In this document: positions 1-64,000 of the stretch, piece by piece
Layout: the number at the start of each line of letters is the position of its first letter
How positions within the stretch are numbered: position 1 is the stretch's first letter
Source: Candidatus Poribacteria bacterium
Lineage (GTDB): Bacteria > Poribacteria > WGA-4E > WGA-3G
DNA length: 64,000 bases
Direction of reading: 5' to 3'
Assembly: GCA_964291315.2 (NCBI GenBank)
Contig: OZ219750.1
Location: 288,001 to 352,000 of the forward strand
Position numbers and translations under genes: made by a program
The notes under the pieces: generated by a model
What the model was told of the DNA's origin: nothing
Seen by the model: the letters and a program-made list of their open reading frames with translations, nothing else
The model's database searches: none

Positions 1-167
1 CAACCTTATTTGTTGTTTTAGTTATCTTTCTTGTTACTACTTCAGGAGAAGAGATTAACACGTTCGCCTTGGCCCTTATCGTCGGTGTATTGATCGGGAC
101 CTACTCCTCAATCTTCATTGCGAGTCCTATTGTGTATCTCTGGAATCGCCGACAGCAGCCAGCTTAA
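1..167 (+). CDS. secF: Protein translocase SecF (or SecDF), C-terminal fragment at window edge
   Basis: Frame 3 reads ...FALALIVGVLIGTYSSIFIASPIVYLW...; GTYSSIFIASP is the SecF last-TM signature; stop TAA 165-167. Confidence 0.85.
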   Translation, partial: TLFVVLVIFLVTTSGEEINTFALALIVGVLIGTYSSIFIASPIVYLWNRRQQPA

Positions 168-485
168 TAATTGCTAGTTTTCAGTTATTGGTTATCAGTT
201 AAAGAATGCTTTTTAGCGAGGATAAGACTATCGTTGCGTTTGATATTGCTCCCCTTACGCCCTTAAAGTTTTAGAGTATGATGAGACTGATCAGTAAATA
301 GTCATTTAGCCCGTAAACACGGTGTTATGGTCGTTTCCCTTAACATTAAAGGGGCTATGTTCAAACTTGTGGGACATTGTGTATTATCAAGGATTCCACG
401 TTTTTGAAAAGATTAGACAGGTACTACAATAAATTCTTGATATCGCAGTGACTAACAGATAAGTGCAACTTTGAAGACAACAAGG

Positions 486-1952
486 ATGGATTTTCCAATG
501 TCTGTTCCCCCTGAGAATCCTGTACGCATCATCGGTGAATCCGAATCGATGCAAGTGGTTTTGCGCCAAATTGAGCAGGTGGCACCGACGAAAGCGACTG
601 TTCTCATCACAGGCGAAACGGGAGTTGGTAAAGATGTCGTCGCGCGGGCTATACACGAAAGTAGTTCTCGTAAGAATCAGCCTTTTAAGGCCATCAACTG
701 TGGTGCCTTTTACGAGGACCTTCTTCAAAGTGAGCTCTTTGGGCATGAAAGAGGTGCTTTTACTGGTGCTACAAGCCAAAGGCGCGGTGTATTTGAGCAG
801 GCAGACGGTGGCACCCTCTTTCTTGATGAGGTCGGCGAAATGTCTCTCGCAGTACAGGTAAAATTTCTCCGAGTCTTGGAGACCCAGGAATTTACTCGCC
901 TTGGTGGCGAAAGGAACATTAAAGTTGATGTCCGAATTATCGCTGCCACGAACATCAACCTTGCTAAATCGGTTAAAGAGAGAAAGTTCAGGCAGGATCT
1001 CTATTACCGGCTCAATCTCTTTCGTATCCATATCCCTCCCCTACGCGAGCGGTACCAAGATATCTTACTCTTCGTCGATGCGTTCATTTCCGAATTAAGT
1101 GCAGCACATGGGAAGACAGTCACCGGTATAACGCCGGAGGCATGCTATTATCTTCAAAATGCAGCATGGCGTGGTAACGTCCGGCAGCTTAAGAACGCTG
1201 TTGAATCTGCTATCATTGTTGCTACAACTGATGAACTCCAACTCAAAGATTTTCCAATAGAGACGGAATATGAGCAGCTCGCCCCGCTGCCGGTTCAAGT
1301 TTCAGGTGCACAACTTGCCCACACACAGGTGGTTGGGCCGGACATCTCTGATGAGACTCAACTTGATCAACCGGGGACCTCCTTACAGGTCGTAGATACC
1401 GCTTCTAACGCGATCGCAACGGGAAATATAGCTGTTTACAAGACAATTCTGGGCCTTATCTTCTCCGCTATCCGATCGCTTGATTTATCTTCTACCACAA
1501 GTGATAATATGTTGCCCTTAATTCCTGATGAGGATACTAGTTGGATGCAGGTTAGCGAAACTGATGACGCAGCCGACATACTCAGGAAAACATTAGCGGT
1601 GCTTTCGACTATTGCTAAGGTGCTTGAAATTCATAGTCAGGAGGGGAGCCTGGCCCCGCTTGCAAGCCAATCTTCAAAAGTACCGATCGTTACAACCGTG
1701 AAGCCGCAAGGCGGGTCAAAAGAGGTGGAAAAACCTGTGGCTGTGTTTGATGAAGACATTATTGGCAAAGTTGGCATGACAATGGCAGAAATCGAACGTG
1801 CGGCTATCCAAAAGACCCTCGCCGAAACAGATGGAAATAAAACGGAAGCGGCAAAAATTCTTGACATTGGGGTCCGTACCCTACACCGAAAATTGGACAC
1901 TTACAGACAGGAAGCCGCGGAAAATTCAGGTGGTAACTTTGATGAGAAATAG
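486..1952 (+). CDS. Sigma54-dependent enhancer-binding activator (AAA+ plus Fis HTH), no N-terminal receiver domain
   Basis: GETGVGKD Walker A, ELFGHERGAFTGA, LFLDEVGE Walker B, FRQDLYYRL, GNVRQL, C-terminal GNKTEAAKILDIGVRTLHRKL HTH; start uncertain (471/486/498). Confidence 0.93.
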   Translation: MDFPMSVPPENPVRIIGESESMQVVLRQIEQVAPTKATVLITGETGVGKDVVARAIHESSSRKNQPFKAINCGAFYEDLLQSELFGHERGAFTGATSQRRGVFEQADGGTLFLDEVGEMSLAVQVKFLRVLETQEFTRLGGERNIKVDVRIIAATNINLAKSVKERKFRQDLYYRLNLFRIHIPPLRERYQDILLFVDAFISELSAAHGKTVTGITPEACYYLQNAAWRGNVRQLKNAVESAIIVATTDELQLKDFPIETEYEQLAPLPVQVSGAQLAHTQVVGPDISDETQLDQPGTSLQVVDTASNAIATGNIAVYKTILGLIFSAIRSLDLSSTTSDNMLPLIPDEDTSWMQVSETDDAADILRKTLAVLSTIAKVLEIHSQEGSLAPLASQSSKVPIVTTVKPQGGSKEVEKPVAVFDEDIIGKVGMTMAEIERAAIQKTLAETDGNKTEAAKILDIGVRTLHRKLDTYRQEAAENSGGNFDEK

Positions 1953-1955
1953 CGT

Positions 1956-4622
1956 TTATTGGTCTGATACCGCGCTATAATAAATCGCGTTGAAGAGCAG
2001 CTTAAAAGTTCCATGAGATTGTCCACGTTGCTGTGGTTTAAAACCAAAGAGTACCACGCGCCCCGCTCCAAGCTGCGTTTCTAACAGTGCGGTTTTCTGC
2101 CGAATCCGTTTCTCTCCTTCGAGCCATCCACTCATCAACGGGTTGAATTCTGGATACGTCGCTACGGCTTTCACATCCCCGCGCACACCGTCAAAGACAG
2201 GTCCTGATTTAAAGAAAATCGCCATGTCTCGATCCAGTCCATACCCTATCGGATGCTTGGTATCTATGCGGACGCGTAAGAGGGAGCCGGGACAAAAGAA
2301 AGTATTTGCTTTGGACTGATTTGCTTTTTCGACCACATTGACGATGCCCTTTTCACCAAGTCCAAAGTATTCCAAAGGGAGTTCTGCTGCTTGATTCAAG
2401 CAGATAAGTGTACCACCATCCTCTACGAAGGCGCGTAGATTCGCTAGTCCCTGTGTGCCTATACCACCGACGTATTCCGCTGGTAACTTTCCCGGTGCGT
2501 GTCCGTTGAGTATACCGGAAGTGCTCATATCTGGCAAGATGATTGCATCGTAGCGATCTTCCAAATTTCCTGCCTGAATTTCTGCGTTTGTGAGGCTGTT
2601 ATAGGTGAACGCGTGTGTATCTAAAACCCACCGTGTCCATCCTTCGTCTATGCTTGCTGTCCACGGTTTGTAAAGTCCTAGACGCGGCATATTCAGTTTT
2701 GAAAGTCTGCCTAATATTTTTTTATCTATAAAAGCTTCAGCGTAGATGTGGGTACCGAATTCCGCCGCGAGTGTTTCCATTTCCTCGGTCGCCTGTGACT
2801 GCGGGGTTGCGGTTCTAATCAGAATTGCCCCTCGGGGCAATATTTTGTCCCTGATCTTTATCTCCCGATTTGTGCTATATAATGTATATTTTGGGTTATT
2901 ATCCGCTAACTTCTCGTGAAACAGATGATTGAGAACTGTCGCTTCAACGTTCGTTCGATTTTCAAGCAGGTAACCCCATGGTTCAGACGCATGCACCAGC
3001 CTCCCTTTTATCTTGGGTAACACGGGTACCTGACTTAGGTCTGCTTCAAAGGGATGTACAACTGGTATCGTTCTGACTCCCATCTGTAGCGGCAGTGTCC
3101 ATCCCGCGATGTCGTAAGGACGTTCGGGCGGTGATTCCGGCGACGGGCGGCGTTCTGGGTAACGTTGAGCTTCAAGCAGGTCCTTCGCGTGTGCTCGAAA
3201 CGGTTGGGACATTAAAACAACATAAGTTTCCGCGGGATACTCTACGCCGTCTGCAGTGAACGGTGAGTTTGCCTGATGAATTTCTACACCGCCATGTTTC
3301 AAAATGTCTAACATCTTAAGAGTTGTGTGAATGTCGCGTTGTTGTGTCGGAATGAGAAATGCCCGGGGCGGTCCATTTTTTCCTTCTGCTATTGCTTTGA
3401 GTCCCATCTTGTAGAAGTTAGTTTTCAGCATGACCCGATGCTCTGCCACGAAATCGAGAATTGAGAGTGCAGCAGCTTTTTCATATTCTACGATATTTCG
3501 TAATCTCCACCAGCCCCCGGGCCACGGTTCCGGAAAATTCGTACGAAGCGTGTATTCATCTAGCCCGCGCTGATAACCCTTTAAGGTATGATACGGTTGG
3601 AAAATTGGGGTTGCTATCTCTACGCGTGCTGCTTCTGTCAAAATACCTACCATATTGTGCCGGTACGGGACTGTCCGGAATCCACCGTGCCACCATGTAT
3701 CGTAGACTGCATTCGAAAGTACTCCTGTGAATCCTTTACTCGTCAAGTCGAAAGCGAGCTGTGCGCCGATTAATGAAAGCGTTCGTTGTAGCAGAGGGGG
3801 TATATTCGGGTTAACTGGTTCAAAATATGGTGGGATTACAAACCGGGGTCCCCGATAACTCATCTCATGTATGTCATAAACGACTTCGGGAAACCACTTC
3901 TCGTAAAGCACGCGTGTGAGAATCTGTGTCTCTGTCTGTGTTAGCATAAACCAATCCCGATTGTTATCGTGTCCTGTATATTTATGATACAACCAGGGGA
4001 TTTCTGAACCTTCATACGGAGTACCAACGGTGAGGTTATACCAGTCGGTTACGATATTCAAACCGTCAGGATTCGCGGAGGGAATCAATAGGATTATCAC
4101 ATTCTCAAGAATTTTTCGGATTTGTGGTGTTGCAGCTCTTGCGAATTCGTGCGCAAATTCCATTGACATTTGAGAGGAGGCGATTTCTGTGGAATGTAGA
4201 TTACAGTTAATCAGGACCACCGCTTTACCCTCTTGTGCAAGGGCATCTAATTCCTCTTTTCCCTTTTCCGTTGTGGGTGTACTGGGTGTCGCGAGTTGTC
4301 TTTGAATTGTTTGATAGTGCGCCAGATTCTCCAGGTTTTCCGGGGCGGAAATTAGCAGCATTAGAAAATCGTTGCCTTCTGTTGTTTGTCCGAGTTCTTC
4401 TAACAGAATCCGATCTGAGTTATCAGCGACATGCCGCATGTACTCGGAAACTGCCTGCCATCCTGCCACTTTGTAGTCTGTACCGACCTGAAATCCGAGG
4501 GACTCTTCTGGCGACACCAGCTGTGCAAGGGATTTCCCGTGTATGAACGCTGGGCAGATGAGTGATATGATGAATATAAACCAGCATGTTATATTTTCAA
4601 CTTTCGGCAGATATTTTTTCAT
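1956..4622 (-). CDS. Secreted M14-family zinc carboxypeptidase-like protein with C-terminal GATase-like region
   Basis: Signal peptide; LHSTE (HxxE), NPDG, DNNRDW, DIHEM motifs typical of M14-like peptidases. Confidence 0.85.
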   Translation of the reverse strand: MKKYLPKVENITCWFIFIISLICPAFIHGKSLAQLVSPEESLGFQVGTDYKVAGWQAVSEYMRHVADNSDRILLEELGQTTEGNDFLMLLISAPENLENLAHYQTIQRQLATPSTPTTEKGKEELDALAQEGKAVVLINCNLHSTEIASSQMSMEFAHEFARAATPQIRKILENVIILLIPSANPDGLNIVTDWYNLTVGTPYEGSEIPWLYHKYTGHDNNRDWFMLTQTETQILTRVLYEKWFPEVVYDIHEMSYRGPRFVIPPYFEPVNPNIPPLLQRTLSLIGAQLAFDLTSKGFTGVLSNAVYDTWWHGGFRTVPYRHNMVGILTEAARVEIATPIFQPYHTLKGYQRGLDEYTLRTNFPEPWPGGWWRLRNIVEYEKAAALSILDFVAEHRVMLKTNFYKMGLKAIAEGKNGPPRAFLIPTQQRDIHTTLKMLDILKHGGVEIHQANSPFTADGVEYPAETYVVLMSQPFRAHAKDLLEAQRYPERRPSPESPPERPYDIAGWTLPLQMGVRTIPVVHPFEADLSQVPVLPKIKGRLVHASEPWGYLLENRTNVEATVLNHLFHEKLADNNPKYTLYSTNREIKIRDKILPRGAILIRTATPQSQATEEMETLAAEFGTHIYAEAFIDKKILGRLSKLNMPRLGLYKPWTASIDEGWTRWVLDTHAFTYNSLTNAEIQAGNLEDRYDAIILPDMSTSGILNGHAPGKLPAEYVGGIGTQGLANLRAFVEDGGTLICLNQAAELPLEYFGLGEKGIVNVVEKANQSKANTFFCPGSLLRVRIDTKHPIGYGLDRDMAIFFKSGPVFDGVRGDVKAVATYPEFNPLMSGWLEGEKRIRQKTALLETQLGAGRVVLFGFKPQQRGQSHGTFKLLFNAIYYSAVSDQ

Positions 4623-4982
4623 AATAGATTTACTCGATGTGGAAATGGGCTCCTAGAGTGTCTCCTTTTTAAGGATTTTCATCAGAGAGATGTGGGTCAG
4701 TATAACCGAAAATGAGCAGCATGTCAACACGATTTATTAATCAGGAATGTGTCGAAATTTTGAGACTAAATCCTCATTCTGACGATCCCCTGCCAAAATA
4801 TTTATACGTTCTTCAAAAATCCACGCTTGACTTTTCCAAGCTTTTATAGTATCGTCTTATAGAGATGTTTTCTTATATAGTGTTGTAGTCTGCACCTGAC
4901 AGCTTGATGTTGCAACACACTAATTTCTATGTTAAGACGGTTACTTTTATAAAATATTTTTCCAGGAGGAAAACGGTACGTA

Positions 4983-6179
4983 ATGAAGACGGTTGTAATT
5001 ATCGCACTGGCCGTGCTATTGTTTGTGAGTCTTGGCTGCGAAACGAAACAGAGGGGGCCGAGCAATTTATCTGTGGGCCGGAGTAAATTGATTGATAGCG
5101 GGAACGCCTTGGAAGCCGTTGAGCTTCTTGAAAAAGCGGAGCAAGAAGAGGTGAATAAGCTTGAATCGCGCGCGTTACTCATTATTGCCTATTCTCATGG
5201 GCTTACCACTGGAGCTGCTAGTGGCCACGGCGTTGAAGCCAAGTTCAAAAATCAACGGATTCAGCGGATACAAGAACTTACTGAGGCTGAGGTGAAGCAG
5301 ATCCTGCAGATTCTCAGTACACCGTCGCGGGTGCAAAAGGCAGGTTTGCAGATCTTAATAGATAAGGGACCCGAAGCATCGTCTGTAATTCTCGAGAGTC
5401 TTGCCAAGGGGAGGTACCCGGCACTTCACGAAAATTTTACAGAGATACTTGTCCAGATAGGTTCTGACGGTATGGACGGGATTTTAGCGCAGCTTACCGA
5501 TGAAATCACCGCGCCTACTGTCAAGGCTAAGCTTGTGCAGGTGCTCTCTAAGATCGGTGACACGAAAGCCATAGATGCCTTAAAGACACTACAAAGTGGA
5601 ACAAGCGACCTCGCCCTGGCAATGGAAATTAACGTGACGCTCTATCAGCTCGGCGAGGTTTCATACAGAAACGACATCATCGCTGGCTTAAGCCATAATG
5701 ATGTTGCGGTCCGACGTGCTGCTACGAAAGCCTTGGTGAATATTGAAGATGTATCGCCGAAAACACTCGTTGCTGCACTCAAGGACGATGACTCTGATGT
5801 CGTCACATCTGTTGTAAAAGCACTCGCGGTTCATCAGGATGCTGCTGCTGTTGATGCGCTTCTGGATATCCTCACTAGTGAATTAAGCAGGGATCCAAAG
5901 CAAGCAGCGATTAATACCCTTGATATTTATGGGCAGAACAAACTCACTGGTGGGTTGGCGGAACGGATCACGATGCAGCTTGTTGGTGGAACTGTTAGTG
6001 ATCCGGACAATCGCTTCTATCTTGTGCAGCTTCTCAAGAGAGAACCGTTTCTAAAACAGATTCGGGCATTGGAATCAATTGAGGGTCTCACCTCCAAGCT
6101 CTATCAATACTACCAGAGTGAGGAGACTGAAACGCTCGTTAAGACGGCGCTAAAACAGCTCCTTGATGCACTTGAATAA
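4983..6179 (+). CDS. HEAT-repeat lipoprotein (paralog A)
   Basis: RBS AGGAGG; lipobox VSLG-C; HEAT-like units such as VAVRRAATKAL and DVVTSVVKAL. Confidence 0.8.
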   Translation: MKTVVIIALAVLLFVSLGCETKQRGPSNLSVGRSKLIDSGNALEAVELLEKAEQEEVNKLESRALLIIAYSHGLTTGAASGHGVEAKFKNQRIQRIQELTEAEVKQILQILSTPSRVQKAGLQILIDKGPEASSVILESLAKGRYPALHENFTEILVQIGSDGMDGILAQLTDEITAPTVKAKLVQVLSKIGDTKAIDALKTLQSGTSDLALAMEINVTLYQLGEVSYRNDIIAGLSHNDVAVRRAATKALVNIEDVSPKTLVAALKDDDSDVVTSVVKALAVHQDAAAVDALLDILTSELSRDPKQAAINTLDIYGQNKLTGGLAERITMQLVGGTVSDPDNRFYLVQLLKREPFLKQIRALESIEGLTSKLYQYYQSEETETLVKTALKQLLDALE

Positions 6180-6277
6180 TTGCCAGCTATAGGGCTGTCC
6201 CTTTCACAATTTTGCTGCGGATACTGTTCGGATTGTATCTTTTGCAAGTTATTCGTGTTAATTTTCTCTTAAATTTG

Positions 6278-6306
6278 TTGACAGGAAAATGTATCTATTG
6301 TAAAAT
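6278..6306 (+). promoter_or_regulatory. Sigma70-type promoter upstream of HEAT lipoprotein B
   Basis: TTGACA-N17-TAAAAT. Confidence 0.65.
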
Positions 6307-6585
6307 GCTCTTTGCATCATAATTTGTCCGAATCGGTAGCCTCTGGCGGGTAGATGTGAAAAAGGTTATAGACGAAAGGCGTTAATCGTCTTCGCATGCA
6401 AACTTCGCCCTGCTTTGAAGTTCACAAGCCACAATTAGAAGAGGTAAGTTGATCGTTTCTTAATTCAGGAACAATGCGCTATTGGACTGGGCGCTACGCT
6501 CATCATCTACATAAAGTATGTATGCTATAAGAGGCACAAACCGGCAAGTCTAATCGAGATTCCAGGAGGAAAAGATAAACGCAAC

Positions 6586-7773
6586 ATGAAAAAAAAAATG
6601 ATGATATTACTGCTTATAGGGGTTGTAAGCTTCGGATGCAGGCAGGAACAGGTCATCACCCAACTTGAAGTCGGAAGGGGTAAGTTGTTTGCAGGACTCT
6701 CGCTTGAGGCGGTCCAACACCTTGAGCGTGCTGAACAGGAGGAAGAAAATAAGGTTGAACCTCGCGTACTTCTGATTCTTGCTTATAGTAATGCTATTTC
6801 AACCGGTGCTGCTAAAAGCCATAATGTAGAGTCCGTATACGAAAGTGAACGGGACCGCCGCGTTGGTCAATTGGGTGAGTATGAAATAAAGAAGATTCTG
6901 CAATTTCTCGGCGAACGCCATAGAGTCCAAAAGGATGCCATACAGGTACTGATTGATAGGGGGGTGCCGGCCGTGCCTTTCGTTTTGGAAGACCTCGTTA
7001 AAAATCGGTATCGCGTCGTTCATGGCGACTTCATTAAAATTTTGACAGGAATCGGCGGCCCCGCTATTAACGACATCCTGAAACTGGCTAACGATAGTAA
7101 CACATCTCTTGATGTGAAGATTCGGCTCGTACGTATCATAGGAGACATAGGTGACGCGTCCGCCACCACGGGATTAGAAGCACTCCAAAATTCAACCGCT
7201 GATGAAGGTCTGAAGATGGAAATTAACACCGCTCTTTATCACATTGGCGACGAAGGCTCCGAAGATAAAATTGTAGCAGGCTTGACTGATGATAATGTTG
7301 TTGTCCGACGCGCCGCCGCGAAATCTATGGTGTTCCTCAAGGAACGTCCGACAGACAAGCTGATTACTGCGCTTGATGATGTTGATGATACCGTGCGTAT
7401 GTACATGGCCGAGGCTTTGCGAAAACATCCTGATGCCGGTGCTGTTGACAACCTACTAGCAATCCTCACGAACGGGTCGAGTCTCAACACGAAGCAGGCT
7501 TCTATCGATACGTTAAACCATTACGCAGAAAATGGTTTCGCTGATGGACTAGCCCCACGTTTAATCACGATACTGACAAACCCCGAGGTCGTCAACCATG
7601 AAGATAGACTCCGTATTGTTCAACTTCTCAAGAAACCTGCTTTGCTAAAGCAGATCGCGGAGGCTGATCAGTACGATAATCTGCCTCATAAACTTGATGT
7701 TTTCTTCAGGGAGACAGAAACTAACGATATGGTCAAAGATGCCCTCAATGAACTCCTACTTCAAATTGAGTAG
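6586..7773 (+). CDS. HEAT-repeat lipoprotein (paralog B)
   Basis: Lipobox VSFG-C; colinear with 4983-6179 (LERAEQEEENKVEPRVLLILAYS vs LEKAEQEEVNKLESRALLIIAYS). Confidence 0.8.
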   Translation: MKKKMMILLLIGVVSFGCRQEQVITQLEVGRGKLFAGLSLEAVQHLERAEQEEENKVEPRVLLILAYSNAISTGAAKSHNVESVYESERDRRVGQLGEYEIKKILQFLGERHRVQKDAIQVLIDRGVPAVPFVLEDLVKNRYRVVHGDFIKILTGIGGPAINDILKLANDSNTSLDVKIRLVRIIGDIGDASATTGLEALQNSTADEGLKMEINTALYHIGDEGSEDKIVAGLTDDNVVVRRAAAKSMVFLKERPTDKLITALDDVDDTVRMYMAEALRKHPDAGAVDNLLAILTNGSSLNTKQASIDTLNHYAENGFADGLAPRLITILTNPEVVNHEDRLRIVQLLKKPALLKQIAEADQYDNLPHKLDVFFRETETNDMVKDALNELLLQIE

Positions 7774-7805
7774 GCAAACCGAAACGCATTAGAAAGGAAA
7801 AAAGG

Positions 7806-8648
7806 ATGAGAATTCTACAGAGGGTCCTCTGTTTATCACTTATGAGTATCGCTGTCCTCTTTTTCAGTGCCGATACGCACTCACACTCGGACTCGCACCC
7901 CTCCGCTACAAAAGCGGACATTCCACAGTGGAAAAAGCATCTTAAAGCGTTTGAGGTGCTCATTGAGACAGAATCTGATTTCGCTGCCACCGAACTCACA
8001 AAGGTCGCTGAAACCTTGTTTGAAAAACACAGGCATGTAGACGAATGGAAAGCCCTCTATTACCGTCTCAGCCGGGATAAGAAAGGCAGCATAGCCGATC
8101 ATAAACGCGTCTGTGAATTAGTCCTCGAAATGCTCACCGACATTGACACTCAAAAGCATCAGGCGGAAATACAACGTTTTGAAAAAAGAGTCAAATATTA
8201 CGATCACCTTGCAAAACAACTCGAAAGTAAAGGGGAATCTCCTACTAACGTAACCGCTGAACTGACAAGGTTCCAACTGCGTGATGTCTGGATGGATGAT
8301 ATTGAAGCCCTCGATAAGCACATCAAAGTCTTTCATGAACTCCTACCGAAAGACAAAAAAGCCGCGCGCGCCGAACTCGATGCATACGCAACCGTTCAGT
8401 TTGGTGAGCATCCTCTCGTGGAGGAATGGACGGACATACTTTTTCAGATGAGTGTAGAGGGGAGTGGGAAACTTCCGACCTATATTCGGATGTGTCAACT
8501 GCAACTTCAAATGTATAAAGAGGTGAACGCTGAGAAGTATGCCGACCAAATTGCTGCGTATGAATCCGCTCTCAAACGACTCGAAGCAACAGGCACTAAT
8601 AATGGTGAGGATCTTGACATAGAATTTCGACTCTCGAGCCGCTATTAG
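7806..8648 (+). CDS. Exported hypothetical protein with two copies of a helical repeat domain
   Basis: Signal peptide, His-rich linker, internal duplication; paralog of 58009-58860. Confidence 0.75.
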   Translation: MRILQRVLCLSLMSIAVLFFSADTHSHSDSHPSATKADIPQWKKHLKAFEVLIETESDFAATELTKVAETLFEKHRHVDEWKALYYRLSRDKKGSIADHKRVCELVLEMLTDIDTQKHQAEIQRFEKRVKYYDHLAKQLESKGESPTNVTAELTRFQLRDVWMDDIEALDKHIKVFHELLPKDKKAARAELDAYATVQFGEHPLVEEWTDILFQMSVEGSGKLPTYIRMCQLQLQMYKEVNAEKYADQIAAYESALKRLEATGTNNGEDLDIEFRLSSRY

Positions 8649-8670
8649 CTGTATAGAACTCATCTAACTT

Positions 8671-8932
8671 GCTTGTGCAACCGCAGGTGAAGGTTTTAAT
8701 ATCCTTGTTGATGCATATACTTATCATGAAGTCATCACTTTTCTGAACCAAGCCAGCAACTGTGAGATGTTTTGGATTAAGGAGATGTTTGACGAGGGTG
8801 TTGAATTGTATTGTAACCTAAGGGCTTTCATCCAAGAGAGGGCTTGAAAACACTCATTGCCGGCAGTGAAACTCGCACACGCGAACTGTTCGAATTTTAC
8901 GATCCATTCTTTGAAGAGGAATCTGCCAGCTA
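8671..8932 (+). pseudogene. Decayed fragment of a mandelate racemase/enolase-superfamily gene
   Basis: Reads GEGFNILVDAY...EMFWIKEMFDE...FIQER, then after a frameshift GLKTLIAGSET, resembling the ILVDAN / WIEE / IADGE metal-ligand segments; no start codon. Confidence 0.55.
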
Positions 8933-9202
8933 AAGCTAGCAGAGGATGTCAAGTGGTATAATTATGAACATAATTTGTTATTCATAGAGTTTTCGTGCTA
9001 CAAACCATTAGTTTGGAAGCTACGACACCTGTACTTAACAGATTCGGAGGCACAAGAGCAGAACTTTTGGAGCTGTTTCACTGACCCGCGTCCCGACCGA
9101 GAATATAATGGAAGAAATAGATTCTGTCTGTTTCTATACTAAATCTGGGTATCCGAGAGAGCTTATCTAAATGTTGCAACCTGCTTTAGATTGTGCTACA
9201 AA

Positions 9203-10330
9203 ATGATCAACAAAGAGTCCGGCGATTTTAGCCGTGGGAATGTCAAAAAGATACTCGTCGCAATGAGCGGAGGCGTGGATAGCTCCGTCACTGCTGCTAT
9301 GATGGTTGACGCTGGTTATGCTGTCACGGGCATCACCATGCGGTTGGGTGCTCCGGACACCCTAGAGGTAGAGTCAGAGCGCCCCAATTGTTGCTCGCTT
9401 GAGGGTATTGAGGATGCTCGCCGCGTCGCTACCCAACTCGGCATTCCGTTCTATGGTGTGAACTACGAGGACATTTTCCGAGAACAAATTATCGACTACT
9501 TCGTAAATGAGTACCTTGTCGGTAAGACTCCCAGTCCTTGTATGGTATGCAACCGAGAGTTGAAGTTTGGTAAGCTCCTTGACCTGGCTAAGACCTTAGA
9601 GTGCGATGCGATCGCTACCGGACACTATGCGCGTATCGAGCGGCATCCAGAGACAGGTCGTTATCTCTTACGCAAAGCACGCGATGCTAGTAAAGATCAG
9701 TCTTACTTCCTGGCTGCGCTTACACAAGATCAATTACAGTGTGCAGTGATGCCCCTTGGTGAATATACAAAAGCCGAGGTACGCGAGCTCGCTCGTAAGT
9801 ATCAGTTGCGAACCGCTGAAAAAATTGACAGTCAAGAGCTCTGCTTTGTTGCCGACAGCAATTATAGACGTTTCCTCCAAGACAGGGTTCCCGAGAAAAT
9901 GCAGCAGGGCGATATTGTGGACAGAGATGGGAATGTTCTCGGTAAACATGAGGGGGTGCCGTTTTATACTGTTGGACAGCGGCGGGGTTTAGGTATTGCA
10001 GTCGGTAAGCCGCTCTATGTGACGCAGCTCAACGCGAGGGAGAATACCGTGGTTGTCGGCGGGTCGGAGGCCCTCTTTGATGACACGATGTACGTCGAAC
10101 ATATGAACCTTATCGCTATTGAGAAGTTGAAAGAGCCAATCCGCGCGCAGGTCAAAATTCGGTCTCGTGATGAGGGTGGTTGGGCGCTCATTTCGCCTGT
10201 TAGCGACACAGAAGCGGTTGTTTGTTTTGACGAGCCGCGTAGAGCGATCGCCCCCGGGCAAGCGACTGTCTTTTACGATGGGGAATACGTTCTCGGAGGC
10301 GGTTGGATTGTAGATTCTCGCGACAAATGA
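9203..10330 (+). CDS. mnmA: tRNA-specific 2-thiouridylase MnmA
   Basis: VAMSGGVDS PP-loop, PCMVCN, IATGHYA, KDQSYFL, DSQELCF, YTVGQRRGLG, APGQATVFY. Confidence 0.97.
   Translation: MINKESGDFSRGNVKKILVAMSGGVDSSVTAAMMVDAGYAVTGITMRLGAPDTLEVESERPNCCSLEGIEDARRVATQLGIPFYGVNYEDIFREQIIDYFVNEYLVGKTPSPCMVCNRELKFGKLLDLAKTLECDAIATGHYARIERHPETGRYLLRKARDASKDQSYFLAALTQDQLQCAVMPLGEYTKAEVRELARKYQLRTAEKIDSQELCFVADSNYRRFLQDRVPEKMQQGDIVDRDGNVLGKHEGVPFYTVGQRRGLGIAVGKPLYVTQLNARENTVVVGGSEALFDDTMYVEHMNLIAIEKLKEPIRAQVKIRSRDEGGWALISPVSDTEAVVCFDEPRRAIAPGQATVFYDGEYVLGGGWIVDSRDK
9211..9246 (+). mobile_element. 36-bp IS200/IS605 right-end-like hairpin remnant inserted in frame at the mnmA 5' end
   Basis: CAAAGAGTCCGGCGATTTTAGCCGTGGGAATGTCAA; preceded by and ending in TCAA; removal gives MIKKILVAMSGG. 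Confidence 0.5.
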
Positions 10331-11247
10331 CCTCAAGACTCATCTGCCTCCTCGGTCCTACAGCGGTTGGCAAAACGGAGGTGGCGATTCGACTGGCACA
10401 ACGCCTTGATGCTGAAATAATCTCTGTCGATTCCCGACAAATCTATCGCCAGATGGACATCGGGACTGCTAAGCCGACGCTTGAAGAGCAACAAGCAGCA
10501 CGGCATCACCTCATAGATTGCATAGATATTTCTGAACGCTTTTCCGTTGTCGACTATCAATGTCTCGCCGACGCAGCGGTCACCGACATCCAAAACAGAG
10601 GCAAACAGGTACTGCTTGTTGGTGGCGCTGGCCTCTATTTTCGGGCGATTGTTGACGGTCTGTTTGAAGGACCAGGAGCAGATCCTGTCCTCCGTGGACA
10701 GCTTGAGCGGGAGGCAGCGCAGCACGGGGCGGATGTTCTCCACGAACGGCTTCGTGTGTGTGATCCAAAATCTGCTGACCGAATCCATCCTAACAACATC
10801 GTCCGTGTTGTTCGTGCATTAGAGGTCTATGAGTTGACTGGCACCCGTATGTCCGAATTTCAACGTCAGTGGTGTTTGGAGTCCCCCCGTTATCCGTTTA
10901 TAGCCTTTTGCCTGACTATGCCGCGAGCGTTGCTTTATCGTTGTATAGAGGAGCGGGTCGATAGGATGCTTGCAAACGGTTTGCTTGTCGAGGTTGAATC
11001 GTTATTAGCGTCTGGTTATCCGCGGAGTGCTGTTGCTCTTCAAAGTTTTGGATATAAAGAGTTGATCTCGTATCTAGATGGAGCATGTACATATAACGAA
11101 GCTATCTCACAACTCAAGCAGAACACTCGCCGCTTCGCCAAGCGGCAGCTCACATGGTTTCGCAAAGATGTCCGTCTTGAATGGATAGACCGAGAATCAA
11201 CACCGGATGTCGTTTCGTATATTTTGAAAAGAATTGAGGGTTTTTAA
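10327..11247 (+). CDS. miaA: tRNA dimethylallyltransferase MiaA
   Basis: GPTAVGKT, DSRQIYRQMDIGTAKP, HHLID, VGGAGLY, TRRFAKRQLTWF; ATGA overlap with mnmA. Confidence 0.97.
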   Translation: MTSRLICLLGPTAVGKTEVAIRLAQRLDAEIISVDSRQIYRQMDIGTAKPTLEEQQAARHHLIDCIDISERFSVVDYQCLADAAVTDIQNRGKQVLLVGGAGLYFRAIVDGLFEGPGADPVLRGQLEREAAQHGADVLHERLRVCDPKSADRIHPNNIVRVVRALEVYELTGTRMSEFQRQWCLESPRYPFIAFCLTMPRALLYRCIEERVDRMLANGLLVEVESLLASGYPRSAVALQSFGYKELISYLDGACTYNEAISQLKQNTRRFAKRQLTWFRKDVRLEWIDRESTPDVVSYILKRIEGF

Positions 11248-11307
11248 GAGCAGTAGGTGTATAGAATTTTCTTGATTTTATTCGCCAGATTTCCTATTAG
11301 TTCTAAT

Positions 11308-14300
11308 ATGTCACACCTTAAATCCAGCATTCGAGACAATCATACAAGGGGGAGCGTTGGAGATTTTCTGAAGGCCAAAATCGAAAAAGACTCATCTCTT
11401 TCGATTGTTTCCGCTTATTTCACAATCCATGCCTTTCAGGCACTCAAAGAGGGGCTCACAGAAATTAAAGGGCTCCGGTTTCTTTACGGTGAACCCCGTT
11501 TCATAAAGAGTCTTGATCCCGAAAAGACTGCCAAGAAGGCCTTCGAGATTGAAGGCGAAGGTTTGACTTTTGATGTCCTACTGAAACAAAATTGGATTGC
11601 TAGGGCTTGTGCTGCCTGGATCCGGGAAAAGGTAGAGATCCGCTCTATTCGGAAATCCAATTTGATGCATGCGAAGATGTATCACATCGACAATAGCGGT
11701 ATAGAGGATGCTATTGTTGGAAGCTCCAATTTCACCCTACGTGGACTCGGGATGAGTTCAACAGACAATAACATTGAGCTCAATCTGGAAGTCGATAGCA
11801 ACCGAGATCGCAATGATGTCAAATTGTGGTTTGATGAGATCTGGGATGACACAAAACTCGTCGAGGATGTCAAAGACGAAGTGCTCTTATACCTTGAGCG
11901 ACTCTATCAGAACAACTCTCCGGAATTTATCTACTATAAAACGTTATATCATATCTTTGAACGTTTCTTAGACGATCAGAGAGAAAGTGGATTGCTTGCT
12001 GAGGATGTGCAGCTCATGGATACAGTTATCTGGGACACCCTATTCGAGTTTCAGAAGGACGCTGTAAAAGGGGCGATAAATAAAATTCGGCAGCATAACG
12101 GATGTATCATTGCGGATAGCGTTGGTTTGGGCAAAACCTTCGAGGCGTTGGCTATAATTAAATACTTTGAGCTTTTGAATAACAGAGTGCTCGTAATCTG
12201 CCCCAAGAAGTTGCGGGACAATTGGACCGTTTACCGTGCGGAGAATAATAGCGAACTGAACCTGTTCCTCAAAGACCGATTCGGATATACAGTGCTGTCA
12301 CATACTGACCTAAGTCGAGATAGCGGGAAGTCAGGTGATATTGATCTCAAAACAGTCAACTGGGGCAACTACGATCTGGTAGTCATTGATGAATCGCATA
12401 ATTTTCGGAACAATACACCGGGAAAGAAAGATGAGGACGGTAACTTAATCCGCAAAAGTCGTTACCAACGACTCATGGAGGATATTATCCAGAACGGGAT
12501 AAAAACTAAAGTGCTCTTGCTGTCTGCTACGCCCGTGAACAATAACCTCAAGGACCTTCGTAACCAGATCTATTTTCTTACTGAGGGGCAAGACGACGCT
12601 TTTCGCGAATCACTCGGCATTGCCAGCCTGAAGAATACCCTTGCAGATGCACAACGCACTTTCACCGAATGGTCAAAGGGCAGCAACCGCCAGACACGCG
12701 GTCTGCTCGAACGACTCAGTACTCCTTTCTTCAAACTCCTTGACGGAGTGACTATTGCTCGATCTCGAAAACATGTTGAAAAATACTATCCAGAGTCTAT
12801 TAAAGAACTTGGGGGATTTCCAGATCGAAACAAGCCAATTTCTGTCTACACGGATATTGATTTGCAAAGACATTTCGTGTCTTACGACGAACTGAACGAA
12901 GAAATTTCCGAGTACCAGCTCTCCCTATTTAACCCTTCAAAGTACGTGCTGCCCCAATACATCTCCCAATATGAGGATGGACAAGTTGGGCAATTTACGC
13001 AAAGCAACAGGGAACACTATCTGATTGGCATGATGAAGATAAATTTTCTCAAACGGTTAGAAAGCTCCGTTCATTCGTTTGGCATTACGATGAGGCGGAC
13101 AATCGAGAAAATTGAGAAACTCGAAAAACGGATTAAGCGATTCCAGAAGTTTCGCGACGAGAATTCGGGTATGGACCTGGACGCTCTCGAAATTGAAGCA
13201 TCTGAGGATGAGGAATTGCGCGAAGCGATGCAGGTAGGTAAGAATCTAGTCTTCAAAATGGCGCACCTTGATACTCAGAGGTGGTTGGAGGACCTCGAAC
13301 GCGACCGGGAGCAGCTTGAATTACCGCGCCTCTATGCAGAGGATGTGACTGCGGATCGCGATGCTAAACTTGTGAGGCTCAAGGAGCTCATCGCTGAGCA
13401 GGTTAAACACCCTATAACAGATAAAGCGGGGCAACCGAATCGCAAGGTCCTAGTATTTACTGCTTTTGCGGATACTGCTGACTATCTCTATCGGGCTTTA
13501 AAACAGTGGGCAACTGAAGATCTGGGGATTCATATTGCAACGGTCTCGGGCGGTGCTGGTGGTAACAAGACAACCTTCGGCAAGGTTGAATTCAGCAATA
13601 TTTTAACAAATTTTTCTCCGAATTCCAAAAAACGACACTTGATGAAATCTATGCCACAGGATCAGGAGATAGATCTGCTCATTGGGACGGATTGCATCTC
13701 AGAAGGACAGAATCTGCAAGACTGTGGTTATCTCGTTAACTATGACATCCACTGGAACCCGGTGCGTATCATTCAACGGTTTGGACGGATCGACCGCATC
13801 GGAAACAGCAATGACCGCATCCAGCTCGTCAACTTCTGGCCAACCCCGGATCTCAACCGTTACATCCAATTGAAAAGTCGGGTTGAAGCGAGGATGGCAC
13901 TCGTAGACATTGCCGCAACACAGGGAGATAATCTGTTAGACCCTGATGGAATTCAGGAACTCCTTGAAGATGATCTCAAATATCGCGATCAACAATTGCT
14001 AAGACTGAAAGACGAGGTCCTGGACATCGAAGATTTCGATGAAAGTGTTGCCCTTAACGAGTTCACGCTCGACGATTTCCGTATTGACTTGATGAATTAT
14101 ATTGAAAGCAATCGAAAAATGCTTGAGGACACCCCGTTAGGACTCTACGCGGTTGTTCCACCTCACTCGGTGTATCAGGTGATTACTAAAGGCGTTATTT
14201 TCTGCTTTCGACAGAAAGCTGATTCAGTTGGAAATGAAAAGATAAACCCGCTGCAGCCCTACTTCCTTGTTTACGTTCGAGAGAATGGCGAAGTGCGGTA

Positions 14301-14592
14301 TACTTTCACACACCCTAAACAGATCCTTGAGATGTACCGCCTCTTGTGTGCAGGCGTGGGTAAGCCCTACGAAGACCTATGTACTTTGTTTGACAGTCAG
14401 ACGAAAAACGGCACGGAGATGAATTATTACAACGATCTGCTCCAGAAAGCGGTTAACTCGCTCAGCCGCACCTATCGGAAACGAGCGATTGGCAATCTCT
14501 TGGCGAGCCGTGGTGGAAGACTTGTTAAACAACAGAACCAGGTACAAGATATAACGGATTTTGAACTTATTACATGGTTGGTAATTCAATGA
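11308..14592 (+). CDS. Phospholipase D-type nuclease domain fused to SNF2-family helicase (defence-associated)
   Basis: HAKMYHID (HxKxxxxD) plus GSSNFT; DSVGLGKT; IDESH; SATP; SEGQNLQ, YDIHWNP, QRFGRIDR. Confidence 0.9.
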   Translation: MSHLKSSIRDNHTRGSVGDFLKAKIEKDSSLSIVSAYFTIHAFQALKEGLTEIKGLRFLYGEPRFIKSLDPEKTAKKAFEIEGEGLTFDVLLKQNWIARACAAWIREKVEIRSIRKSNLMHAKMYHIDNSGIEDAIVGSSNFTLRGLGMSSTDNNIELNLEVDSNRDRNDVKLWFDEIWDDTKLVEDVKDEVLLYLERLYQNNSPEFIYYKTLYHIFERFLDDQRESGLLAEDVQLMDTVIWDTLFEFQKDAVKGAINKIRQHNGCIIADSVGLGKTFEALAIIKYFELLNNRVLVICPKKLRDNWTVYRAENNSELNLFLKDRFGYTVLSHTDLSRDSGKSGDIDLKTVNWGNYDLVVIDESHNFRNNTPGKKDEDGNLIRKSRYQRLMEDIIQNGIKTKVLLLSATPVNNNLKDLRNQIYFLTEGQDDAFRESLGIASLKNTLADAQRTFTEWSKGSNRQTRGLLERLSTPFFKLLDGVTIARSRKHVEKYYPESIKELGGFPDRNKPISVYTDIDLQRHFVSYDELNEEISEYQLSLFNPSKYVLPQYISQYEDGQVGQFTQSNREHYLIGMMKINFLKRLESSVHSFGITMRRTIEKIEKLEKRIKRFQKFRDENSGMDLDALEIEASEDEELREAMQVGKNLVFKMAHLDTQRWLEDLERDREQLELPRLYAEDVTADRDAKLVRLKELIAEQVKHPITDKAGQPNRKVLVFTAFADTADYLYRALKQWATEDLGIHIATVSGGAGGNKTTFGKVEFSNILTNFSPNSKKRHLMKSMPQDQEIDLLIGTDCISEGQNLQDCGYLVNYDIHWNPVRIIQRFGRIDRIGNSNDRIQLVNFWPTPDLNRYIQLKSRVEARMALVDIAATQGDNLLDPDGIQELLEDDLKYRDQQLLRLKDEVLDIEDFDESVALNEFTLDDFRIDLMNYIESNRKMLEDTPLGLYAVVPPHSVYQVITKGVIFCFRQKADSVGNEKINPLQPYFLVYVRENGEVRYTFTHPKQILEMYRLLCAGVGKPYEDLCTLFDSQTKNGTEMNYYNDLLQKAVNSLSRTYRKRAIGNLLASRGGRLVKQQNQVQDITDFELITWLVIQ

Positions 14593-17500
14593 ACGAACTC
14601 CGGATAAAAAGAAATATTGAACAGGTACTTAAAGACTTTCAACGCGGTCCGCTGAAACTGAATGCCAGAAACCTACTTAATGCGCTCGGTTATGAGAGTG
14701 AGATGATAATGGATCTCGAATCTAGTCTCGCTGAGGAATTTATTTCAGTTTTTAGCGAGTTCGGGAAATTGGATCGGCAGCGGGCAATCGTAGACGAGTG
14801 GGAAACTATTGATTTCCTGTTTCAACTCACTGAAGAAGAACTCTCCGGTACAGGCCAGACGCGAATCGTTTTTTCTAACCGACAGTTTGACGATACGATT
14901 ATGGAGTCCTATGTTTTCTTCGCTTTGAAACTCAGGGAAGACAATTATACCCGCGCACAGCTATCGACAATCACTCGCGAAGTTAACAAAATCATGCCCA
15001 TGCCCGCCATGATAATCTTTCAGCATGGTGAAACCTTGACGCTTGCAGTTATTGATCGCCGTTTGCACAAGCGCGACGAATCAAGAGACGTTCTTGAAAA
15101 GGTAACCCTGATTAAAGATATTGATTTCCACGAGCCGCACCCTGCGCACATTAAGATACTGTTTGACCTATCGCGCAATGAGTTGTTCAGGGTTCACGGT
15201 TTTAGTAACTTTGTCGAACTCCATCGTGCATGGGAAAAGACTTTGGACATTCAGGAACTAAACAGAAAGTTCTATCGTGAACTATCTGATTGGTATTTCT
15301 GGGCGGTAGAGCGTGTTGCGTTCCCGGAAGATGCAGGCAAAGAGGTAGATATCCGCAACGCTACGAGTGTGATCCGTCTGATTACGCGATTGATTTTTGT
15401 CTGGTTCATCAAGGAAAAGAGATTAATCCCGGATATCTTTTTTAATCCGAGGGAGATAGAGGATATCCTTGTTAGCACGGATCCACAGGAGAGTAGCTAC
15501 TACAAGGCTATTCTCCAAAACCTATTCTTTGCCACCCTTAATCAAGAGATGAACACACCTCAGAAATCTGATAACCGTAAATTTCGCGGCAAGGGGCGAC
15601 AACACTACAATATCACATCGCTCTACCGCTATGAAGAATATTTTTCGCATCCAGATGCGGCATTGCGCCATTTTGAGACAATCCCTTTCCTGAATGGTGG
15701 TCTCTTTGAGTGTCTTGATAAGAAAAGTCCCGAGGATTCCAGTAAAATTTTGCGGATTGATGGATTTTCTGATCGGATTGATAATTCGTTGTCTGTTCCG
15801 AATTTTCTGTTTTTTTCTCAGGAAAGGGAGGTTGACCTCAACAAATTCTACGGTACAAAAGGTAAAAGATATAAGGTTCGGGGGTTAATTGAAATTCTGC
15901 GCCGCTACAAGTTTACAATTACTGAGAACACCCCGATTGAAGAGGAAGTCGCCCTTGACCCCGAGTTGCTTGGAAAGGTCTTTGAGAACCTGCTTGCTGC
16001 GTATAACCCTGAAACAGACACGACCGCTCGTAAGCAGACGGGTTCTTTCTACACCCCGCGTGAGGTTGTTAATTACATGGTTGGTGAGTCGCTCATTGCC
16101 TATCTCACAGACGCATTAGATACATCATCTTTTCCTTCTGATGAAGAGGGTCAGGAGGTAACTCTCAAACTCCGGCACCTCTTCTCCTATAGCGACGAAC
16201 CGCATCAATTTACACATATTGAAACCCAGCATCTCATCAACGCTATTGACACCGTCAAAATACTAGATCCTGCGTGTGGATCCGGTGCCTTCCCCATGGG
16301 CGTTCTACATAAGCTGGTTTTCGTTTTGGGAAAACTTGACCCCGGCAATGAGCAGTGGAGACAACGGCAAATCGATAAAGTTGATACCCTTATCAACATG
16401 GCAGAGACTATTGACGACAGCACTGTTCGGCGGAACACCGTCCGTGAGCTCGAACGAGAAAAGGACAATATCAACGAAGCGTTTGAACGCAATGAACTTG
16501 ACTACGGCAGAAAGCTCTATCTCATAGAGAATTGCCTCTACGGTGTAGACATTCAACCGGTTGCTGTCCAGATCGCCAAGCTTCGTTTTTTTATTTCGCT
16601 TGTTGCAGATCAGCGAATTGACGATGCGCAAGAAAACAGAGGCGTGCGTCCGTTACCGAATTTAGAAACCAAGTTTGTAGCGGGAAACACACTTATTCGG
16701 GTGGAGAAACCGGAACAGCTGTCAATGCGGAATCCGGAGATTGATCGGAAGGAAAGGGAATTAAGCGGAGTCCGCCGGAAATACTTCACCGCTCGAACGC
16801 CGAGGACTAAAGAGAAGTGGCGTGTTCTTGATAAGCAGCTCCGCGCCGACATGAGTCTGTTGCTTAGAGATGACGGTTTCCCCAGCGAAACGACTGAAAA
16901 AATCGCCAATTGGGATCCGTATGACCAAAATGCTGTTGCTGATTTCTTTGATGCCGAGTGGATGTTCAATATTGCCGACGGTTTTGATGTTGTGATTGGC
17001 AATCCGCCTTATGTTAATATTGTAAACCTTTCTGTTATACTTAGGGATTATCTGTTCAAGAATTACCGGGCCTGTCAAAGGAGAACCGATATCTACATCG
17101 CTTTTCTTGAAAAATCTATTTCCATCCTTAGTGTGAAGGGAATTATGAGTTTCATTCTTCCATACGCTTTCGCTGTGCAGAAATATGGAGAGAAAATGCG
17201 TCAGATTCTGATAGGAAATCATACTATTCGGGAAATCGTGGATGCTAGTAGTTACCGGATTTTTGAGAACGCTTTTGTGTACAATATTATTTTGACAGTC
17301 GGTAATTATAAAGTACCGGCTCGTACGAAAGTGCGCTTGTATCACAGCAATGAGGATTTTGATAAGGGCGGAGGGACGGAATTCTTGATTGATCAACATT
17401 CTTTTGCGAAGCTCAAAGATTCTCGTCTTGAAACTAAACCTTATGTATTTGACAGTTTGAAGATAAAAGAAAAGATATTACGGTGTTCAGTTCGCTTTGA

Positions 17501-18191
17501 TCAGATTTGTCTTGTCTCTTACGGGGCCAGGCTCAATCATCGCTCAAACAAAAAATTGCGTAAAGTTCATTATATCAGTCAAGTACCAACTTCGGGCAGT
17601 AAACGATTTTGTGAGGGGAAAACATTAAAGCGTTACACCTTTTCTCAGATAGGCTGGTTGAACTATACTCCAGATGAACACTACAACCCGATGTTTCCAG
17701 AGTTGTTTGAGAACAAAAAATTGATGTTTGTTAATATTGTGAAAGATCGGTTACGTTTTGCCTATGATGATGAAGGTTTTTACAACAGTAATACAATTGT
17801 GAATTGCGTCCGATTGGATTTACTTTCGGGTGCGTCTCATATTTCAGCCCGTCGCGCTATTCGAGCTGCTGATAACGGTTTTGCTAAGAAGCATGATTAC
17901 AAGTTTCTTTTGGGTGTGCTGAACTCTGATTTCATCAATTGGTACTTCCGCAACTTTTTAAGCGAAGGGTTACACTTTTATCCAAATGATGCCAAAGAGC
18001 TACCTATCCCTGATGTAGCTTTTGAAAAACAAGCTCCGATTATTGAAATTGTTGATCGAATCCTGATTGCCAAACACACTGATCCAGACGCGGACACGAC
18101 TGAAATGGAAAAAGAGATTGACAAACTGGTATATGCTTTATACGGCTTAACCGATGCTGAGATTGCGGTTGTGGAGGCATTAGAGGGATAA
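14589..18191 (+). CDS. Eco57I/type IIG-like N6-adenine DNA methyltransferase with C-terminal TaqI-like target-recognition region
   Basis: FLNGGLF, LLGKVFENLL, GSFYTPR, ILDPACGSGAF (motif I), VIGNPPY (motif IV), LGVLNS...LPIP...LYGLT tail; ATGA overlap with the helicase. Confidence 0.9.
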   Translation: MNELRIKRNIEQVLKDFQRGPLKLNARNLLNALGYESEMIMDLESSLAEEFISVFSEFGKLDRQRAIVDEWETIDFLFQLTEEELSGTGQTRIVFSNRQFDDTIMESYVFFALKLREDNYTRAQLSTITREVNKIMPMPAMIIFQHGETLTLAVIDRRLHKRDESRDVLEKVTLIKDIDFHEPHPAHIKILFDLSRNELFRVHGFSNFVELHRAWEKTLDIQELNRKFYRELSDWYFWAVERVAFPEDAGKEVDIRNATSVIRLITRLIFVWFIKEKRLIPDIFFNPREIEDILVSTDPQESSYYKAILQNLFFATLNQEMNTPQKSDNRKFRGKGRQHYNITSLYRYEEYFSHPDAALRHFETIPFLNGGLFECLDKKSPEDSSKILRIDGFSDRIDNSLSVPNFLFFSQEREVDLNKFYGTKGKRYKVRGLIEILRRYKFTITENTPIEEEVALDPELLGKVFENLLAAYNPETDTTARKQTGSFYTPREVVNYMVGESLIAYLTDALDTSSFPSDEEGQEVTLKLRHLFSYSDEPHQFTHIETQHLINAIDTVKILDPACGSGAFPMGVLHKLVFVLGKLDPGNEQWRQRQIDKVDTLINMAETIDDSTVRRNTVRELEREKDNINEAFERNELDYGRKLYLIENCLYGVDIQPVAVQIAKLRFFISLVADQRIDDAQENRGVRPLPNLETKFVAGNTLIRVEKPEQLSMRNPEIDRKERELSGVRRKYFTARTPRTKEKWRVLDKQLRADMSLLLRDDGFPSETTEKIANWDPYDQNAVADFFDAEWMFNIADGFDVVIGNPPYVNIVNLSVILRDYLFKNYRACQRRTDIYIAFLEKSISILSVKGIMSFILPYAFAVQKYGEKMRQILIGNHTIREIVDASSYRIFENAFVYNIILTVGNYKVPARTKVRLYHSNEDFDKGGGTEFLIDQHSFAKLKDSRLETKPYVFDSLKIKEKILRCSVRFDQICLVSYGARLNHRSNKKLRKVHYISQVPTSGSKRFCEGKTLKRYTFSQIGWLNYTPDEHYNPMFPELFENKKLMFVNIVKDRLRFAYDDEGFYNSNTIVNCVRLDLLSGASHISARRAIRAADNGFAKKHDYKFLLGVLNSDFINWYFRNFLSEGLHFYPNDAKELPIPDVAFEKQAPIIEIVDRILIAKHTDPDADTTEMEKEIDKLVYALYGLTDAEIAVVEALEG

Positions 18192-18324
18192 TCTGAATCG
18201 CGTACGCTCCAGGTGAGCGATATGTCTATAGCTCCAAGTTGCTGCGTAAAGCTTGAAAGAACGCTTTCTCATCAAATCCGTACACGCCGATGGTAACAAT
18301 TTTGATTTGCATAGTAGACTTAAA

Positions 18325-18885
18325 TTACCTGTATTTTTTTCGAGAGACGAATGTGTTATCATCAAATAGCAACTGTTGCCCTCCCGTCAGTCGTTCAATG
18401 ACTTGTTCCTGCGTCAGTTGAGCACCTTTTTCGTCGATATGAATAACCTTTATGTTTTTCTCATTCGTGAGAGTGGTTCCGATGAGTTTGCAGCGGTGGC
18501 AGTCCTGCGGTTTCGCCTCGCTACACATTAGGATGATAGCGTGTTGTTGTTCGGAGGCTGTCTGAAGTCGTTGGATGCCATGCTGATAGGCCTGGGTCGC
18601 TTTGACCTTTTCGTAATCGACTTTGCCGTTGTCATTATAACAGGTTTTGTCGTCCGGTCTGCCGCCGATTGTATCTCCCATAAAAACGTAACGAATTCCG
18701 TGCTGTTCGATCGCGTCCGCAAGTGGTGCTTTAGAAAATTCCGGTTTATAGCGAGAATAAGGTGCCGATCGAACATCAATGAGATAGGCAATCTGATGCA
18801 TGTGTAGCAGTTCGATAAACACCTCTCTAGAATGACTGCCATAACCTATTGTATAGATTGGATTGCCTGTAGCTAGTTTTTCCAT
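18325..18885 (-). CDS. DUF488-family protein
   Basis: IYTIGY, LIDVRSAPYSR, LMCSE...CHR pattern. Confidence 0.85.
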   Translation of the reverse strand: MEKLATGNPIYTIGYGSHSREVFIELLHMHQIAYLIDVRSAPYSRYKPEFSKAPLADAIEQHGIRYVFMGDTIGGRPDDKTCYNDNGKVDYEKVKATQAYQHGIQRLQTASEQQHAIILMCSEAKPQDCHRCKLIGTTLTNEKNIKVIHIDEKGAQLTQEQVIERLTGGQQLLFDDNTFVSRKKYR

Positions 18886-19129
18886 GATAGATATATGGTA
18901 TCACAGGATCGTCGAAAATACAATTGAAGTTTTCTGATTTCTAACGTGGGTTTGATAATTATTGGTTCATCTTTGAATAAAGAGAATGTTTGTGTACCTT
19001 AAAGGTGATGCTGATTCTGACAAGCGTTGAGGATGCAAAGACTGACAGTCTATGCTACAAGTTGCTTGTATATGCTACAAAAGATCTCCGCTAAATCTTT
19101 TTTCAAACTCACGTTATACTAAAATAGGG

Positions 19130-19158
19130 TTGAAATTTCCGAAAATATCTTGTATAAT
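19130..19158 (+). promoter_or_regulatory. Sigma70-type promoter
   Basis: TTGAAA-N17-TATAAT upstream of the zinc peptidase gene. Confidence 0.6.
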
Positions 19159-19220
19159 TCCCTTAAAACTGACAATATCTAGTAGCCACAAGAACAACAC
19201 ACAGTTTGGAGGTGTTCATT

Positions 19221-19922
19221 ATGTTTTGGGGTTTCTTTGACCCGATGTATTTCGTATTTCTTGCGCCGGGGCTTGCGTTGTCCCTATACGCGACGTTTCG
19301 TACAAAGTCAACATTCTCGAAATATTCAAAGGTTGGTTCACGGAGTGGATTGACAGGTGCGCAGGCTGCTCAGCTTATGCTTCAGAGACATGGGGTGACC
19401 GGTGTGCGAGTTGAGCGGTCACGTGGATTTTTAAGTGACCATTACGATCCGAAAGACAAGGCATTGCGCCTCTCCGAAGATGTCTATTCAAGCCAGTCGC
19501 TCTCGGCGATAGGGGTCGCTTGCCACGAAGCCGGGCATGCGATGCAGGACGCTCACGGGTATGCGATGTTAACCTTACGGAGCGCGCTCGTACCTGCGAC
19601 GAACTTCAGCTCAACTTTTGCATATATCGTCATGATAGGGGGTTTCTTTCTCCAGATGGCTGGTTTGATTCTGATAGGAGTCTGCCTCTTTTCAGTGGGT
19701 GTCGTTTTTTCGCTGATTACGCTCCCCGTTGAATGGGATGCGAGCAAACGCGCCAAGCTAGCGATAGACGAGGCGGGCATGCTCACGCCGGAAGAAAATC
19801 GAGGCGCAGGGAAAGTCCTCAATGCTGCGTTTTTGACGTACGTTGCGGCGGCGGTAACAAGTCTCCTAACACTGCTCTATTACCTGTTTCGCTTAGGGTT
19901 TTTAGGTGGCGGAGACGAGTGA
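19221..19922 (+). CDS. Membrane neutral zinc metallopeptidase (YugP/Zn_peptidase_2 family)
   Basis: LSDHYDP, ACHEAGHAMQ (HExxH), ITLPVEWDASKRA, VLNAAFLTYVAA; RBS GGAGG. Confidence 0.9.
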   Translation: MFWGFFDPMYFVFLAPGLALSLYATFRTKSTFSKYSKVGSRSGLTGAQAAQLMLQRHGVTGVRVERSRGFLSDHYDPKDKALRLSEDVYSSQSLSAIGVACHEAGHAMQDAHGYAMLTLRSALVPATNFSSTFAYIVMIGGFFLQMAGLILIGVCLFSVGVVFSLITLPVEWDASKRAKLAIDEAGMLTPEENRGAGKVLNAAFLTYVAAAVTSLLTLLYYLFRLGFLGGGDE

Positions 19923-20044
19923 AGTTGAGAGGCTGTCAATTATCGCTTACGATCCTGCTTGTAACAATTTTCCGCGACTTAAGAAACTCCGGAGCGTGGT
20001 GGATTGTTACGTGGAGGTTTTAACTGACGCTCGACGACTGACAA

Positions 20045-20476
20045 CTATTGGATTTTGCTGGCAATATCTACGCCGGGCCACTGGTCGTCTTGCTCTGTAA
20101 TATCGACCACGATTCCGTCTGGGTCTTCTACCTTGAAAGCGATTGAGGGCAACTCGTCTGAATTTGGATCGTAAGGTTTGCTGCCATCTAAACCTTCCCA
20201 AGTAATCTCAAAACCGAGGTCTTCACAACGTTGTGCTGCCTCTTTCAGATTCGGTACACGAACCCCGATGTGTAGGTAGTCCAGCATTCCGCCGACATGC
20301 TTTGGGCGTTCAGGCCCGCGGTGCTGAAAGACGCGGAAGTTGTGATAGCCGTCTGTGAGGTCGTAGCAGCCGTTTGTTGTTGAGAAGACACGTAATCCAA
20401 GGGCATCGCGCCAGAAGCGGATGCTTTTTTCTAAGTCCGTTGTGCGGACACCGATGTGTACAAGTGTTGTTGACAT
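20045..20476 (-). CDS. VOC/glyoxalase-family protein
   Basis: LVHIGVRTTDLEKSIRFWRDALGL; second LHIGVRV; EDPDG. Confidence 0.85.
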   Translation of the reverse strand: MSTTLVHIGVRTTDLEKSIRFWRDALGLRVFSTTNGCYDLTDGYHNFRVFQHRGPERPKHVGGMLDYLHIGVRVPNLKEAAQRCEDLGFEITWEGLDGSKPYDPNSDELPSIAFKVEDPDGIVVDITEQDDQWPGVDIASKIQ

Positions 20477-20529
20477 GGGAGATTATCCTTTTGTTGATGA
20501 GTCGCTCATTTGCGAGGCGTTCCGCAAAT

Positions 20530-20928
20530 TTATGAATCACAATTGGTTTCTCGTTCACGGTTATAACGAACCGTTGTCTTGATGAGCGGCGCGAGTTGCA
20601 TTACTTTGCCGAGTGAACCGATGATTCCAATCTCACGAGTTGTTAGCGCGCCCATGACGTTGAGTTCACCAGTCCAGAATCTATAGGCAACATCGCCCGT
20701 CATTGTGAGTTCAACATCCGGGTCAATATCTTCACAGATGCCACAATCGATTGTATATTTGCCATTTGATGCCGTTAGTGTCATTGTACAGTCGGGCTGG
20801 CTGTAGGTGAATCGAACGCTCAGTTTCAATGCTTTGAGGCCTTCTTGTATTTCTGGCAACGTGGCAACTTCTGCAAACAGTTCACCGATATAACTATAGA
20901 GTTGGTCAGATGATTCAAATATGGCCAT
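20530..20928 (-). CDS. SCP2 sterol/lipid-binding domain protein
   Basis: PDVELTMTGD...FWTGELNVMGAL...IIGSL...MQL pattern. Confidence 0.7.
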   Translation of the reverse strand: MAIFESSDQLYSYIGELFAEVATLPEIQEGLKALKLSVRFTYSQPDCTMTLTASNGKYTIDCGICEDIDPDVELTMTGDVAYRFWTGELNVMGALTTREIGIIGSLGKVMQLAPLIKTTVRYNRERETNCDS

Positions 20929-20984
20929 AAGTTTAAGCTATAACATAACATAATAACAGGTTGGAGGTCAAATTAAAAATCGAA

Positions 20985-21554
20985 ATGAGTCCATTCAAAA
21001 CATTTACTGAACAGCATCCAAATGACGTACCTGTTGAAAGACGGTCAGTCGAAAGTATGCAAAATTACTTCGCTTCTCGGAGTATTACCTATGAGTCTCC
21101 AATCGGGCGTATCGGTATAGTCGCAGTGGATCAAGATCACATTTCACATCTTTTCTTTGGGTGTGACTTTCTATTCGATGAAGCCTCCGACCTTCGGGAT
21201 CGGTATCCGGTGTTAAGCTGTGTGACAGATCTGCTTGCCCGATATTTTGCTGGTAAGCCGTTTGATACTGCTACGCTCCCGATCCGGATGGAATCAGGAA
21301 CTCACTTCCAAAATGCTGTCTGGGCTGTCATTCGACAAATCCCTCATGGAGGGGTCCGCAGCTACAAGTGGATTGCAGAAAGGATAGGGAAACCGAGGGC
21401 TGTTCGGGCAGTCGGTGGTGCTGTTGGGGCGAATCCAGTTTCTATTCTTGTTCCGTGCCATCGGGTCATTAGAAGCGACGGAACATTGGGAGGCTACGGC
21501 GGTGGCATAGAGCAGAAACGTCAGTTGTTGGCTCTTGAAGGTTATCAATTGTAA
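20985..21554 (+). CDS. ogt: Methylated-DNA-protein-cysteine methyltransferase
   Basis: GTHFQNAVW, RAVGGAVGANP, PCHRV active site, LGGYGGG; start uncertain (20961/20985/21057). Confidence 0.93.
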   Translation: MSPFKTFTEQHPNDVPVERRSVESMQNYFASRSITYESPIGRIGIVAVDQDHISHLFFGCDFLFDEASDLRDRYPVLSCVTDLLARYFAGKPFDTATLPIRMESGTHFQNAVWAVIRQIPHGGVRSYKWIAERIGKPRAVRAVGGAVGANPVSILVPCHRVIRSDGTLGGYGGGIEQKRQLLALEGYQL

Positions 21555-21623
21555 ATTATAGGTGTTCTCTCATAGGCGCGTTAAAAGATTAGGATTGCGA
21601 GCTGGTTCTATAGGAGTTTCTTG

Positions 21624-22817
21624 ATGACATCTCAGAGAGGTTTAGGTAAAACGACTCAGGCGATCCATGCGGGGGAAACGTCGGAGTCGGTGCTTTCTAA
21701 AAGTGGAGTCCCGCTGTTGCCGCCCATCTATCAGAACAGTACGTTTCGTTTCGCGACTGCTGCGGAATTTGCAGGAGCGTTTCAGGATGAAGCGAGTGGT
21801 TATGTCTACACCCGCTGGGGCAATCCGACGCAGGAGGTGTTAGAGGAAAAGCTGGCTGTCCTTGAAATGGGTGAATTGGCGCTTGCGACGGCCTCGGGGA
21901 TGGGGGCGGTCAGTGCAGCACTGCTCACTGCTTTAATGGATGGTGGACATGTGGTCGCTATAGATAATCTCTATTCTGCTACATTTCAAATTCTCAATGA
22001 AGACCTTCGGAGGTTCGGTGTTGAAACAACATTTGTTGATGCAACAGATCCTGTGCGGATTGAACGAGCGATCAGGCGGGATACAAAGGTTCTCTACCTA
22101 GAAAGTCCAACAAATCCGCTCTTGAAACTGGTTGACTTGCAAGAGGCTGCCGATATTGCAAAAGCACACGGGATAACCTCAATCATTGACAATACATTTT
22201 CAACGCCGTTTGGACAGCAACCGATTCAGCTGGGTATTGACGTTGTTGTTCATAGCATGACGAAGTATCTCAGTGGTAGTGGAGCGGTCATTGCTGGGGC
22301 GGTTATCGGAGAAAAGGCGTTTATTACGCGCGCGAAAGAAGGGGTTTTGCGCAACTTCGGGGCAGTCATCAGTCCGTTTAATGCGTGGTTGACGCTGCAG
22401 GGTATTCCGACGCTGTCGTTACGTTTTGCGCGGCACTGTGAAAATGCAGCGCGCCTCGCAGCGTTCCTTGAGTCTCATCCAGCGGTAGCATGGGTGCGCT
22501 ATCCCGGCTTGCTCAGCCATCCGCAACATGAACTCGCCAAACGCCAAATGGATGAATTTGGTGGCATGATAACATTGGAGCTCAAGGGTGGACGTGATGC
22601 CGGTGAAAACTTTGTAGATCGGCTTGAACTCTGTTCGCTTGCAGTCAGTTTAGGCGATGTGTGTACGCTTGTCTGCCATCCTGCCTCAACAACACATTCA
22701 CATGTGCCGGTGGAGATTCGCCAGCGCGCTGGTATTACAGACGGCCTTGTCAGAATTTCGGTCGGTCTCGAAGATGTCGAGGATATTTTGGCAGACGTGG
22801 AGCAAGCGTTAAATTAA
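21624..22817 (+). CDS. PLP-dependent trans-sulfuration enzyme (methionine gamma-lyase/cystathionine gamma-synthase family)
   Basis: YTRWGNPT, SGMGA, ESPTNP, DNTF, HSMTKY (PLP lysine), SLGD, HPASTTH, RISVGLE. Confidence 0.92.
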   Translation: MTSQRGLGKTTQAIHAGETSESVLSKSGVPLLPPIYQNSTFRFATAAEFAGAFQDEASGYVYTRWGNPTQEVLEEKLAVLEMGELALATASGMGAVSAALLTALMDGGHVVAIDNLYSATFQILNEDLRRFGVETTFVDATDPVRIERAIRRDTKVLYLESPTNPLLKLVDLQEAADIAKAHGITSIIDNTFSTPFGQQPIQLGIDVVVHSMTKYLSGSGAVIAGAVIGEKAFITRAKEGVLRNFGAVISPFNAWLTLQGIPTLSLRFARHCENAARLAAFLESHPAVAWVRYPGLLSHPQHELAKRQMDEFGGMITLELKGGRDAGENFVDRLELCSLAVSLGDVCTLVCHPASTTHSHVPVEIRQRAGITDGLVRISVGLEDVEDILADVEQALN

Positions 22818-22870
22818 GTACCTGAGATCCTTAAGCTGTAAATAGAATTCTCGCTTGCGTTGCTTTGGGG

Positions 22871-24106
22871 TCATCGATCGAAATTTAAGTTCTGAATATA
22901 GTTTTCGCTGATGCTATTTGAAGGGTGCGATCCCTCTTTATGTGGTTCTGGAAATTCTGTGAACAGCTTCTGATATGCTGCGATGGCTAACTCCGTATCG
23001 CCGTTGTCCTCATAAATTTTGCCGACCGAATATTGTGCTGCCCGGCGGGTATCGTAATCATATGTAATGTTATCAGCAACCTTCTGGTATGCCTCAATGG
23101 CACTCGCCATATCCTTATTAGCGTAAGCGATCTGCCCGATATAGATTTGTGAGTTCGTGGCATTTTCATTGCGTGGATATAAATCAATTGCTGTTTCTAG
23201 CTGTGCAATGGCCTCATCGTATTTCCCGAGTCTTTCATAAGCCCAGCCCATATAGAAGTAGGCATCTTGTCCGGCTTTTGAATTTGGGTACAAGTCAATA
23301 ACTGTCTGATAAGATGCTACTGCCTCTTCATATTTGCCTTCTGCAAGATATGACTGTGCAATGCCGAAATTCGCAAGCGGTCCTAAGCTAGGATCTCCTG
23401 AGTCGACAACATTTTTGAATTCCACTCGCGCTTTTTCGTAGTCTTGCTTCTTCAGGTAAATTTCCCCGCTAACGTACAGTATCTGGTATAGCAGTGGATT
23501 ATCCCTGAAAGGTTCTCGTAGGGCGTCTAAGTGTGCCATGGCAATATTCAGCTCGCCCTTTCCGTAGTAGCACATCGCTGTGTTAAATTGTGCTTGTTCT
23601 GACAGTTCGCTCCCCGGATATGATGCAATTAATTGATTGTAAAGTGTGAGTGCTCGGTCGTAGTATGCTGTAAGCGATTCAAGTGTTCCTGTCTTCTTCA
23701 GGTCCTCCGCAATCTGGTAAGACGCAAAGGCTATTGCATACATCGAGTCGTCTGCCCACTCGCTGTCTGGATAATTGTTGATGAGTCGGCGAAACAGGGC
23801 AAAAGCCTCTTCATCTGTGCGTGGAATACGCGAGGCAAGTTGGTAGATGGCATCATCTGCCCATAGACTATCGGGGTACTCCTCAAAAACCTCACGATAT
23901 GCGGCTCGGACTTCCCGTAACCGTTTTTTGTCCGGTTCATCTAATGTTATCGGTGGATTATCGATTGACTGTGCTGCTGTCCATGCCTTATCGGCGTTGT
24001 CGTAATAGTGGGTGTAACTGGTGCTGTTGTTTGTGGCGCGTCCCAACCAGAACCCACCAGCAAGTGCGACAATAATGCATATCTCTGCAATGATAAACTG
24101 CTTCAT
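22871..24106 (-). CDS. Membrane-anchored or exported TPR-repeat protein (BamD/YfiO-like repeats)
   Basis: RBS AGGAG before ATG 24106; N-terminal hydrophobic segment; repeated YP(D/G/N)S..A..A.Y TPR units. Confidence 0.85.
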   Translation of the reverse strand: MKQFIIAEICIIVALAGGFWLGRATNNSTSYTHYYDNADKAWTAAQSIDNPPITLDEPDKKRLREVRAAYREVFEEYPDSLWADDAIYQLASRIPRTDEEAFALFRRLINNYPDSEWADDSMYAIAFASYQIAEDLKKTGTLESLTAYYDRALTLYNQLIASYPGSELSEQAQFNTAMCYYGKGELNIAMAHLDALREPFRDNPLLYQILYVSGEIYLKKQDYEKARVEFKNVVDSGDPSLGPLANFGIAQSYLAEGKYEEAVASYQTVIDLYPNSKAGQDAYFYMGWAYERLGKYDEAIAQLETAIDLYPRNENATNSQIYIGQIAYANKDMASAIEAYQKVADNITYDYDTRRAAQYSVGKIYEDNGDTELAIAAYQKLFTEFPEPHKEGSHPSNSISENYIQNLNFDR

Positions 24107-24342
24107 TTTTATTCTCCTCGACAAGTATTTATTCTGATTTATGTTAACAAGGTTTTTGAAATATGTCAAGTGCTGTTTAGTGTGGAAAACTTTATGCCGA
24201 AGAGTGCTAAAATTTGCACCGAATTTCTCTAAGTTGAGTGTCAAATAGTCAAAGTCTTTTTTTAGGGACGGATGCCGGACTCCGATTCTCAACTAATGAG
24301 TGATCGACGGTAAGCGGAAACTAAATATCCATATAATTCCTC

Positions 24343-24371
24343 TTGACAATATAGGAACGGTTTGATAGAAT
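24343..24371 (+). promoter_or_regulatory. Sigma70-type promoter of the amino-acid ABC operon
   Basis: TTGACA-N17-TAGAAT with an extended TG. Confidence 0.65.
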
Positions 24372-24522
24372 GTATAAAAGTATGTCAGCTGCTCATTTTT
24401 ACTATGCAGAGGGCGAAATGACATCTTGATAAAATTGTTGGCCGTTATAACAGACATGAATTTAAGGTGCTTTCCGAAAAAATGCCCATTGGATATGGAG
24501 CATACAAAAAGAGAGGTTTTTT

Positions 24523-25539
24523 GTGCACAAATTTTGGTTTCGCGTTTCCGCATTCGTTTTGGCGGTTTCCTTATTAACTCCTCTTCTTGCAAGAAGCGAA
24601 GAGGGGGTTCTAGACAGAGTTAAAAATAGAGGGAGATTGATTTGTGGGGTAAATGGTAGCTTACCCGGCTTCGGTTTTCTCAATGAAGATGGTGAATGGA
24701 CAGGTTTTGATGTAGATTACGGTAGGGCGATTGCTGCCGCTGTTCTCGGGGATCCGAGCAAAGTTGAATTTGTTCCACTCAAAGCCCCTGAGCGGTTTCC
24801 TGCCTTGCAGACGGGTGAAATAGATGTCCTCATCCGAAATACAACGTGGACACTTACCCGTGATACCCAAGTAGGTGCGGATTTTGCTCCCCCGACCTTT
24901 TACGATGGTCAAGGGTTTATGCTACGCAAAGAATTGGGCATCACCTCTCTAGAAGAGTTACAAGGTGCAAGCATTGGTGTGACTGCTGGGAGTACCACCG
25001 AGCTAAATTTGACAGACACCATGCGGGCTTTAGGTGTTGATTTCAAACCTGTCGTCTTTGAAGAAATTGACACTCTCTACAGCAGTTATGAACAGGGGCG
25101 CTGTGATGTTGTAACCTCTGATAAATCTCAATTAGTTGCTCGCCGTCAAGTTCTCAAAGACCCACAAGCGCATGTGATAATGGAGGCAACAATCTCCAAG
25201 GAACCTTTGGGGCCTGTCACTGTACACGGCGATAACAAATGGAACGATGTCGTAAGTTGGGTGGTTTACGCTACCTTCTTTGCCGAAGAGCACGGTATTA
25301 CGCAAGCGAAGGCTAGTAATTTTGAAACGCAGAACCCTGAAATCCAGCGTTTCTTAGGTAAAACCGGCGATATAGGGGAAAAGCTTGGTCTCTCCAAAGC
25401 GTGGGCACAGCAGGTCGTTGTCGCTGTTGGCAATTATGGTGAAATTTTTGAGCGTAACCTCACACCGCTTGGTCTCCCGCGCGGGGTCAATAAACCTTGG
25501 ACGCAAGGTGGGCTTCTCTATGCAATGCCGTTTCGTTAA
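24523..25539 (+). CDS. aapJ: General L-amino acid ABC transporter substrate-binding protein (AapJ/BztA)
   Basis: Signal peptide; GFDVDY, RNTTWTLTRD, FYDGQGF, ISKEPLGP, VGNYGEIFERN. Confidence 0.9.
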   Translation: MHKFWFRVSAFVLAVSLLTPLLARSEEGVLDRVKNRGRLICGVNGSLPGFGFLNEDGEWTGFDVDYGRAIAAAVLGDPSKVEFVPLKAPERFPALQTGEIDVLIRNTTWTLTRDTQVGADFAPPTFYDGQGFMLRKELGITSLEELQGASIGVTAGSTTELNLTDTMRALGVDFKPVVFEEIDTLYSSYEQGRCDVVTSDKSQLVARRQVLKDPQAHVIMEATISKEPLGPVTVHGDNKWNDVVSWVVYATFFAEEHGITQAKASNFETQNPEIQRFLGKTGDIGEKLGLSKAWAQQVVVAVGNYGEIFERNLTPLGLPRGVNKPWTQGGLLYAMPFR

Positions 25540-25685
25540 AGGGAACACGATCTATAGGACAGCCTGAGATAAGTGCTTCAGTTGTCAGCTGTAGTCTTTC
25601 GGTATAGAGCGATTTGTGGGAATTAAAAACGTTGTCGCTTACCACAGGATCTGCTAACAGCTGGTGGCTATTTTGCTGACAATTG

Positions 25686-26870
25686 ATGGCATCAAAAAAA
25701 ATGGCACAGAATTCTACGACAATCCGCTTCTGGCGAGATGTTCGCGTCCTACGCGTGCTGCTTCAAGTCCTTTTTCTCATAGGTGTTCTGCTGTTAGCGG
25801 CCATCCTCTACACAAATATGATCAGGGGATTGGACAACCTGGGTCTAACGCTTGGCTTCGATTTTCTGAAGAACGAAGCCGGTTTTGATATTTCCGAAGG
25901 CATTGAGTACACCCCTTCAGACACATATCTCAAGGCGTTTTGGGTAGGAGTGGTGAACACCCTAAAGGTGAGTCTTATAGGAATTGTATGCGCGACAATT
26001 CTAGGGCTCATTGTTGGTATTGCTCGCCTTTCCAGCAATTGGTTAGTCCGAACTGTAGCTGCGATTTACGTTGAGTGTTTCCGAAATATTCCGCTCTTGC
26101 TCCAGATACTGTTTTGGTATACTGCCGTAATTCTTCAATTGCCGAGGGTTGGGGACAGCGTTTCGTTATTTGGGGGTGTTTTCATTAACCAACGCGGGTT
26201 CTACTTTCCTGCCCCCGAACCTACTTCCGGTTTGAAAACGTGGGTTTTTTTTCTTCTTGCGGGTTTTATCTTAGCAGTGGTTCTCTATGTGGTACGTGCA
26301 AGGGATCTTCGCCGGTTGGAGCTTCCCGGATTCCGTGCGAAGTGGGCACTGCCAGCGTTTGTAATTGTCGCGCTGCTCGGATGGTTTCTGACACCGGAGA
26401 AGCCGTTCAGACTCGATCAACCTGTTTTAAGAGGTTTTAACTTCGTTGGTGGCCTGAGTTTGTCGCCTGAGTTCTCTGCGCTTTTAATCGGTCTTTCTGT
26501 TTATACGGGGGCATTTATCGCCGAAATCGTGAGGAGCGGTATACAAGCCGTTGTAAAAGGGCAGCGGGAAGCTGCGAGATCCATTGGGTTGAGCGAGGCA
26601 CAAACGCTGCAGCTCATCGTTTTACCGCAAGCTGTCCCGATCATCGTGCCCCCGCTGACAAGTCAGTACCTCAACCTGGCCAAAAATTCAAGCTTGGCTA
26701 TTGCCATCGGTTTTCCCGATGTATTCAGCCTTGGCAATACGATGATGCTCCAAACAGGGCAATCTATACCTGTATTCGCGATGATTATGGTAAGTTACTT
26801 GATTATGAGTTTAACAACGTCTGCAGGTATGAATTGGTACAACCGCTGGATTAACCGCATTGGGCGCTGA
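25686..26870 (+). CDS. aapQ: Amino acid ABC transporter permease (AapQ/BztB)
   Basis: FRNIPLLLQILFWY, AEIVRSGIQAV..GQREAA, YLNLAKNSSLA. Confidence 0.88.
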   Translation: MASKKMAQNSTTIRFWRDVRVLRVLLQVLFLIGVLLLAAILYTNMIRGLDNLGLTLGFDFLKNEAGFDISEGIEYTPSDTYLKAFWVGVVNTLKVSLIGIVCATILGLIVGIARLSSNWLVRTVAAIYVECFRNIPLLLQILFWYTAVILQLPRVGDSVSLFGGVFINQRGFYFPAPEPTSGLKTWVFFLLAGFILAVVLYVVRARDLRRLELPGFRAKWALPAFVIVALLGWFLTPEKPFRLDQPVLRGFNFVGGLSLSPEFSALLIGLSVYTGAFIAEIVRSGIQAVVKGQREAARSIGLSEAQTLQLIVLPQAVPIIVPPLTSQYLNLAKNSSLAIAIGFPDVFSLGNTMMLQTGQSIPVFAMIMVSYLIMSLTTSAGMNWYNRWINRIGR

Positions 26871-26881
26871 AAATCTAACAC

Positions 26882-28111
26882 ATGAGAGGAACGTCAAAAG
26901 TGGCTGAGTCAGAGTTGTCAGAAGAGATTAAACCTCCGCAAAATACGACAAGCGTTTTGCTTTGGCTTAAAGAAAACCTTTTTAGCACATGGTATAATAC
27001 CCTTTTGAGTCTCATTGTCTTGGGCTTTGTGTACTTTGTTTTAAAGGAGGGTTTAACGTGGGCATTCACAGATGCCAAGTGGGGCGTTATCCCCGCGAAT
27101 TTGCAACTTTTTGCAATCGGTGCTTATCCAAAAGCGGAAATATGGCGAGTATGGCTCGTTCTTTATACCGTGTGCACCCTTGCAGGTTTGAGTGGTGGAA
27201 TTTGGGGCGGACTCACCCTCAGGTTTGCTGTTGGTATCGGAGCGGTCGGAATCATATTGGCTGTTTTGCCCATTGATATATCAACCTTAGGTTTGTCAAC
27301 ACGGGGATGGTTCCTCGGGGGTGCTGTCTCGCTTGCATCGTGTCTCTTTCTTGGGAGCCGTGGTCGAGGTTTGTTTCCGAAAGTACGCCAGTGGGTCATC
27401 GCTGGATGGCTCCTCTCTTTTCCTTGGACCCTGATAATGTTGCGCGGTTTTGGTGAGAATACTGTGCTTACGACGAATTGGGGTGGGTTGCTTCTGACGC
27501 TAATTCTCGCAGCTGTGGGTATCTGTTTCTGTTTTCCGTTGGGTGTCCTTCTAGCGCTGGGGCGGCGGAGCACTTTACCTGCGGTCAAATGGGTTTCGAC
27601 GGCTTATATTGAGACGATTCGGGGTGTGCCGTTAATCACTATTCTGTTTATGGCGCAAGTTGTGATCCCAATTTTCATGCCCGACAATATTCGTCTTGAT
27701 AAAGTTTTACGTGCGATGCTCGGTATAACGCTTTTCTCCGCTGCTTACATGGCGGAGAACGTTCGAGGCGGCCTTCAATCGATTCCGAGGGGGCAATATG
27801 AAGCTGCACAAGCACTCGGTCTCAACTATCCGCGAATGATGTTTTTTATTGTTTTGCCGCAAGCACTCCGATCGGTTATTCCGGCGATTGTAGGCCAATT
27901 CATAGCTCTCTTCAAGGATACGTCTCTTGTTGCCATCGTCGGACTCCTAGACCTGTTGGGTATAGCGAAAAGCGTTATTGCAAACCCAGATTGGCTTGGA
28001 TTGCAAGCCGAAGTATATATCTTTATTGCGGCGATCTATTTTGTTTTCAGCTATTCAATGTCGTATGTCAGTCAAAAAGTTGAAGAGTCCCTCGGTATTG
28101 GGAAAATTTGA
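26882..28111 (+). CDS. aapM: Amino acid ABC transporter permease (AapM/BztC)
   Basis: WGGLLLTL, LALGRRS, IRGVPLI, AENVRGGLQ, FKDTSLV. Confidence 0.88.
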   Translation: MRGTSKVAESELSEEIKPPQNTTSVLLWLKENLFSTWYNTLLSLIVLGFVYFVLKEGLTWAFTDAKWGVIPANLQLFAIGAYPKAEIWRVWLVLYTVCTLAGLSGGIWGGLTLRFAVGIGAVGIILAVLPIDISTLGLSTRGWFLGGAVSLASCLFLGSRGRGLFPKVRQWVIAGWLLSFPWTLIMLRGFGENTVLTTNWGGLLLTLILAAVGICFCFPLGVLLALGRRSTLPAVKWVSTAYIETIRGVPLITILFMAQVVIPIFMPDNIRLDKVLRAMLGITLFSAAYMAENVRGGLQSIPRGQYEAAQALGLNYPRMMFFIVLPQALRSVIPAIVGQFIALFKDTSLVAIVGLLDLLGIAKSVIANPDWLGLQAEVYIFIAAIYFVFSYSMSYVSQKVEESLGIGKI

Positions 28112-28194
28112 GCGTTGTGCTGATTCGGCAGGTGGTAGTGGCAAAGCCTGTTAACCGTGAAACGCAAACATCGATCTAAAGGGAATATAACACA

Positions 28195-28956
28195 GTGGAA
28201 AGTTTTGAAAATGCGATGCAGGATCCTATCATTGTTTGTGAAGGCGTACATAAGTGGTTTGACGAGTTTCATGTACTCAAAGGGGTTACGACCTCGTTTC
28301 AAAAAGGCGAGCGTGCAGTAATATGTGGTCCTTCTGGATCAGGTAAATCCACGTTCATCAGGACATTGAACCGCCTTGAGGAACATCAGCGCGGCAGAAT
28401 TGTGGTTGATGGGATTGAACTTACCAACGATCTTCGTAATATTGATCTTATTCGTCGAGAAGTCGGCATGGTGTTTCAGCAGTTTAATTTGTTTCCGCAC
28501 CTGACGAATCTACAGAATATAACGTTGGGGCCTATCCGTGTGAGGAAGCTAGCGAAAAGTGAGGCGGAGTCTTTAGCTTTAGCACTCTTGGAGCGTGTGG
28601 ATATTGCTGATCAAGCGTACAAGTATCCGGCAGAGATTTCGGGCGGGCAACAGCAGCGGGTCGCCATTGCGAGAGCGTTGGCTATGGAACCGAAGATTAT
28701 GCTGTTCGACGAACCAACTAGCGCACTTGACCCAGAGATGATTACGGAGGTGCTGGATGTGATGCGTGAGTTGGCACACTCCGGCATGACTATGCTTGTT
28801 GTTACGCATGAGATGGGCTTCGCGCGGGAAGTCGCCGATCGGATCCTATTTTTTGATGAGGGACTGATTGTTGAAGAAGCGGCCCCCGCAAATTTCTTTG
28901 ATAACCCACAGCACGAACGGACGAAACTTTTCATTTCACAAACGCTACAACATTAG
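28195..28956 (+). CDS. aapP: Amino acid ABC transporter ATP-binding protein (AapP/GlnQ)
   Basis: [43 protein letters not shown]; start may be ATG 28216. Confidence 0.92.
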
Positions 28957-28988
28957 AGACCTATACGAGAAAGATGTAAGATAAAAGA

Positions 28989-29747
28989 ATGCGGTTGAAT
29001 AATAAAATTGCTGTTGTCACAGGAGGCGGGCGCGGTATCGGCAGAGCAGCGGCACTCCGGTTTGCTCAAGAGGGAGCCAAAGTTGTTGTTGATGACGTGG
29101 ACGATAGCGCGGGAACGTCGACGGTTTCCGCTATAACAGGTGCAGGCGGTGAAGCACTGTTTGTTAACGCTGATGTTGCCGACCCTGACGATGCAGAAAG
29201 ACTGGCTGCTGAGGCGGTCGATGCTTACGGCACGGTTGACATCCTTGTGAATAATGCTATCTGTTCTACAGCCGATGTACTCAACAATAACTGGGAGGCA
29301 AACCTCGCTGTTGCTCTTCGAGGAACCAGCCACTGTTCCAATGCCGTTATTCCGGTGATGCAAGAGGGCGGAGGAGGTAGTATTGTTAACGTCGCCTCAG
29401 TCAACGGACTTGTCGGATTACAGGCGATTCATGCCTACTCTGCTGCAAAAGGTGGTGTCATCGCACTGACCCGATCCATGGCAGTTGTACACGGTAAAGA
29501 CAACGTTCGTATCAACTGTATATGCCCCGGGACAATTCAGACTGAGGTTTGGGAACCGATGCTTGAACGTAACCCGCAGATCCTAGATGAACTCACATTT
29601 TGGTACCCGTTAGGACGGATTGGACAACCCGTCGATATTGCGAATGCTGCACTCTTTCTGGCATCTGATGAAGCGGGTTTTGCAACGGGGGCGGTCTTTG
29701 TCATTGATGGCGGCTTGACAGCTGGCAATCACCAGTTCCCGATTTGA
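28989..29747 (+). CDS. Short-chain dehydrogenase/reductase
   Basis: TGGGRGIG, NNA, YSAAK. Confidence 0.93.
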   Translation: MRLNNKIAVVTGGGRGIGRAAALRFAQEGAKVVVDDVDDSAGTSTVSAITGAGGEALFVNADVADPDDAERLAAEAVDAYGTVDILVNNAICSTADVLNNNWEANLAVALRGTSHCSNAVIPVMQEGGGGSIVNVASVNGLVGLQAIHAYSAAKGGVIALTRSMAVVHGKDNVRINCICPGTIQTEVWEPMLERNPQILDELTFWYPLGRIGQPVDIANAALFLASDEAGFATGAVFVIDGGLTAGNHQFPI

Positions 29748-29910
29748 AGATCAAAGAAATTACGGCAGATATGCTGAAACAAGAGATTGACCTCTGTTCT
29801 TATACGATATGAAATTGAAGGATACCGTCTCTATACGATAAGCTGCAAGTCCTATGCAAAAAAGATGATAATCCTATATCTCACACATGAAGACAAAAAG
29901 GATGTATCTA

Positions 29911-30605
29911 TATGTCAAAGAAAAGTTTCGACCAAAAACTGATTAATCTTCTCGAAACCAACCCTAACTTTGTTGATGATAGCGGAGCATTCCATCGCCC
30001 GAGCGTCAGGCAACGGGCTTGGAAACTCGACCCCGAGCTCATTCGGACCCTGTGTACCGACGAAGAAATCGCGGCGAAGTTCTTCAAAGAGATAGCAGGA
30101 CGCTGGATCTTCGATAACAACGCCTTCGTTGATTATATCACGGATAAGAACTTCTTTGCCGACTCCTACACCCAGTTCCGCAATAGAATCGGCTTGAACA
30201 TTGATGGCAAGTATCTGCGCGAGCGTGGGGAAGTCGCCCTGGTCTGGCCGTATAAGGATTGCGTATTAGAAGGTGGTCAGACGCGCGAAGAGGAGAGGCG
30301 TAAAGAGATATTCTTCAACGAGGTTCTCGCGCCGGATGAGATAGATCGTATGTTTGATGCGAAGGTTCTGATGGGTTGGGAGCGTCATGGTGTTAGGAGT
30401 ATGGGAGGAGAGGTTGATAAGAGCGGGGGGGGTAATCTGTGATAAGCACATAGAAAATGGAACCCTCGAACTGAAGCGAGATGACGCTGGCGTTATTCGC
30501 GAGAACCTTGTCATCAAAGGCAACAACCTGATTGTCCTGCACACCCTTAAAGAGCAATTTCGCGGGCAGGTCAAACTCATTTACATCGATCCACCGTATA
30601 ATACG
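29911..30605 (+). repeat. Direct repeat, mod 5' conserved block (other copies about 31882-32680 and 35936-36733; copies 2 and 3 also share about 104 bp of upstream DNA)
   Basis: Near-identical nucleotide sequence by visual comparison. Confidence 0.92.
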
Positions 30606-31874
30606 GGAGGTTCATCGGAGACCTTTACCTACAACAACGCCTTTAATCACTCAACGTGGCTGACGTTTATGAAAAATAGGCTTGAAGCATCTCTCGATTT
30701 ATTGACTGCAAACGGAATGATAGTGGTTGCTATTGATGACATTGAAATGTTTTATCTGGGTGTGCTTTTAGATGAAGTTTTTGGTAGACAAAACAAGATC
30801 GGTTTAGTCTGCATTAGACATCACCCTCGTGGTAGAACACAAAGTCGTTTTTTTTCCGCAGTTCATGAATATGCGCTTTTTTATGCCAAAGACATTGAAC
30901 AAGTGACAGAAAATTTTCGCTTTGAAACGGATGATGTAGAAGAAGTAGAATCCTTCATCCGGGGAAGAGAAGATGCAACACCTGAGACTCGACCTACCCT
31001 CTATTATTCAATTTTTTACAACCCCGCGACAGGGGAGATTGCACTCTCTCCGAAGAGTAGTGATTTCATTGAGCTCTTACCGGAAAATAGGAATGGTATG
31101 AGGACTTGGAAACTTGTTAAAGAGTCTTTCTTAAAGGAATTACAAGAAGGCAAAATTGAGGTGCGAAACGTCAACAACAAATATGAAATTTATAGAAAGA
31201 TAGTTAGAGAGAAAAATAAAGCGAAGACAATGTGGACAGAGCCTCGGTATGATGCAAACCCTCATGGTACGGGGCTCCTTAAAAAATTGTTTGATGGGCA
31301 AACTCCGTTTAGCTATCCAAAATCGTTGTATACAATTGTGGACATCCTAAAGCTCACAACGAGTGAGGATGACCTTGTGCTCGACTTCTTTGCGGGCTCA
31401 GGCACTACAGGGCATGCGGTCTTAGAATTAAATAAACAAGACGGAGGATCCCGGCAGTTTATACTCGTAGAACAGTTGGACAAGCACATAGCCGTTTGTA
31501 AAGAACGACTTGAGAAAGTCATTGAAAAAGAAGGGCTTCTCGGAGCACATTTCGTCTCGTGTGAGCTGATGCCTTACAACGAAGTCTTCATGGAACGGAT
31601 CCAGTCGGCAGACACCTCTGCCGAGCTATTGGACATCTGGCACGATATGTCAGAAGATTCCGCTCTCAATTGGTACGTCACCCCGGAGCATCCAGAGGCG
31701 GCAGAGGCACACTTTATCGCTATCAACGACGTTGAGGGACAGAAGCGGCTATTAGCGGAGTTATTGGATAAGAATCAGCTGTATGTGCATCTCTCTGAAA
31801 TAGAGGACGAAACATTTCAGGTCAGTGAGACAGATAAGACGTTGAATAAGGCATTTTACCGCAAACCGCTATGA
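29912..31874 (+). CDS. mod: Type III R-M methyltransferase Mod, copy 1, split by a frameshift at G8 (30425-30432)
   Basis: N-terminal ORF 29912-30442 plus overlapping catalytic ORF with IKGNNL, YIDPPY, YPKS, DFFAGSGTT; G7 or G10 would fuse them. Confidence 0.9.
31378..31858 (+). repeat. Direct repeat, mod 3' conserved block (other copies about 33498-33980 and 37549-38000)
   Basis: Near-identical DNA from the VLDFFAGSGTT codons to the C-terminus. Confidence 0.92.
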
Positions 31875-31985
31875 ACAAACTCATTTGATGGCTTTATTTT
31901 ACCACAAAGTTCTCTTTGGACAACATTGTTAATTCTCTATCAATTCACATTACCTCACACATGAAGACAAAAAGGACACACCTGT

Positions 31986-33996
31986 ATGTCAAAGAAAAGT
32001 TTCGACCAAAAACTGATTAATCTTCTCGAAACCAACCCTAACTTTGTTGATGATAGCGGAGCACTCCATCGCCCGAGCGTCAGGCAACGGGCTTGGAAAC
32101 TCGACCCCGAGCTCATTCGGACCCTGTGTACCGACGAAGAAATCGCGGCGAAGTTCTTCAAAGAGATAGCAGGACGCTGGATCTTCGATAACAACGCCTT
32201 CGTTGATTATATCACGGATAAGAACTTCTTCGCCGACTCCTACACCCAGTTCCGCAATAGAATCGGCTTGAACATTGATGGCAAGTATCTGCGCGAGCGC
32301 GGGGAAGTCGCACTCGTCTGGCCCTATAAGGATTGTGTATTAGAAGGCGGTCAGACGCGCGAAGAGGAGAGGCGTGAAGAGATATTTTTCAACGAGGTTC
32401 TGGCGCCGGATGAGATAGATCGTATGTTTGATGCGAAGGTTCTGACGTGTTGGGAGCGTCATGCTATTAGGGCGATGGGAGGAGAGGTTGATAAGAGCGG
32501 GGGGGGTAATCTGTGATAAGCACATAGAAAGTGGAACCCTCGAACTGAAGCGAGATGACGCTGGCGTTATTCGTGAGAACCTTGTCATCAAAGGCAACAA
32601 CCTGATTGTCCTGCACACCCTTAAAGAGCAATTTCGCGGGCAGGTCAAGCTCATTTGCATCGACCCGCCGTATAATACAGGTGGAGAAGCAAATATTTTC
32701 ACTTATAACAACACTTTCAACCATTCCAGTTGGCTGACCTTTATGAAAAATAGGTTGGATATAGCAAAACAATTGTTGAGAGATGATGGGTTTATCGCAA
32801 TTTCCATAGATCAATATGAGCTTTTATACTTAGGAACGTTAGCTGACGAAATTTTTGGGAGGGATAACCGTATTTCGGTGCTAACCATCGTTCATCATCC
32901 GGCGGGTAAGACCAACAACAATTTTTTCGCAACAACAAACGAATTTATGATAGTGTATGCTAAGAATAGGGAGCTTGCAAAGCTAAGCTTTTTCGAGATG
33001 TCTGAAAAGACTGAGAGGAGCTACCAGCACGTAGATGAGGTTTCACGATACAAACTAGAAAATCTGATGCGAAAGGGGGAAACAAGGAACGCTCGCCGAG
33101 AAGATAGACCGAAACAATTTTATCCCATTTATATCTCTAAGGACCTAAAACAGATTTCTTTGACAAAAGAGGACAACTATTATGAAGTTCTCCCAACAGA
33201 AAATGGGAGAGAATGGGTATGGTCAAATTCACCTTCAACTTTGCAGAAAAAAATAGATAATAACGAAATAGCTGTCAAAAAGCATAAAGATGGATACATT
33301 CAGGTCTTTTTTAAACGAAGAATCACGGATTATCCGGGAGAGCGTCCGAAGAGCACTTGGATTGGTAAAAAGTATAATGCTACGGAACATGGCACCAAAC
33401 TGTTGGAGCGTATATTGGGGAAAAAATCTTTTTCATATCCAAAGTCGTTATACACGATCGTAGACATCATAAAAATTACGACAGAGCCTGGCGATATTGT
33501 GCTGGATTTCTTTGCGGGCTCAGGCACTACAGGACATGCGGTGTTAGAGCTGAATAAAGAGGACGGTGGCAATCGGCAGTTTATCCTTGTAGAACAGTTG
33601 GACAAGCACATAGCCGTTTGTAAAGAACGGCTTCGGAAAGTTATGGAAAAAGAGGGGCTTCTCGGAGCACATTTCGTCTCGTGTGAGCTGATGCCTTACA
33701 ACGAAGTCTTCATGGAACGGATCCACTCGGCGAACACCTCTGCCGAGCTACTGGACATCTGGCACGATATGTCAGAAGATTCCGCACTCAATTGGTACGT
33801 CACCCCGGAGCGTCCAGAGGCGGCAGAGGCACACTTTATCGCTATCAACGACGTTGTGGGACAGAAGCGGCTATTAGCCGAGTTATTGGATAAGAACCAG
33901 CTGTATGTGCATCTCTCTGAAATAGAGGACGAAACATTTCAGGTCAGCGCGGCAGATAAGACGTTGAATAAGGCATTTTATGGTAATCTTATATGA
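31986..33996 (+). CDS. mod: Type III R-M methyltransferase Mod, copy 2, split by a frameshift at G8 (32499-32506)
   Basis: Same architecture; CIDPPY, DFFAGSGTT; central region differs from copies 1 and 3. Confidence 0.9.
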
Positions 33997-34025
33997 ACTA
34001 CCTGAAGCTATCAGTATATGGATAG

Positions 34026-35486
34026 TTAAACACCAAAAAATTCCGAAATACCCTTAATAAGCTTTGAGTAAATACTCAAAGCTCCAGATGTTGTGGACAT
34101 AAGATCAACTGGGGTTTTTCGTGAATTTGAAACATGAAATATGGCATTTCGGTGCATTTTGAGTTTTCGCATTTCTTTAGAAGACGTGAATGTATCCAAT
34201 TTTCTATTGGCTAGTGAAGGATCCTCTTTTGATACAGCATAGTAGATTCTCAGAAGCTCATAAAAAAGAGCTATGTTAACCCTATATGGGGCAATCCACT
34301 CGTCACAATCTTGAAGGCTAAAACTGTTAGGGATGTCTTTACAGATGCAAGATAATTCTTCCTTACTGATTAAAGGATACTGTTTATTTTTTTCCAAAAG
34401 ACTCATATTAACTGAATTTCTTTCGTAAAGAAATTCATTCCACAGTACAACACTAGTCATTAGAATGCGCATGTAGCCTCCTATATTCTCCTTTAGATGG
34501 GTTGCATGCTCCCGGCTACCAAGAAAATTTGATATTTGCCTTCCAGATATCAACATAGCAATTATATGATGTCGCATTGCCGTTTGTTTCTCTACTAGCT
34601 CAGTAGATTGTCCATCAATAATAATAGAGGTTTCTCCTGTTAAGTATTGTGGAATGAAGTGCACTTTAGGCAAAGCCTGATCCAACTCGTTCATGCATTC
34701 TGCAATACAATAGGCTATCTTTATTTGTGTTTGGTTCGGTAACCAGGATTGAATGTTCTCTGGCAATATTTTTATTTTTCGCTTTAGTTCTGGTAACTGA
34801 TCCACACACCACTTCATGCCTGATAGGTTGTGATCAAGTTTCATTTGCTCCATCTTGACTGTTAGAAAGCTATATAGGCAATACAATTTCTGGATTTCCG
34901 GTAGGCAATTAAGAGTGTTTGACAGATAATTGGATAATTTGTCCTGCAGCCTTTGTAGGTATCCATCGAATTTGCATTGCAGGATTGGAGCTAGGTTATG
35001 AGAAGGCTTAACTTGTAAAAATTGACGTTCAGCAGAGAGACTGTCTTTATTCGGATGCAGGAAAGAATCTCGGAATTTCTTTAACCTATCAACCCACTGT
35101 TTGTTGGTTTTCAAATAAGAATCCAGTTCATCATCCCGGTAGATGTTGTGGGTTTTCTTTAATTTTTCGAAAGATTCAATTTCAGCGTAGAACAAAGCAA
35201 GGTACAGTTGAAGCGGATAAACCGTTGCATATTCGATACCAGTTCGATTAGTCTCATTATTTTCTAATCCTTGATCGTTCAGCATCTTCGATTGAATGTC
35301 TTCTATTGTTACCTCGCCTTCGTTTCTATTTTGGCAATACTCAGATGCTTCTGTAAAGTGGATCATATTACGAAATGCTATTTTACGTATGCGCTCAAGA
35401 ATGACTGTCCTATGGTAAAGTAAATTCTTATAAGGGTTAACTATGGATTGTATATTGACAATATCTAGTTTTTCAAGATCTGTCAC
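34026..35486 (-). CDS. AT-rich protein with two duplicated HEPN-like domains (putative RNase/defence effector)
   Basis: GTG start with GGAGG RBS; Rx4H motifs RDSFLH (aa 139-144) and RNAIFH (aa 446-451), each preceded by an alignable P....ALFY...K...LD...LK segment. Confidence 0.7.
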   Translation of the reverse strand: MTDLEKLDIVNIQSIVNPYKNLLYHRTVILERIRKIAFRNMIHFTEASEYCQNRNEGEVTIEDIQSKMLNDQGLENNETNRTGIEYATVYPLQLYLALFYAEIESFEKLKKTHNIYRDDELDSYLKTNKQWVDRLKKFRDSFLHPNKDSLSAERQFLQVKPSHNLAPILQCKFDGYLQRLQDKLSNYLSNTLNCLPEIQKLYCLYSFLTVKMEQMKLDHNLSGMKWCVDQLPELKRKIKILPENIQSWLPNQTQIKIAYCIAECMNELDQALPKVHFIPQYLTGETSIIIDGQSTELVEKQTAMRHHIIAMLISGRQISNFLGSREHATHLKENIGGYMRILMTSVVLWNEFLYERNSVNMSLLEKNKQYPLISKEELSCICKDIPNSFSLQDCDEWIAPYRVNIALFYELLRIYYAVSKEDPSLANRKLDTFTSSKEMRKLKMHRNAIFHVSNSRKTPVDLMSTTSGALSIYSKLIKGISEFFGV

Positions 35487-35586
35487 TTCAATTTCCTCCG
35501 TATTTGCCAGTTGATGTTTTATCCACTACAAATTGCAAATAACATAAGGTGGACTATATAGTTATCGATAATCTTATTTTGGGTAT

Positions 35587-35615
35587 AGTATAGCACAATT
35601 AAATAGGGAAATCAA
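35587..35615 (-). promoter_or_regulatory. Sigma70-type promoter for the dual-HEPN gene
   Basis: Minus strand TTGATT-N17-TATACT with an extended TG. Confidence 0.5.
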
Positions 35616-35899
35616 ATTTCGACCGGGGGTATTTAGTTTTAAAATTTCTCACTGACTGTATGATTTTAACATTAGGTGATTGTTAAACAAAAAAAAGATC
35701 CTTCGTGGTCTTGACCATTGTAACAGTTTATACAGTTTAGGGGCAATCTGAGTTATGTCTAGAAAAATGTCCGATAAATCGGCACGTGAAAAAGCAAGCT
35801 GGCTCTGCTTAGGTCAAAAATAATAAATGTAAAAAAAATAGGCGAAGAAATACAGATACCTGCTCATAAGAGAAAAAAGTCGTTTATTTCGCAGAAAAG

Positions 35900-35908
35900 T
35901 GTTATAAT
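35900..35908 (+). promoter_or_regulatory. Extended -10 promoter upstream of mod3-res
   Basis: TGtTATAAT just before the repeated upstream block. Confidence 0.45.
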
Positions 35909-36039
35909 CTATTATGAGGATTTCTTTTGGAACAACATTTGATGGCTTTATTTTACCACAAAGTTCTCTTTGGACAACATTGTTAATTCTCTATCAATTC
36001 ACATTACCTCACACATGAAGACAAAAAGGACACACCTGT

Positions 36040-38053
36040 ATGTCAAAGAAAAGTTTCGACCAAAAACTGATTAATCTTCTCGAAACCAACCCTAACTTTG
36101 TTGATGATAGCGGAGCACTCCATCGCCCGAGCGTCAGGCAACGGGCTTGGAAACTCGACCCCGAGCTCATTCGGACCCTGTGTACCGACGAAGAAATCGC
36201 GGCGAAGTTCTTCAAAGAGATAGCGGGGCGTTGGATCTTCGATAACAACACCTTCGTTGATTATATCACGGATAAGAACTTCTTCGCCGACTCCTACACC
36301 CAGTTCCGCAATAGAATCGGCTTGAACATTGATGGCAAGTATCTGCGCGAGCGCGGGGAAGTCGCCCTGGTCTGGCCGTATAAGGATTGCGTATTAGAAG
36401 GCGGTCAGACGCGCGAAGAGGAGAGGCGTGAAGAGATATTTTTCAACGAGGTTCTGGCGCCGGATGAGATAGATCGTATGTTTGATGCGAAGGTTCTGAC
36501 GTGTTGGGAGCGTCATGCTGTTAGGAGTATGGGAGGAGAGGTTGATAAGAGCGGGGGGGGTAATCTGTGATAAGCATATAGAAAACGGAAGCCTCGAACT
36601 GAATAGAGATGATGCTGGCGTTATTCGTGAGAACCTTGTCATCAAAGGCAACAACCTGATTGTCCTGCACACCCTTAAAGAACAATTTCGCGGGCGGGTC
36701 AAACTTATTTACATCGATCCACCGTATAATACCAAAGGAGATGCTAACATTTTTGGATATAACAATTCTTTCAATCACTCAAGTTGGTTGACATTTATGA
36801 AAAACAGACTTGATATTGCTCAAGATATGTTATCAGAAAATGGAGTAATAGTTGTTACCATAGATGATTATGAATATGCTCACCTTAAATTGCTATGTGA
36901 TGAGGTTTTCGGCATAAACAATTATATTGGAACTATAGTAATCCAAAACAAGCCAGGTGGTAGGACAATAAACCCCCATTTTGCTACCTGTCACGAATAC
37001 GCTTTATTTTACGCGAAAGCTATTGATAATATAAAAACAAACCTTGTCAAACTCACTAAACAACAAGAGCTGAGCTTCAACTTTAAGGATCAGATTGGCA
37101 GATATCAACTTTCACCATTTAGGCGGGGTGGAGGCTATTCAACACCTGAAGAGAGACCTAATTCTTTCTATCCGATTTACTATAATCCACATGGAAATGA
37201 ATTTTCTCTTAAGAAAAAGGAAGGATTTTTTCAAATTCTCCCCAAAGATTCACACGGGAAAAACCGAGTTTGGCGGCAGACAAAACCCTCTTTTGAAAAA
37301 TTAGTGGAGAAAGGGGAAATCGTCTGTAAAAAGTCTAAAGGCAAATGGAGCTTGTACATAAAGGATCGGATGCCAGAAGGACGGAAAACTAAAACGATAT
37401 GGACTGATTCAAAATATGACGCGTCAGCACATGGAACAATACTTCTTAAAAAGATGTTTGATGGTGAGAAAGTCTTCAGTTATCCTAAATCGATTCATGC
37501 CGTAAAAGATACTATTAATCTTCTAACTCAGCCCAACGATAAAGATATTGTGCTGGATTTCTTTGCGGGTTCAGGCACTACAGGGCATGCGGTGTTAGAG
37601 CTGAATAAAGAGGACGGTGGCGCTCGGCAGTTTATACTTGTAGAACAATTGGACAAGCACATAGCTGTTTGTAAAGAACGACTTGAGAAAGTCATTGAAA
37701 AAGAGGGGCTCCTCGGAGCAAATTTTGTCTCGTGTGAGCTGATGCCTTACAACGAAGTCTTCATGGAACGGATCCAGTCGGCGAACACCTCTGCCGAGCT
37801 ATTGAACATCTGGCACGATATGTCAGAAGATTCCGCTCTCAATTGGTACGTCACCCCGGAGCATCCAGAGGCGGCAGAGGCACACTTTATCGCTATCAAC
37901 GACGTTGAGGGACAGAGGCGGCTATTAGCCGAGCTGTTGGATAAGAACCAGTTGTATGTGCATCTCTCTGAAATAGAGGACGAAACATTTCAGGTCAGTG
38001 AAGCAGACAAAACACTCAATAAGAATTTTTATGAAGGAGATCACGATGCCTAA
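36040..38053 (+). CDS. mod: Type III R-M methyltransferase Mod, copy 3, split by a frameshift at G8 (36553-36560)
   Basis: Same architecture; YIDPPY, DFFAGSGTT; 3' end overlaps the res start. Confidence 0.9.
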
Positions 38054-40649
38054 CCTATTTCTCCATGAAGAACTCGACATCGCATTTAGCTACGGGGTAC
38101 CTAAACCTGAAATACCTGATAGCATTCTTCAAAACCTGAATCCTGCGTTTGAGCTTCGACCTTATCAAGTAGAGGCGTTTGCGAGGTCTATTCACTGTTT
38201 GAACGGAGATCTTCAGGCTAAGCAAAATCCGTCACATCTGCTGTTTAATATGGCAACCGGCAGCGGTAAGACGCTTATTATGGCGGGGCTGATCCTCTAT
38301 CTCTATGAACAAGGCTACCGGAATTTTCTCTTTTTCGTCAATGCCGACAATATCATTGAAAAAACAAAGGATAATTTTCTCAATTCGGGGTCCTCAAAAT
38401 ACCTTTTCAATGCGGACATCTATATCAAAGGCGACAGAGTTAAGGTGACAGAAGTAGAGAATTTTGAAGGAGTCAACGCAAACGACATTAACATCCGATT
38501 TGCGACAATTCAGAAGTTACACAGCGATTTGATGACAGAAAAAGAGAACGCTTTAACCTTTGATAATTTTGAGAAAGAGAGAATCGTTCTTTTGGCTGAC
38601 GAAGCGCACCACCTGAACGTCGCTGCGAGGGCACAACAGATCCAATTGGCTCTCAGCACGAAGAATTCAAAATTGGCTGGGAAGCCGACATGGGAGAACA
38701 CTGTTGAAAAGATATTTAACGCGAACGCCGGCAACTTGTTGCTGGAATTCACAGCTACGTTTGATGACAAAACCCCTGCAATTGTAGAAAAGTATCGGGA
38801 TAAAATCATCTATCGCTATGATTTAGTTCAATTTCGGAACGACAAATATTCAAAGGACATAGAGATTGTGAGGTCTGATTTCAGTCTGGAGGACCGTATT
38901 TTGCAAGCTGTTATTCTTCATTATTACAAGCAGGCAGTTGCTGCAAAACACACGATCCAGCTGAAACCGGTCATTCTGTTTAAGGGAAAAACAATACCGG
39001 ATTCCAAAAAAAATAAAGCGGATTTCCATAAACTTATGGAAAGGCTCACAAAAAATGATATTGAAAGGATTCGGAGGTCTGAAGTTGAAATTATTAAACG
39101 GGCGTTTCGCTTTTTTGATAATCATAAGATCAGTTCCGAGCAGTTGACTCGATCGCTCAAAACGGTCTTCCAGGAAAAATATTGTCTCGCTGTTAACTCG
39201 AAGATAGAGAGAGAGAAGTATCAGGTACAGGTAAACAGACTTGAGGAAAGAGACAATCCCATCCGCGCTATTTTCGCAGTGCAAATGCTCAGCGAAGGAT
39301 GGGATGTGCTGAATCTGTTCGACATCGTCCGCTGTTATGATACCGGTAGCACAGGGCATAACAAAATTGGGAAAGCGACAATTGCGGAGGCACAGCTTAT
39401 TGGGCGTGGGGCGCGTTATTATCCGTTCGCTCTGTCAGGGTACGCGGATAAATACAGGCGCAAATTTGACGAAGACATTGAACATGAACTTCGTGTGCTT
39501 GAGGAACTACATTATCACAGCATTAATGACTCGCCTTACATCACTGAAATCCGAAAGGCCCTGGTCGAGCAAGGGTTGATAGACAAAGAGACTGTGACTC
39601 GAGAGCTTAAATTGAAGGAGAAATTTAAGAAAACGGACCTTTACAAGTACGGTGTTATCTATTTGAATAAACAGGTGTCCAGAGACTATCAATATGTCAA
39701 ATCTTTTGCGGATTTGGCATCCTTGAGTGTGAAAAAGAAATGGCATGAGCATACGATTCACGAAAGCACGGGAGGGATGACGAAGATGATAGGAAAAAAA
39801 CAGACTTATGCCGTGCGGAACACAACTAGCCAAGACATAGCGATGGTCCATATTGAGCGCAATATTGTCCAAACTGCCCTCGCGCGGAATCCATTTTTCC
39901 GGTTTGCATCACTTAAGCGATATTTTCCGCAGTTGAGATCCATGAATGAATTTAGGACATCACCTGACTTTTTGGGGGGCTTGTCAATCACTTTCAAAGG
40001 AGATTTTTCCCAATTGGAAGACAGAGCATCAGAAAAACTGAAGGCGTGTTGCGATCTTTTGAAAAGAATAGAAACCGAACTTCGCCAACAAATTACCGAA
40101 TCTGAAGGTACGAAGTCCTTTCATAAGGAGCAAATCCACGCTATTTTCAAGGACAAGGCCCTGAAGTTCGATGCTAAGAACCCTCGGGCCGATGAGGATC
40201 ACGATGCTGAGCGTCTCGCGAAAGCGGAGAAATGGTTTGCTTTTGATGGGCTATACGGCACCAGCGAAGAAAAAGCCTTCGTACAATTTCTACATACACA
40301 TCTTGAAACATTAGAGGAAACCTACAGCGATATTTATCTGATCCGTAACGAGAGACATTTTTCTATTTATAATTTCCGTGACGGTCGAGCGTTCCAACCC
40401 GATTTTGTCCTCTTCTTAGGAAAGGAAGGCGGAGAAACATTGAGCTATCAACTTTTTATTGAACCGAAAGGTGAACACATTGCAGATTTTGACAGATGGA
40501 AAGAGGGCTTTCTGAAAGAAATTGATAGTGAACATAAGACTGAACTCATAATAGAGGATAAGAAATACCGTATTATCGGTCTACCGTTTTATCAGGAGAG
40601 AAAACAGAATGAATTCCGCGTTGCCCTTGATAAAGCACTGCAATTATAA
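38046..40649 (+). CDS. res: Type III restriction endonuclease Res subunit
   Basis: MATGSGKT, DEAH, EFTAT, LSEGWDVLN, QLIGRGAR; C-terminal FQPDF...FIEPKG (PD-ExK); RBS GAAGGAG. Confidence 0.93.
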   Translation: MPNLFLHEELDIAFSYGVPKPEIPDSILQNLNPAFELRPYQVEAFARSIHCLNGDLQAKQNPSHLLFNMATGSGKTLIMAGLILYLYEQGYRNFLFFVNADNIIEKTKDNFLNSGSSKYLFNADIYIKGDRVKVTEVENFEGVNANDINIRFATIQKLHSDLMTEKENALTFDNFEKERIVLLADEAHHLNVAARAQQIQLALSTKNSKLAGKPTWENTVEKIFNANAGNLLLEFTATFDDKTPAIVEKYRDKIIYRYDLVQFRNDKYSKDIEIVRSDFSLEDRILQAVILHYYKQAVAAKHTIQLKPVILFKGKTIPDSKKNKADFHKLMERLTKNDIERIRRSEVEIIKRAFRFFDNHKISSEQLTRSLKTVFQEKYCLAVNSKIEREKYQVQVNRLEERDNPIRAIFAVQMLSEGWDVLNLFDIVRCYDTGSTGHNKIGKATIAEAQLIGRGARYYPFALSGYADKYRRKFDEDIEHELRVLEELHYHSINDSPYITEIRKALVEQGLIDKETVTRELKLKEKFKKTDLYKYGVIYLNKQVSRDYQYVKSFADLASLSVKKKWHEHTIHESTGGMTKMIGKKQTYAVRNTTSQDIAMVHIERNIVQTALARNPFFRFASLKRYFPQLRSMNEFRTSPDFLGGLSITFKGDFSQLEDRASEKLKACCDLLKRIETELRQQITESEGTKSFHKEQIHAIFKDKALKFDAKNPRADEDHDAERLAKAEKWFAFDGLYGTSEEKAFVQFLHTHLETLEETYSDIYLIRNERHFSIYNFRDGRAFQPDFVLFLGKEGGETLSYQLFIEPKGEHIADFDRWKEGFLKEIDSEHKTELIIEDKKYRIIGLPFYQERKQNEFRVALDKALQL

Positions 40650-40675
40650 ACATCAAATGTATCAGGAGGGGTACG

Positions 40676-41527
40676 ATGGTAACACGTGAGCAGACCGACT
40701 TTTTTCACGAAAACGGATATGTCAAGTTTGGCAGGGTTTTAGATAACGATGGCGTTGAAGCGATGCGGGCAGGATTGGATGCAGTCATTCAGCTGGAGCT
40801 TGCTGCAGGCGATGATTCGTCCCCGGAGTTCAAGTACGGGCATGATCGCGGCGGAGATAGACTTAATCGAGGGGGTGGGCACCCGCGGGCGATTCACCAA
40901 TACATTAATATGTGGAAGCGTGATCCGCGCTATGAGGCAGCTATTCACCATCCGCTCATTGCAGGTACAGCCCGCGCCTTGTTAGATACTCCGGAGGTCC
41001 GCCTTTGGCACGATCAGGTTATCTCCAAGCCGCCTCACGACAACGGGCACTTCGGATTCCATCACGATTTTTTCTTTTGGCCCCTCAGCCCACCGAACAT
41101 TGTCAGCTGCTGGCTAGCGCTTGATGACGCAACAGTTGATAGTGGTTGTATGCACGTTATGCCGGGGAGCCATAAAGACCAACGTTTCTCTGTCGCAGCA
41201 CGAGCGACAGCAGAAGCGGCAGCGGTGAAAGCGCGCGAAGAAGGACGTGAACTGCCGGTCGACCCGTGGGCGGAAAGACGAAATTTGGACATCAGCCACG
41301 GGATTCCCGTAGAATTGGAGGCAGGCGAATGCATGTTCCACCACTGTCTGAATTTCCACGGCACGCCGCCGAATGTCACAGCGCGTCAACGGCGCGCGTT
41401 CGTTATGATTTTCATGGCTCAGGATGTCTGCTTTAACAAGGTGCAGTCACCGAACCATGTGCTTGTTCCAACAATAACGGTTGCGGATGGAGAACCGCTT
41501 GTCGGAGACGGATTTCCGGTAGCCTAG
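40676..41527 (+). CDS. Phytanoyl-CoA dioxygenase (PhyH)-family Fe/2OG enzyme
   Basis: FFHENGYV, HHD (HxD), WLALDDAT, PGSH, FHGT.PN...RRA. Confidence 0.88.
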   Translation: MVTREQTDFFHENGYVKFGRVLDNDGVEAMRAGLDAVIQLELAAGDDSSPEFKYGHDRGGDRLNRGGGHPRAIHQYINMWKRDPRYEAAIHHPLIAGTARALLDTPEVRLWHDQVISKPPHDNGHFGFHHDFFFWPLSPPNIVSCWLALDDATVDSGCMHVMPGSHKDQRFSVAARATAEAAAVKAREEGRELPVDPWAERRNLDISHGIPVELEAGECMFHHCLNFHGTPPNVTARQRRAFVMIFMAQDVCFNKVQSPNHVLVPTITVADGEPLVGDGFPVA

Positions 41528-41561
41528 CTTTGTAACGGATTTCCGGTAGCCTAGCTTTGTA
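41508..41561 (+). repeat. Perfect 27-bp tandem duplication covering the PhyH stop codon
   Basis: ACGGATTTCCGGTAGCCTAGCTTTGTA x2 (41508-41534, 41535-41561). Confidence 0.92.
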
Positions 41562-41619
41562 CAGGATCTGTGTTACAAACCGCATCTACAGCACAGGAAG
41601 CGAGGCGAGAGGTGATCAG

Positions 41620-42825
41620 ATGAAAGATTCAACGTTTATAACAAGGGTTCAACTGAAAAATTATAAGAGTATCGCGGCATGTGATGTGCAGATGCGGTCT
41701 TTGACGTTCCTTGTAGGGCGCAACGGTTCAGGGAAAAGTAATTTTCTTGATGCCCTACGTTTCGTTGCCGATGCGTTGAATCTATCACTGGACCACGCTG
41801 TACGCGACCGAGGTGGTATTAGCGATGTGCGCCGTCGCTCTCGTGGGCACCCAAATCATTTCAATATTCGTCTTGAATTTGCTCTGCCTGAAGGCTCTAC
41901 GGGCCACTACACTTTTCAAATCAGGACGCGTTCACCTGGCGGTTACAAGGTCCAAGCTGAAGAGTGTAAGATTCAGAACAAGCTGTCCCTTATGCCGGAG
42001 GAATACTTTTTTGTTGATGAGGGTACCGTGACGCGCAAAAGTGTTGATGTAGCCCCGGCGGCGGCTACTGATAGACTGTATTTGGTAAACGCTTCTGGTT
42101 TGCCCGAATTTCGCCCTGTCTATGAAGCGTTCTCTCAAATGGGATTTTATAGTCTCAACCCCGAGAAGATTCGTGATCTGCAGGCACCAGATTCCGGCGA
42201 TATGCTCCTTCGTGACGGGAGTAACTTAACAAGTGTGCTTACTCGGCTTTCGCCCACCGTAAAGAGGGACATTGAACGATATCTTGCACGAATTGTTCCT
42301 GGGGTTCATACGGTAGATGTCAAAAATTTTGGACCGAGGGAGACATTGGAGTTCAGACAAGTTGTCACGGGGGACAAACACCCCTGGAAATTTCTTGCGA
42401 ATAATATGTCTGCCGGTACACTCCGCGTATTCGGAATTCTGGTAGCACTATTTCAAGGGCGGTGTGATGTCCAAAAGCATGTACCCCTTGTCGGCATTGA
42501 GGAACCAGAGCTGGCCCTCCATCCGGCAGCTGCAGGGGTGCTGCTTGAGGTACTTCAGGATGCTGCTCGCAAGACGCAAGTTATCGTCACCAGTCACAGT
42601 CCGGATTTGCTCGATGATAAACACTTGGATCTGGAATCGATTCTTGCAGTCGAGGCGCATGAGGGAAATACGGCAATCGCTCCTATAGACGAAGTAGGGA
42701 GGTCTGTATTGCACGATCGACTCTATACAACAGGGGAACTCCTTCGGCTTGATGAGCTACGACCTGATCCAACTCGGGCATCTATAGGTGATAAGGCGGC
42801 CGGAAAGCAGCTTGATTTGTTCTAG
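41620..42825 (+). CDS. AAA_21/RecF-SMC-like ABC-type ATPase
   Basis: LKNYKSI, GRNGSGKSN, MSAGTLR signature, GIEEPELALHP, TSHSP. Confidence 0.88.
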   Translation: MKDSTFITRVQLKNYKSIAACDVQMRSLTFLVGRNGSGKSNFLDALRFVADALNLSLDHAVRDRGGISDVRRRSRGHPNHFNIRLEFALPEGSTGHYTFQIRTRSPGGYKVQAEECKIQNKLSLMPEEYFFVDEGTVTRKSVDVAPAAATDRLYLVNASGLPEFRPVYEAFSQMGFYSLNPEKIRDLQAPDSGDMLLRDGSNLTSVLTRLSPTVKRDIERYLARIVPGVHTVDVKNFGPRETLEFRQVVTGDKHPWKFLANNMSAGTLRVFGILVALFQGRCDVQKHVPLVGIEEPELALHPAAAGVLLEVLQDAARKTQVIVTSHSPDLLDDKHLDLESILAVEAHEGNTAIAPIDEVGRSVLHDRLYTTGELLRLDELRPDPTRASIGDKAAGKQLDLF

Positions 42826-42867
42826 GCTGGTAAAGCGGAGTCAAATCGAGCGTAAAGGAAATATTGA

Positions 42868-43506
42868 GTGGCGGTGAAAATTAGTTGCATTGTTGAAGGG
42901 GATAGTGAATTGGAATCTGTACCTGTCCTGATTAGGCGGGTCTCAGCGATGTGTTATCCTGGTGTGGCGCTTGTCATCCCACGACCTATCCGCATTCCCA
43001 GAAATCGGGTTATTAAAATCGGTGAACTTGAACGAGCAGTTGAGTTGGCTGCTCGGAAGATCCGGAGGCAGGGAGCTATATTTATCATCCTTGATTCTGA
43101 TCGTGATTGCCCGGCGCACTTAGGACCGAAGCTGCTTCAACGGGTTTTACGAACTCATCGAAATCTGCCGGTTGCCGTTGTGCTTGCAAAGTGCGAATTT
43201 GAGGCATGGTTCCTCGCAGCAGCTGAGTCCCTTCGTGGACAAAGAGGGTTAAGAAGCAATATCTACGCGCCGAACGATCCGGAGGCGATCTGTGGGGCAA
43301 AGGAATGGTTAAGTCAGCATATGCAAAATGGGAAAACTTACAAATCAAAGCGCGACCAACCCGCACTCGCAGCGATTTTTGATATAGAGCAGGCGCGTCG
43401 ATCCAATTCGTTTGACAAGTGCTACCGGGAGATCGTTCGTCTCCTCGGCGAGCTGCGAGAACCAGTTAAAATAACCAGTAAATCAATAAGGCAGCTAACA
43501 AAGTAA
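42868..43506 (+). CDS. DUF4276-like (TOPRIM-type) protein partnered with the ATPase
   Basis: IVEGDSE, ILDSD, EFEAWFLA, SNSFDK pattern. Confidence 0.75.
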   Translation: MAVKISCIVEGDSELESVPVLIRRVSAMCYPGVALVIPRPIRIPRNRVIKIGELERAVELAARKIRRQGAIFIILDSDRDCPAHLGPKLLQRVLRTHRNLPVAVVLAKCEFEAWFLAAAESLRGQRGLRSNIYAPNDPEAICGAKEWLSQHMQNGKTYKSKRDQPALAAIFDIEQARRSNSFDKCYREIVRLLGELREPVKITSKSIRQLTK

Positions 43507-43524
43507 CCAGATGGAGAGTTTAAT

Positions 43525-44928
43525 ATGGAAAACAGACCGAACGTCATTTTTGTTCTAACTGATGATCAGGGCCCTTGGGCTGCTGGATGCTGTGGCAACG
43601 ATGAGGTGAGGACCCCTCATTTAGATCGATTGGCATCGGAAGGCACTCGGTTCTCAAATTTTTTCTGCACAAGCCCTGTCTGCTCGCCTGCACGCGCCAG
43701 TCTTATGACGGGGCGTATTCCCTCAGCACACGGCGTACACGATTGGATTCGGGACGGAAATATGCCTCCCGATCGTGCGCGATATCTGGATGGGCTCACC
43801 TGTTATACCGATGTTTTAGCCGATAATCATTATAAGGTCGGATTGAGCGGGAAATGGCACCTTGGCGATAGTTTGACACCACAACACGGTTTCAGCCACT
43901 GGTTTGCTTTACCGACCGGCGGCAGCAAATACAACGACGCAGATATGATCCGAGAGGGAGAGGTTGAGATGCAACCTGGCTACCTCACTGATGTCATCAC
44001 CGATGACGCGTTGGATTTTATCTCGACCAACAAGGATGGCCCGTTCTATCTCAGTGTCAACTACAACGCGCCGCATACCCCTTTCACGGGGCACCCGCAA
44101 GACATCGTTGACTCTTATGACGATTGTCCTTTTAAAACGTGTCCACAAGAGGCACTGCATCCGTGGGCGGTGCAGGGGGCAGCTGTTCATATGGGGAACC
44201 GTGAGTCATTGAAAGGCTATTTTGCAGCGATAACAGCGCTTGATTTAAACGTTGGGCGGATTCTTGATAGATTGGCGGAGCTCGGGATCCGTGAGAATAC
44301 CCTTGTTGTTTTCAGTAGTGACAACGGTTACTCGTGTGGACATCACGGGTTTTGGCATAAAGGGAACGGAACGTTTCCGTTGAATATGTATGAGAACTCG
44401 GTTAAAGTCCCGTTTATTGTAAGTCAACCGGGTAGGATTCCAGAGGGACGCGTCAGTGAGTCGATGGTTAGCCAGTATGACTTCATGCCGACACTCCTAG
44501 GTTATCTCGGTCTGCCTGATCCGAATGACGATATGTCCCCGGGCAGAAGTTTCGTTCCGGCGCTTTCTGGAGAAACAGACGAAGCGCAAGCCGAGATCGT
44601 CATTTATGATGAATACGGTCCTGTCCGTATGATTCGTACGCAAGAGTGGAAATATGTGCATAGGTACCCGTACGGCCCCCATGAGCTCTATGATCTCATG
44701 AACGACCCGGGTGAACGAAAAAATCTCATAGATGAAAAGTCACAGAGCTCACGGATAACCGACATGCGGCAACAGATGGGGGCATGGTTCCAGCGATATG
44801 TCTTGCCTGAATTAGACGGGGCAAGATGTTCTGTTAGCGGCGGTGGACAGGCTGCGAGAATTGAAGAAGGACAGTGTAGCGAGGGTGCGTTCCATCCAAG
44901 GTATGCACCCCCTCAGCGCAATGTGTAG
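43525..44928 (+). CDS. Cys-type (formylglycine) sulfatase
   Basis: PNVIFVLTDD, CSPARASLMTGR, GKWHLG, SDNG, ELYDL..DPGE. Confidence 0.95.
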   Translation: MENRPNVIFVLTDDQGPWAAGCCGNDEVRTPHLDRLASEGTRFSNFFCTSPVCSPARASLMTGRIPSAHGVHDWIRDGNMPPDRARYLDGLTCYTDVLADNHYKVGLSGKWHLGDSLTPQHGFSHWFALPTGGSKYNDADMIREGEVEMQPGYLTDVITDDALDFISTNKDGPFYLSVNYNAPHTPFTGHPQDIVDSYDDCPFKTCPQEALHPWAVQGAAVHMGNRESLKGYFAAITALDLNVGRILDRLAELGIRENTLVVFSSDNGYSCGHHGFWHKGNGTFPLNMYENSVKVPFIVSQPGRIPEGRVSESMVSQYDFMPTLLGYLGLPDPNDDMSPGRSFVPALSGETDEAQAEIVIYDEYGPVRMIRTQEWKYVHRYPYGPHELYDLMNDPGERKNLIDEKSQSSRITDMRQQMGAWFQRYVLPELDGARCSVSGGGQAARIEEGQCSEGAFHPRYAPPQRNV

Positions 44929-44995
44929 CAGCGTTTTGTTAGGCGGGTGCTACTATAATCGATAGCTGGCAGCCAATAGATACGAAAGGAGTGAA

Positions 44996-45883
44996 ATGGC
45001 AAGAGCATTTGCCCCTGGTAACATCTCTTGTGTTTTCAAGGTTATTCCGCACCACGATGCTACCCGTATGCACTCGCTCGGCATGGGCTTCACGGTTACA
45101 GAGGGTGTAGATGTTGCTGTTTCTAATCATCGTAAAACAGAGATTCTGTTTAATGGGAAGGACATTAAGTTTCCCACGGTGCGCGCTGTTGTCGAACGAT
45201 TGGTTCAGAACACAGATCTAGCAGGCATAAGAGTAGCTATTGTTTCTACTTTGCCGCTCGGTTGTGGCTTCGGACTTAGCGGGGCTGCTGCGCTTGCAAC
45301 AGCTTACGCGCTCAATGAACTCTTGCATCTAGGCAAAGATACGGAGTGGCTCGCGATGATAGCACATGTCGCGGAGGTTGAAAATCGTACCGGACTCGGA
45401 GATGTATGTTCACAATATCACGGGGGCTGTCTTGTTAAGTTGAAAGAGGGTGCACCTTTGGTTGCCGATAGATTGCCGATTGCGGAACAACCTATCTATT
45501 ATCGTTATTTTGGTCCTATTCAGACAAGTGAAGTGCTTGGCGACAGAAAACAGACCTTGCGTATTAATCGTGCTGCCGATGTTGCCTTAAACACTCTGCG
45601 AACGCTTACACACGTCACTGCTAGGGGGTACCTAACGGACAGTGTACGGGGCAGTATCGGACTCTTTAACGCCTGTTTTGCTGCCTCAAAGCAGTTTTCA
45701 GTGGAGAGTGGTTTGCTCAGGGATACCCGGGTAATTGACACAATTGCGCAGATTGAGTCAGAAGGTGGTGTTGCATCGATGATTATGTTAGGAAACGGCG
45801 TTTTTAGCACGCATCCGTTTGCAGGGGCAAAGCAGACACGATTGGCTAACAATCCGGCACGTCTTGCAGGTGTGAGGCAGTAA
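44996..45883 (+). CDS. GHMP kinase resembling archaeal-type pantoate kinase
   Basis: AFAPGNIS N-terminus, LPLGCGFGLSGAAAL, AHVAEVENRTGLGDV...GG, SMIMLGNGVF. Confidence 0.72.
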   Translation: MARAFAPGNISCVFKVIPHHDATRMHSLGMGFTVTEGVDVAVSNHRKTEILFNGKDIKFPTVRAVVERLVQNTDLAGIRVAIVSTLPLGCGFGLSGAAALATAYALNELLHLGKDTEWLAMIAHVAEVENRTGLGDVCSQYHGGCLVKLKEGAPLVADRLPIAEQPIYYRYFGPIQTSEVLGDRKQTLRINRAADVALNTLRTLTHVTARGYLTDSVRGSIGLFNACFAASKQFSVESGLLRDTRVIDTIAQIESEGGVASMIMLGNGVFSTHPFAGAKQTRLANNPARLAGVRQ

Positions 45884-45912
45884 CATCGGTTTCTACTGCT
45901 GGAGTAGACAAA

Positions 45913-47802
45913 ATGAGAATTCTGCTTTGTCTTTTGCTTTTTTCCGTATCTGTTGCTTTCGGTGCGGTGGAAATTGAAAATGTAACGTTCGGATTCAGTG
46001 ACGGCTACAAAACAGGTACCTGGGCCCCCTTAACTGTTACCGTCCGAAACCAAAATGAGTTAAGCGTATTTGTTGGAGAATTGGCGGTAGAGGTCCGCAA
46101 TTTTTCTTCGGATATCCCTCTTGAACGGTACATCACTCCGCTCCGGCTAGGTCCAACTGAGCGCCAACAGAGCCCCCTTTCTGTCTATTGCTCGAAGAGT
46201 GCCACACGACTTGTTATCGAACTCCGCCCTCGAACAGCTGGGCAAGGCGTTTACAACCCGGTTGCGTTCCAGGAGATACTACTGCCGACCCCTATCGCAC
46301 GCAAAGATTATTTTTTGTTGATGTTGGTACCGAGCGGGGACAAGCTAAAACAGCTTATTGATAAAAAAGTGTTAAAGGCTTCTGACGATGCCCAGGTACA
46401 TATTAAGTACCTTCCGAATCGGGAAGCTTTGCGCCACTACTGGATCGATTACAGCGCTGTTGATGTTCTTGTTATCCGTGAAACCTTTTTAACAGAAAGA
46501 CATGTGCCTAAAGCGAAACAGACAGCGTTGCTTGATTGGGTGCGGCGTGGGGGCACTCTTATTATGTCCGGAGGCGGCAGCTTTAACGCCGTGAGAGCGG
46601 GTTTTGTAGAACCCTATCTCCCTGTTGAATTGAAAGGTTTAAAGAGGGTAGATACATTTTCGGATGCCTTGTATGCGCAGCTCGGTTTGCAGTTTGTCAA
46701 CGGCGATGGAATTTTGTTTGAGCGTATTGATTTCGCGCCTAGAGCAGAATGTGAAACGTTAATCGGTACCGATGAACAGATTTACGTCGCCAAACGTGAC
46801 TTTGGGGATGGACAAATTCTTTGTCTCAGCTTTGATTACAACGTTTCGCAGTTCTCGGAGCAAGAGATAGGTGAAGCTTTTTGGCAACACTTGCTGGGTA
46901 AGTACGGTAAATCTCCGCGGCATCTTGCGGATCGTGCAGCGTTTTTTCGTCAGCATGAGGAGAAGATTTATAGACAATTTCTGTCTAAAATGCCAACACA
47001 GGTTCCACTCATTAAACTGCTTGCTGTTGTTTTACCGGTATACCTTCTCGTTTTTGGCGGTTTCTTGCTCTGTTTTAGGAGGTTTAAACAGAAGTCGTCT
47101 ATCTATTGGATGGGTGGCTGTCTCTTTATCCTAATTGCAACGAGTACAATTGCGGTGGCAAGACACATCTTTCCTAATGACATGGTGGTAGACCGCTTCT
47201 CAATTTTGTCTGTTTATCCTGAGCAGCGGGCACATCTACAGAGTTTTGTTTTTATCAGGTCTACTACGCGGACGAAAACATTCATCGAGTTTCCGGAGGG
47301 TACTTTTATCCGCCAGCAGGAAATAGGATTGTCTCAACCGACTAGAACGTTGATTCAAGGTTCGCGTGCTCAACTACAAGATGTCTTTTTGGACCCTTGG
47401 AGTCCTACAGTTTATGTAAGAGAAGCGTTCACACAACACCGACCGGTTAGATTGGAAAACGCGTGGCGTATCACAAATAAGGATATAACTTACTTAGGCG
47501 ATATCGGTCTAAGAGCACAATATCTGTTTGGAACAGAAAACCGGATTCCAATTGGTGTGAACATGAGGCGACAGTCCTTAAAAATACCGCCTGATAAAGA
47601 ATTGAAAGACGCTCGAAAGATATTTGCACGTATTCTGCAACAAGAGGGTGTATTGCAATATCTGACAACGGGAACGAATTTGGACCAAGAACCCTGCATT
47701 ATTGGATGGACTTCTCAAGAATTTGCTGATATGGTAACGGATGGAAGTGTGCACACGAATGATGAAACTCTGGTAATTTTTCGATCTGGGCCCAGTCTCT
47801 AA
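45913..47802 (+). CDS. Exported/membrane hypothetical protein with a GATase-like subdomain
   Basis: Signal peptide; GYKTGTWAP; ALLDWVRRGGTLIMSGG; two internal TM helices. Confidence 0.65.
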   Translation: MRILLCLLLFSVSVAFGAVEIENVTFGFSDGYKTGTWAPLTVTVRNQNELSVFVGELAVEVRNFSSDIPLERYITPLRLGPTERQQSPLSVYCSKSATRLVIELRPRTAGQGVYNPVAFQEILLPTPIARKDYFLLMLVPSGDKLKQLIDKKVLKASDDAQVHIKYLPNREALRHYWIDYSAVDVLVIRETFLTERHVPKAKQTALLDWVRRGGTLIMSGGGSFNAVRAGFVEPYLPVELKGLKRVDTFSDALYAQLGLQFVNGDGILFERIDFAPRAECETLIGTDEQIYVAKRDFGDGQILCLSFDYNVSQFSEQEIGEAFWQHLLGKYGKSPRHLADRAAFFRQHEEKIYRQFLSKMPTQVPLIKLLAVVLPVYLLVFGGFLLCFRRFKQKSSIYWMGGCLFILIATSTIAVARHIFPNDMVVDRFSILSVYPEQRAHLQSFVFIRSTTRTKTFIEFPEGTFIRQQEIGLSQPTRTLIQGSRAQLQDVFLDPWSPTVYVREAFTQHRPVRLENAWRITNKDITYLGDIGLRAQYLFGTENRIPIGVNMRRQSLKIPPDKELKDARKIFARILQQEGVLQYLTTGTNLDQEPCIIGWTSQEFADMVTDGSVHTNDETLVIFRSGPSL

Positions 47803-47819
47803 TTGTAAGAGGGTAAACT

Positions 47820-48746
47820 ATGGATGTACTGTCGCTCGGTATTTATGTTGTTGATGTCTTAGGACGGCCGATAGATCAATTTCCTGAGAAGGGAAAATTA
47901 GTGCTCTTTGATGAACTTGAGATCCATACCGGGGGTTGTGCTAACAATGTGGCTATTGCGCTCGCGCGCCTTGGTATCTCGGCCGGTGCGATCGGTAAAG
48001 TGGGGATGGATTCTTTTGGTGGCTTAATGCTGCAGACACTCACAGACAACGGTGTTAACACGGTCGGCATGCGGCGGGAGGCCAATGCTAACACCTCATT
48101 TACGTTTGTCGCCGTTGCCTCCGATGGGGAACGAACTTTTTGTCACTATATTGGTGCAAATGGTGAGTTCTGTGAGACAGACCTTAATTGGGAACTCATC
48201 AAAACCGTCAAAATTTTGCACATCGCCGGTGCGCTCGTCATGCCGGGTTTTGATGGTTTACCGATGGCAAATGTTCTTCGAAGGGCGAAGGCGTTGGGCA
48301 TAACCACGTCACTTGACACGGCATATGATGCCACGGGAAAATGGATGGAGGTACTCGAACCGTGCTTGCCTTACGTAGACATGTTTATGCCGAGTATCCT
48401 TGAGGCGCAACATCTCACGGGTCTATCTGAATACAGAGAGATCACGCGGTTTTTACGAGACAACTACGGGATCCATACTATTGTTATTAAGATGGGTGAA
48501 AACGGCAGTTACGCCTCGACACCGGAATCGGAGTATTTATCTCCTGTATATCCTATGAATGTTGTTGACGCAACGGGCGCAGGTGATGCTTACGTCGCAG
48601 GTTTTCTTGCAGGGACGATCATGAATTGGGATCTAAAATCAACTGCGGAATTAGCGTCTGCCACCGGGGCTGCGTGTGTTACTGCTGTTGGCGCGACTGC
48701 GGGCATCCAGAATCTGGAAAAAACCTTGGAGATTATCAGGCAATAG
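47820..48746 (+). CDS. PfkB-family carbohydrate kinase
   Basis: GGCANNVAIALARLG, GKVGMDSFG, VDATGAGDAY. Confidence 0.93.
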   Translation: MDVLSLGIYVVDVLGRPIDQFPEKGKLVLFDELEIHTGGCANNVAIALARLGISAGAIGKVGMDSFGGLMLQTLTDNGVNTVGMRREANANTSFTFVAVASDGERTFCHYIGANGEFCETDLNWELIKTVKILHIAGALVMPGFDGLPMANVLRRAKALGITTSLDTAYDATGKWMEVLEPCLPYVDMFMPSILEAQHLTGLSEYREITRFLRDNYGIHTIVIKMGENGSYASTPESEYLSPVYPMNVVDATGAGDAYVAGFLAGTIMNWDLKSTAELASATGAACVTAVGATAGIQNLEKTLEIIRQ

Positions 48747-48765
48747 TCAGGGGTTAGGGGTTAAC

Positions 48766-48792
48766 GGGGCATTTGGTGCGAAACGCCTCTAC
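48766..48792 (-). repeat. GTAG-headed REP-like palindrome
   Basis: Minus strand GTAGAGGCGTTTCGCACCAAATGCCCC forms an imperfect hairpin; a half copy GTAGATGCGGTTTGTAAC lies near 41572-41589. Confidence 0.45.
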
Positions 48793-48863
48793 AAATAGGG
48801 TACTGATGCCTGAGGTTGGCGTGAATCGGAACGCCCAGGCAGCAACCGATAGCAATAAAAAAC

Positions 48864-49826
48864 ATGGAAAACACGGTGATCGTTCAAACAGAGAACCTAT
48901 CCAAATGGTACGGTGAGGTCATGGGTGTGAATGGTGTGACGCTGACAGTTCACCCCGGAATAACCGGCTTACTCGGGCCAAATGGCGCGGGCAAAACAAG
49001 TCTGATCAAACTCATGACAGGCCAACTCAAACCTAACCAAGGGGAAGTGAAGGTACTGGGCCAACCGGTATGGAATAACCTTGACTTGACTCGGCAGGTG
49101 GGCTACTGTCCGGATATAGAACTAGCGTATCAATTCATGAGCGGTTTCGAGTTTGTCACTTTTTTCGCGATCTTAAGCGGATACGACACAGCGGAGGTTG
49201 AATCCCGGAGTCTACAGGTTCTGGAAAGGGTCGGGATGCTTGAAGCAAAGCATCGGCCTATCGGTTCTTATAGCAAGGGGATGCGCCAGCGAATCAAACT
49301 TGCCCAGGCGTTGGTACATGAGCCTGAACTCCTTTTCCTTGATGAACCGCTCACAGGCTTGGATCCGAATGGGAGGCGTTATGTTCTCACATTATTGCGG
49401 GAACTTGCTGATAAAGATGTGAGCATTGTGGTTTCGAGTCATATTCTCTATGAGATCGAGGCGTTAACAGAAAGCATTCTGCTTATTCATCAGGGCCGTA
49501 TCCTCGCCGAAGGCACTATCTCCGATATCCGAGAGCTAATTGACGAACACCCGCATAAGGTCTACCTAAGCACTGATGAGCCGCGCCGTTTAGCGCAGGT
49601 CTGCCTTTCGTTTGAGGACATCCTCAGTGTAACGTTTGTTGATTGCCATGGTTCTGTAGACGAGCCAGAAACGGGTGAAGCAGGCGATATTATCATTGAA
49701 ACAGCGAAACCCGATGCTTTCTATGCTCGCCTCCCTCAGCTTCTTGTCGAAAATGAGTTGGATGTTTCTCAACTTTACTCCCCTGATGATAATCTCTCTT
49801 CTGTATTTAAGTATTTGGTTGGCTAG
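48864..49826 (+). CDS. ABC-2-type transporter ATP-binding protein
   Basis: GPNGAGKT, YSKGMRQR, FLDEP, SSHIL. Confidence 0.92.
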   Translation: MENTVIVQTENLSKWYGEVMGVNGVTLTVHPGITGLLGPNGAGKTSLIKLMTGQLKPNQGEVKVLGQPVWNNLDLTRQVGYCPDIELAYQFMSGFEFVTFFAILSGYDTAEVESRSLQVLERVGMLEAKHRPIGSYSKGMRQRIKLAQALVHEPELLFLDEPLTGLDPNGRRYVLTLLRELADKDVSIVVSSHILYEIEALTESILLIHQGRILAEGTISDIRELIDEHPHKVYLSTDEPRRLAQVCLSFEDILSVTFVDCHGSVDEPETGEAGDIIIETAKPDAFYARLPQLLVENELDVSQLYSPDDNLSSVFKYLVG

Positions 49827-49831
49827 GTATT

Positions 49832-51007
<1,176 letters not shown>

Positions 51008-51195
51008 TCAAGCCGCTGGCAGTTAGCGCTTAACGAGCACGGATTTCCAAATTCGGACTTATTTCTATACCTTGCACATTGAGAATTATAGAAAGCCCGA
51101 AAACTCAAGGTACCTGCTGCTAACTATTTGTTATTGTTTTTTTATACGAGATTTGCTAAAATGTCTACAGAGATTTAGATTAAGGAAATAACGCG

Positions 51196-51603
51196 ATGGA
51201 TTGTATTTTTTGTGAAATTGTTGCTGGTAACATTCCAGCATCTACAGTCTACGAAGATGATCACGTTTTGGCTTTTATGGATATTGCCCCTGCAAATCCT
51301 GGGCATACGCTTGTTATACCTAAGCAGCACTATAGAAACATCTTCGATATGCCCATGGAGGTTGGCAGTAAGATTATGCAAACCGCGATTCCAATCGCGA
51401 ATGCTATCAGGACAGCATTGAATCCTGATGGACTTAACCTATTTCAGTCGAGCGAAGCAGCAGGATTTCAGACCGTATTCCATTTCCATCTCCATCTGAT
51501 TCCGCGTTGGGAAGGGGACTCGTTGCGATTACCTTGGCGACCCAGCGATGGAAATATGGAGGAGATCGGCAAGGTTGCCACAAAAATTCGAGGAGTTTTG
51601 TAA
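51196..51603 (+). CDS. HIT-family nucleotide hydrolase
   Basis: CIFC, GHTLVIPK, HFHLHLIPR. Confidence 0.93.
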   Translation: MDCIFCEIVAGNIPASTVYEDDHVLAFMDIAPANPGHTLVIPKQHYRNIFDMPMEVGSKIMQTAIPIANAIRTALNPDGLNLFQSSEAAGFQTVFHFHLHLIPRWEGDSLRLPWRPSDGNMEEIGKVATKIRGVL

Positions 51604-51627
51604 GGATAGGTCAGAGAAAGGAGTTTT

Positions 51628-52335
51628 ATGAACATCTTGATTACCTCTGCTGGTTCTGAACTGGCACGTAATGTGGCTGAAGCATTGGCGGAAACTCATA
51701 CGCTCCGCTTAACAGAACTGCATCCTGTCGAAAATGTTATAGGGACTTTCATTCAAAGCGGACTGGGACACGACGAGGCGACTGATGAACTCGTCCGCGG
51801 TATAGATGCTATTATCCATATTGCTGAAGTGCCTCGGCAATCTCTTGCTGAAGCCGATCAACCTGATAATTACGTTATTGACTATCAGACGCGTTGCACT
51901 TATAACTTGCTAATGGCAGCGTCGGCAGTAGGCGTGAGGCATGTCATTTACGCAAGTACGCTCCGCCTCTTTGAACAACACGACGAAAACTGGACGGTTA
52001 CGGAGAGTTGGCGGCCTCGCCCTTCTGTTGGTAGCTTCGTACTCTCAAAGCACCTTGGTGAATTCACGTGTAGAGAATTTGCACGGGAACGGAAACTTGA
52101 CGTAACCTGTTTCCGCCTCGGCAATCTTGTTACCGCAGAGGCGGCATCGACCTCTGAATATGATTCGATGTGGCTGGAGATGAACGATGCAGTTGCTGCT
52201 TTCCGATGTGGACTAAATGCTTCTGCGCCGTGGCGGATTTTTCATATTCAGTCAGAGTTCCCCGGCTCTCGCTTCTCAATTGGGAAAGCTAAGTCGCATC
52301 TGGGCTTCAATCCGACATTCGTGCCATCGCGCTAA
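51628..52335 (+). CDS. NAD-dependent epimerase/dehydratase-like protein with degenerate motifs
   Basis: ILITSAGSELA in place of GxxGxxG; FVLSK in place of YxxxK. Confidence 0.7.
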   Translation: MNILITSAGSELARNVAEALAETHTLRLTELHPVENVIGTFIQSGLGHDEATDELVRGIDAIIHIAEVPRQSLAEADQPDNYVIDYQTRCTYNLLMAASAVGVRHVIYASTLRLFEQHDENWTVTESWRPRPSVGSFVLSKHLGEFTCREFARERKLDVTCFRLGNLVTAEAASTSEYDSMWLEMNDAVAAFRCGLNASAPWRIFHIQSEFPGSRFSIGKAKSHLGFNPTFVPSR

Positions 52336-52369
52336 TAAATCGCAACCTTTTTCTTAAGGAGGCCTATCA

Positions 52370-53095
52370 ATGAAAGTCCTCGTTTTAGGCGGGAACGGTT
52401 ACCTGGGGCCACATGTCGTTAAAGCCTTAGAACCTTACTATACACTGCGCGTCACGGATGTCAACGAGGTTGAAACCAAACATGAATCAATGCACATTGA
52501 TGTCAGTTCGCTTGATCAAGTGATGCGGGCAGCCGAGGGCATGGATGCAATACTCAATTGTTCTGTGCTTCGACACGATCGCCGGTTGGCATTTGATGTC
52601 AGTACGCGTGGGTGTTATAATACCATGTGCGCAGCTGTTAAACACGGGATCCGGCGTGTTATCAATACGGGACCACATTTTACCATTCAAGGCGACAGTT
52701 ATACCATTTTTGACTATGAAATTAACCCTGATGTCCCACCGCATACCAGCACTGGGCTCTATCCACTCACCAAGGGCCTCGGACAGGAGATCTGCAAAGT
52801 CTTCACCGAGCATTACGACATCTATGTCCTCTGTTACCTGTTTTTGAGTTTCCGTGAACATGAAGATCAATCGGAAGGCACCGATCTCAATCCGTTTTCG
52901 GTCAGTTGGCGAGACGCGGGCGAAGCGTTCCGACTCGGTTTAGAAATCCAACTCGAAAAGTTACCCTCGCGTTGTGAGGTTTTTAATATCTTTGCGGATC
53001 TACCACATCAGCAGTTCTCCAATGTCAAAACGAAACGGATCTTAGGGTTCAAACCACAGGATAATTTTGAGCAGATGTGGCATAAGAAAAATTAG
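52370..53095 (+). CDS. NAD-dependent epimerase/uronate dehydrogenase-like protein
   Basis: VLGGNGYLG, YPLTK. Confidence 0.82.
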   Translation: MKVLVLGGNGYLGPHVVKALEPYYTLRVTDVNEVETKHESMHIDVSSLDQVMRAAEGMDAILNCSVLRHDRRLAFDVSTRGCYNTMCAAVKHGIRRVINTGPHFTIQGDSYTIFDYEINPDVPPHTSTGLYPLTKGLGQEICKVFTEHYDIYVLCYLFLSFREHEDQSEGTDLNPFSVSWRDAGEAFRLGLEIQLEKLPSRCEVFNIFADLPHQQFSNVKTKRILGFKPQDNFEQMWHKKN

Positions 53096-53180
53096 GGCTA
53101 AGCGTATGAGTTAGTTCTTGTTTTATATTGATGTTTTGAGGTTTTCAGAAGTCTGTGTTAGGTAAATTGACCTGTATTTT

Positions 53181-53951
53181 ATGAAGATTCAACTCCTTGC
53201 ACATCGGGGCGGTATGGGCCGCGCACCAGAAAATACACTTACCTCCTTTAAACAAGCATTAGCAGATGGTGCTGATGGTTACGAATGTGATGTATGTCTC
53301 ACCCAAGATGAAGAGCCCGTATTGATTCATGTCCACTTTAACAAAAACAATATTCGGAAGGTCACTGGGTGTCGAACGCCACTGAATCAGCTCACTTGGA
53401 AAGATGTACAGAAGCTAAAAGTAGAGGCTTCCGGCGAGCCTGTGGCACATCTTGACGATGCCCTTGAGTTTACAAGAGAAAACCGAATGCCGTGCTTTGT
53501 TGAACCAAAAGCGGATGCACCGGCATTGCTCCGTATTGTTATAGAACGGATCCGGCATTTCGAGGTACTTCATCTTGTCAGTTTACTCACTTTTTATATG
53601 AACAAGCAGCTGCTTGTGGATGCTAAAAGACTAGAGCCGAGGTTGCAAACGAGCGCGATTCTCATCAACCCTATGGCGAACTTCTCCAAGGCAGCCGATG
53701 CTATTAAGGCAGATCGTATCATTTTAGGTTGGAGCAAAATTAATCATTTTCAGATTTATAACACGCTGACCATGGGGGCTGTTAAACGTAAGGTCAAGAG
53801 GCTACGCGCAAGCGGGATTGCTGTGGAGGCTGGATTTATTCAAACGGCAAAGGACGTGGCTTGGGCGACCTCGCTCCATGAGTCTGGTGGCGTTGATGGT
53901 TTGTGGGTAGACGATGTGCCTTACATCAGACAACACCTCCAGAAAATTTAG
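53181..53951 (+). CDS. Glycerophosphodiester phosphodiesterase family protein
   Basis: AHRGG...PENTL, ECDV, IH, EPK. Confidence 0.88.
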   Translation: MKIQLLAHRGGMGRAPENTLTSFKQALADGADGYECDVCLTQDEEPVLIHVHFNKNNIRKVTGCRTPLNQLTWKDVQKLKVEASGEPVAHLDDALEFTRENRMPCFVEPKADAPALLRIVIERIRHFEVLHLVSLLTFYMNKQLLVDAKRLEPRLQTSAILINPMANFSKAADAIKADRIILGWSKINHFQIYNTLTMGAVKRKVKRLRASGIAVEAGFIQTAKDVAWATSLHESGGVDGLWVDDVPYIRQHLQKI

Positions 53952-53990
53952 CTTCGATCAAACTACTGCAGTTTCGGTGACCTTAGGAAT

Positions 53991-55256
53991 ATGAATATTA
54001 CTGTCTGCAATCCGTTGTTGAGAACCCCATTGTCCCTTATTGTTGACGATTCGTGTCCGGTAATCAACCTCACGTATTATTGGATACACCAGCGACACGC
54101 TTGGAAATCACGTCACCAGCCCGGCGTTCCACCAGAACGTTGGGAGGGCGCTGCTGCTCAACTGAAAAAGATACCCCCCTCAATCCCCGCTGATTTTGCT
54201 TATGAGTGGGCGGAATGGTGTTGGGAAAACGGTGTAAAAGGCAAATTTAGTCTCGTTCCATATCCTGCCGGGGTCGGACGTGTCGATGAAGGGTTCCCCG
54301 ATTTCCCAGCATACGAGTATCAGGCATGGCTGCGGATTTACCGAGAGATCATCTGGCCAAACTTCGATTTAACGCCGGAGATGCTTACCCATACTGCTGT
54401 CGTTGATCTGGATACATTCACGCTCACCGATGCGTGGGAACAGGTGGAATGGGTAGATCCGCCGGTTGATAACAGACTGACGGACTACATCATCACAGCG
54501 ATGGAAATGCTTGATAATGTCGGTATTCCTTGTGAGGGCGTAACGAGTCCCGGGGCGTTCGGAAAACGCCAAGAGGCTGCGTATGCGAAAGCTGTGCTAA
54601 CTGCTTCACAACACGTCAATAATAACCCGCGTCCGTTCTATTTTCTCTGGCTCAAACATGATGAACTTCCGGATATCCCTATCTGGTATGCTGAAAAAGA
54701 GAAAGGCATCGCTATTGCTAGTGTTGTTTCGTGTGCGGGCGACTGGTTCGGCGGTTGGACGGGCTACGATTTGGGCGATGCTGACCGATTCATTACCGAA
54801 GACGGACAAGGCGGCCGGCTGCCACCGATCCTCGAAAAGGAACTTCCGTGTGTCCTTGTCGGACACTGGCCAGGGTTCTATTTCAACGGTGAAAAAAGTG
54901 GATTTGAGGTGCTGAAGACCGTTAAAGCACGACTCGATAATTATGATCCGGACAGCACCAAAACAATCTGGATGAAACCCTCGGAGATCGCTCACTATTG
55001 GATGGCACGCCAACTCACTGATATTAAGACGCTTGAGCCTCCAACGCGGATTGACCTCTCCACGCAATTCCCGACAGAAAATTTCACACTGGCTATCGAG
55101 GCACGCCTCCGACATATCCGAATCAACGGTTGGGACCTGCGCCAAGTATATGCTCTACGTGACTTTCAGAAAGATACTTTTCTGCATGACGGGCAGCAGA
55201 CATTCGTCGCCTTTGACTTGGAAGTCGGGGATACGATTCTTGAGTTGATACTATAG
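53991..55256 (+). CDS. Hypothetical protein, possibly polysaccharide-deacetylase-like barrel
   Basis: Long ORF; LIVDD, GKFSLVPYP, PEMLTH, GVTSPG, HW, WMKPSEIA. Confidence 0.6.
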   Translation: MNITVCNPLLRTPLSLIVDDSCPVINLTYYWIHQRHAWKSRHQPGVPPERWEGAAAQLKKIPPSIPADFAYEWAEWCWENGVKGKFSLVPYPAGVGRVDEGFPDFPAYEYQAWLRIYREIIWPNFDLTPEMLTHTAVVDLDTFTLTDAWEQVEWVDPPVDNRLTDYIITAMEMLDNVGIPCEGVTSPGAFGKRQEAAYAKAVLTASQHVNNNPRPFYFLWLKHDELPDIPIWYAEKEKGIAIASVVSCAGDWFGGWTGYDLGDADRFITEDGQGGRLPPILEKELPCVLVGHWPGFYFNGEKSGFEVLKTVKARLDNYDPDSTKTIWMKPSEIAHYWMARQLTDIKTLEPPTRIDLSTQFPTENFTLAIEARLRHIRINGWDLRQVYALRDFQKDTFLHDGQQTFVAFDLEVGDTILELIL

Positions 55257-55353
55257 CGGTCTTTGTATTCCTGTTTATAGGACGAGAGGCGTTTATTACC
55301 TGTTTGGTCTGCATATTGGCAACGGAGATCGGGATACTGGCTGCCGACAGCTC

Positions 55354-56103
55354 TTAGGGAATAAGGAGGCGTCCCCCGCTTGCGATCACCGTCGAGCCGG
55401 TCATATAACTCGACTCCTCGCTTAAGAGGAACACGATAACGTCGGCCATCTCTTGCGGTTCACCCAGTCTGCCCAGGGGCGTGGTGGACCGAAGCTGCTC
55501 CACCATTTCTGGCGACACCTCACTTAACATGTCCGTTGCAATTGCGCCCGGTGCCACCGAATTGATGCGGATGTTATGGCGTGCTAGCGGTCCGCAACAG
55601 GATTTCGTGAGAGAGATAATTCCGGCTTTCGCCGCTGCGTAAGGCAGTTGATCCGGGCGAACTGCCAAGGCAGCGATAGAGGAAACATTAACGATACGTC
55701 CAAACTGCTGTGCGATCATCCCGGGTTTAACTGCCCATAGCACATTGAAGGGCCCCGTCAGGTTAATCGCGATAATCCGATCCCAGTGTTCAGGGGTGAG
55801 CTCTTCAAACTCTATATCGCCCACATCCCCGGCATTGTTCACTAATACATCTATCTGTCCAAATTCTTGGGTCACTGTTGTGACCATCTTGTTCACGGCT
55901 TCTCTATCGGCAATATCTGCCTGCACCGGTAGTGTCTGTTGTCCGAGGTCTCGGATCTGCTCACAGACCTCTTCTGCTTTGGCAGCTGAGCGTGAGTAGT
56001 GGACAGCAACCGTCGCGCCTTCCGCTGCCAGTTTAAGTGCTGTCGCCTTTCCGATACCCCGACTTCCGCCGGTTACCAACGCGACCCTTCCCTGGAATTT
56101 CAT
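55354..56103 (-). CDS. FabG-like short-chain dehydrogenase/reductase
   Basis: TGGSRGIG, NNAG, YAAAK, TPLGRLG. Confidence 0.93.
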   Translation of the reverse strand: MKFQGRVALVTGGSRGIGKATALKLAAEGATVAVHYSRSAAKAEEVCEQIRDLGQQTLPVQADIADREAVNKMVTTVTQEFGQIDVLVNNAGDVGDIEFEELTPEHWDRIIAINLTGPFNVLWAVKPGMIAQQFGRIVNVSSIAALAVRPDQLPYAAAKAGIISLTKSCCGPLARHNIRINSVAPGAIATDMLSEVSPEMVEQLRSTTPLGRLGEPQEMADVIVFLLSEESSYMTGSTVIASGGRLLIP

Positions 56104-56394
56104 CGGCCCTCACCAACCCTCCGTATGATAACATTTTGATTTGCGTTCTTTAAATATACCGCAAGCGCCAACGCAAGTCAATATCTAAACATGTCAAACC
56201 GGGTATACAGTTTTTGATTGAGGTGTGCTTGCCAGAAGTGCCGCATTGTGGCATAACCTGTTGGGTTGTGCTTCTTCCTGATTCAGAGAGTCTGTTTCTA
56301 AACTATTACCCACCTCTTTGCCAATTTCTTAAAAAAAGCAAATTTTTTTTGCCTCGATGACCTTTTCTGTCATTTTCAAGGTCTTGTTGTATGA

Positions 56395-56952
56395 ATGGAC
56401 GCAAAAGACCTTGAAAACATCTCAGATAACGTTTTACTCGCCCGGATTCAAAACGGAGATGATGATGCACTTGTAGCCCTCATTGAAAAATATGAGCGGC
56501 TCCTCAAGACTATTATCTACTATGAAATCGGTAATCCCGAGGAAAAAGCGGATATTTATCAAGAGACCGTCCTCGCGATTGTGCGGCGGATCCGCAGGCA
56601 AGCAGAGGGAATTCGTTCTGTTAAACAGTGGGTAAAACAGATAGCGCGTAGTAAGTGCAAGGCATTCCTAGTAGATGCCAAGAAACGTGGCATCGTCAGG
56701 GACTGGGCTGAAGATTACTATGCCCTCAGGACTGATCAGCAGGAACAAAAGTCTGAAAACGTTGATCAAATTTTAGACGTGGTCGAGGAGATGGGTTCCA
56801 TTTATGTAGAGGTTGTTGAGTTGTGGGCGGACGGACTGACGGAGGCTGAATCAGCAGAAGTGCTGAATATTTCGCCAAACACCGTAAAGTCTCGGCGGAA
56901 CAAGATACGAAAGGTCGCCCGTGAACGTTTCGGTGTGTCGGTTTCCAAGTAA
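56395..56952 (+). CDS. ECF-type RNA polymerase sigma factor
   Basis: GDDDALVAL, DIYQET, W...IAR region 2; GLTEAESAEVLNISPNTVKSR region 4 HTH. Confidence 0.9.
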   Translation: MDAKDLENISDNVLLARIQNGDDDALVALIEKYERLLKTIIYYEIGNPEEKADIYQETVLAIVRRIRRQAEGIRSVKQWVKQIARSKCKAFLVDAKKRGIVRDWAEDYYALRTDQQEQKSENVDQILDVVEEMGSIYVEVVELWADGLTEAESAEVLNISPNTVKSRRNKIRKVARERFGVSVSK

Positions 56953-56954
56953 TT

Positions 56955-57133
56955 TGGTTGTACCGTGACTCAACTGAATAAACATTGACTAGATTTTAAG
57001 ATTGACAATTTTTCTATAAGGTGTTAACCTAATTGGCAACCTCGCTTTTTTATTTCTGATTAGGTTGGCATCCTATTTTACATAGGTGTGAGCTTTTTCG
57101 GTTCGCCCCTTATATCACAATAAGCGGATTGCT
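56955..57133 (+). promoter_or_regulatory. Duplicated promoter plus structured 5' leader, copy A
   Basis: TTGACA(57002)-N17-TAACCT with extended TG; 42-nt block 57092-57133 identical to 62329-62370. Confidence 0.75.
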
Positions 57134-57206
57134 AGCGAAGGCAAAATTTTCCTTTTTACCATCTGATAGCAATTCCTTTAAAGATAAAATGTTAGGAGAC
57201 CTTCCA

Positions 57207-57590
57207 ATGATCAGAAGAAAAAGAAACATTCTTGTATCGCATCTTCTATTGCTTGTTTTGTTCAGCACCCCTTTTCTAATGATTTGCTCGATACAAGAGG
57301 CGGATGCTTGGTTCATGCACCAGACCAATTGTAGGTCGGAATTCGAAATCGGGGCTTCTGCCGGTGCTGAAATCGATAAATTTGGGCCTAAGGCCAAAGC
57401 TGAAGCCAAAGTGAGTTTTAAGGTTGTGTGTGATACGGAGTTTCACTGGAGTCCCTTCCCACACGGCGACGATGATGATGACTCCTCTTCCGGAAGTTGC
57501 GACGATGACTCCTCCGGGAATTACAGCACGTCTCCGTGGTGCCTTAGATGCAGCGGTTCGATACACGTGGGACGATGTCCGGAGTTTTAG
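57207..57590 (+). CDS. Small secreted Cys-rich, Asp/Ser-rich protein (127 aa)
   Basis: AGGAG RBS; signal peptide ending EADA; six Cys in the mature part; DDDDDSSSGSC/DDDSSG repeat; C-x2-C-x4-H-x3-C tail. Confidence 0.75.
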   Translation: MIRRKRNILVSHLLLLVLFSTPFLMICSIQEADAWFMHQTNCRSEFEIGASAGAEIDKFGPKAKAEAKVSFKVVCDTEFHWSPFPHGDDDDDSSSGSCDDDSSGNYSTSPWCLRCSGSIHVGRCPEF

Positions 57591-57670
57591 TATTCCTCCA
57601 AAGGAGATTGGTGTATATACTGTGAGGAGGAACATTGGAGCTGTAATTTCGGTACCGGTTTGGTAACGCC

Positions 57671-57692
57671 GGTGAAATGGATTCACCTTTTT
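57671..57692 (+). terminator. Intrinsic terminator after the small secreted protein, followed by a second hairpin at 57697-57731
   Basis: GGTGAA-ATGGA-TTCACC-TTTTT; then CTCGGAGCGTT...AACGTTCCGAG. Confidence 0.6.
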
Positions 57693-57780
57693 CAGCCTCG
57701 GAGCGTTTCCTTGAAACAGGAACGTTCCGAGATCACAACGACAACAGTATGTTAGCGTTTTTTATTTTTTATCTGAGTTT

Positions 57781-57915
57781 ATGAGCGAGATAGATCTGTT
57801 CCTACAGAGATTAGATGACCTTCTCATCTTCCTCTCCATTGTCTTTGGAGGGTTTATCATAGGTTTTTTCCTCCTCGTGTGGCTGGTTTTATGGTTCTAT
57901 AAGAAACGTAGGTAA
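57781..57915 (+). CDS. 44-aa single-TM small protein (below the ORF-track cut-off)
   Basis: MSEIDLFLQRLDDLLIFLSIVFGGFIIGFFLLVWLVLWFYKKRR; hydrophobic stretch plus basic tail; weak RBS. Confidence 0.5.
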   Translation: MSEIDLFLQRLDDLLIFLSIVFGGFIIGFFLLVWLVLWFYKKRR

Positions 57916-58008
57916 AACGTCTATGCGGGAAATCGCAATATTTTGACAGAAAAGGAGGAAGACTGTCTTTGGTTGAGTCAATTCAATATGGACAGTCCCA
58001 AAATGTAA

Positions 58009-58860
58009 ATGAGATTTCTAAATGTGTGTCTATTCATTTTTATGCTTTGTGGTATTGGTCTCTATGCGGTTCACCCGCATGCAGATCATTCTGCTACATC
58101 TGGTGATCATACCGTGCTCTATAAAGGTTCCTCCGCCCCTTGGCAAACAGAGCTGCAAGCGTTTCAGAAACTTCTGAAGACGGACGCTTCCGCTGCGAGG
58201 GCCGAACTTCATGCCTTTGCTGAAAGAATCTTTGGAGACCATGCACTCGTTGAAGAATGGGTGCCCCTCTACTTCCGGATCCGAAAAGACGGTACCACCC
58301 ATCTTTCTGATCTCAAGCGTGTCTCGGAACTCGAAATTCGCATGCTGGAGCGTATTGATCCGGAAAAATATGCCGAGCAGATACAGCATCACCAAAAAAA
58401 GATCAAACGTTCGAGTGTTTCTCGTCAGAAGGGAAACGAGTCTGCTCCAACGGGAGCCCTCAAAGGCCAATGGAGTTCTCCTACCCTGACGGCATTTGAA
58501 AGTGGCGGTGAATTTTTCATCAACTTTGTTAACTTGTTGACTACGGACCTGAAAGCCGCGCGCGCCGAACTCAACAAGTATGCGTCTCAGCGATATGGAG
58601 ACCATCCGCACAAGGCAGAATGGACTGAACTTGTCTTTCGCAACTTCCGCGACAAAAAATCCAAGATTTTGGACTTGATGCGGCTGTATGAGTTGGAAAA
58701 GCAGATGCTGACAGACATTGACCCTGAAAAGCATGCCGATGGAATAAAAAATCTTGAGCGAATCATTAAAATCCACGAACGTCTGCAAAGAAATTTTGAA
58801 CGTCAAGGGACACCTAACCCAACCATCGGTGTTGAGTTTAATCTAACAACAGAAGATTGA
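58009..58860 (+). CDS. Exported hypothetical protein with two helical repeat domains
   Basis: Signal peptide; LLKTDASAARAEL and LLTTDLKAARAEL repeats; paralog of 7806-8648. Confidence 0.78.
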   Translation: MRFLNVCLFIFMLCGIGLYAVHPHADHSATSGDHTVLYKGSSAPWQTELQAFQKLLKTDASAARAELHAFAERIFGDHALVEEWVPLYFRIRKDGTTHLSDLKRVSELEIRMLERIDPEKYAEQIQHHQKKIKRSSVSRQKGNESAPTGALKGQWSSPTLTAFESGGEFFINFVNLLTTDLKAARAELNKYASQRYGDHPHKAEWTELVFRNFRDKKSKILDLMRLYELEKQMLTDIDPEKHADGIKNLERIIKIHERLQRNFERQGTPNPTIGVEFNLTTED

Positions 58861-58877
58861 GAAAAAAGGAGTCAGAG

Positions 58878-59612
58878 ATGAAATCTATGACCACACTCTT
58901 CCGCGTCGGTAGTGTGATAGTGCTTATTTGCATAGGGGTTTGGCTTTACGTCGAGTGGGATCTGAAACGGTTTAGGGAATCGCTACCCTCCTCGTCTCAG
59001 AGAACTGACGAACGCTCGCTTGAACACTTCGCACCCGCCGTCTCCGAAGGAGAACGGAATGGAACAGGAGCCGCTTCATCCGCCGAACTTGACACAGCGC
59101 CTATAGACCGAGACACCGGGGTACTTGAAAGCGAAAGCCGCGTTGCTAGCACTGAGACAGATGTGCTTTTTGATACAGATCCACAATTCAGAGAAGCCCT
59201 TCTTCCCGATGCGGACCTCCCGGAGGTGTCCAATGGAGATGGACCCCGTGAGGCCCCGTACGACTTGATGTTCGTCAAGGCGGGATATGCAGATTACAAC
59301 GCCTATCTGAATACTGATCCCGAATATGCTTACCGAAGGCTTGACGATGCGTTCCGCGAACAATTCGGTGATTCCCCCGATGTTGACATTCTGCTTGAAA
59401 GCGTTCGCCGCTACAATGAAGGCCCCGTGCCAATAGACACGGCAATTCGGTTCGCGGAGGCACAGTTACGACTTCTCTCCAAGTTCGGGTATCCTGAACC
59501 TATAGCAGTACTCCAAGATCACATTGAGATGCTTCGAGAAACGCGGCAATACGGCTTGGAATCTGGGGAGGAAGTTCTCTATCAGAATAACTACCGCTTT
59601 GTATCGGAGTGA
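58878..59612 (+). CDS. Membrane-anchored hypothetical protein with acidic linker and a divergent copy of the helical domain
   Basis: AGGAG RBS; N-terminal TM; YLNTDPEYAYRRLDDAFREQFGDSP. Confidence 0.72.
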   Translation: MKSMTTLFRVGSVIVLICIGVWLYVEWDLKRFRESLPSSSQRTDERSLEHFAPAVSEGERNGTGAASSAELDTAPIDRDTGVLESESRVASTETDVLFDTDPQFREALLPDADLPEVSNGDGPREAPYDLMFVKAGYADYNAYLNTDPEYAYRRLDDAFREQFGDSPDVDILLESVRRYNEGPVPIDTAIRFAEAQLRLLSKFGYPEPIAVLQDHIEMLRETRQYGLESGEEVLYQNNYRFVSE

Positions 59613-59615
59613 CGG

Positions 59616-59975
59616 ATGAAACGTTTGTTTGTTTTTTTGAGTTTAGTGCTTTGCGTGGCGGGTGTCGTTTTTTACTTACCGCTGCGTGACTCTGCTCCCT
59701 CAAAAATTGCACCCCTGTCAAATCAAGATAAGAGAGACATCCTCGAAAATCAGACGACACCTTCCCAGGAAAAGGAATGTGCGTGCTGCCAATCCACATT
59801 AGAGAAGATAAAACGTAAGCGGCAGGCACTAGAAATGTGGGCTCGGGAGAGGATCAACATGTATGGGTACGAAGAAGGAATGAAGCGCATCTCGGAGAAA
59901 TCGGCTACATTGGCAAAACGGATGCAAACCCTCCTTGAAAAAGAAAAAGATGCTAACGGATTCCCCGCTCCGTAG
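59616..59975 (+). CDS. Small membrane-anchored protein with a CACC motif
   Basis: N-terminal TM; KECACCQ followed by a helical region. Confidence 0.68.
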   Translation: MKRLFVFLSLVLCVAGVVFYLPLRDSAPSKIAPLSNQDKRDILENQTTPSQEKECACCQSTLEKIKRKRQALEMWARERINMYGYEEGMKRISEKSATLAKRMQTLLEKEKDANGFPAP

Positions 59976-62022
59976 AGAAAAAACGTCCCTGTTTAGGGGC
60001 ACATTTTTTTTCATGAGCGCATGGGTGTTGATCTTTGCTGTTCTAATGCTCGCCTTCTGGATCCGTATCCAAGGCGTAGCGCAGCTACCGGAGGGTCAAT
60101 TCACCGAGACCGATGCCTATTTCTACTACTGGCAGGCAGAGCTTATTTCAGAACACGGGCACCTCCCTGCCCGCGATATGCACCGCTGGCTGCCCGTCGG
60201 TAGAGATTTAGGGCAGACGCTGAATCTCTACGGTTACGTCCTTGCTTATGCTCATAAAGCTGTTGCAGCGGTTTTTTCGAAGGTCACGCTCTACCATGTG
60301 ACTGTGTATTTGCCAGTTATCTGCTTTTGCGTCGGGCTCGCGGGGCTCTGTCTTTTTCTTTACCACATCTACGGTCCCCTCTTTTCGAGTGTCGTTGGTG
60401 TGCTTTTGGCAACGCTACCTGGCAGTATAGAACGCAGTGCTGCCGGTTTCGGGGACCGGGACGCTTTTTGTCTGATGCTCGGCCTCCTTGCTGTCCTTTC
60501 ATATCTTGCCGCGCGACACGCCGAAACGCGACGCAGTCGCCTGATTTGGACCCTTACCAGCGGATGTTTTGTCTTTTTAGGCGGCATCAGTTGGGAAGGG
60601 TTCGGTGTCTTTACCAGCATCATAATTCTCGTTGAGATATGGCGTTTTCTCACATCCGAAAGAGAAGAAGAGTTCGGTCTGTACGCCCTATGGGTGCTCC
60701 TCTTCGTTCCAACCCTGTACCTTGTCTCTCCAGCCTATCGGAACGGATATGGTTTCGCAGAACACCTCTTTGCGTTTGTGCTTGTGCCTCCGGTTGTGCT
60801 TCTGGGTCTCCGCGCACTCCGAAAACAGCTGCTTGTCAGATCGGAAAAACTCCGATCACATGCCCCGACTTTGTCCCTCGTTTTGATACTTGCTAGTCTT
60901 GCAATTACACTCGTCTATGTTTGGGGTCAATTGGACACCTTCGCCGATACCACTGTCCCGCTGAGTAAGAAACCTGTCATGCAGGCGATGACAGAACTCC
61001 GGGCACCGCATGCCCGTTATTGGACTGCTCGTTATGGCTGCGTGTTTATTGTAGGAAGTCTCGGCTTTGTCCTTATACCATTTTCGCTCTGGAAAAAGCG
61101 GGGTCTCTTCTTGTCTATACCGCTAGCACTCTTTACGGCTACTTCCTTCTACCGTGCCTCGTTGGAGAACGTGTGGGGGGAATCTTTTGGGAATGCCCTC
61201 TTCGGTAGTGCTATTGTGGTATGTCTACTCATACTTATGTTTTTCCCGTGGCAGCGAAAAAACAGTGAAGGCCCGTCAGAACTTGTTTCTATTGCCTTCA
61301 CAGTGTGGTTTATTGCTTGGGTCGCGCTTTCCCGCGATGCAAAACGTTATGACTTCTTTATCGGGGTTGCCCTTGCCTTCGGAGCAGCAACGTTCATAGG
61401 AACGTTTTCAAAAATCGTTCTCAATAAAATCAGAGTGCGAACGAAGTATCCACACTCTCTGCGTTACCTAAGAGGCAGCATCACAGCTTTGTTACTCATC
61501 GTTGTTATGTTCTTTCCTTCGCCTTTCGGGCATGCCAATCGGTCAATATATGCAGCAACTCGGATGCGAAAGGCTCTCCCTGGCAGGACAGTGATTGCAG
61601 AAGCCTTCCGTTGGATGAACTCAAATCTGCCGCGTGATGCTATTGTCGCAGCAGATTGGCGTTACGGCAGCCAACTCAACGTACTCGCCGGTGTCAAAAC
61701 TATTATAGATCAAGACACCTACATACAAGACTGGATACATCTTTACCATAAACATGTTGTCTATTCGAGGACCCAACGCGAGGCTTTGGAATTCTTGAAA
61801 ACCCACGGAGCAACACATCTGATGTTAGTCGGACAACATCCTGCGAAGCATTTCCTCAGGGGGCACCCCGGCGATGCGTTCGTTCCAGTCTATCCAAGAA
61901 ACAACTTTTCTGGTGCAACACTAAACCTCTGGGAGCTCCACTATCCCCCGGACATCCAAACCGATCCGAAATACCTGAAAACCGGTTTCCAAGAGATAGA
62001 TGCAGCATTACAACGACACTGA
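59950..62022 (+). CDS. STT3/AglB/PglB-like oligosaccharyltransferase (GT-C) with atypical DWRYG motif
   Basis: FTETDAYFYY, RWLPVGR, PGSIERSAAGFGDRD, SWEGF, AMTELRAP, KRY, EAFRWMNSNLP.DAIVAADWRYGSQL...TIID in the STT3 order; many TMs; start uncertain (59935/59950/60013). Confidence 0.82.
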   Translation: MLTDSPLRREKTSLFRGTFFFMSAWVLIFAVLMLAFWIRIQGVAQLPEGQFTETDAYFYYWQAELISEHGHLPARDMHRWLPVGRDLGQTLNLYGYVLAYAHKAVAAVFSKVTLYHVTVYLPVICFCVGLAGLCLFLYHIYGPLFSSVVGVLLATLPGSIERSAAGFGDRDAFCLMLGLLAVLSYLAARHAETRRSRLIWTLTSGCFVFLGGISWEGFGVFTSIIILVEIWRFLTSEREEEFGLYALWVLLFVPTLYLVSPAYRNGYGFAEHLFAFVLVPPVVLLGLRALRKQLLVRSEKLRSHAPTLSLVLILASLAITLVYVWGQLDTFADTTVPLSKKPVMQAMTELRAPHARYWTARYGCVFIVGSLGFVLIPFSLWKKRGLFLSIPLALFTATSFYRASLENVWGESFGNALFGSAIVVCLLILMFFPWQRKNSEGPSELVSIAFTVWFIAWVALSRDAKRYDFFIGVALAFGAATFIGTFSKIVLNKIRVRTKYPHSLRYLRGSITALLLIVVMFFPSPFGHANRSIYAATRMRKALPGRTVIAEAFRWMNSNLPRDAIVAADWRYGSQLNVLAGVKTIIDQDTYIQDWIHLYHKHVVYSRTQREALEFLKTHGATHLMLVGQHPAKHFLRGHPGDAFVPVYPRNNFSGATLNLWELHYPPDIQTDPKYLKTGFQEIDAALQRH

Positions 62023-62195
62023 GCAGGCGGCAAACATCATATCAGAGCCATTCAATTGTTGATACTGGTTTTTTGAATGATGTTGAGGGGGTTCCCTGGA
62101 TGTGCGCAAGCAAATCGTCATAAATTTTTGCGATGTGCGTATGGTCAGAGCCGCAGGAGCGTGAGGGTGGTATTGCGTAAAGCTGCCGTCACTTG

Positions 62196-62370
62196 TGGTT
62201 GTACTGCGCCTCAGCGAAATAAACATTGATTAGATTTTAAGATTGACAATTTTTCTATAAGGTGTTAACCTGATTCGCAACCCTCTTTGTGACGTTTTTA
62301 GGTTGGCATCCTATCTTACTATTTGCGGGCTTTTTCGGTTCGCCCCTTATATCACAATAAGCGGATTGCT
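62196..62370 (+). promoter_or_regulatory. Duplicated promoter plus structured 5' leader, copy B
   Basis: TTGACA(62243)-N17-TAACCT; same hairpins as copy A. Confidence 0.75.
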
Positions 62371-62476
62371 TGTCTCTCCTTTGGATTTTCCAATTTTCCA
62401 TCAGTGTAAACTGTCACTATAAGTTGAATCCGATTCGACACAAACGTGTGTCGAAAGGGATAAAGGAGCATATCTA

Positions 62477-63142
62477 ATGCTAAGAAAAAAGTTTTACATT
62501 CCAATCGGACTCGGGATCCTTGCGATAGCTGCGATAGGTTTCCTGTCTCTACGCTCGGATGTGTCAGATGGACTAGTTAAGGTTTACAAAGCAACCAAGC
62601 CCGTTGCTAGATCATCGGGTTCATCCTCCGCTGCCACCGTAAAAACGTCATTTTCTGCATCGCCTCCACTAGATACTTATGAAGCAGGACACGAGACACC
62701 CCTGTCTGGGAGTGCGTCTGATACTTATACAGATAGTGAACCGCAGGGTAACGAGGAGATCGAGATTGAACAGTTGCGGGCTGAGGTAGCTGATTTGAAA
62801 AAGATTATCGCAGAAAAGCGTGCAATCCTTACAGAGGTTAAGAACTTTAATGCGTGGGTAGAACGAGTGGATCTACGGTCTTCTTTCTCGGAGCTTTTGT
62901 CTTTACGTTCTTTACCTACAGAGGAGATTCGCGAGAAGTACTCTGCGGCGGAATTTCGGGCGATTGCCGTTGATAATGCCTCGCGCTTCAATGCGATTCG
63001 CGACGAGTTTTTGACTCGCGTTGAAAATTACTCACCCGGGGCAAGAGCTATCATTTATGAGCAGATTCATTCGGACCCGGTGTCGAGTCAGATCTACCGT
63101 GATTATATTGAAAACCCATGGGTAGATGGGGTACCGAAATGA
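62477..63142 (+). CDS. Membrane-anchored hypothetical protein with Ser/Thr-rich linker and coiled coil
   Basis: AAGGAG RBS; MLRKKFYIP plus TM; low-complexity linker; IEQLRAEVADLKKII coiled coil. Confidence 0.75.
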   Translation: MLRKKFYIPIGLGILAIAAIGFLSLRSDVSDGLVKVYKATKPVARSSGSSSAATVKTSFSASPPLDTYEAGHETPLSGSASDTYTDSEPQGNEEIEIEQLRAEVADLKKIIAEKRAILTEVKNFNAWVERVDLRSSFSELLSLRSLPTEEIREKYSAAEFRAIAVDNASRFNAIRDEFLTRVENYSPGARAIIYEQIHSDPVSSQIYRDYIENPWVDGVPK

Positions 63143-63306
63143 AAATTCTTTGGAAATCCGCTATCCTATTATCTTTGGCGTTTTTGATAGTTTGCTTCTC
63201 TGCTTCAGAGGCGGATGAGGAGGTTGAGATATTGAAACGGGACCTTAAGAGCAGATAAGACGTAAGCAGCGGGCACTCGAAATGTGGGCTCGGGAGAGGA
63301 TCAACT
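63139..63306 (+). pseudogene. Chimeric remnant: signal-peptide start joined to a fragment paralogous to 59616-59975
   Basis: 63253-63306 (AGATAAGACGTAAGCAGCGGGCACTCGAAATGTGGGCTCGGGAGAGGATCAAC) closely matches about 59806-59858; early stop in the ATG frame. Confidence 0.65.
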
Positions 63307-63331
63307 TCATAGGGGTCTTTTTCGAGACGTT

Positions 63332-63710
63332 TTACTTCGTCGGTCTCGGTAAAAACAGTTCAAAGTCGAGGGACACTTTTACTTTCTCGGTTTCAAGAGA
63401 TCCTTGTTTTTTGAGTAGTTTCTCGAGGCTCTTGAATTGTTTCAAAGTGTTTTCGGTGGCTTGAATCTGTTCTTTATATGTTTCGGCATCTGTTTGCTTC
63501 ATTAACTGAAGGTGCAGCGTTGTGAACGCAATCGTATCTGGATAGGTGGCCATTTCCTGAGTGGCGACTTTCAACAAAGCATCGACGAATGATTCGGCGA
63601 GCGGGTTGTTGTTGTATTGCTTTGCGACGTGTTTGATGAGTAGTTTGCGCGCGGCATCGGGATCGCGTGCGTAAAATGCTTTAAAATCGTTTTCTTGAGG
63701 GTTGCCGCGG
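63332..63710 (-). pseudogene. 5'-truncated member of the helical-domain exported protein family
   Basis: Frame extends upstream of the called ORF as DFKAFYARDPDAARKLL...QYNNNPLAESF...TDAETYKEQI, with no start codon or signal peptide before an in-frame stop. Confidence 0.6.
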
Positions 63711-64000
63711 CTTTTATGAGAAAAACAGCGTGGAAACCCGCAGTTTGAGATCTAACTATTTTATCAAGCTCATGTTATAAGTAGGAATGACAAGACTTGC
63801 ATTCGTTTGGATGTTCTCCTAAATGTCGTCCGTTTTTGACAGGTTTCTTTTTTGGACCTGAAGTGTAATGATGCTTTCCTCTCAGGCCGATTGGAAGCTT
63901 AGTCGAAATACCAACTCTATAAAAACGTGAGTTGGTTTATAAATGACTGAGAAGAGAGGGGTTTCAACAGTTGTATCCCGACTGTAGGCAGCGGGTTTTG

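Follow-up and report, generated by a model that had tools for sequence, protein, structure and literature searches.

A probably phase-variable array of three type III mod genes and one res gene in a Candidatus Poribacteria genome

Type III restriction-modification loci with several mod genes beside a single res have been described in Mycoplasma. The closest known system is Mbo45ORF167P of M. bovis PG45 (mod1-3 and res; Mbo45V, PDB 7DSU), in which three mod genes switched by repeats accompany one res (PMC5909438; bioRxiv 2026.05.01.722158), and similar multi-mod clusters occur in M. pulmonis, M. agalactiae 5632 and M. hyorhinis SK76. Phase-variable mod genes as described in PMC5909438 share a frameshifting simple repeat within the ORF and allelic target-recognition domains (TRDs); there is usually one mod at a locus, with the alleles spread over strains. 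EcoP15I (Mod2Res1), in the account of PMC4490356, combines a beta-class Mod carrying its TRD between DPPY and FxGxG with an SF2 Res and a mod-res overlap, and has a single mod and, as far as that account goes, no switch.

We analysed a window of 64,000 nucleotides, the whole stretch from position 288,001 to 352,000 of contig OZ219750.1 (assembly GCA_964291315.2, Candidatus Poribacteria bacterium). Its features around the array are as follows.

28989..29747, + strand: SDR gene, conserved left flank of the hotspot (profile match, comparison with relatives)
29912..31874, + strand: mod cassette 1, split (ORFs, Pfam, PADLOC)
29912-30442, + strand: first ORF of cassette 1, 176 aa, PF12564
ending at 31874, + strand: second ORF of cassette 1, +1 frame, with PF01555, DPPY, TRD1 and FxGxG
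30425..30432, + strand: G8 run of cassette 1, inside the linker insertion
30650..31375, + strand: variable region, TRD1, limits approximate (alignment)
31875..31985, + strand: spacer with ribosome-binding site, between cassettes 1 and 2
31986..33996, + strand: mod cassette 2, split at G8 (176 aa and 511 aa)
32499..32506, + strand: G8 run of cassette 2
32720..33497, + strand: variable region, TRD2, limits approximate
34026..35486, - strand: cargo gene, 486 aa, between cassettes 2 and 3
35880..35908, + strand: promoter-like site read by eye, TCGTTT-17-TATAAT with TGn extension
35936..36039, + strand: second copy of the 104-bp spacer, exact
36040..38053, + strand: mod cassette 3, split at G8 (176 aa and 512 aa)
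36553..36560, + strand: G8 run of cassette 3
36775..37548, + strand: variable region, TRD3, limits approximate (alignment)
38046..40649, + strand: res, 867 aa, intact (ATG 38046, stop 40649)
40676..41527, + strand: PhyH-family gene, conserved right flank of the hotspot

An earlier note on this DNA had read the locus as three direct-repeat mod genes with conserved ends and divergent centres, followed by one intact res, and alignment, PADLOC and motif analysis confirmed that reading. The identity plot of the three copies that the note had proposed showed a high-low-high pattern, with 100-column bins 89-100% identical in the 5' blocks, 31-63% in the centre and 83-99% in the 3' blocks; between DPPY and LDFF the proteins are 40-46% identical. 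DPPY and FxGxG are intact in 3/3 mods when read across the frameshift, and PADLOC assigned MTase_III to each mod and REase_III to res. The res product matches PF04851, and in it Walker A, DEAH and a PD...EPK-type motif are preserved at residues 70, 185, 785 and 805 (the nuclease motif was read by eye). The locus thus has the type III arrangement also found in EcoP15I: a beta-class Mod in the order DPPY, TRD, FxGxG, an SF2 Res with PD-(D/E)xK, and mod followed by res, the stop of cassette 3 overlapping the res start by 8 nt (38046-38053). From their divergence, the three TRDs presumably read different motifs. We also considered an invertible specificity shufflon of the hsdS type and rejected it; the repeats are direct only, the longest inverted pair being 26 nt at 73%, and no recombinase family was found among the locus ORFs scanned.

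Like the Mycoplasma locus, this one combines neighbouring mods that agree at their ends and differ in their TRDs, a repeat tract placed alike in each copy, and one res that overlaps the mod next to it; among PDB sequences the top match of cassette 3 is Mbo45V (E 1e-46). The Mycoplasma tract, however, is (AG)n and the tract here is G8, a difference in repeat type that we read as the same working principle with a separate origin. Unlike in Mycoplasma, all copies are OFF here, a cargo gene interrupts the array, four orphan paralogs exist elsewhere, and the Mods belong to another subfamily (PF12564 N-terminal domain, ~660 aa) in a 4.4-Mb genome. The layout is not exceptional, because three repeat-switched mods with one res have been described in M. 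bovis PG45, but the multi-mod, single-res design, so far described in the small genomes of Mycoplasma, is hereby extended to a phylum that is uncultured.

In every mod the same G8 run separates a 176-aa ORF from a +1-frame ORF of 495, 511 or 512 aa, so that none of the three is full-length in the assembly. As in known phase-variable mods, the length of a repeat within the ORF sets the frame, here in 3/3 copies: G8 and G9 forms meet a stop within 0-3 codons, and G7 and G10 are in frame. Since all three copies are OFF in the assembly, the consensus cell is predicted to lack these activities. The run, which at G8 is short for a fast switch, sits in a linker insertion of 45-49 nt that is missing from most relatives; there is no G run in 24/28 of their listed linkers, and 97/120 database proteins are full length with a short linker. 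Tract-bearing relatives carry G8 to G11, and 2/9 are in frame, although one of these two, L041, is truncated at a later point.

Tracts of this kind recur through the genome. All frameshift-type tract genes in four methyltransferase families (28/28) are out of frame. Among tracts flanked by long frames, a frame change falls at 28/30 of the G/C8-9 tracts, compared with 0/13 for G/C7, 5/157 for G/C6 and 6/245 for A/T7-9. The chance of 28 OFF genes would be 1.2e-5 if frames were random and independent, although the copies are not independent; such uniformity needs strong selection for OFF, or a mechanism other than a switch. The switchboard of three specificities on one Res proposed in the earlier note fits the evidence in that each copy has its own G8 switch, but all three are OFF in the assembly. 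Likewise, its estimate of up to 2^3 states fits copies able to switch alone, but the states are used unequally, as the 28 genes indicate. At the tract, public contigs showed one G more in runs X2, X3 and X4 and one G less, hence in frame, in X3. These variants come from a single study and are summed over paralogs and strains; because they are not assignable to a single copy, they may be fixed strain differences. A DNA-pattern scan for the tract context in metagenome contigs gave 0 matches.

The genome holds seven mods of this family and one res, that of the array being the only family res found. The four res-less mod paralogs elsewhere are OFF, with G8 or G9 tracts, and neither half of any of the 7 mod copies contains other stops. 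All 7/7 mods carry different TRDs, and 5/7 TRDs have 77-87% matches in loci of other genomes. TRD1 shares 85% identity with the TRDs of two further Poribacteria loci and 73% with cassette A of L085, and TRD2 is 85-87% identical to TRDs of relatives; in a separate comparison TRD3 was 81% identical to cassette C of L085. TRDs are common to different mod backbones and loci, with conserved blocks on either side, and SNP patterns among the copies are patchwork. Unlike in known TRD-sharing systems, donors and recipients here also stand in tandem. Against relatives, dN/dS was 0.05-0.07 for TRD1 and TRD2 (TRD2 0.05-0.06) and 0.04-0.24 in the shared blocks; judged by the TRD1 and TRD2 ratios, the TRDs are under purifying selection. 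The earlier note had overlooked the G8 frameshifts, the 486-aa cargo gene and the four res-less paralogs.

The note had further suggested comparing cassette number in related genomes. A closed relative, L031, carries a pair of mods in tandem at this locus, and a second Poribacteria chromosome, L085, newly found here, bears an independent three-mod array with related TRDs. Its switch, G9-TAG, lies at a different site in the gene and cuts after motif I. The multi-mod, single-res layout appears to have arisen more than once in Poribacteria.

We consider it probable that the array is a phase-variable, poly-G, default-OFF bank of type III specificities sharing one Res within a defence hotspot. This reading draws directly on the layout of the locus, the frame breaks, the numbers of copies, the variants in tract length, the shared TRDs and the purifying selection described above; we infer reversibility in vivo, different motifs, Res sharing and a role in defence. 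A mod unit would have been duplicated within the conserved SDR-[mod, cargo]-res-PhyH hotspot, and recombination in the conserved 5' and 3' blocks would have replaced TRDs, placing three specificities before one res. With a poly-G run ahead of the methyltransferase domain in each copy, slipped-strand changes (G8 to G7, or G9 to G10) may turn single copies on in a minority of cells. Any Mod that is ON would then modify the asymmetric site it recognises and bring in the shared Res, which should be harmless while every copy is OFF because it then lacks a DNA-recognition partner. Being OFF by default, the array would serve as a reserve of defence or methylation states, which the four res-less paralogs would extend if they use the same Res in trans. 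Mod heterodimers are plausible, yet by analogy with the division of labour in EcoP15I hybrid specificities would not be expected. The tracts named here are exact sites where tract length could be tied to methylation state in single molecules. A broader and distinctly speculative proposal, which we hold with some doubt, is that Poribacteria repeatedly built silent type III specificity libraries of one Res with up to seven Mods, tandem and scattered, fed by a phylum-wide TRD pool and with G-runs at at least two gene sites held 1-2 bases out of frame; the default would be zero methylation, with single flips or low-level leak, and methylation would then differ from cell to cell in an uncultured symbiont.

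That 28/28 such genes are out of frame yet intact would also suit programmed slippage, in which cells would operate with G8 or G9 and obtain low, constant amounts of all full-length Mods through RNA-polymerase slippage or ribosomal frameshifting on the run. The G(n)TA context is common to several families and to two sites of the mod gene, and reporters of M. bovis mod1 that carry a frameshift show leaky expression in E. coli, as bioRxiv 2026.04.01.715767 describes. However, two observations speak against a single ribosomal signal: +1 (G8) and +2 (G9) states both occur, and the run reads C on the coding strand in one family. There are also in-frame tract alleles, DNA tract lengths vary, and leakage is itself compatible with phase variation. 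We regard slippage as an unlikely explanation. It is very improbable that G8 is the ON state of a split gene, the second ORF starting at its own ATG (30387, 32461, 36515) and its product pairing with the 176-aa piece. In the G8 state an in-frame ATG does lie ahead of the second ORF, preceded at a distance of four bases by GGGAG (duplex energy of -7.0 kcal/mol, where true mod starts have -5.5), and separate Mod pieces were detected by proteomics in M. hyorhinis, according to PMC13736764. But this ATG arises incidentally from the His codon in WERH, the 7 out-of-frame relatives have none ahead of the tract, the spacing from GGGAG is short, and the L085 switch cuts after motif I, where rescue by an ATG is inapplicable.

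Cassette 3 alone overlaps res and has an obvious promoter, sequence has been exchanged among copies, and mods have often decayed in relatives; cassettes 1 and 2 might accordingly be a silent store donating TRDs to the res-coupled copy, or all copies might be recently inactivated. We think both very unlikely: start, ribosome-binding site and catalytic motifs are kept in all three, cassette 3 is equally OFF, and the same break in 7/7 copies with no second lesion does not resemble decay. Nor do we give much credence, and here least of all, to misassembled strain alleles or G7 miscalled as G8. Among the public contig pieces listed, none covers the entire array and none contains the cassette 1-2 junction; the best-matching public run may be the source sample. 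Contigs of X1, however, connect SDR with mod1, run from the end of mod2 across cargo into the leader of mod3, and link the mod3 end with res, with no differences. Per-contig depths in X1 were 1047 for the flank, 1043 for TRD1, 961 for TRD2 and 529 for TRD3; the TRDs sum to 2.4x the flank, a weak hint against alternative alleles. L031 has its tandem mods at this locus in a closed genome, and the homopolymer controls (G/C6, G/C7, A/T7-9) rarely coincide with a frame change. For annotation, genes of this kind resemble pseudogenes or sequencing errors and are probably switches.

Of the spacer before cassette 2, 104 bp are repeated exactly ahead of cassette 3, and imperfect related copies flank two orphan mods on both sides. 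The promoter-like site at 35880..35908 probably drives mod3-res and has a homologue, TTGTCT-17-TATAAT, ahead of two orphan mods; a promoter and terminator scan yielded no specific signal (32 sites, with 21.8 expected). Composition showed no strong flips between blocks by a crude whole-block measure (GC skew 0.05-0.14).

The cargo gene is low in GC. No match to its product was found in Pfam, in PADLOC, in the Atlas at 0.9 or by Foldseek at E<=0.001, and it was not found in the 64 genus genomes searched. In runs X2-X4 cargo and TRD3 were barely covered, if at all, and in X1 their depth was about half that of the flank. This hints at variation in the cargo-plus-cassette-3 unit; because no contig joins across the unit, we do not count this as shown. 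The 486-aa protein is all-helical and a candidate HEPN-like protein. Over residues 5-186 it gave VIA Z scores, within background, of 5.3 to Vpc_cass2 and 4.5 to SO_3166, which we take to be HEPN folds, and its R-x4-H motifs R139..H144 and R446..H451 are invariant in 20/20 aligned homologs.

The array comprises three type III mod cassettes arranged as direct repeats and a single res. In Pfam and PADLOC, the mods come out as PF12564, PF01555 and MTase_III, and res as ResIII/REase_III. The features are as follows.

Start 29912: mod cassette 1, with a G8 run starting at 30425
Start 31986: mod cassette 2, with a G8 run starting at 32499
Start 36040: mod cassette 3, with a G8 run starting at 36553
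38046-40649: res

When the three copies are aligned and scored in 100-column bins, DNA identity is 89-100% for the 5' blocks, falls to 31-63% in the middle and rises again to 83-99% over the 3' blocks; the protein region from DPPY to LDFF is 40-46% identical between copies. The conserved ends and divergent centre described in an earlier note are confirmed, as is its three-mod, one-res array, but that description was incomplete, having missed the G8 breaks, a cargo gene between cassettes 2 and 3 and the further mods elsewhere in the genome. Cassette 2 encodes LICIDPPY (32647-32649) where the other cassettes encode LIYIDPPY.

Every mod of the array is split at an identical G8 run: a 176-aa ORF ends there and the remainder is read as a second, +1-frame ORF. 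The sequence shows that G7 or G10 restores the mod frame and that G8 or G9 leads to a stop within 0-3 codons. The run sits inside a 45-49-nt linker insertion; 24 of the 28 linkers listed (one of them the window's own) lack a G run and keep the frame. Among 120 database relatives, 97 are full length with a short linker and six with a long one, and the nine relatives bearing a tract at the same site carry G8-G11, two being in frame and one of those two truncated later. The genome (95% complete) holds seven mods of this family versus one res. All seven are out of frame with a G8 or G9 tract and differ in their target-recognition domain (TRD), and none has a second lesion; the four orphan mods have no res alongside. 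Two orphans (C1:429879-431910 and C1:466888-468904) are identical in both conserved blocks, differ in their TRDs, and are each flanked by imperfect direct repeats of ~75 bp that are related to the spacer of the array.

The array is probably a phase-variable store of specificities that is OFF by default, is switched by poly-G tracts and shares one Res. A type III Res finds DNA only via Mod, so that switching Mod OFF silences restriction too, as stated in bioRxiv 2026.05.01.722158. In EcoP15I, according to PMC4490356, one Mod recognises the site, the second carries out methylation, and Res touches the MTase and C-terminal domains. Because the three copies share 91-96% identity in these parts, Res sharing and mixed Mod dimers across them are plausible; we infer that mixed dimers should not yield hybrid motifs.

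Could the array or its G8 runs be artefacts? When only homopolymers with long open frames on either side are considered, 28/30 G/C8-9 runs coincide with a frame change, compared with 0/13 at G/C7, 5/157 at G/C6 and 6/245 at A/T7-9. The 28 frameshifted genes belong to four repeated methyltransferase-like families with a common G(n)TA context, grouped by BLAST and motif, the HMM scan covering the window's family only. In four public runs from one study (X1-X4), the G8 form is dominant; a +G variant occurs in X2, X3 and X4, and X3 also has a -G variant, which is in frame and accounts for 4513 of a summed depth of 23599. X2 shows a loose end, presumably from an Illumina adapter, so that the G8 call does not come from long reads alone. 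Contigs of X1 (possibly the source sample) link SDR to mod1, mod2 through the cargo gene to the mod3 leader, and mod3 to res, with no differences; among the pieces listed, none covers the mod1-mod2 junction or the whole array. An artefact is, on balance, very improbable. X1 contig depths, which do not give copy number (flank 1047, TRD1 1043, TRD2 961, cargo 536, TRD3 529), hint weakly at a coexistence of TRD1 with TRD2, and at cargo and cassette 3 being carried by a fraction of the population. The X1 contig over TRD3 has an extra G at 36695, 22 bases from the contig end, which would frameshift cassette 3 again, and X2 contains a diverged allele of res that lacks 27 bases, in frame, at 38644.

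The finding that 28/28 tract genes are OFF argues against a simple random switch. Constant low-level slippage at the tract is unlikely, though the strongest of the remaining alternatives; a frameshifted mod can leak, as bioRxiv 2026.04.01.715767 reports. That the cassettes are silent donors, or decaying, is improbable. A split gene using an internal ATG for the second ORF has a marginally smaller chance still.

As to the maintenance and origin of the array, dN/dS against three relatives is 0.05-0.07 in TRD1 and TRD2, and the shared blocks give 0.04-0.24. A TRD-less tree of 43 intact-enough proteins, which omits rows that were split or truncated (two L085 copies among them, see below), placed the three window copies together (98/83) and joined them with two orphans (100/99), whereas the TRDs of the window copies have their 81-87% matches on other backbones. 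The SNP patterns of five close copies form a patchwork. A 104-bp spacer precedes cassettes 2 and 3, and its imperfect copies flank two orphans on both sides, which suggests that spacer-mod is the duplicating unit. Cassette 3 and the two spacer-flanked orphans have a promoter-like leader in common; cassette 2 has only the spacer upstream and is probably transcribed from cassette 1.

The cargo gene (486 aa, low GC, minus strand) has 20 database relatives, and its protein shows two invariant R-x4-H motifs and a confident helical model (pLDDT 82). Pfam, PADLOC and structure comparisons returned no family and no clear fold match; the protein is an unproven candidate for a HEPN-like defence nuclease.

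The closest relatives of res belong to Candidatus Poribacteria. The locus is a hotspot whose layout SDR-[mod, variable cargo]-res-PhyH recurs in relatives, the cargo being Rpn/YhgA-like, DUF3800, FRG-TPR, DUF2971 or unknown genes. At least 8 kb of upstream sequence was present for 50 of 73 res loci, and these carried one mod in 47 cases, two in L078 and three in L085; comparison of cassette number in relatives, as the earlier note had proposed, therefore shows that multi-mod arrays recur but are rare (2/50). L080, scored as two mods, is in fact one frameshifted gene. L064, on a short contig, has two mods; L078 and L064 match loci already encountered among the relatives and are counted once. 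A perfect 27-bp tandem duplication spans the PhyH stop codon (41508-41561), and an ATPase + DUF4276 pair matching PADLOC HEC-01A/B lies two genes after res (41557-43506); such a pair also adjoins res in several relatives.

L085, on another Poribacteria chromosome (OZ244048.1), has three tandem mods and a res (L085:4163-12607) at a different locus, with 59% res identity, and is an independent array. Its first TRD is 73% like TRD1, its last 81% like TRD3 and its middle one 77% like that of one orphan of the window's genome. In the first and last mods, G9-TAG interrupts the gene directly behind motif I, at a site that differs from the linker tract of the window; the middle mod is intact.

Comparable systems are known from mycoplasmas. 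In M. bovis PG45, three mod alleles lie together, differing in TRD and each bearing a GA tract at the same place (PMC5909438), and one res overlaps mod1 (bioRxiv 2026.05.01.722158); M. agalactiae 5632 has two tandem mods and res (PMC9465063), and M. hyorhinis SK76 one intact mod, two split mods and res (PMC13736764). Movement of TRDs has also been reported (PMC3467074). No paper on Poribacteria multi-mod loci was among the literature matches listed; additional loci of this kind may be contained in the REBASE tables on which PMC5909438 draws. The additions made here are the three-mod array itself, one Res for seven Mods, and the independent L085 array.

Elsewhere in the genome carrying the window, at about 30 sites (e.g. 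C1:459317, C4:1202798, C4:330232), a C8-C10 run lies 45-470 bp upstream of a large gene from a repeated family, in a context resembling the reversed mod tract. Longer type III-like mods of 1100 and 1054 aa (C4:2247824 and C4:2872878) adjoin res-like genes and contain C7 and G8 runs, in frame. Two 16S 3'-tail motifs lie 1.8 kb apart on the same strand (C4:3185872 and 3187717). In another genome (G002), an element that carries ORFs of 342 and 515 aa and a G12-13 run splits a mod into halves (L037 and L053), which lie ~200 kb apart and each adjoin a copy of the element.

Follow-up and report, generated by a model that had tools for sequence, protein, structure and literature searches.

Three mod genes split by G8 tracts in a Candidatus Poribacteria genome: a candidate phase-variable library of restriction-modification specificities

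The DNA analysed here is a stretch of 64,000 nucleotides (the window) of contig OZ219750.1 from a Candidatus Poribacteria bacterium (assembly GCA_964291315.2), in which the three mod genes of a predicted Type III restriction-modification operon are each put out of frame by a run of eight G. The best explanation, to which we give a probability of about three in four, is slipped-strand phase variation of a library of restriction-modification specificities whose default state would be OFF. A preliminary description of the sequence had proposed a phase-variable switch in an environmental symbiont, caught with all copies OFF; run-length variants, the junctions of relatives and in-frame alleles support that proposal. 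Layouts of three mods with one res and poly-G switches in mod genes are already known, and the locus alone is modest; what differs are the scale and the build. The system is of interest for its host, for how many methylases are switched and how strongly they are biased towards OFF, and for an insert, gained and lost repeatedly, whose flank is shared.

Organisation of the locus and its tracts

Judged from its sequence, the locus (Table 1) is a Type III restriction-modification operon that would offer three alternative Mod subunits to one Res. Regarding res, the SF2 helicase motifs GSGKT, DEAH and QLIGRGAR and the PD...ExK nuclease motif are all intact, the family assignment is PF04851 (PADLOC REase_III, E 2.6e-145), and no other gene of the genome matches this res over its full length. 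Regarding the mods, both halves match one Type III methyltransferase model (PADLOC MTase_III; PF12564 and PF01555), and the order DPPY, TRD, FxGxG of Beta-class N6 methyltransferases was found in all three catalytic frames, with DPPY at residue 68 and FAGSGTT at 335-351 of each frame. The 486-aa ORF yielded no Pfam or PADLOC match and no atlas match of 0.9 or above.

Table 1. Features of the mod-res locus (window coordinates)
Feature	Position	Strand	Remarks
mod1 N-terminal ORF	29912..30442	+	176 aa, PF12564; ends SGGGNL and stop just past the tract
mod1 switch tract G8	30425..30432	+	within inserted loop; junction about 196 nt (144 nt in tract-free relatives)
mod1 catalytic frame	30387..31874	+	PF01555; DPPY, TRD1, FAGSGTT
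GGAGG and TTG (30414), candidate internal start	30404..30416	+	catalytic frame at G8; identical in 3/3 window copies
mod2 N-terminal ORF	31986..32516	+	176 aa
mod2 switch tract G8	32499..32506	+	run X1 contig, depth 3131, no indel
mod2 catalytic frame with TRD2	32461..33996	+	
486-aa low-GC ORF between mod2 and mod3	34026..35486	-	no family found
mod3 N-terminal ORF	36040..36570	+	176 aa
mod3 switch tract G8	36553..36560	+	
mod3 catalytic frame with TRD3	36515..38053	+	end overlaps res start by 8 nt
Type III res	38046..40649	+	867 aa from ATG

The window mods have conserved 5' and 3' regions around a variable TRD, with an identity of 91-96% before the TRD, 40-47% within it and 91-93% after it. 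Across the seven members of the family in the genome the TRDs are 22-62% identical, again with conserved flanks on either side. TRD1, TRD2 and TRD3 have counterparts of 78-87% identity in other species, some of them in tract-free genes.

The sequence AAGAGC-G8-TAATCTGTGATAAGC lies at the three positions at which the preliminary description had placed it (Table 1), and the three tracts are the sole G/C runs of at least 7 in the window. Because the copies are 91-96% identical in their conserved parts, the identical tracts count as one inherited feature and not as three independent ones. Each of the three N-terminal ORFs ends with SGGGNL and a stop, the PF01555 catalytic ORF follows in the +1 frame, and by frame arithmetic G7 or G10 would fuse the two, as the preliminary description had held; the length of a repeat inside the ORF thus sets the reading frame. 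Directly downstream of the run, TAA and TGA terminate translation in both broken frames, an arrangement that selection can explain. At G8 the window copies fall short of the run of at least 9 mononucleotides used as a working cut-off by Atack et al. 2018 (as given in the available text); G9 occurs in one mod paralogue of the genome and in the sequencing runs X2-X4 described below.

Tract length and frame in other runs, in relatives and across the genome

Contigs from four sequencing runs (X1-X4) of one study were aligned to positions 29700-40700; the short contigs, including those with G7, cannot be tied to a particular mod copy or strain. The variation revealed lies between strains or samples, and contigs drop rare variants. 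In X1, the closest run, no indel was found at any tract. X2 has G9 at a summed depth of 5193/41664. X3 has G9 at 6218/18799, plus 2600/43830 at the third tract, together with G7, which is in frame, at a summed depth of 4513/23599 on two contigs, in a run where single-copy contigs have depths of 3886-4912. In X4, G9 was found at the mod1 tract, on a contig of 1223 nt that extends into TRD1. Repeat length therefore differs between strains, with both ON and OFF alleles among them, and neither uniform G7 nor invariant G8, the two outcomes against which the preliminary description had set its proposal, was observed. Contigs of X2-X4 did not cover the 486-aa insert ORF and those of X3 and X4 gave little or no cover of TRD3; no contig joining across a deletion of the mod3 unit was found among the run contigs of X2-X4.

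The named relatives of the Mod proteins are Candidatus Poribacteria. Candidatus Poribacteria of these kinds are sponge symbionts. From the loci of relatives 70 distinct mod junctions were collected. The insert is missing from 58 of them, every one in frame (57 at 144 nt and one at 150 nt, none with a run). Ten junctions have the insert with 7-11 G (two in frame, four at +1 and four at +2), and two keep the insert with G6 or an interrupted run, both in frame. Regarding single alleles, the truncated protein P0007, which ends at GGG, agrees at 171/171 residues with the beginning of P0124, a protein read through as GGVICDKY, and P0026 and P0027 represent one allele in both broken frames. Short open frames follow the junction in some relatives.

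In the protein collection 29 entries end at the run and five read through it (120 best short and 120 best long matches, with one score floor for both and with three entries from the present genome excluded), which corresponds to a binomial p of 0.013 against one third for entries that are not independent and that are biased by the search. On a quick tree of the N-terminal domain, built from 47 rows with the insert and 70 of the 161 plain ones, the insert has to change 20 times, well-supported branches forcing at least four of these changes, and this pattern points to a history of repeated gain, loss or recombination. In the predicted structure of a natural in-frame relative, a model of modest quality with a mean pLDDT of 58, the insert (residues 170-178) forms a low-confidence loop.

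The genome contains 510, 47, 45, 18 and two G/C runs of lengths 6, 7, 8, 9 and 10, respectively; by extrapolation about 4-14 runs of length 8 would be expected, against the 45 observed. TAA follows 34 of the 45 G8 runs, compared with about 1% of the G4-G6 runs. Runs of at least 8 number 65, of which 59 lie outside ordinary read-through genes and about half lie in methyltransferases. Tract-bearing methyltransferase genes number 32 (15 Type III-like and 17 other), and 29 of them are out of frame. Four multi-copy families, typed by PADLOC from one member each, are broken at the runs in 28 of 28 copies: the window mod family (seven copies), two Type IIG families (eight and seven copies) and a second Type III-like family (six copies), which has C8 on the coding strand. 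The bias towards OFF, 28 of 28 copies, exceeds even thirds; counted per family it is just four of four (p about 0.2). Regarding four further run-bearing genes, two Type III-like mods are in frame and each is adjoined by a ResIII match, and one of two DUF1156 genes with a run is in frame. About 30 further runs among those listed sit in leader regions that precede the genes of secreted proteins and of methylases.

When GGGGGGGGTAA was counted in 65 genomes of the genus, 45 occurrences were found in the present genome; two further genomes have 32 and 23, and no remaining one has more than five (0-5). As a control, GGGGGGGGTAA reversed gave 0-6 per genus genome. Loss of mismatch repair was considered as a cause and rejected, as mutS and mutL are both intact.

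Readings of the switch

The poly-G run of each mod lies in an inserted loop that separates the N-terminal from the catalytic domain. Under slipped-strand phase variation, slippage during replication would alter the length of the run heritably. G7 or G10 would give the full Mod, whereas at G8 or G9 translation would stop within five codons. In the available text on Campylobacter jejuni, G8 tracts switch and G8/G9 tracts tend to lengthen (PMC3401435); if the same holds here, G7 would be rare for that reason, and with few runs reaching 10 the usual lengths of 8-9 would leave the genes broken, a default of OFF that fits the counts. A minority of strains or cells would then have one specificity ON. 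Switching may be slow, because both mismatch-repair genes are intact and G8 is shorter than the G9 at which Atack et al. set their cut-off.

A Mod in the ON state would methylate its own site and could recruit the single Res; the four orphan mods of the same family elsewhere in the genome may methylate alone or borrow the Res of the locus. Type III enzymes have a Mod2Res1 organisation (bioRxiv 10.64898/2026.05.01.722158, in the part available). An all-OFF cell would not restrict via the locus, because Res without Mod has no specificity subunit. Most likely, the restriction specificities would serve as a library, held at the level of the population, against phages and foreign DNA, and gene expression may be affected too; heterogeneous ON states would probably leave phage from one cell unmarked for the specificity of its neighbour.

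A true phasevarion, in which switching mainly alters promoter methylation and thereby the expression of many genes while restriction is secondary, is compatible with this explanation and is possible, if clearly the less probable emphasis. Four of the seven mods of the window family have no res nearby, and conserved ends around a variable TRD are the pattern of known phasevarion mods (PMC5909438, available text). Against it stand the res, which is intact and overlaps mod3, a HEC-01 defence pair located by PADLOC 0.9 kb downstream of res, and the 69 PF01555 and 52 PF07669 matches in the genome, most of them without a tract. With res intact and a defence pair close by, diversification of phage defence is at least as likely as a phasevarion.

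It is unlikely that G8 is less than fully OFF, either through a split enzyme of N-half and C-half, in which GGAGG five bases before a TTG would start the catalytic ORF solely at G8, or through leaky suppression of the frameshift. The TTG at -11 has the strongest anti-SD pairing among the starts tested (-10.2 kcal/mol, compared with -5.5 to -5.8 for the real mod starts), and this pairing is present in 5/5 close copies; it is, however, absent from the two other copies in the genome, none of the ten junctions of relatives with a tract has the GGAGG-TTG pair, and the pair may simply reflect Gly-Gly-Glu codons. An out-of-frame mod1 of Mycoplasma bovis was leaky in Escherichia coli (bioRxiv 10.64898/2026.04.01.715767), whereas the split HP1369-1370 of Helicobacter pylori gave no methylation (PMC3936762), each as stated in the available part of the source. 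Nor is there an A-run where an upstream slip could restore the frame.

Quite improbable is the reading of the genes as relics, fixed in the OFF state and decaying after the frameshift. It could draw on the 7/7 family copies that are out of frame, on an extra G that X1 has in mod3 at 36695 and on the short open frames in some relatives, but the three window copies have no other lesion, and in-frame alleles of the same kind exist. DPPY and FAGSGTT are kept in all three, and synonymous differences exceed non-synonymous ones between the copies in the N-terminal and catalytic halves alike.

Programmed +1 slippage of RNA polymerase or ribosome at a fixed G8, which would yield full-length Mod at a set level, had been offered in the preliminary description as an alternative and is unsupported; we consider it highly improbable. 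G8 and the +1 frame occur in six of the seven copies of the window family and in 8/8 copies of Type IIG family B, as such a mechanism would have it. Yet among the alleles run lengths of G7-G11 and the frames +1, +2 and 0 all occur in place of one fixed offset, both broken frames being found beside in-frame DNA alleles, and other tract families in the genome are at +2 with G9 or have C8 on the coding strand. In the accessible text of PMC5574713, moreover, every homopolymer insertion made during transcription, in E. coli as in Buchnera, fell at an A/T run.

The tracts are not an assembly error: although an assembly in four contigs suggests long reads, a homopolymer or polishing mistake copied over the repeats is hardly credible where six ordinary genes with runs of eight (including a minD-like P-loop gene) read through, the same kind of split recurs in other assemblies and X1 is without an indel at a deeply covered tract.

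The shared flank and likeness to known systems

The flank of the run is common to unrelated families. GC-G8-TAATCTGTGATAAG is found in the family that codes on the C strand as well, where the TAA and TGA after the run do nothing and where the tract-free orthologues differ by only one base in length. The simple reading is common descent by copying; to invoke a binding factor is speculative. A palindromic profile of 18 bp, derived from 25 tracts in relatives and with AT-richness uncontrolled, scores at least 10 upstream of 22 of the 65 long runs, compared with one of 3108 G5 and two of 510 G6 runs. None of the three window tracts has the palindrome next to it (scores -4, -7.9 and -4), and no enrichment of it was found genome-wide. 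We take it to resemble the XerD arm of dif; one full dif-like candidate was found with a consensus partly fitted to the data, and the likeness is a lead only.

Tentatively, and with a rather low probability, these features may be read as a portable switch in some Poribacteria, made of poly-G and the strand-independent flank TAATCnnTGATAA, often with an ACTT-N10-AAGT palindrome opposite. Copies of it would have entered gene leaders as well as loops in methyltransferases that are not related to each other, with its mutability or spread handled by a host DNA-binding factor, giving a default-OFF library of about 30 methylation and restriction specificities of which few would be expressed per cell. 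The exact cassette pattern had 0 matches in metagenome contigs and viral contigs. A looser pattern gave 13 loci in genome contigs, two of them titled Poribacteria and in methylase genes; the other 11 look like chance, six of them being one conserved Chitinophagaceae gene. The pattern of palindrome plus tract gave seven metagenome loci, none recognisably a methylase.

The literature searched, with most subscription papers and supplements outside the search, contained nothing on phase variation in Poribacteria. According to the available text of Atack et al. 2018, a species has up to four independent phasevarions, and environmental bacteria have mostly single phase-variable mods; a G-tract switch has been described in a commensal (PMC9187656, available part). 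If confirmed, slipped-strand switching at this locus and its paralogues would mean that contingency loci like those of pathogens are used on a large scale in a phylum of uncultured symbionts as well, and would provide a natural test of phage defence versus gene regulation as the role of switchable methylases. Long reads with kinetics can tie tract length to methylation motif without culturing, and genes of this kind may be functional even though, in metagenome assemblies, they are readily dismissed as pseudogenes or as errors of polishing.

A close likeness, here and below as far as the accessible parts of the cited sources go, is to Mbo45ORF167P / Mbo45V of Mycoplasma bovis PG45 (MBOVPG45_0168-0170; PDB 7DSU), which likewise combines one res with three co-located mods that have conserved ends, differing TRDs, a simple repeat in the same place in each and a mod-res overlap (PMC5909438; bioRxiv 10.64898/2026.05.01.722158). 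A relative of the window Mod matches 7DSU with E 5.6e-16. M. bovis has AG repeats of different lengths, whereas the Poribacteria locus has identical G8 runs, placed after a PF12564 domain of 170 aa and inside an inserted loop, in a host with a 4.4-Mb genome and intact mutS and mutL. Tandem mods before one res are also found in the mod-mod-res locus of Mycoplasma agalactiae, where repeat length correlates with methylation; unlike the Poribacteria locus, it has two mods, with GA repeats at the gene start (PMC9465063).

In H. pylori, Type III and IIG methyltransferases (HP1369-1370, JHP1411, JHP1272) are likewise split by a homopolymer run; several switched methyltransferases are OFF in the reference genome, and correction of the frame restored activity in four of seven (PMC3936762). 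About seven such genes were tested there, compared with the 32 here, in which a flank is shared across unrelated families. The poly-G contingency loci of C. jejuni, including the Type IIG gene cj0031, whose switching alters methylation and phage restriction (PMC4889913), likewise have G8-G10 tracts in excess over shorter runs, at 11-29 tracts per genome compared with 65 runs of at least 8 here (PMC3401435). A C. jejuni G8 tract has, according to the primer text in the same source, the same TAA after the run.

Depth and sequence differences at the mod/res locus

The Type III locus, with mod1 to mod3 (each split by a G8 run; target recognition domains TRD1 to TRD3) and a single res, was compared with contigs from sequencing runs of one study, among them X1 (the closest) and X2. 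In X1 the contig depth was 536 for the low-GC insert ORF between mod2 and mod3 and 529 for TRD3 (window 33918-37615), the depths of the comparison parts being 1043 (TRD1), 961 (TRD2) and 818-902 (res); in X2 that of TRD3 was 284 versus 3600-4100. These depths are a weak hint that the unit of insert ORF and mod3 is carried by some strains only.

The mod3 of X1 has one additional G at window 36695, shortly past the conserved part and 22 nt from the contig end; X2 is identical to the window at this position, and its res has an in-frame deletion of 27 nt at window 38644. Within the window, the Tyr preceding IDPPY is replaced by Cys in mod2, a position at which Tyr is invariant in 44 relatives.

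Relatives of the split methyltransferases

Because a relative (L172) carries two full-length mods of the same family in tandem, both free of runs, the tandem layout is independent of the switch. In other genomes (L100 and L132) the second Type III-like family, whose run is C8 on the coding strand in the source genome, has at that junction either C15, which keeps the frame, or C11, which does not.

Methyltransferases and runs in the window and genome

The methyltransferase set of the source genome (G000, 4.4 Mb) is very large, with 69 matches to PF01555, 52 to PF07669, 27 to PF02384 and 9 to PF06634, totals of overlapping matches and not gene counts. Further window features are listed in the table.

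Features of the window around and beyond the mod genes
Feature	Window position	Remarks
A10 run of a probable lipoprotein gene	6589-6598	in frame, at beginning of gene
Helicase-like gene, then Eco57I-like methyltransferase	11257-18191	methyltransferase of 1205 aa, frame intact, without run
mod2	32461-33996 (catalytic frame)	
Insert ORF	34026-35486 (-)	486 aa
res	38046-40649	
ATPase and DUF4276 pair	41557-43506	PADLOC HEC-01A/B match; 0.9 kb downstream of res

Many runs (L044, L051, L053 and the family C tracts) adjoin a palindrome containing TTATGT(T/G)AAGT, which we take to resemble the XerD arm of dif; one full dif-like candidate was found, at G000:C4:175179.

Short leader frames with poly-C runs about 40 codons in were seen at L037 (G000:C1:9495) and about 30 similar sites. 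At G000:C1:9495 one frame ends ahead of a T-tailed hairpin; a second frame passes through the hairpin and overlaps the start of a DUF1156 methylase.

Follow-up and report, generated by a model that had tools for sequence, protein, structure and literature searches.

In Cas13 and AbiF the active site is a composite of Rx4H motifs, and in Cas13 it is assembled within a single chain. The known single-chain enzymes with two HEPN domains come with an obvious means of control, which is a guide RNA in Cas13, CARF in Csm6-2 and a multi-gene machine in CoCoNuT. Csm6-2, from a type III-D CRISPR system of Actinomyces procaprae, is described as a fused polypeptide of 797 aa with two HEPN domains and two CARF sensors, in which fusion made the HEPN dimer intramolecular and its ligand site asymmetric (PMC13187428). 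CnuE of CoCoNuT type III-A likewise has two HEPN domains in one chain, the second with a shortened motif (PMC11090510), and two-HEPN chains are also reported for Csx1-MJ1666 and for Swt1, whose dyad is inactive (PMC3710099). As a set, these three dyads are fused to wHTH, PIN and Rossmann domains. What has been called an archaeal dual HEPN system is presented as two separate inactive genes (10.64898/2026.10.19.760177).

A precedent for single-gene logic is ApeA, a HEPN defence RNase with one HEPN domain per chain, extra domains and a homo-oligomeric state; a conserved pocket distal to its active site is reported to bind deoxydinucleotides or a phage RNA structure (10.64898/2026.01.26.701840, 10.64898/2026.03.20.713152). 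According to PMC3710099, ApeA sometimes lies inside restriction-modification (R-M) operons, at least 16 HEPN clades are linked to R-M, and the HEPN RNases PrrC and RloC can also sit in R-M operons, PrrC carrying an ABC NTPase and being held inactive by its type I system. AbiF is described as being held by an upstream ncRNA (PMC13064643). DARNA, or PD-T7-3, is a one-gene, all-helical protein of 456 aa with an N-terminal HEPN domain and a C-terminal part given as a non-catalytic ssDNA-binding domain; the same preprint gives a distance of about 8 A between the motif histidines for active HEPN sites (10.64898/2026.02.22.705581).

Here we describe a protein of 486 aa that is predicted to hold two HEPN domains in one chain, and refer to it as the tandem-HEPN protein. 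Unlike Csm6-2 it has neither CARF nor a CRISPR link, and no array, guide or sequence similarity was found that would tie it to Cas13. Compared with CnuE, Swt1 and Csx1-MJ1666, both of its motifs are intact and no other domain is fused. It is similar in size to DARNA, but its C-terminal part is a second predicted HEPN domain with an intact motif. ApeA has a single HEPN domain per chain and no sequence match to the tandem-HEPN family in Pfam, PADLOC or NCBIfam, whereas PrrC and RloC differ in having an ABC NTPase; the tandem-HEPN protein has none, has two HEPN domains and is R-M linked in a minority of loci. No antitoxin RNA or sequence likeness connects it to AbiF, and its single-domain relatives form a separate unnamed family. 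In the literature available to us we found no stand-alone protein with two intact HEPN domains and without a sensor or guide, and large tables of defence predictions could list the family unnamed. The family is real and unnamed; it is best read as having ApeA-like logic and a Csm6-2- or Cas13-like architecture, and it is a member of none of these systems.

The gene and its setting

The window, that is, the whole stretch of DNA that was analysed, comprises 64,000 nt of a Candidatus Poribacteria genome (GCA_964291315.2 OZ219750.1:288001-352000). Its relevant features, in window positions, are as follows.

34026..35486, minus strand: tandem-HEPN protein gene, 486 aa, GTG start (AF2 model; family of 135 clusters)
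35495..35499, minus strand: ribosome-binding site GGAGG, 8 nt before the GTG (from sequence)
34902..35486, minus strand: predicted HEPN domain 1, aa 1-195, four-helix bundle (AF2 pLDDT 94.2; VIA-align)
35358..35414, minus strand: conserved polar stretch of helix 1, with H25, R26, E31, R34, R39, N40 and H43 (conservation, interface list)
35055..35072, minus strand: putative catalytic motif 1, R139-D-S-F-L-H144 (R in 83/84, H in 82/84; predicted inter-half interface)
34677..34901, minus strand: helical hairpin or linker region, aa ~196-270, followed by a low-confidence linker at aa ~271-300
34029..34499, minus strand: predicted HEPN domain 2, aa ~330-486 (VIA-align on the whole model; sub-threshold Pfam HEPN_Cthe2314)
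34134..34151, minus strand: putative catalytic motif 2, R446-N-A-I-F-H451 (R in 82/84, H in 81/84; predicted inter-half interface)
35487..35935, minus strand: AT-rich upstream region, with promoter-like sites no more frequent than expected by chance and no sign of a structured RNA
33997..35935, no strand assigned: 1.94-kb cassette of low GC (35.6%), exactly at the boundary of mod units 2 and 3
29912..33996, plus strand: first two type III mod copies, as context; a frameshift in the G8 tract (30425-30432 and 32499-32506) splits each of them
36040..40649, plus strand: type III mod copy 3 (G8 tract 36553-36560) and res, as context

The AT-rich, reverse-strand gene of 486 aa noted in a preliminary description is a real ORF at 34026-35486 (-). 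Its GC content is 36.6%, where the window has 46.3% and the genome, which carries the gene in single copy, has 47.9%. The GTG start is supported because the closest homologues open with M(T/I)DLE. That description also gave the gene its own promoter and ribosome-binding site. The GGAGG site 8 nt before the GTG stands, but a promoter could not be established: sigma-70-like sites in 33900-36100 number 13, against 8.0 +/- 2.4 in shuffled sequences, and are indistinguishable from chance. The candidate closest to the gene on its upstream side reads TTGATT-17-TATACT (35615-35587). Small ORFs upstream of the gene are of 22-34 aa only, and none has support.

Three type III mod units stand in tandem, with res after them, and the gene lies antisense to mod between units 2 and 3. 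The cassette that contains it (33997-35935) spans exactly from the mod 2 stop to the mod 3 leader. A joint from 33980 to 35936 was considered as a cassette-free variant and rejected, as it equals the mod1/mod2 junction already present in the assembly. All three mod genes are frameshifted at their G8 tract, which was overlooked in the preliminary description; the frame downstream of the frameshift contains both methyltransferase motifs and an ATG of its own, and some Mod activity is possible.

A family with an internal duplication and two conserved motifs

Of 4991 candidates from a word-index search, 21 proteins matched at E<=0.001, all of them unnamed, and an exhaustive search extended the family to 135 clusters at 50% identity, 103 of which match at E<=1e-10. 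Full-length homologues, defined as proteins of 415-520 aa, number 84 (from 152). The two Rx4H motifs lie where they had been placed (R139-H144 at 35072-35055 and R446-H451 at 34151-34134), and the repeats quoted around them are present. Their conservation in homologues, a check named beforehand, is high: all four of R139, H144, R446 and H451 are kept in 79/84 full-length homologues, and in the remaining five a motif is missing or changed. Residue by residue, R139 is found in 83, H144 in 82, R446 in 82 and H451 in 81 of the 84. A possible third HEPN motif, an Rx4H-like string at aa 20-25, was dismissed; its R occurs in 37/76 (it is K here), it lies in the middle of helix 1, and it scored 2% against the real motif.

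The internal duplication suggested earlier exceeds chance. In HHalign the N-terminal and C-terminal halves match with a probability of 95-96% and E-values of 3e-8 to 4e-9 over 69 columns (aa 89-159 against 398-467), whereas the middle region of the protein reaches 0.1% with either half. In a tree of the half-domains the N-halves form one clade (27/27, support 0.64) and the C-halves another (28/28, support 0.96), which fits one old duplication; this was a quick FastTree of every third member over about 75 columns with a midpoint root, and is weak. Five proteins of 157-201 aa to which both half-profiles match appear to be single-domain relatives; they carry the motif, with the histidine lost in one. 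They lack the hairpin at aa ~196-270, and four of the five keep the equivalents of H25 and R39. They group with the N-half and are closest in sequence to domain 1, although they were found via the N-half. A further protein, P0126, is a separate tandem form. Since single-domain relatives exist, we suggest that the tandem-HEPN family arose by duplication and fusion.

Existing models barely recognize the family. The only Pfam match is to HEPN_Cthe2314 (PF18730) over the C-terminal motif at aa 420-466 (E 0.0016), at 18.9 bits against a gathering cut-off of 27.1, and a similarly weak match occurs in 2/21 members; PF18730 is a single-domain family, given without operon partners in PMC3710099. PADLOC and NCBIfam scans of the family gave nothing meaningful, with no PADLOC model matching, and sequence searches of the PDB returned coiled-coil noise only. 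ESM Atlas scores were 0.85 or less and serve as leads only, and a first metagenome scan gave 201 pattern matches, none of which was confirmed. Longer (890-2540 aa) or shorter (30-95 aa) forms of the family were not found, in tests that are weak.

Predicted structure and active-site geometry

The AlphaFold2 model, built with 123 sequences, is all-helical (pLDDT 89.8, pTM 0.90). It consists of two four-helix bundles, each with its motif where the third helix ends, joined by a helical hairpin and a loose linker. The N-half modelled alone reaches a pLDDT of 94.2. Foldseek returned no matches at E<=0.001 for the whole model or the N-half against the PDB, or against BFVD.

In VIA-align searches with the whole model, HEPN proteins cover each half. 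The C-half is matched by 1jog on 334-486 (Z 5.4, rmsd 3.6, 104 aligned), 1ylm on 328-485 (Z 5.2) and 7ae2 on 329-486 (Z 5.1), and the N-half by 3jrt on 6-186 (Z 5.2). With the N-half alone, 3jrt ranks first (Z 7.7, rmsd 3.9, 143 of 166), 5yep_B, from an entry that we take to contain the HepT toxin, ranks third (Z 7.3, rmsd 3.6, 118 of 133) and 1jog fifth (Z 7.2). Of these, 3jrt, 1jog and 1ylm are classed as HEPN proteins in PMC3710099. HEPN proteins fill 7 of the best 50 rows, and 8xdj, 4nqf, 6tug and 1ylm appear lower down. Their Z-scores, all below 8 and below the caution level of the tool, tie with those of the designed four-helix bundles 6y07 (Z 7.4) and 7jh6 (Z 7.3), and the fold alone is only suggestive. 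Chains of Cas13, AbiF and ApeA are not among the VIA matches listed and may still be alike in fold. Thus the two HEPN folds that had been proposed agree with the predicted topology, with the position of the motifs and with HEPN proteins at ranks 1, 3 and 5, but Z-scores of 7.2-7.7 shared with generic bundles and an empty Foldseek search do not separate them from other helical bundles. Taking fold, motif position and conservation together, we consider the HEPN identity very likely.

The two halves were also folded as separate chains (aa 1-272 and 296-486). They dock at 0.79, against 0.00 for the best control, a mark reached by 116/157 solved complexes and by 2/215 mismatched pairs. At least 86% of contacts agree between runs, with a partner pLDDT of 71 or more. 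This test tends to be passed by halves of a single gene, partly from likeness to solved HEPN dimers, so the informative part is the composition of the interface. The predicted interface includes R139, residues 141-147, R446 and residues 449-454, as read from interface lists and not from motif-to-motif distances. Of the residues conserved at 85% or more, 19/30 lie within this 97-residue interface (p 9e-8). The contacts have a pseudo-two-fold arrangement, in that 14 of the 25 best contacts have a two-fold mate at register +315 and the other 24 registers give 1-9, where the registers of helices 2 and 3 were set by HHalign and that of helix 1 was scanned. The models therefore support two HEPN domains whose motifs would both lie at a pseudo-two-fold interface of one chain, in line with the self-contained pseudo-dimer that had been envisaged.

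A second conserved polar cluster

Conservation almost as high as that of the motifs is also found in the N-terminal helix and its following loop, a feature that the preliminary description overlooked. H25 is kept in 73/76, R26 in 75/76, E31 in 75/76 and R34 in 72/77 homologues, followed by R39 (78/80), N40 (76/80), H43 (65/80), Q72 (79/84) and R81 (73/84); from the other half come Q301 (72/84), N350 (73/84) and E351 (81/84). When placed by the contact register (29-403-98, 33-403-94, 36-351-91), H25 is predicted to be level with the catalytic motifs, and R39, N40, H43, D71, Q72, R81 and E351 would form a cluster some four helical turns from that level. The C-half does not retain a mirror-image counterpart.

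We infer that R39, N40, H43, M68, D71, Q72 and R81, together with Q301, N350 and E351, form a candidate regulatory (allosteric) pocket, which was deduced from contact lists and conservation and not from coordinates. As a candidate, it may be compared with the conserved distal pocket of ApeA and with the asymmetric ligand site that fusion gave to Csm6-2. The same residues could equally be structural or bind substrate.

Search for an RNA partner

The preliminary description raised the possibility of an uncharacterized Cas13- or AbiF-like relative. Such a protein would be either a type III toxin resembling AbiF, with a cis RNA as its antitoxin, or a compact RNA-guided nuclease of the Cas13 kind. 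Two HEPN domains per chain, as in Cas13, a basic conserved surface and the 449 nt of free DNA upstream of the gene in the window fit such control, and about 90 nt upstream are common to three close relatives (L039, L040 and L043) at 76-79% identity. Against it, none of the 21 homologue loci (some of them short) has a CRISPR array in a simple exact-repeat scan, and neither does the contig of the window, as the earlier remark that no array is visible nearby had implied; the two CRISPR arrays of the genome are on another contig. Rfam gave no matches at E<=1 in 29000-42000, the upstream 449 nt fold worse than shuffled sequences (z +1.5), and the flanks of the window resemble those of no other locus. 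Intergenic gaps are small in L002 (94 nt upstream, an overlap downstream) and L004 (126 nt upstream, 28 nt downstream). Scans of flanks, Rfam and folding thus reveal no conserved cis ncRNA antitoxin, though a short or unconserved RNA may have escaped them. Abi_2-type sequence is found in 0/21 members at E<=1, Pfam, PADLOC and PDB searches detect no similarity to Cas13, and no crRNA-binding lobe is present, as the two HEPN domains and a short hairpin fill the 486 aa. With no array, no Rfam match, no flanking RNA shared across the family and no sequence match, we consider control by RNA extremely unlikely, and the proposed kinship with Cas13 or AbiF is not upheld.

Distribution and genomic neighbourhoods

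The tandem-HEPN gene occurs in 1/176 genomes of its own phylum. GTDB matches are spread over five lineages (Chloroflexota, Gammaproteobacteria, Binatia, Rhodothermaceae and Thermodesulfobacteriota MAGs), and searches around them found the gene in 8/98, 1/126, 6/85, 1/123, 2/38 and 1/120 genomes, counting the centre genome. Only fragments of it are present in 7/20 genomes with a match, and its GC content is below that of its flanks in 12/13 full-length homologue loci. No homologues were found in plasmids, phages or viral contigs. Being sporadic, low in GC and often broken, the gene is best read as horizontally mobile.

Its neighbours are varied. In 2/13 full-length homologue loci (L002 and L004) the gene lies co-oriented between hsd genes in a type I R-M operon, and these operons also carry TIR, PIN, Schlafen, trypsin-like and DUF3800 cargo. 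Including the window, 3/14 full-length loci are linked to R-M, of two types (I and III). Toxin-antitoxin pairs and integrases neighbour L005 and L006, NucC-like or PDC-S11 genes lie beside L005, L033 and L035 (NucC-like in L005 and L033), L036 adjoins a restriction-like nuclease, L041 adjoins a Cas3 HD gene, and cas3 genes neighbour both L041 and L043. Housekeeping, IS or unknown genes surround L003, L007, L014, L034 and L039, those of L007 and L034 being plainly housekeeping. No nameable neighbour family occurs in more than two loci, and there is no conserved partner gene. The DNA-cutting neighbours of the family comprise type I and III R-M, GmrSD, Cas3 and NucC-like systems.

We compared the locus with a fixed-position 13.4-kb control on the same contig in 13 genomes (9 full-length loci and 4 fragmentary), dropping overlapping shadow ORFs by hand and scanning 201/235 test and 148/160 control ORFs. 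Defence or toxin-antitoxin neighbours by Pfam and PADLOC, the latter run on selected ORFs only, occur in 10/13 loci and 3/13 controls (p 0.017), and by Pfam alone in 7/13 and 3/13 (p 0.23). This enrichment is suggestive, and a defence role for the tandem-HEPN protein is plausible. The neighbourhood survey proposed at the outset returned a possibly defence-related setting, with R-M operons in only 2/13 loci.

This bears on the idea, drawn earlier by analogy to PrrC, that the protein is an abortive-infection guard of the R-M system: an RNase held inactive by the R-M complex and freed when a phage blocks restriction. The placement of the gene inside a type III R-M locus in the window and inside type I loci in L002 and L004, together with the number of R-M-linked HEPN clades mentioned above, would favour a guard. 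However, 11/13 full-length homologue loci are outside R-M operons, both type I operons are crowded with other cargo, and type I and type III complexes present different surfaces. The tandem-HEPN protein has no ABC NTPase domain of the PrrC/RloC kind, and the weak search for a longer fused form found none. In the window the gene is antisense to mod and res; it is missing from all 64 same-genus genomes, 48 of which have related mod DNA. In addition, full-length Mod-Res may often be absent because all mod copies are frameshifted at their G8 tracts, a situation that a guarded toxin would tolerate badly; the possible Mod activity of the downstream frame weakens this point. We regard the guard role as quite unlikely, and read the position in the mod array as insertion into a recombining defence hotspot, with no obligate link to R-M.

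The neighbourhoods also speak to a dependence on cyclic oligonucleotides, in which the protein would be an orphan signal-dependent effector, or a nuclease that degrades the signal, for cyclic oligonucleotides made by type III CRISPR or CBASS elsewhere in the genome. The asymmetric site that arose by fusion of two HEPN modules in Csm6-2 is reported to be one for cA5 (PMC13187428), and the NucC-like and cas3 neighbours are in keeping with this reading. On the other hand, no cyclase or cas10 was found in any locus scanned, and the family has no CARF or SAVED domain, with one CARF-like match (E 0.018) in 1/21 members. This role is very unlikely. An MNT antitoxin, as in HepT/MntA, was also sought; no neighbour of at least 100 aa in the 21 loci has a Pfam match to it.

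The protein might also have no part in defence. It could instead be a toxin (selfish or stress-related), an enzyme with a mild role in RNA processing, or a helical protein outside the HEPN superfamily whose Rx4H motifs bind metal or a ligand. Modest structural scores, several housekeeping contexts, an enrichment that is not significant by Pfam alone and the lack of an antitoxin, which suits a non-toxic protein, are compatible with this. Two near-invariant Rx4H motifs that end helix 3 of each predicted bundle, both at the two-fold interface, and the patchy, low-GC and frequently broken distribution argue the other way, and we find a function outside defence unlikely.

A putative self-regulated RNase effector

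For a gene with an observed duplication, conserved motifs, a sporadic distribution and no travelling partner, and with a HEPN fold and an interface containing both motifs predicted by models, the best explanation is that it probably encodes a stand-alone, mobile, self-regulated single-gene RNase effector of anti-phage defence. In this scenario, a small homodimeric HEPN protein would have been duplicated and fused into one chain, within which R139/H144 and R446/H451 would build one composite active site. Given that neither an antitoxin gene nor an RNA was found to accompany the gene and that the chain has no separate sensor domain, the RNase is probably kept off by its own structure. A ligand derived from infection (a nucleotide, oligonucleotide, phage protein or RNA) would probably switch it on by binding the second polar site, which would lie at the opposite end of the interface between the domains, and the activated RNase may cut tRNA or mRNA and so stall the infected cell or the phage.

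A more specific and rather doubtful version is that the duplication broke the symmetry of the HEPN dimer, leaving one composite site and one asymmetric pocket that would read a nucleic-acid danger signal, for example short pieces of DNA left by restriction or by phages degrading the genome. Such a signal would explain why the gene has repeatedly landed beside DNA-cutting systems, none of which is required. If true, the family would represent a new class of minimal immune RNase, a 486-aa monomer switchable by a ligand.

From the perspective of HEPN evolution, the single-domain relatives and P0126 offer a natural series from a HEPN homodimer to an asymmetric single chain, a step that also lies behind Cas13. 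Considering that the tandem-HEPN family apparently lacks a control module, it raises the question of how a pre-assembled HEPN site stays off and what triggers it. If the protein is ligand-gated, a monomeric RNase of 486 aa would make a compact reporter enzyme. The family in any case adds a candidate defence gene that has no annotation and escapes PADLOC, NCBIfam and Pfam.

Relatives of the tandem-HEPN protein and their surroundings

Among the family relatives P0140, P0144, P0147, P0151, P0152 and P0126 are unannotated HEPN-like single-domain proteins of 157-201 aa and a separate tandem form of 395 aa (P0126), and none of these six proteins had a match in Pfam or PADLOC. The homologue of genome G403 is broken between its two HEPN halves (L008 and L045, at C1:461387 and 479785), so that 18 kb separate the halves and each is on a different strand. 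Transposases are found near the halves, and GmrSD, ThiF, Panacea and a PD-Lambda-4A-like protein are among the neighbours.

Repeats flank the homologue in two other loci. In L034, a 156-nt direct repeat (88% identical) is present on both sides of 8060-9548; an 83-nt inverted repeat brackets 7989-9455 in L006 and is present again downstream in L033. It is possible that the flanking repeats of L034 and L006 are mobilising elements.

In L002 and L004 the homologue is held by cargo-crowded type I R-M operons.

Cargo of type I R-M operons that hold a homologue
L002, 2684-15505: two TIR genes, a PDC-M50A-like gene and a PIN pair
L004, 3219-16775: trypsin-like, Schlafen-AlbA and DUF3800 genes

Defence genes of the window

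Shortly 3' of res, the window encodes an ATPase and a DUF4276 protein (41557-43506) that match PADLOC HEC-01A and HEC-01B (E 1e-160 and 2e-68), and a perfect 27-nt tandem duplication (41508-41561) lies ahead of this gene pair. A second defence locus, at 11257-18191, encodes a PLD-SNF2 helicase (1111 aa) and, after it, a methyltransferase of Eco57I/TaqI type (1205 aa); this locus is DISARM- or type IIG-like.

The type III mod array (29912-38053) consists of three tandem mod paralogues (mod1-mod3), with different central specificity regions; a single res is common to all three. An identical G8 tract frameshifts each mod gene, and tract-bearing copies also occur elsewhere in the same genome (G000).

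Tract-bearing mod copies of the genome
Window 30425: G8 tract
Window 32499: G8 tract
Window 36553: G8 tract
C1:431880: copy outside the window
C1:468874: copy outside the window
C4:1696779: copy outside the window
C4:3175487: copy outside the window

None of the seven copies is in frame; six have a G8 tract and one has G9. Among congener loci, 7 of 24 have a tract at the same mod position (G6, G7, G8, G9, G9, G10 and G11), the sole open copy being that with G6. Contigs of run X1 show a fall in cover across the mod3 tract (window 36459-36619), and one has an additional G after 36695; both could come from variation between strains, from homopolymer error or from a graph that breaks where a tract is variable. 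Among the papers listed, phase-variable mod genes come mainly from pathogens. The mod genes of this Poribacteria bacterium look like a multi-copy phase-variable methyltransferase array.

Follow-up and report, generated by a model that had tools for sequence, protein, structure and literature searches.

A mobile, modular Poribacteria cassette with a variable small secreted protein and an STT3-type transferase that lacks the WWD motif

Poribacteria are an uncultured phylum known from sponges. The window, by which we mean the whole stretch of 64,000 nucleotides that was analysed, carries near its end the genes listed in Table 1. The co-oriented cluster of the original prediction was recovered by a check of the sequence and its open reading frames, with all genes of 56395..63142 on the + strand and in the place given, and no glycosyltransferase (GT) or flippase gene adjoins it. 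The homologues are labelled Candidatus Poribacteria in their source records. An Rfam scan of 55000-64000 returned one match only, at chance level.

Table 1. Genes and other features of the cassette, with positions in the window
Feature	Position	Strand	Basis
ECF sigma factor, 185 aa, without fused anti-sigma domain	56395..56952	+	Pfam, NCBIfam
Upstream block: promoter-like site and conserved cis element	56955..57200	+	sequence repeats
Small secreted protein, 127 aa, proposed acceptor	57207..57590	+	sequence
Terminator-like hairpin and second stable hairpin	57671..57731	+	z -3.74
44-aa single-TM ORF, doubtful	57781..57915	+	ORF; absent from the original prediction
h1, exported, two copies of a four-helix domain	58009..58860	+	
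h2: TM anchor, acidic S/T/P-rich linker, one helical domain as in h1	58878..59612	+	
h3: TM anchor, CxCC motif, basic helix	59616..59975	+	
STT3/AglB-fold GT-C transferase, 669 aa; open frame from 59935	60013..62022	+	
Second copy of upstream block	62196..62370	+	identity to first copy
h4, tethered helical protein, partner family F18	62477..63142	+	family HMM E 1.5e-7
Frameshifted remnant of h3-like gene	63139..63305	+	repeat D8

The first gene encodes an ECF sigma factor with regions 2 and 4 only, above the family cut-off (Pfam Sigma70_r2, 36.3 bits; TIGR02937, 53.3 bits; both above their cut-offs). Its nearest homologues among the fetched loci, at L180 and L220, are 66-68% identical to it and lie directly before cassettes of a secreted protein and a GT-C enzyme, whose cargo differs from that of the present cassette. 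At L180 the other cargo sits at apparently the same chromosomal site.

The upstream block that follows is present in three copies in contig C1, and the second copy in Table 1 matches the first over 87 nt at 90% and over 47 nt at 96% identity. A consensus promoter had been proposed before the small gene, but the promoter-like TTGACA-17-TAACCT at 57002-57030 is a part match only, and a promoter scan, which found 7 sites against 10.9 expected by chance, did not list it. The terminator proposed behind the small gene fared better: the hairpins there are real, and in 39 of 51 loci the small gene is followed by a hairpin with z <= -2 relative to mononucleotide shuffles. Because of this hairpin we infer that the small gene is made in excess. 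The block also contains a conserved cis element at about 57087-57167 that is common to cassettes of other genomes, with 20 occurrences in 18 of 83 STT3 loci, 14 of them no farther than 60 nt from a small secreted gene, and that precedes the small gene in STT3-type and PMT-type cassettes alike. No consensus fold or covariation that would mark the element as an RNA structure was found in a MAFFT alignment. An integron attC or a dif site was also considered and was dropped by eye, as the spacing does not fit.

The original prediction counted h4 as a member of the operon. We count it instead as a separate unit because a further copy of the 180-nt upstream block stands in front of it and a frameshifted h3-like remnant behind it; to judge from this arrangement, h4 is the head of a separate, decayed unit. 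No small gene stands in front of it.

The gene of the small protein has an AGGAG ribosome site. The protein itself has a signal peptide that ends in ADA, six Cys in its mature part, a Cys-closed core (HxxNC...CDxExH) and an Asp/Ser-rich tail, with just two Asn in the mature protein. It belongs to no Pfam family, and its AxA-type signal peptide and six Cys indicate that it is not a type IV pilin. A database search found no homologue, and among the fetched loci a homologue occupies the same slot at L139 (tblastn E 1.6e-6) and, weakly, at L120. At L120 the relative is followed by h1-h2-h3 and an STT3-like enzyme, while at L139 and L144 it stands before h1-h2-h3, a GT-C enzyme of the PMT_2 type and a flippase-like gene; L144 thus has the homologue of the window's small protein, h1, h2 and h3, and then the PMT-type enzyme. 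Across loci the small proteins belong to many unrelated families, each with its own partner set; in one sister family the protein is a helical hairpin that is stapled by Cys and whose loop bears Ser. The doubtful 44-aa ORF has no homologue in the fetched loci or elsewhere in this genome.

Each of h1, h2, h3 and h4 begins with an N-terminal hydrophobic segment, and none of them matches a Pfam family above cut-off. A profile match between h1 and h2 (probability 85.8, E 5.4e-6) points to a common helical domain. Fold searches with h1 found nothing clearly similar (best Z 6.7; in Foldseek, no hit with E <= 0.001), from which a new fold does not follow, and the ESM Atlas had no usable match for the h2 domain. 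A fusion to a TlpA-like thioredoxin is found in 5 of the 66 database homologues of h1, the h2 family has 18 matches in this genome, and in 28 of 87 loci a member of the h3 family precedes the STT3-like gene. Pairs of h1 and h2 also occur with neither a small gene nor a GT-C gene (L112, L113, L116, L117, L119 and L121), which is a point against a fixed module.

That the large gene encodes an STT3/AglB-like transferase, as first suggested, is borne out by its Pfam STT3 match (51.2 bits; cut-off 24.5), its fold and its intact catalytic centre. The enzyme model (pLDDT 93.9, pTM 0.94) matches STT3, AglB and PglB over the whole length, with a VIA Z of 31.4 to yeast STT3 (rmsd 3.2, 509 aligned), 29.0 to AglB, 24.4 to PglB, 22.3 to DPY19 and 21.6 to ArnT. 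All 103 full-length enzymes of the clade share, without exception, the six residues D34, R141, D148, D150, E328 and R445; L107, L108, 17 long-clade loci and the truncated C2 copy are outside this set. D34, R141, D148/D150 and the WWDYG position were aligned with STT3A, and E328 and R445 were assigned by motif and invariance only. According to a review, D56, R147, D154, D156, E319 and R375 of PglB serve catalysis, metal binding and donor binding, a pyrophosphate-binding Arg is among the residues of oligosaccharyltransferases (OSTs), and the WWD motif binds the +2 Ser/Thr of the sequon (PMC7226087). It is possible to read the enzyme as a scaffold without catalytic activity or as a relic in decay, given that broken copies are common, two of the four in this genome and many fragments elsewhere. 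This seems to us highly improbable, as the six active-site residues are invariant in sequences only 44-68% identical to the window enzyme. We conclude that the enzyme appears to be under selection for catalysis.

To our knowledge, WWD is regarded as a motif that OSTs strictly conserve and that accounts structurally for the N-x-S/T rule. In the window enzyme the WWDYG position reads DWRYG, and none of the 103 clade enzymes has an intact WWD: the first W is absent from all of them, its place being taken by 11 other residues (Asn 36, His 33, Asp 12, Arg 9 and seven more), and the Asp is present in eight. No DxxK of the DK/MxxI pocket motif is visible in the sequence beyond residue 605, where the alignment to STT3A stops. 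A longer sister group of 880-970 aa mostly keeps WWDYG. Since the cassette clade forms one branch among WWDYG enzymes (support 0.999 in a midpoint-rooted FastTree of 79 sequences, which is not a formal clade test), the loss of WWD looks derived. Because the motif is lacking, the enzyme is predicted to act without the N-x-S/T rule, and it should not be classed among the canonical N-OSTs.

We fetched 60 of the best full-length matches, 20 further loci picked for both length and diversity and 40 held-out loci; neighbourhood counts exclude L001-L030, which have flanks of 1.5 kb. A gene within 6 kb upstream was scored as a small gene when its product measured 60-185 aa, began with a hydrophobic segment and had four or more Cys beyond that segment. 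Such a gene was found in 38 of 51 discovery loci and in 22 of 38 held-out loci, one of the latter being a false positive. The recurring synteny that the original prediction had called for, a variable small secreted gene upstream of the STT3-like gene, is thus observed in 59 of 87 related loci. As controls, 285 long ORFs of this genome were taken, of which 6 have such a gene, two of these six being STT3 loci themselves; several of the related loci are orthologous, so that these recurrence counts are not independent events. The small gene is the commonest companion, and in 23 of the 59 loci it occurs without a known helical-partner family. A tethered partner is present in 55 of the pooled 87 loci and a small gene or a partner in 78; the filter finds no small gene in 28, of which 19 have partners, and nine have neither. 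The small gene abuts the enzyme gene at L036, L044 and L089. Upstream of the enzyme an ECF sigma gene was found in only 29 of the 87 loci and a sigma-54 activator in 16.

In the same family, 94 of 96 genomes have Pfam STT3 matches, compared with 0 of 11 genomes in a second family and 8 of 27 in a third, and the window enzyme matches 23 of 24 genomes of the same genus, up to 30 times each, counted as matches and not as copies. Many genomes hold several divergent copies of the enzyme, each in its own cassette, as well as many fragments. Further cassettes were found in the present genome too, in line with the paralogous clusters that had been anticipated: it is 95% complete and has four loci of the clade, two of them broken, and no WWDYG protein. 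In sister cassettes the slot of the enzyme is occupied by a PMT_2-type GT-C (Pfam) that is unrelated to STT3. Cassettes of this type were found in 51 of 112 genomes, with a small Cys-rich gene in 18 of the 35 loci having enough upstream DNA and with a GT2 gene and/or a gene for an LPG-synthase-type flippase downstream in 39 of 44. We regard the locus in the window as one copy of a Poribacteria cassette that is modular and mobile.

The reading to which we lean, with somewhat more confidence than doubt, is that the enzyme is a dedicated, sequon-relaxed periplasmic transferase for the variable secreted miniprotein. An acceptor other than protein, a lipid or a surface glycan as for GT-C enzymes of the ArnT or Emb type, has to be weighed against it, in which case the clustering would be incidental and envelope cargo would gather behind these regulators. 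The single changes W457S, W458R and D459V each abolish the activity of C. jejuni PglB, so that its peptide N-glycosylation requires WWD (PMC3527161); activity being lost on changes to WWDYG, the clade may act on a target other than peptide Asn. The relaxed PglBs known so far still require N-X-S/T (PMC4894442). Within 2.5 kb downstream of the enzyme, a GT2 gene lies in 14 of 80 STT3 loci and a CDP-alcohol transferase gene in 17, the latter pointing to lipid chemistry; a non-protein acceptor would also agree with the swapping between genomes of the cargo behind the same ECF (L180, L220) and with the nine loci that have neither small gene nor partner. The nearest folds, however, are protein OSTs, well above ArnT/Emb, the link to the small gene is about 30-fold over control, and two unrelated GT-C families occupy the same slot, with the Asn and Thr of the small proteins differing by enzyme type. 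We therefore regard a non-protein acceptor as rather unlikely. The same downstream counts qualify the original prediction that GT and flippase genes are lacking: this is true at the present locus and not as a trait of the system, since a donor-type gene (GT2 or CDP-alcohol transferase) lies within that distance in 30 of the 80 STT3 loci, although in only these 30, and a flippase-type gene in none of them.

The original prediction also pointed to N-x-S/T sequons in the neighbouring proteins. These sequons exist, but at chance frequency: 30 were observed in the small proteins against 27.5 +/- 4.8 expected (O/E 1.09), 50 in the partners against 57.7 (O/E 0.87) and 42 in a pooled set against 36.0 +/- 5.2. 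Near WWDYG enzymes there were 65 against 67.0 (O/E 0.97), and because the neighbours of these enzymes are not enriched either, the test is a weak one. Canonical N-x-S/T glycosylation of the neighbours would be consistent with the presence of at least one sequon in every neighbour, with the retained catalytic Asp/Glu pair and with a sequon in both STT3-linked homologues of the small protein and none in the PMT-linked one (n = 3). Given the chance-level counts and a clade in which none of 103 enzymes keeps WWD, we hold it to be very doubtful.

The composition of the mature small proteins does differ with the enzyme. In 35 non-redundant proteins from STT3 cassettes and 22 from PMT cassettes, Asn makes up 5.6 vs 3.5% (p 0.001) and Thr 6.3 vs 9.6% (p 0.0004), a contrast found post hoc among kin that are not independent. 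The held-out STT3 loci gave 5.3% Asn and 5.7% Thr (n = 21; p 0.019 and 0.002), and once near-relatives of the discovery set were removed p became 0.055 for Asn and 0.007 for Thr. Six matched pairs of homologues agree in direction in five cases and do not reach significance (p 0.22 and 0.16). The partners have no such Asn contrast (h2, 3.4% Asn with STT3 vs 4.8% with PMT), Asn of the small proteins lies only slightly above the exported-protein background of 4.6%, and the small protein of the window itself is not rich in Asn. We take the contrast as a lead: it is the trace that might be expected of N-linking vs O-linking on the small proteins, and relatedness can mimic it. A family-stratified permutation of Asn-Thr (p 0.0012) was set aside, its largest family being chained and redundant. 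The residues that flank Asn in the small proteins showed no conspicuous fixed pattern. A Ser-rich motif was considered as an acceptor signal and dropped; Ser is high, at 10.3%, but equally so in PMT cassettes.

The partners themselves might be modified. Linkers rich in Ser, Thr and Pro are typical targets of O-glycosylation; h2, h3 and h4 have long linkers rich in S/T/P/E, and over 66 partners Thr amounts to 8.0% and Pro to 6.6%. The acceptors could then be these linkers, O-linked, or exported proteins generally, the small protein being a passenger or a ligand. The 19 loci with partners and, by the filter, no small gene would fit, as would the lack of a WWDYG enzyme in this genome, from which the clade could serve a wider duty. 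Against this stand the 23 of 87 loci with a small gene and no known partner family, and the several divergent copies per genome, each in its own cassette, which fit dedicated use; we consider such acceptors unlikely. The models weakly support a predicted binding of h2 to the small protein: the complex scored 0.45 against 0.02 for the best control, with an agreement between runs of at least 2% of contacts and a partner pLDDT of 51-53. Among 157 solved pairs 116 attained the score mark, as did 2 of 215 mismatched ones; scores up to 0.60 comprise only 18 of these solved pairs and both mismatches, so that passes of this kind are more often wrong than right unless binding is likely beforehand.

If the enzyme is indeed a dedicated transferase for the miniprotein, its working can be sketched as follows. 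The ECF sigma factor would likely switch the cassette on. After Sec export and disulfide formation, the small protein could be held by the tethered h1 and h2 in a foldase-like manner; beside this role we mention that h1 is fused to thioredoxin in relatives and that h3 has a CxCC motif. The STT3-fold enzyme would then transfer a sugar from a lipid-phosphate donor to the cassette's own Cys-rich miniprotein in the periplasm. The donor may be a polyprenyl-phosphate sugar made by a GT2 enzyme whose gene lies next to sister cassettes or at another place in the genome. Specificity might come from a re-shaped, variable peptide-binding loop together with the tether, and not from a sequon. As acceptor atom, the Asn amide, to which we give about half of our belief, would be likelier than a Ser/Thr hydroxyl, to which we give about a third. 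The product would probably be a variable, glycosylated surface or secreted protein. Going further, we may tentatively imagine a clade of sequon-independent N-oligosaccharyltransferases, a possibility that we rate as less probable than its failure: these would glycosylate, without a WWD pocket, Asn of cognate hypervariable disulfide-rich miniproteins that tethered partners present, N-linking STT3-type and O-linking PMT-type modules would be swappable, and the Asn or Thr of the substrate would follow the enzyme. Were this true, the miniproteins would form a class like ribosomal peptides that is tailored outside the cytoplasm.

More than 100 sequences keep the catalytic centre and vary at exactly the two sequon-reading residues. 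The clade is a natural test of an OST without a WWD pocket, and the gene of a candidate substrate lies in the same neighbourhood. Glycoengineering might draw on the clade for enzymes that follow new site rules. The cassettes further suggest that Poribacteria have a repertoire of putatively modified secreted miniproteins that is both large and variable. A literature search, which reached few subscription papers and no supplements, found no description of the cassette and no relevant work that joins Poribacteria with oligosaccharyltransferases, STT3 or ECF sigma factors. One match of the search concerned a plasmid AglB of Methanosarcina.

Parallels exist with several known systems. The enzyme shares with AglB, PglB and STT3 the whole-length fold, the metal-binding and catalytic residues and the pyrophosphate-binding Arg; it differs in that WWD is lost and variable in the cassette clade, that the neighbours are not enriched in sequons, and that many paralogues occur per genome, each with a small secreted gene, with no pathway cluster of the pgl/agl type. 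Lipase-specific foldases (Lif) have a TM anchor, a flexible linker and a helical domain, and are encoded beside the exported protein. The tethered partners have the same layout, whereas their helical domain has no sequence or fold match to any solved one and their binding is predicted weakly. In glycocins such as sublancin and glycocin F, a small disulfide-bonded secreted peptide and a dedicated glycosyltransferase share a cluster, the enzymes being cytoplasmic GT-A and export depending on double-glycine leaders and ABC/C39 exporters. In contrast, the present cassette has a periplasm-facing GT-C and a Sec-type signal, and no glycocin-type GT-A, double-glycine leader or C39-ABC exporter was found in 56395-63142. 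The pilA-tfpW-tfpX and pilA-tfpO cassettes of P. aeruginosa combine a variable exported substrate, allele-specific accessory genes and a dedicated membrane transferase downstream, with the donor made elsewhere, and TfpW is a GT-C (10.1101/2020.04.19.049825). The layout of a dedicated transferase downstream of a variable exported gene and its accessories is the same in 59 of 87 loci here, where the small protein is a putative substrate. This small protein, however, is no pilin and has several disulfides and a signal peptide of the Sec type. The present cassettes further differ in that the enzyme is of STT3 descent, that an ECF sigma factor and tethered partners accompany it, and that its slot swaps with a PMT_2-type GT-C.

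The layout of the cassette recurs at four other loci of the same genome (G000, with contigs C1, C3 and C4), where the last gene encodes a PMT_2-type GT-C instead of the STT3-like enzyme, and some of these sister cassettes also carry genes for a GT2 and an LPG-synthase-type flippase. Among the small proteins encoded at STT3-like loci, family F8 is a helical hairpin that contains six Cys and carries a conserved Ser on its tip loop, an outline that resembles that of the glycocins. Because this family has 16 members, we consider it the best test substrate.

The element conserved ahead of the small genes was present in 18 of 83 STT3 loci, and consists of an imperfect palindrome, a CCTTATA word and a GGATTGC...GCAATCC inverted repeat, in that order, the last lying ahead of the ribosome site. 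It is a candidate operator, ECF promoter or RNA leader. Behind the third copy of the block found upstream of the window's small gene lies an 82-aa transmembrane ORF, and after it come genes for a tethered helical protein, then a Yip1 protein and a secreted peptide of 103 aa that is hydrophobic and bacteriocin-like.

As for the lipid donor, 17 of 80 loci have a CDP-alcohol phosphotransferase gene 3' of the STT3-like gene. It mostly replaces GT2 rather than accompanying it, and the enzyme may produce another lipid donor. GT2 and flippase genes are occasionally found near members of the longer STT3 group, whose neighbours are exported proteins (DUF1573, carboxypeptidase-regulatory-like repeats and multiheme cytochrome c554-like). 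Most of this group keeps WWDYG, and partial decay of WWD has occurred independently within it as well.

Features and their locations
Feature	Location	Remark
Small-protein family F8	L037-L052, L058, L060, L061
Sister cassettes (L141-L143, L179)	G000 C1:215843-221244, C4:25465-31676, C3:200116-205984, C4:1743187-1745762	PMT_2-type GT-C at end
Conserved element	window 57087-57167, 62319-62370	ahead of small genes
Upstream block, third copy (L150)	G000 C1:353680-355980	just past window end
CDP-alcohol phosphotransferase after STT3-like gene	L032, L034, L047, L053, L054, L064 and others
Longer STT3 group	L091-L106, L109	880-970 aa; other Poribacteria genomes
Stand-alone h1 paralogue	window 7806-8648	31% identical; preceded by two HEAT-repeat lipoprotein-like genes
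Island of tethered helical proteins	G000 C4:3077803-3108228	30 kb
Type III restriction-modification locus	window 29808-40649	mod genes, then res

The helical-protein island also encodes a 902-aa protein that, by eye, resembles a class III lanthipeptide synthetase, a double-glycine Cys-rich peptide together with a C39/DUF1573-like protein and, at 3100772, an h1 fused to a signal peptide of the small-gene type. Within the restriction-modification locus, three tandem mod genes precede a single res gene, and each mod gene is broken into two ORFs at an identical position, possibly reflecting programmed frameshifting or phase variation.
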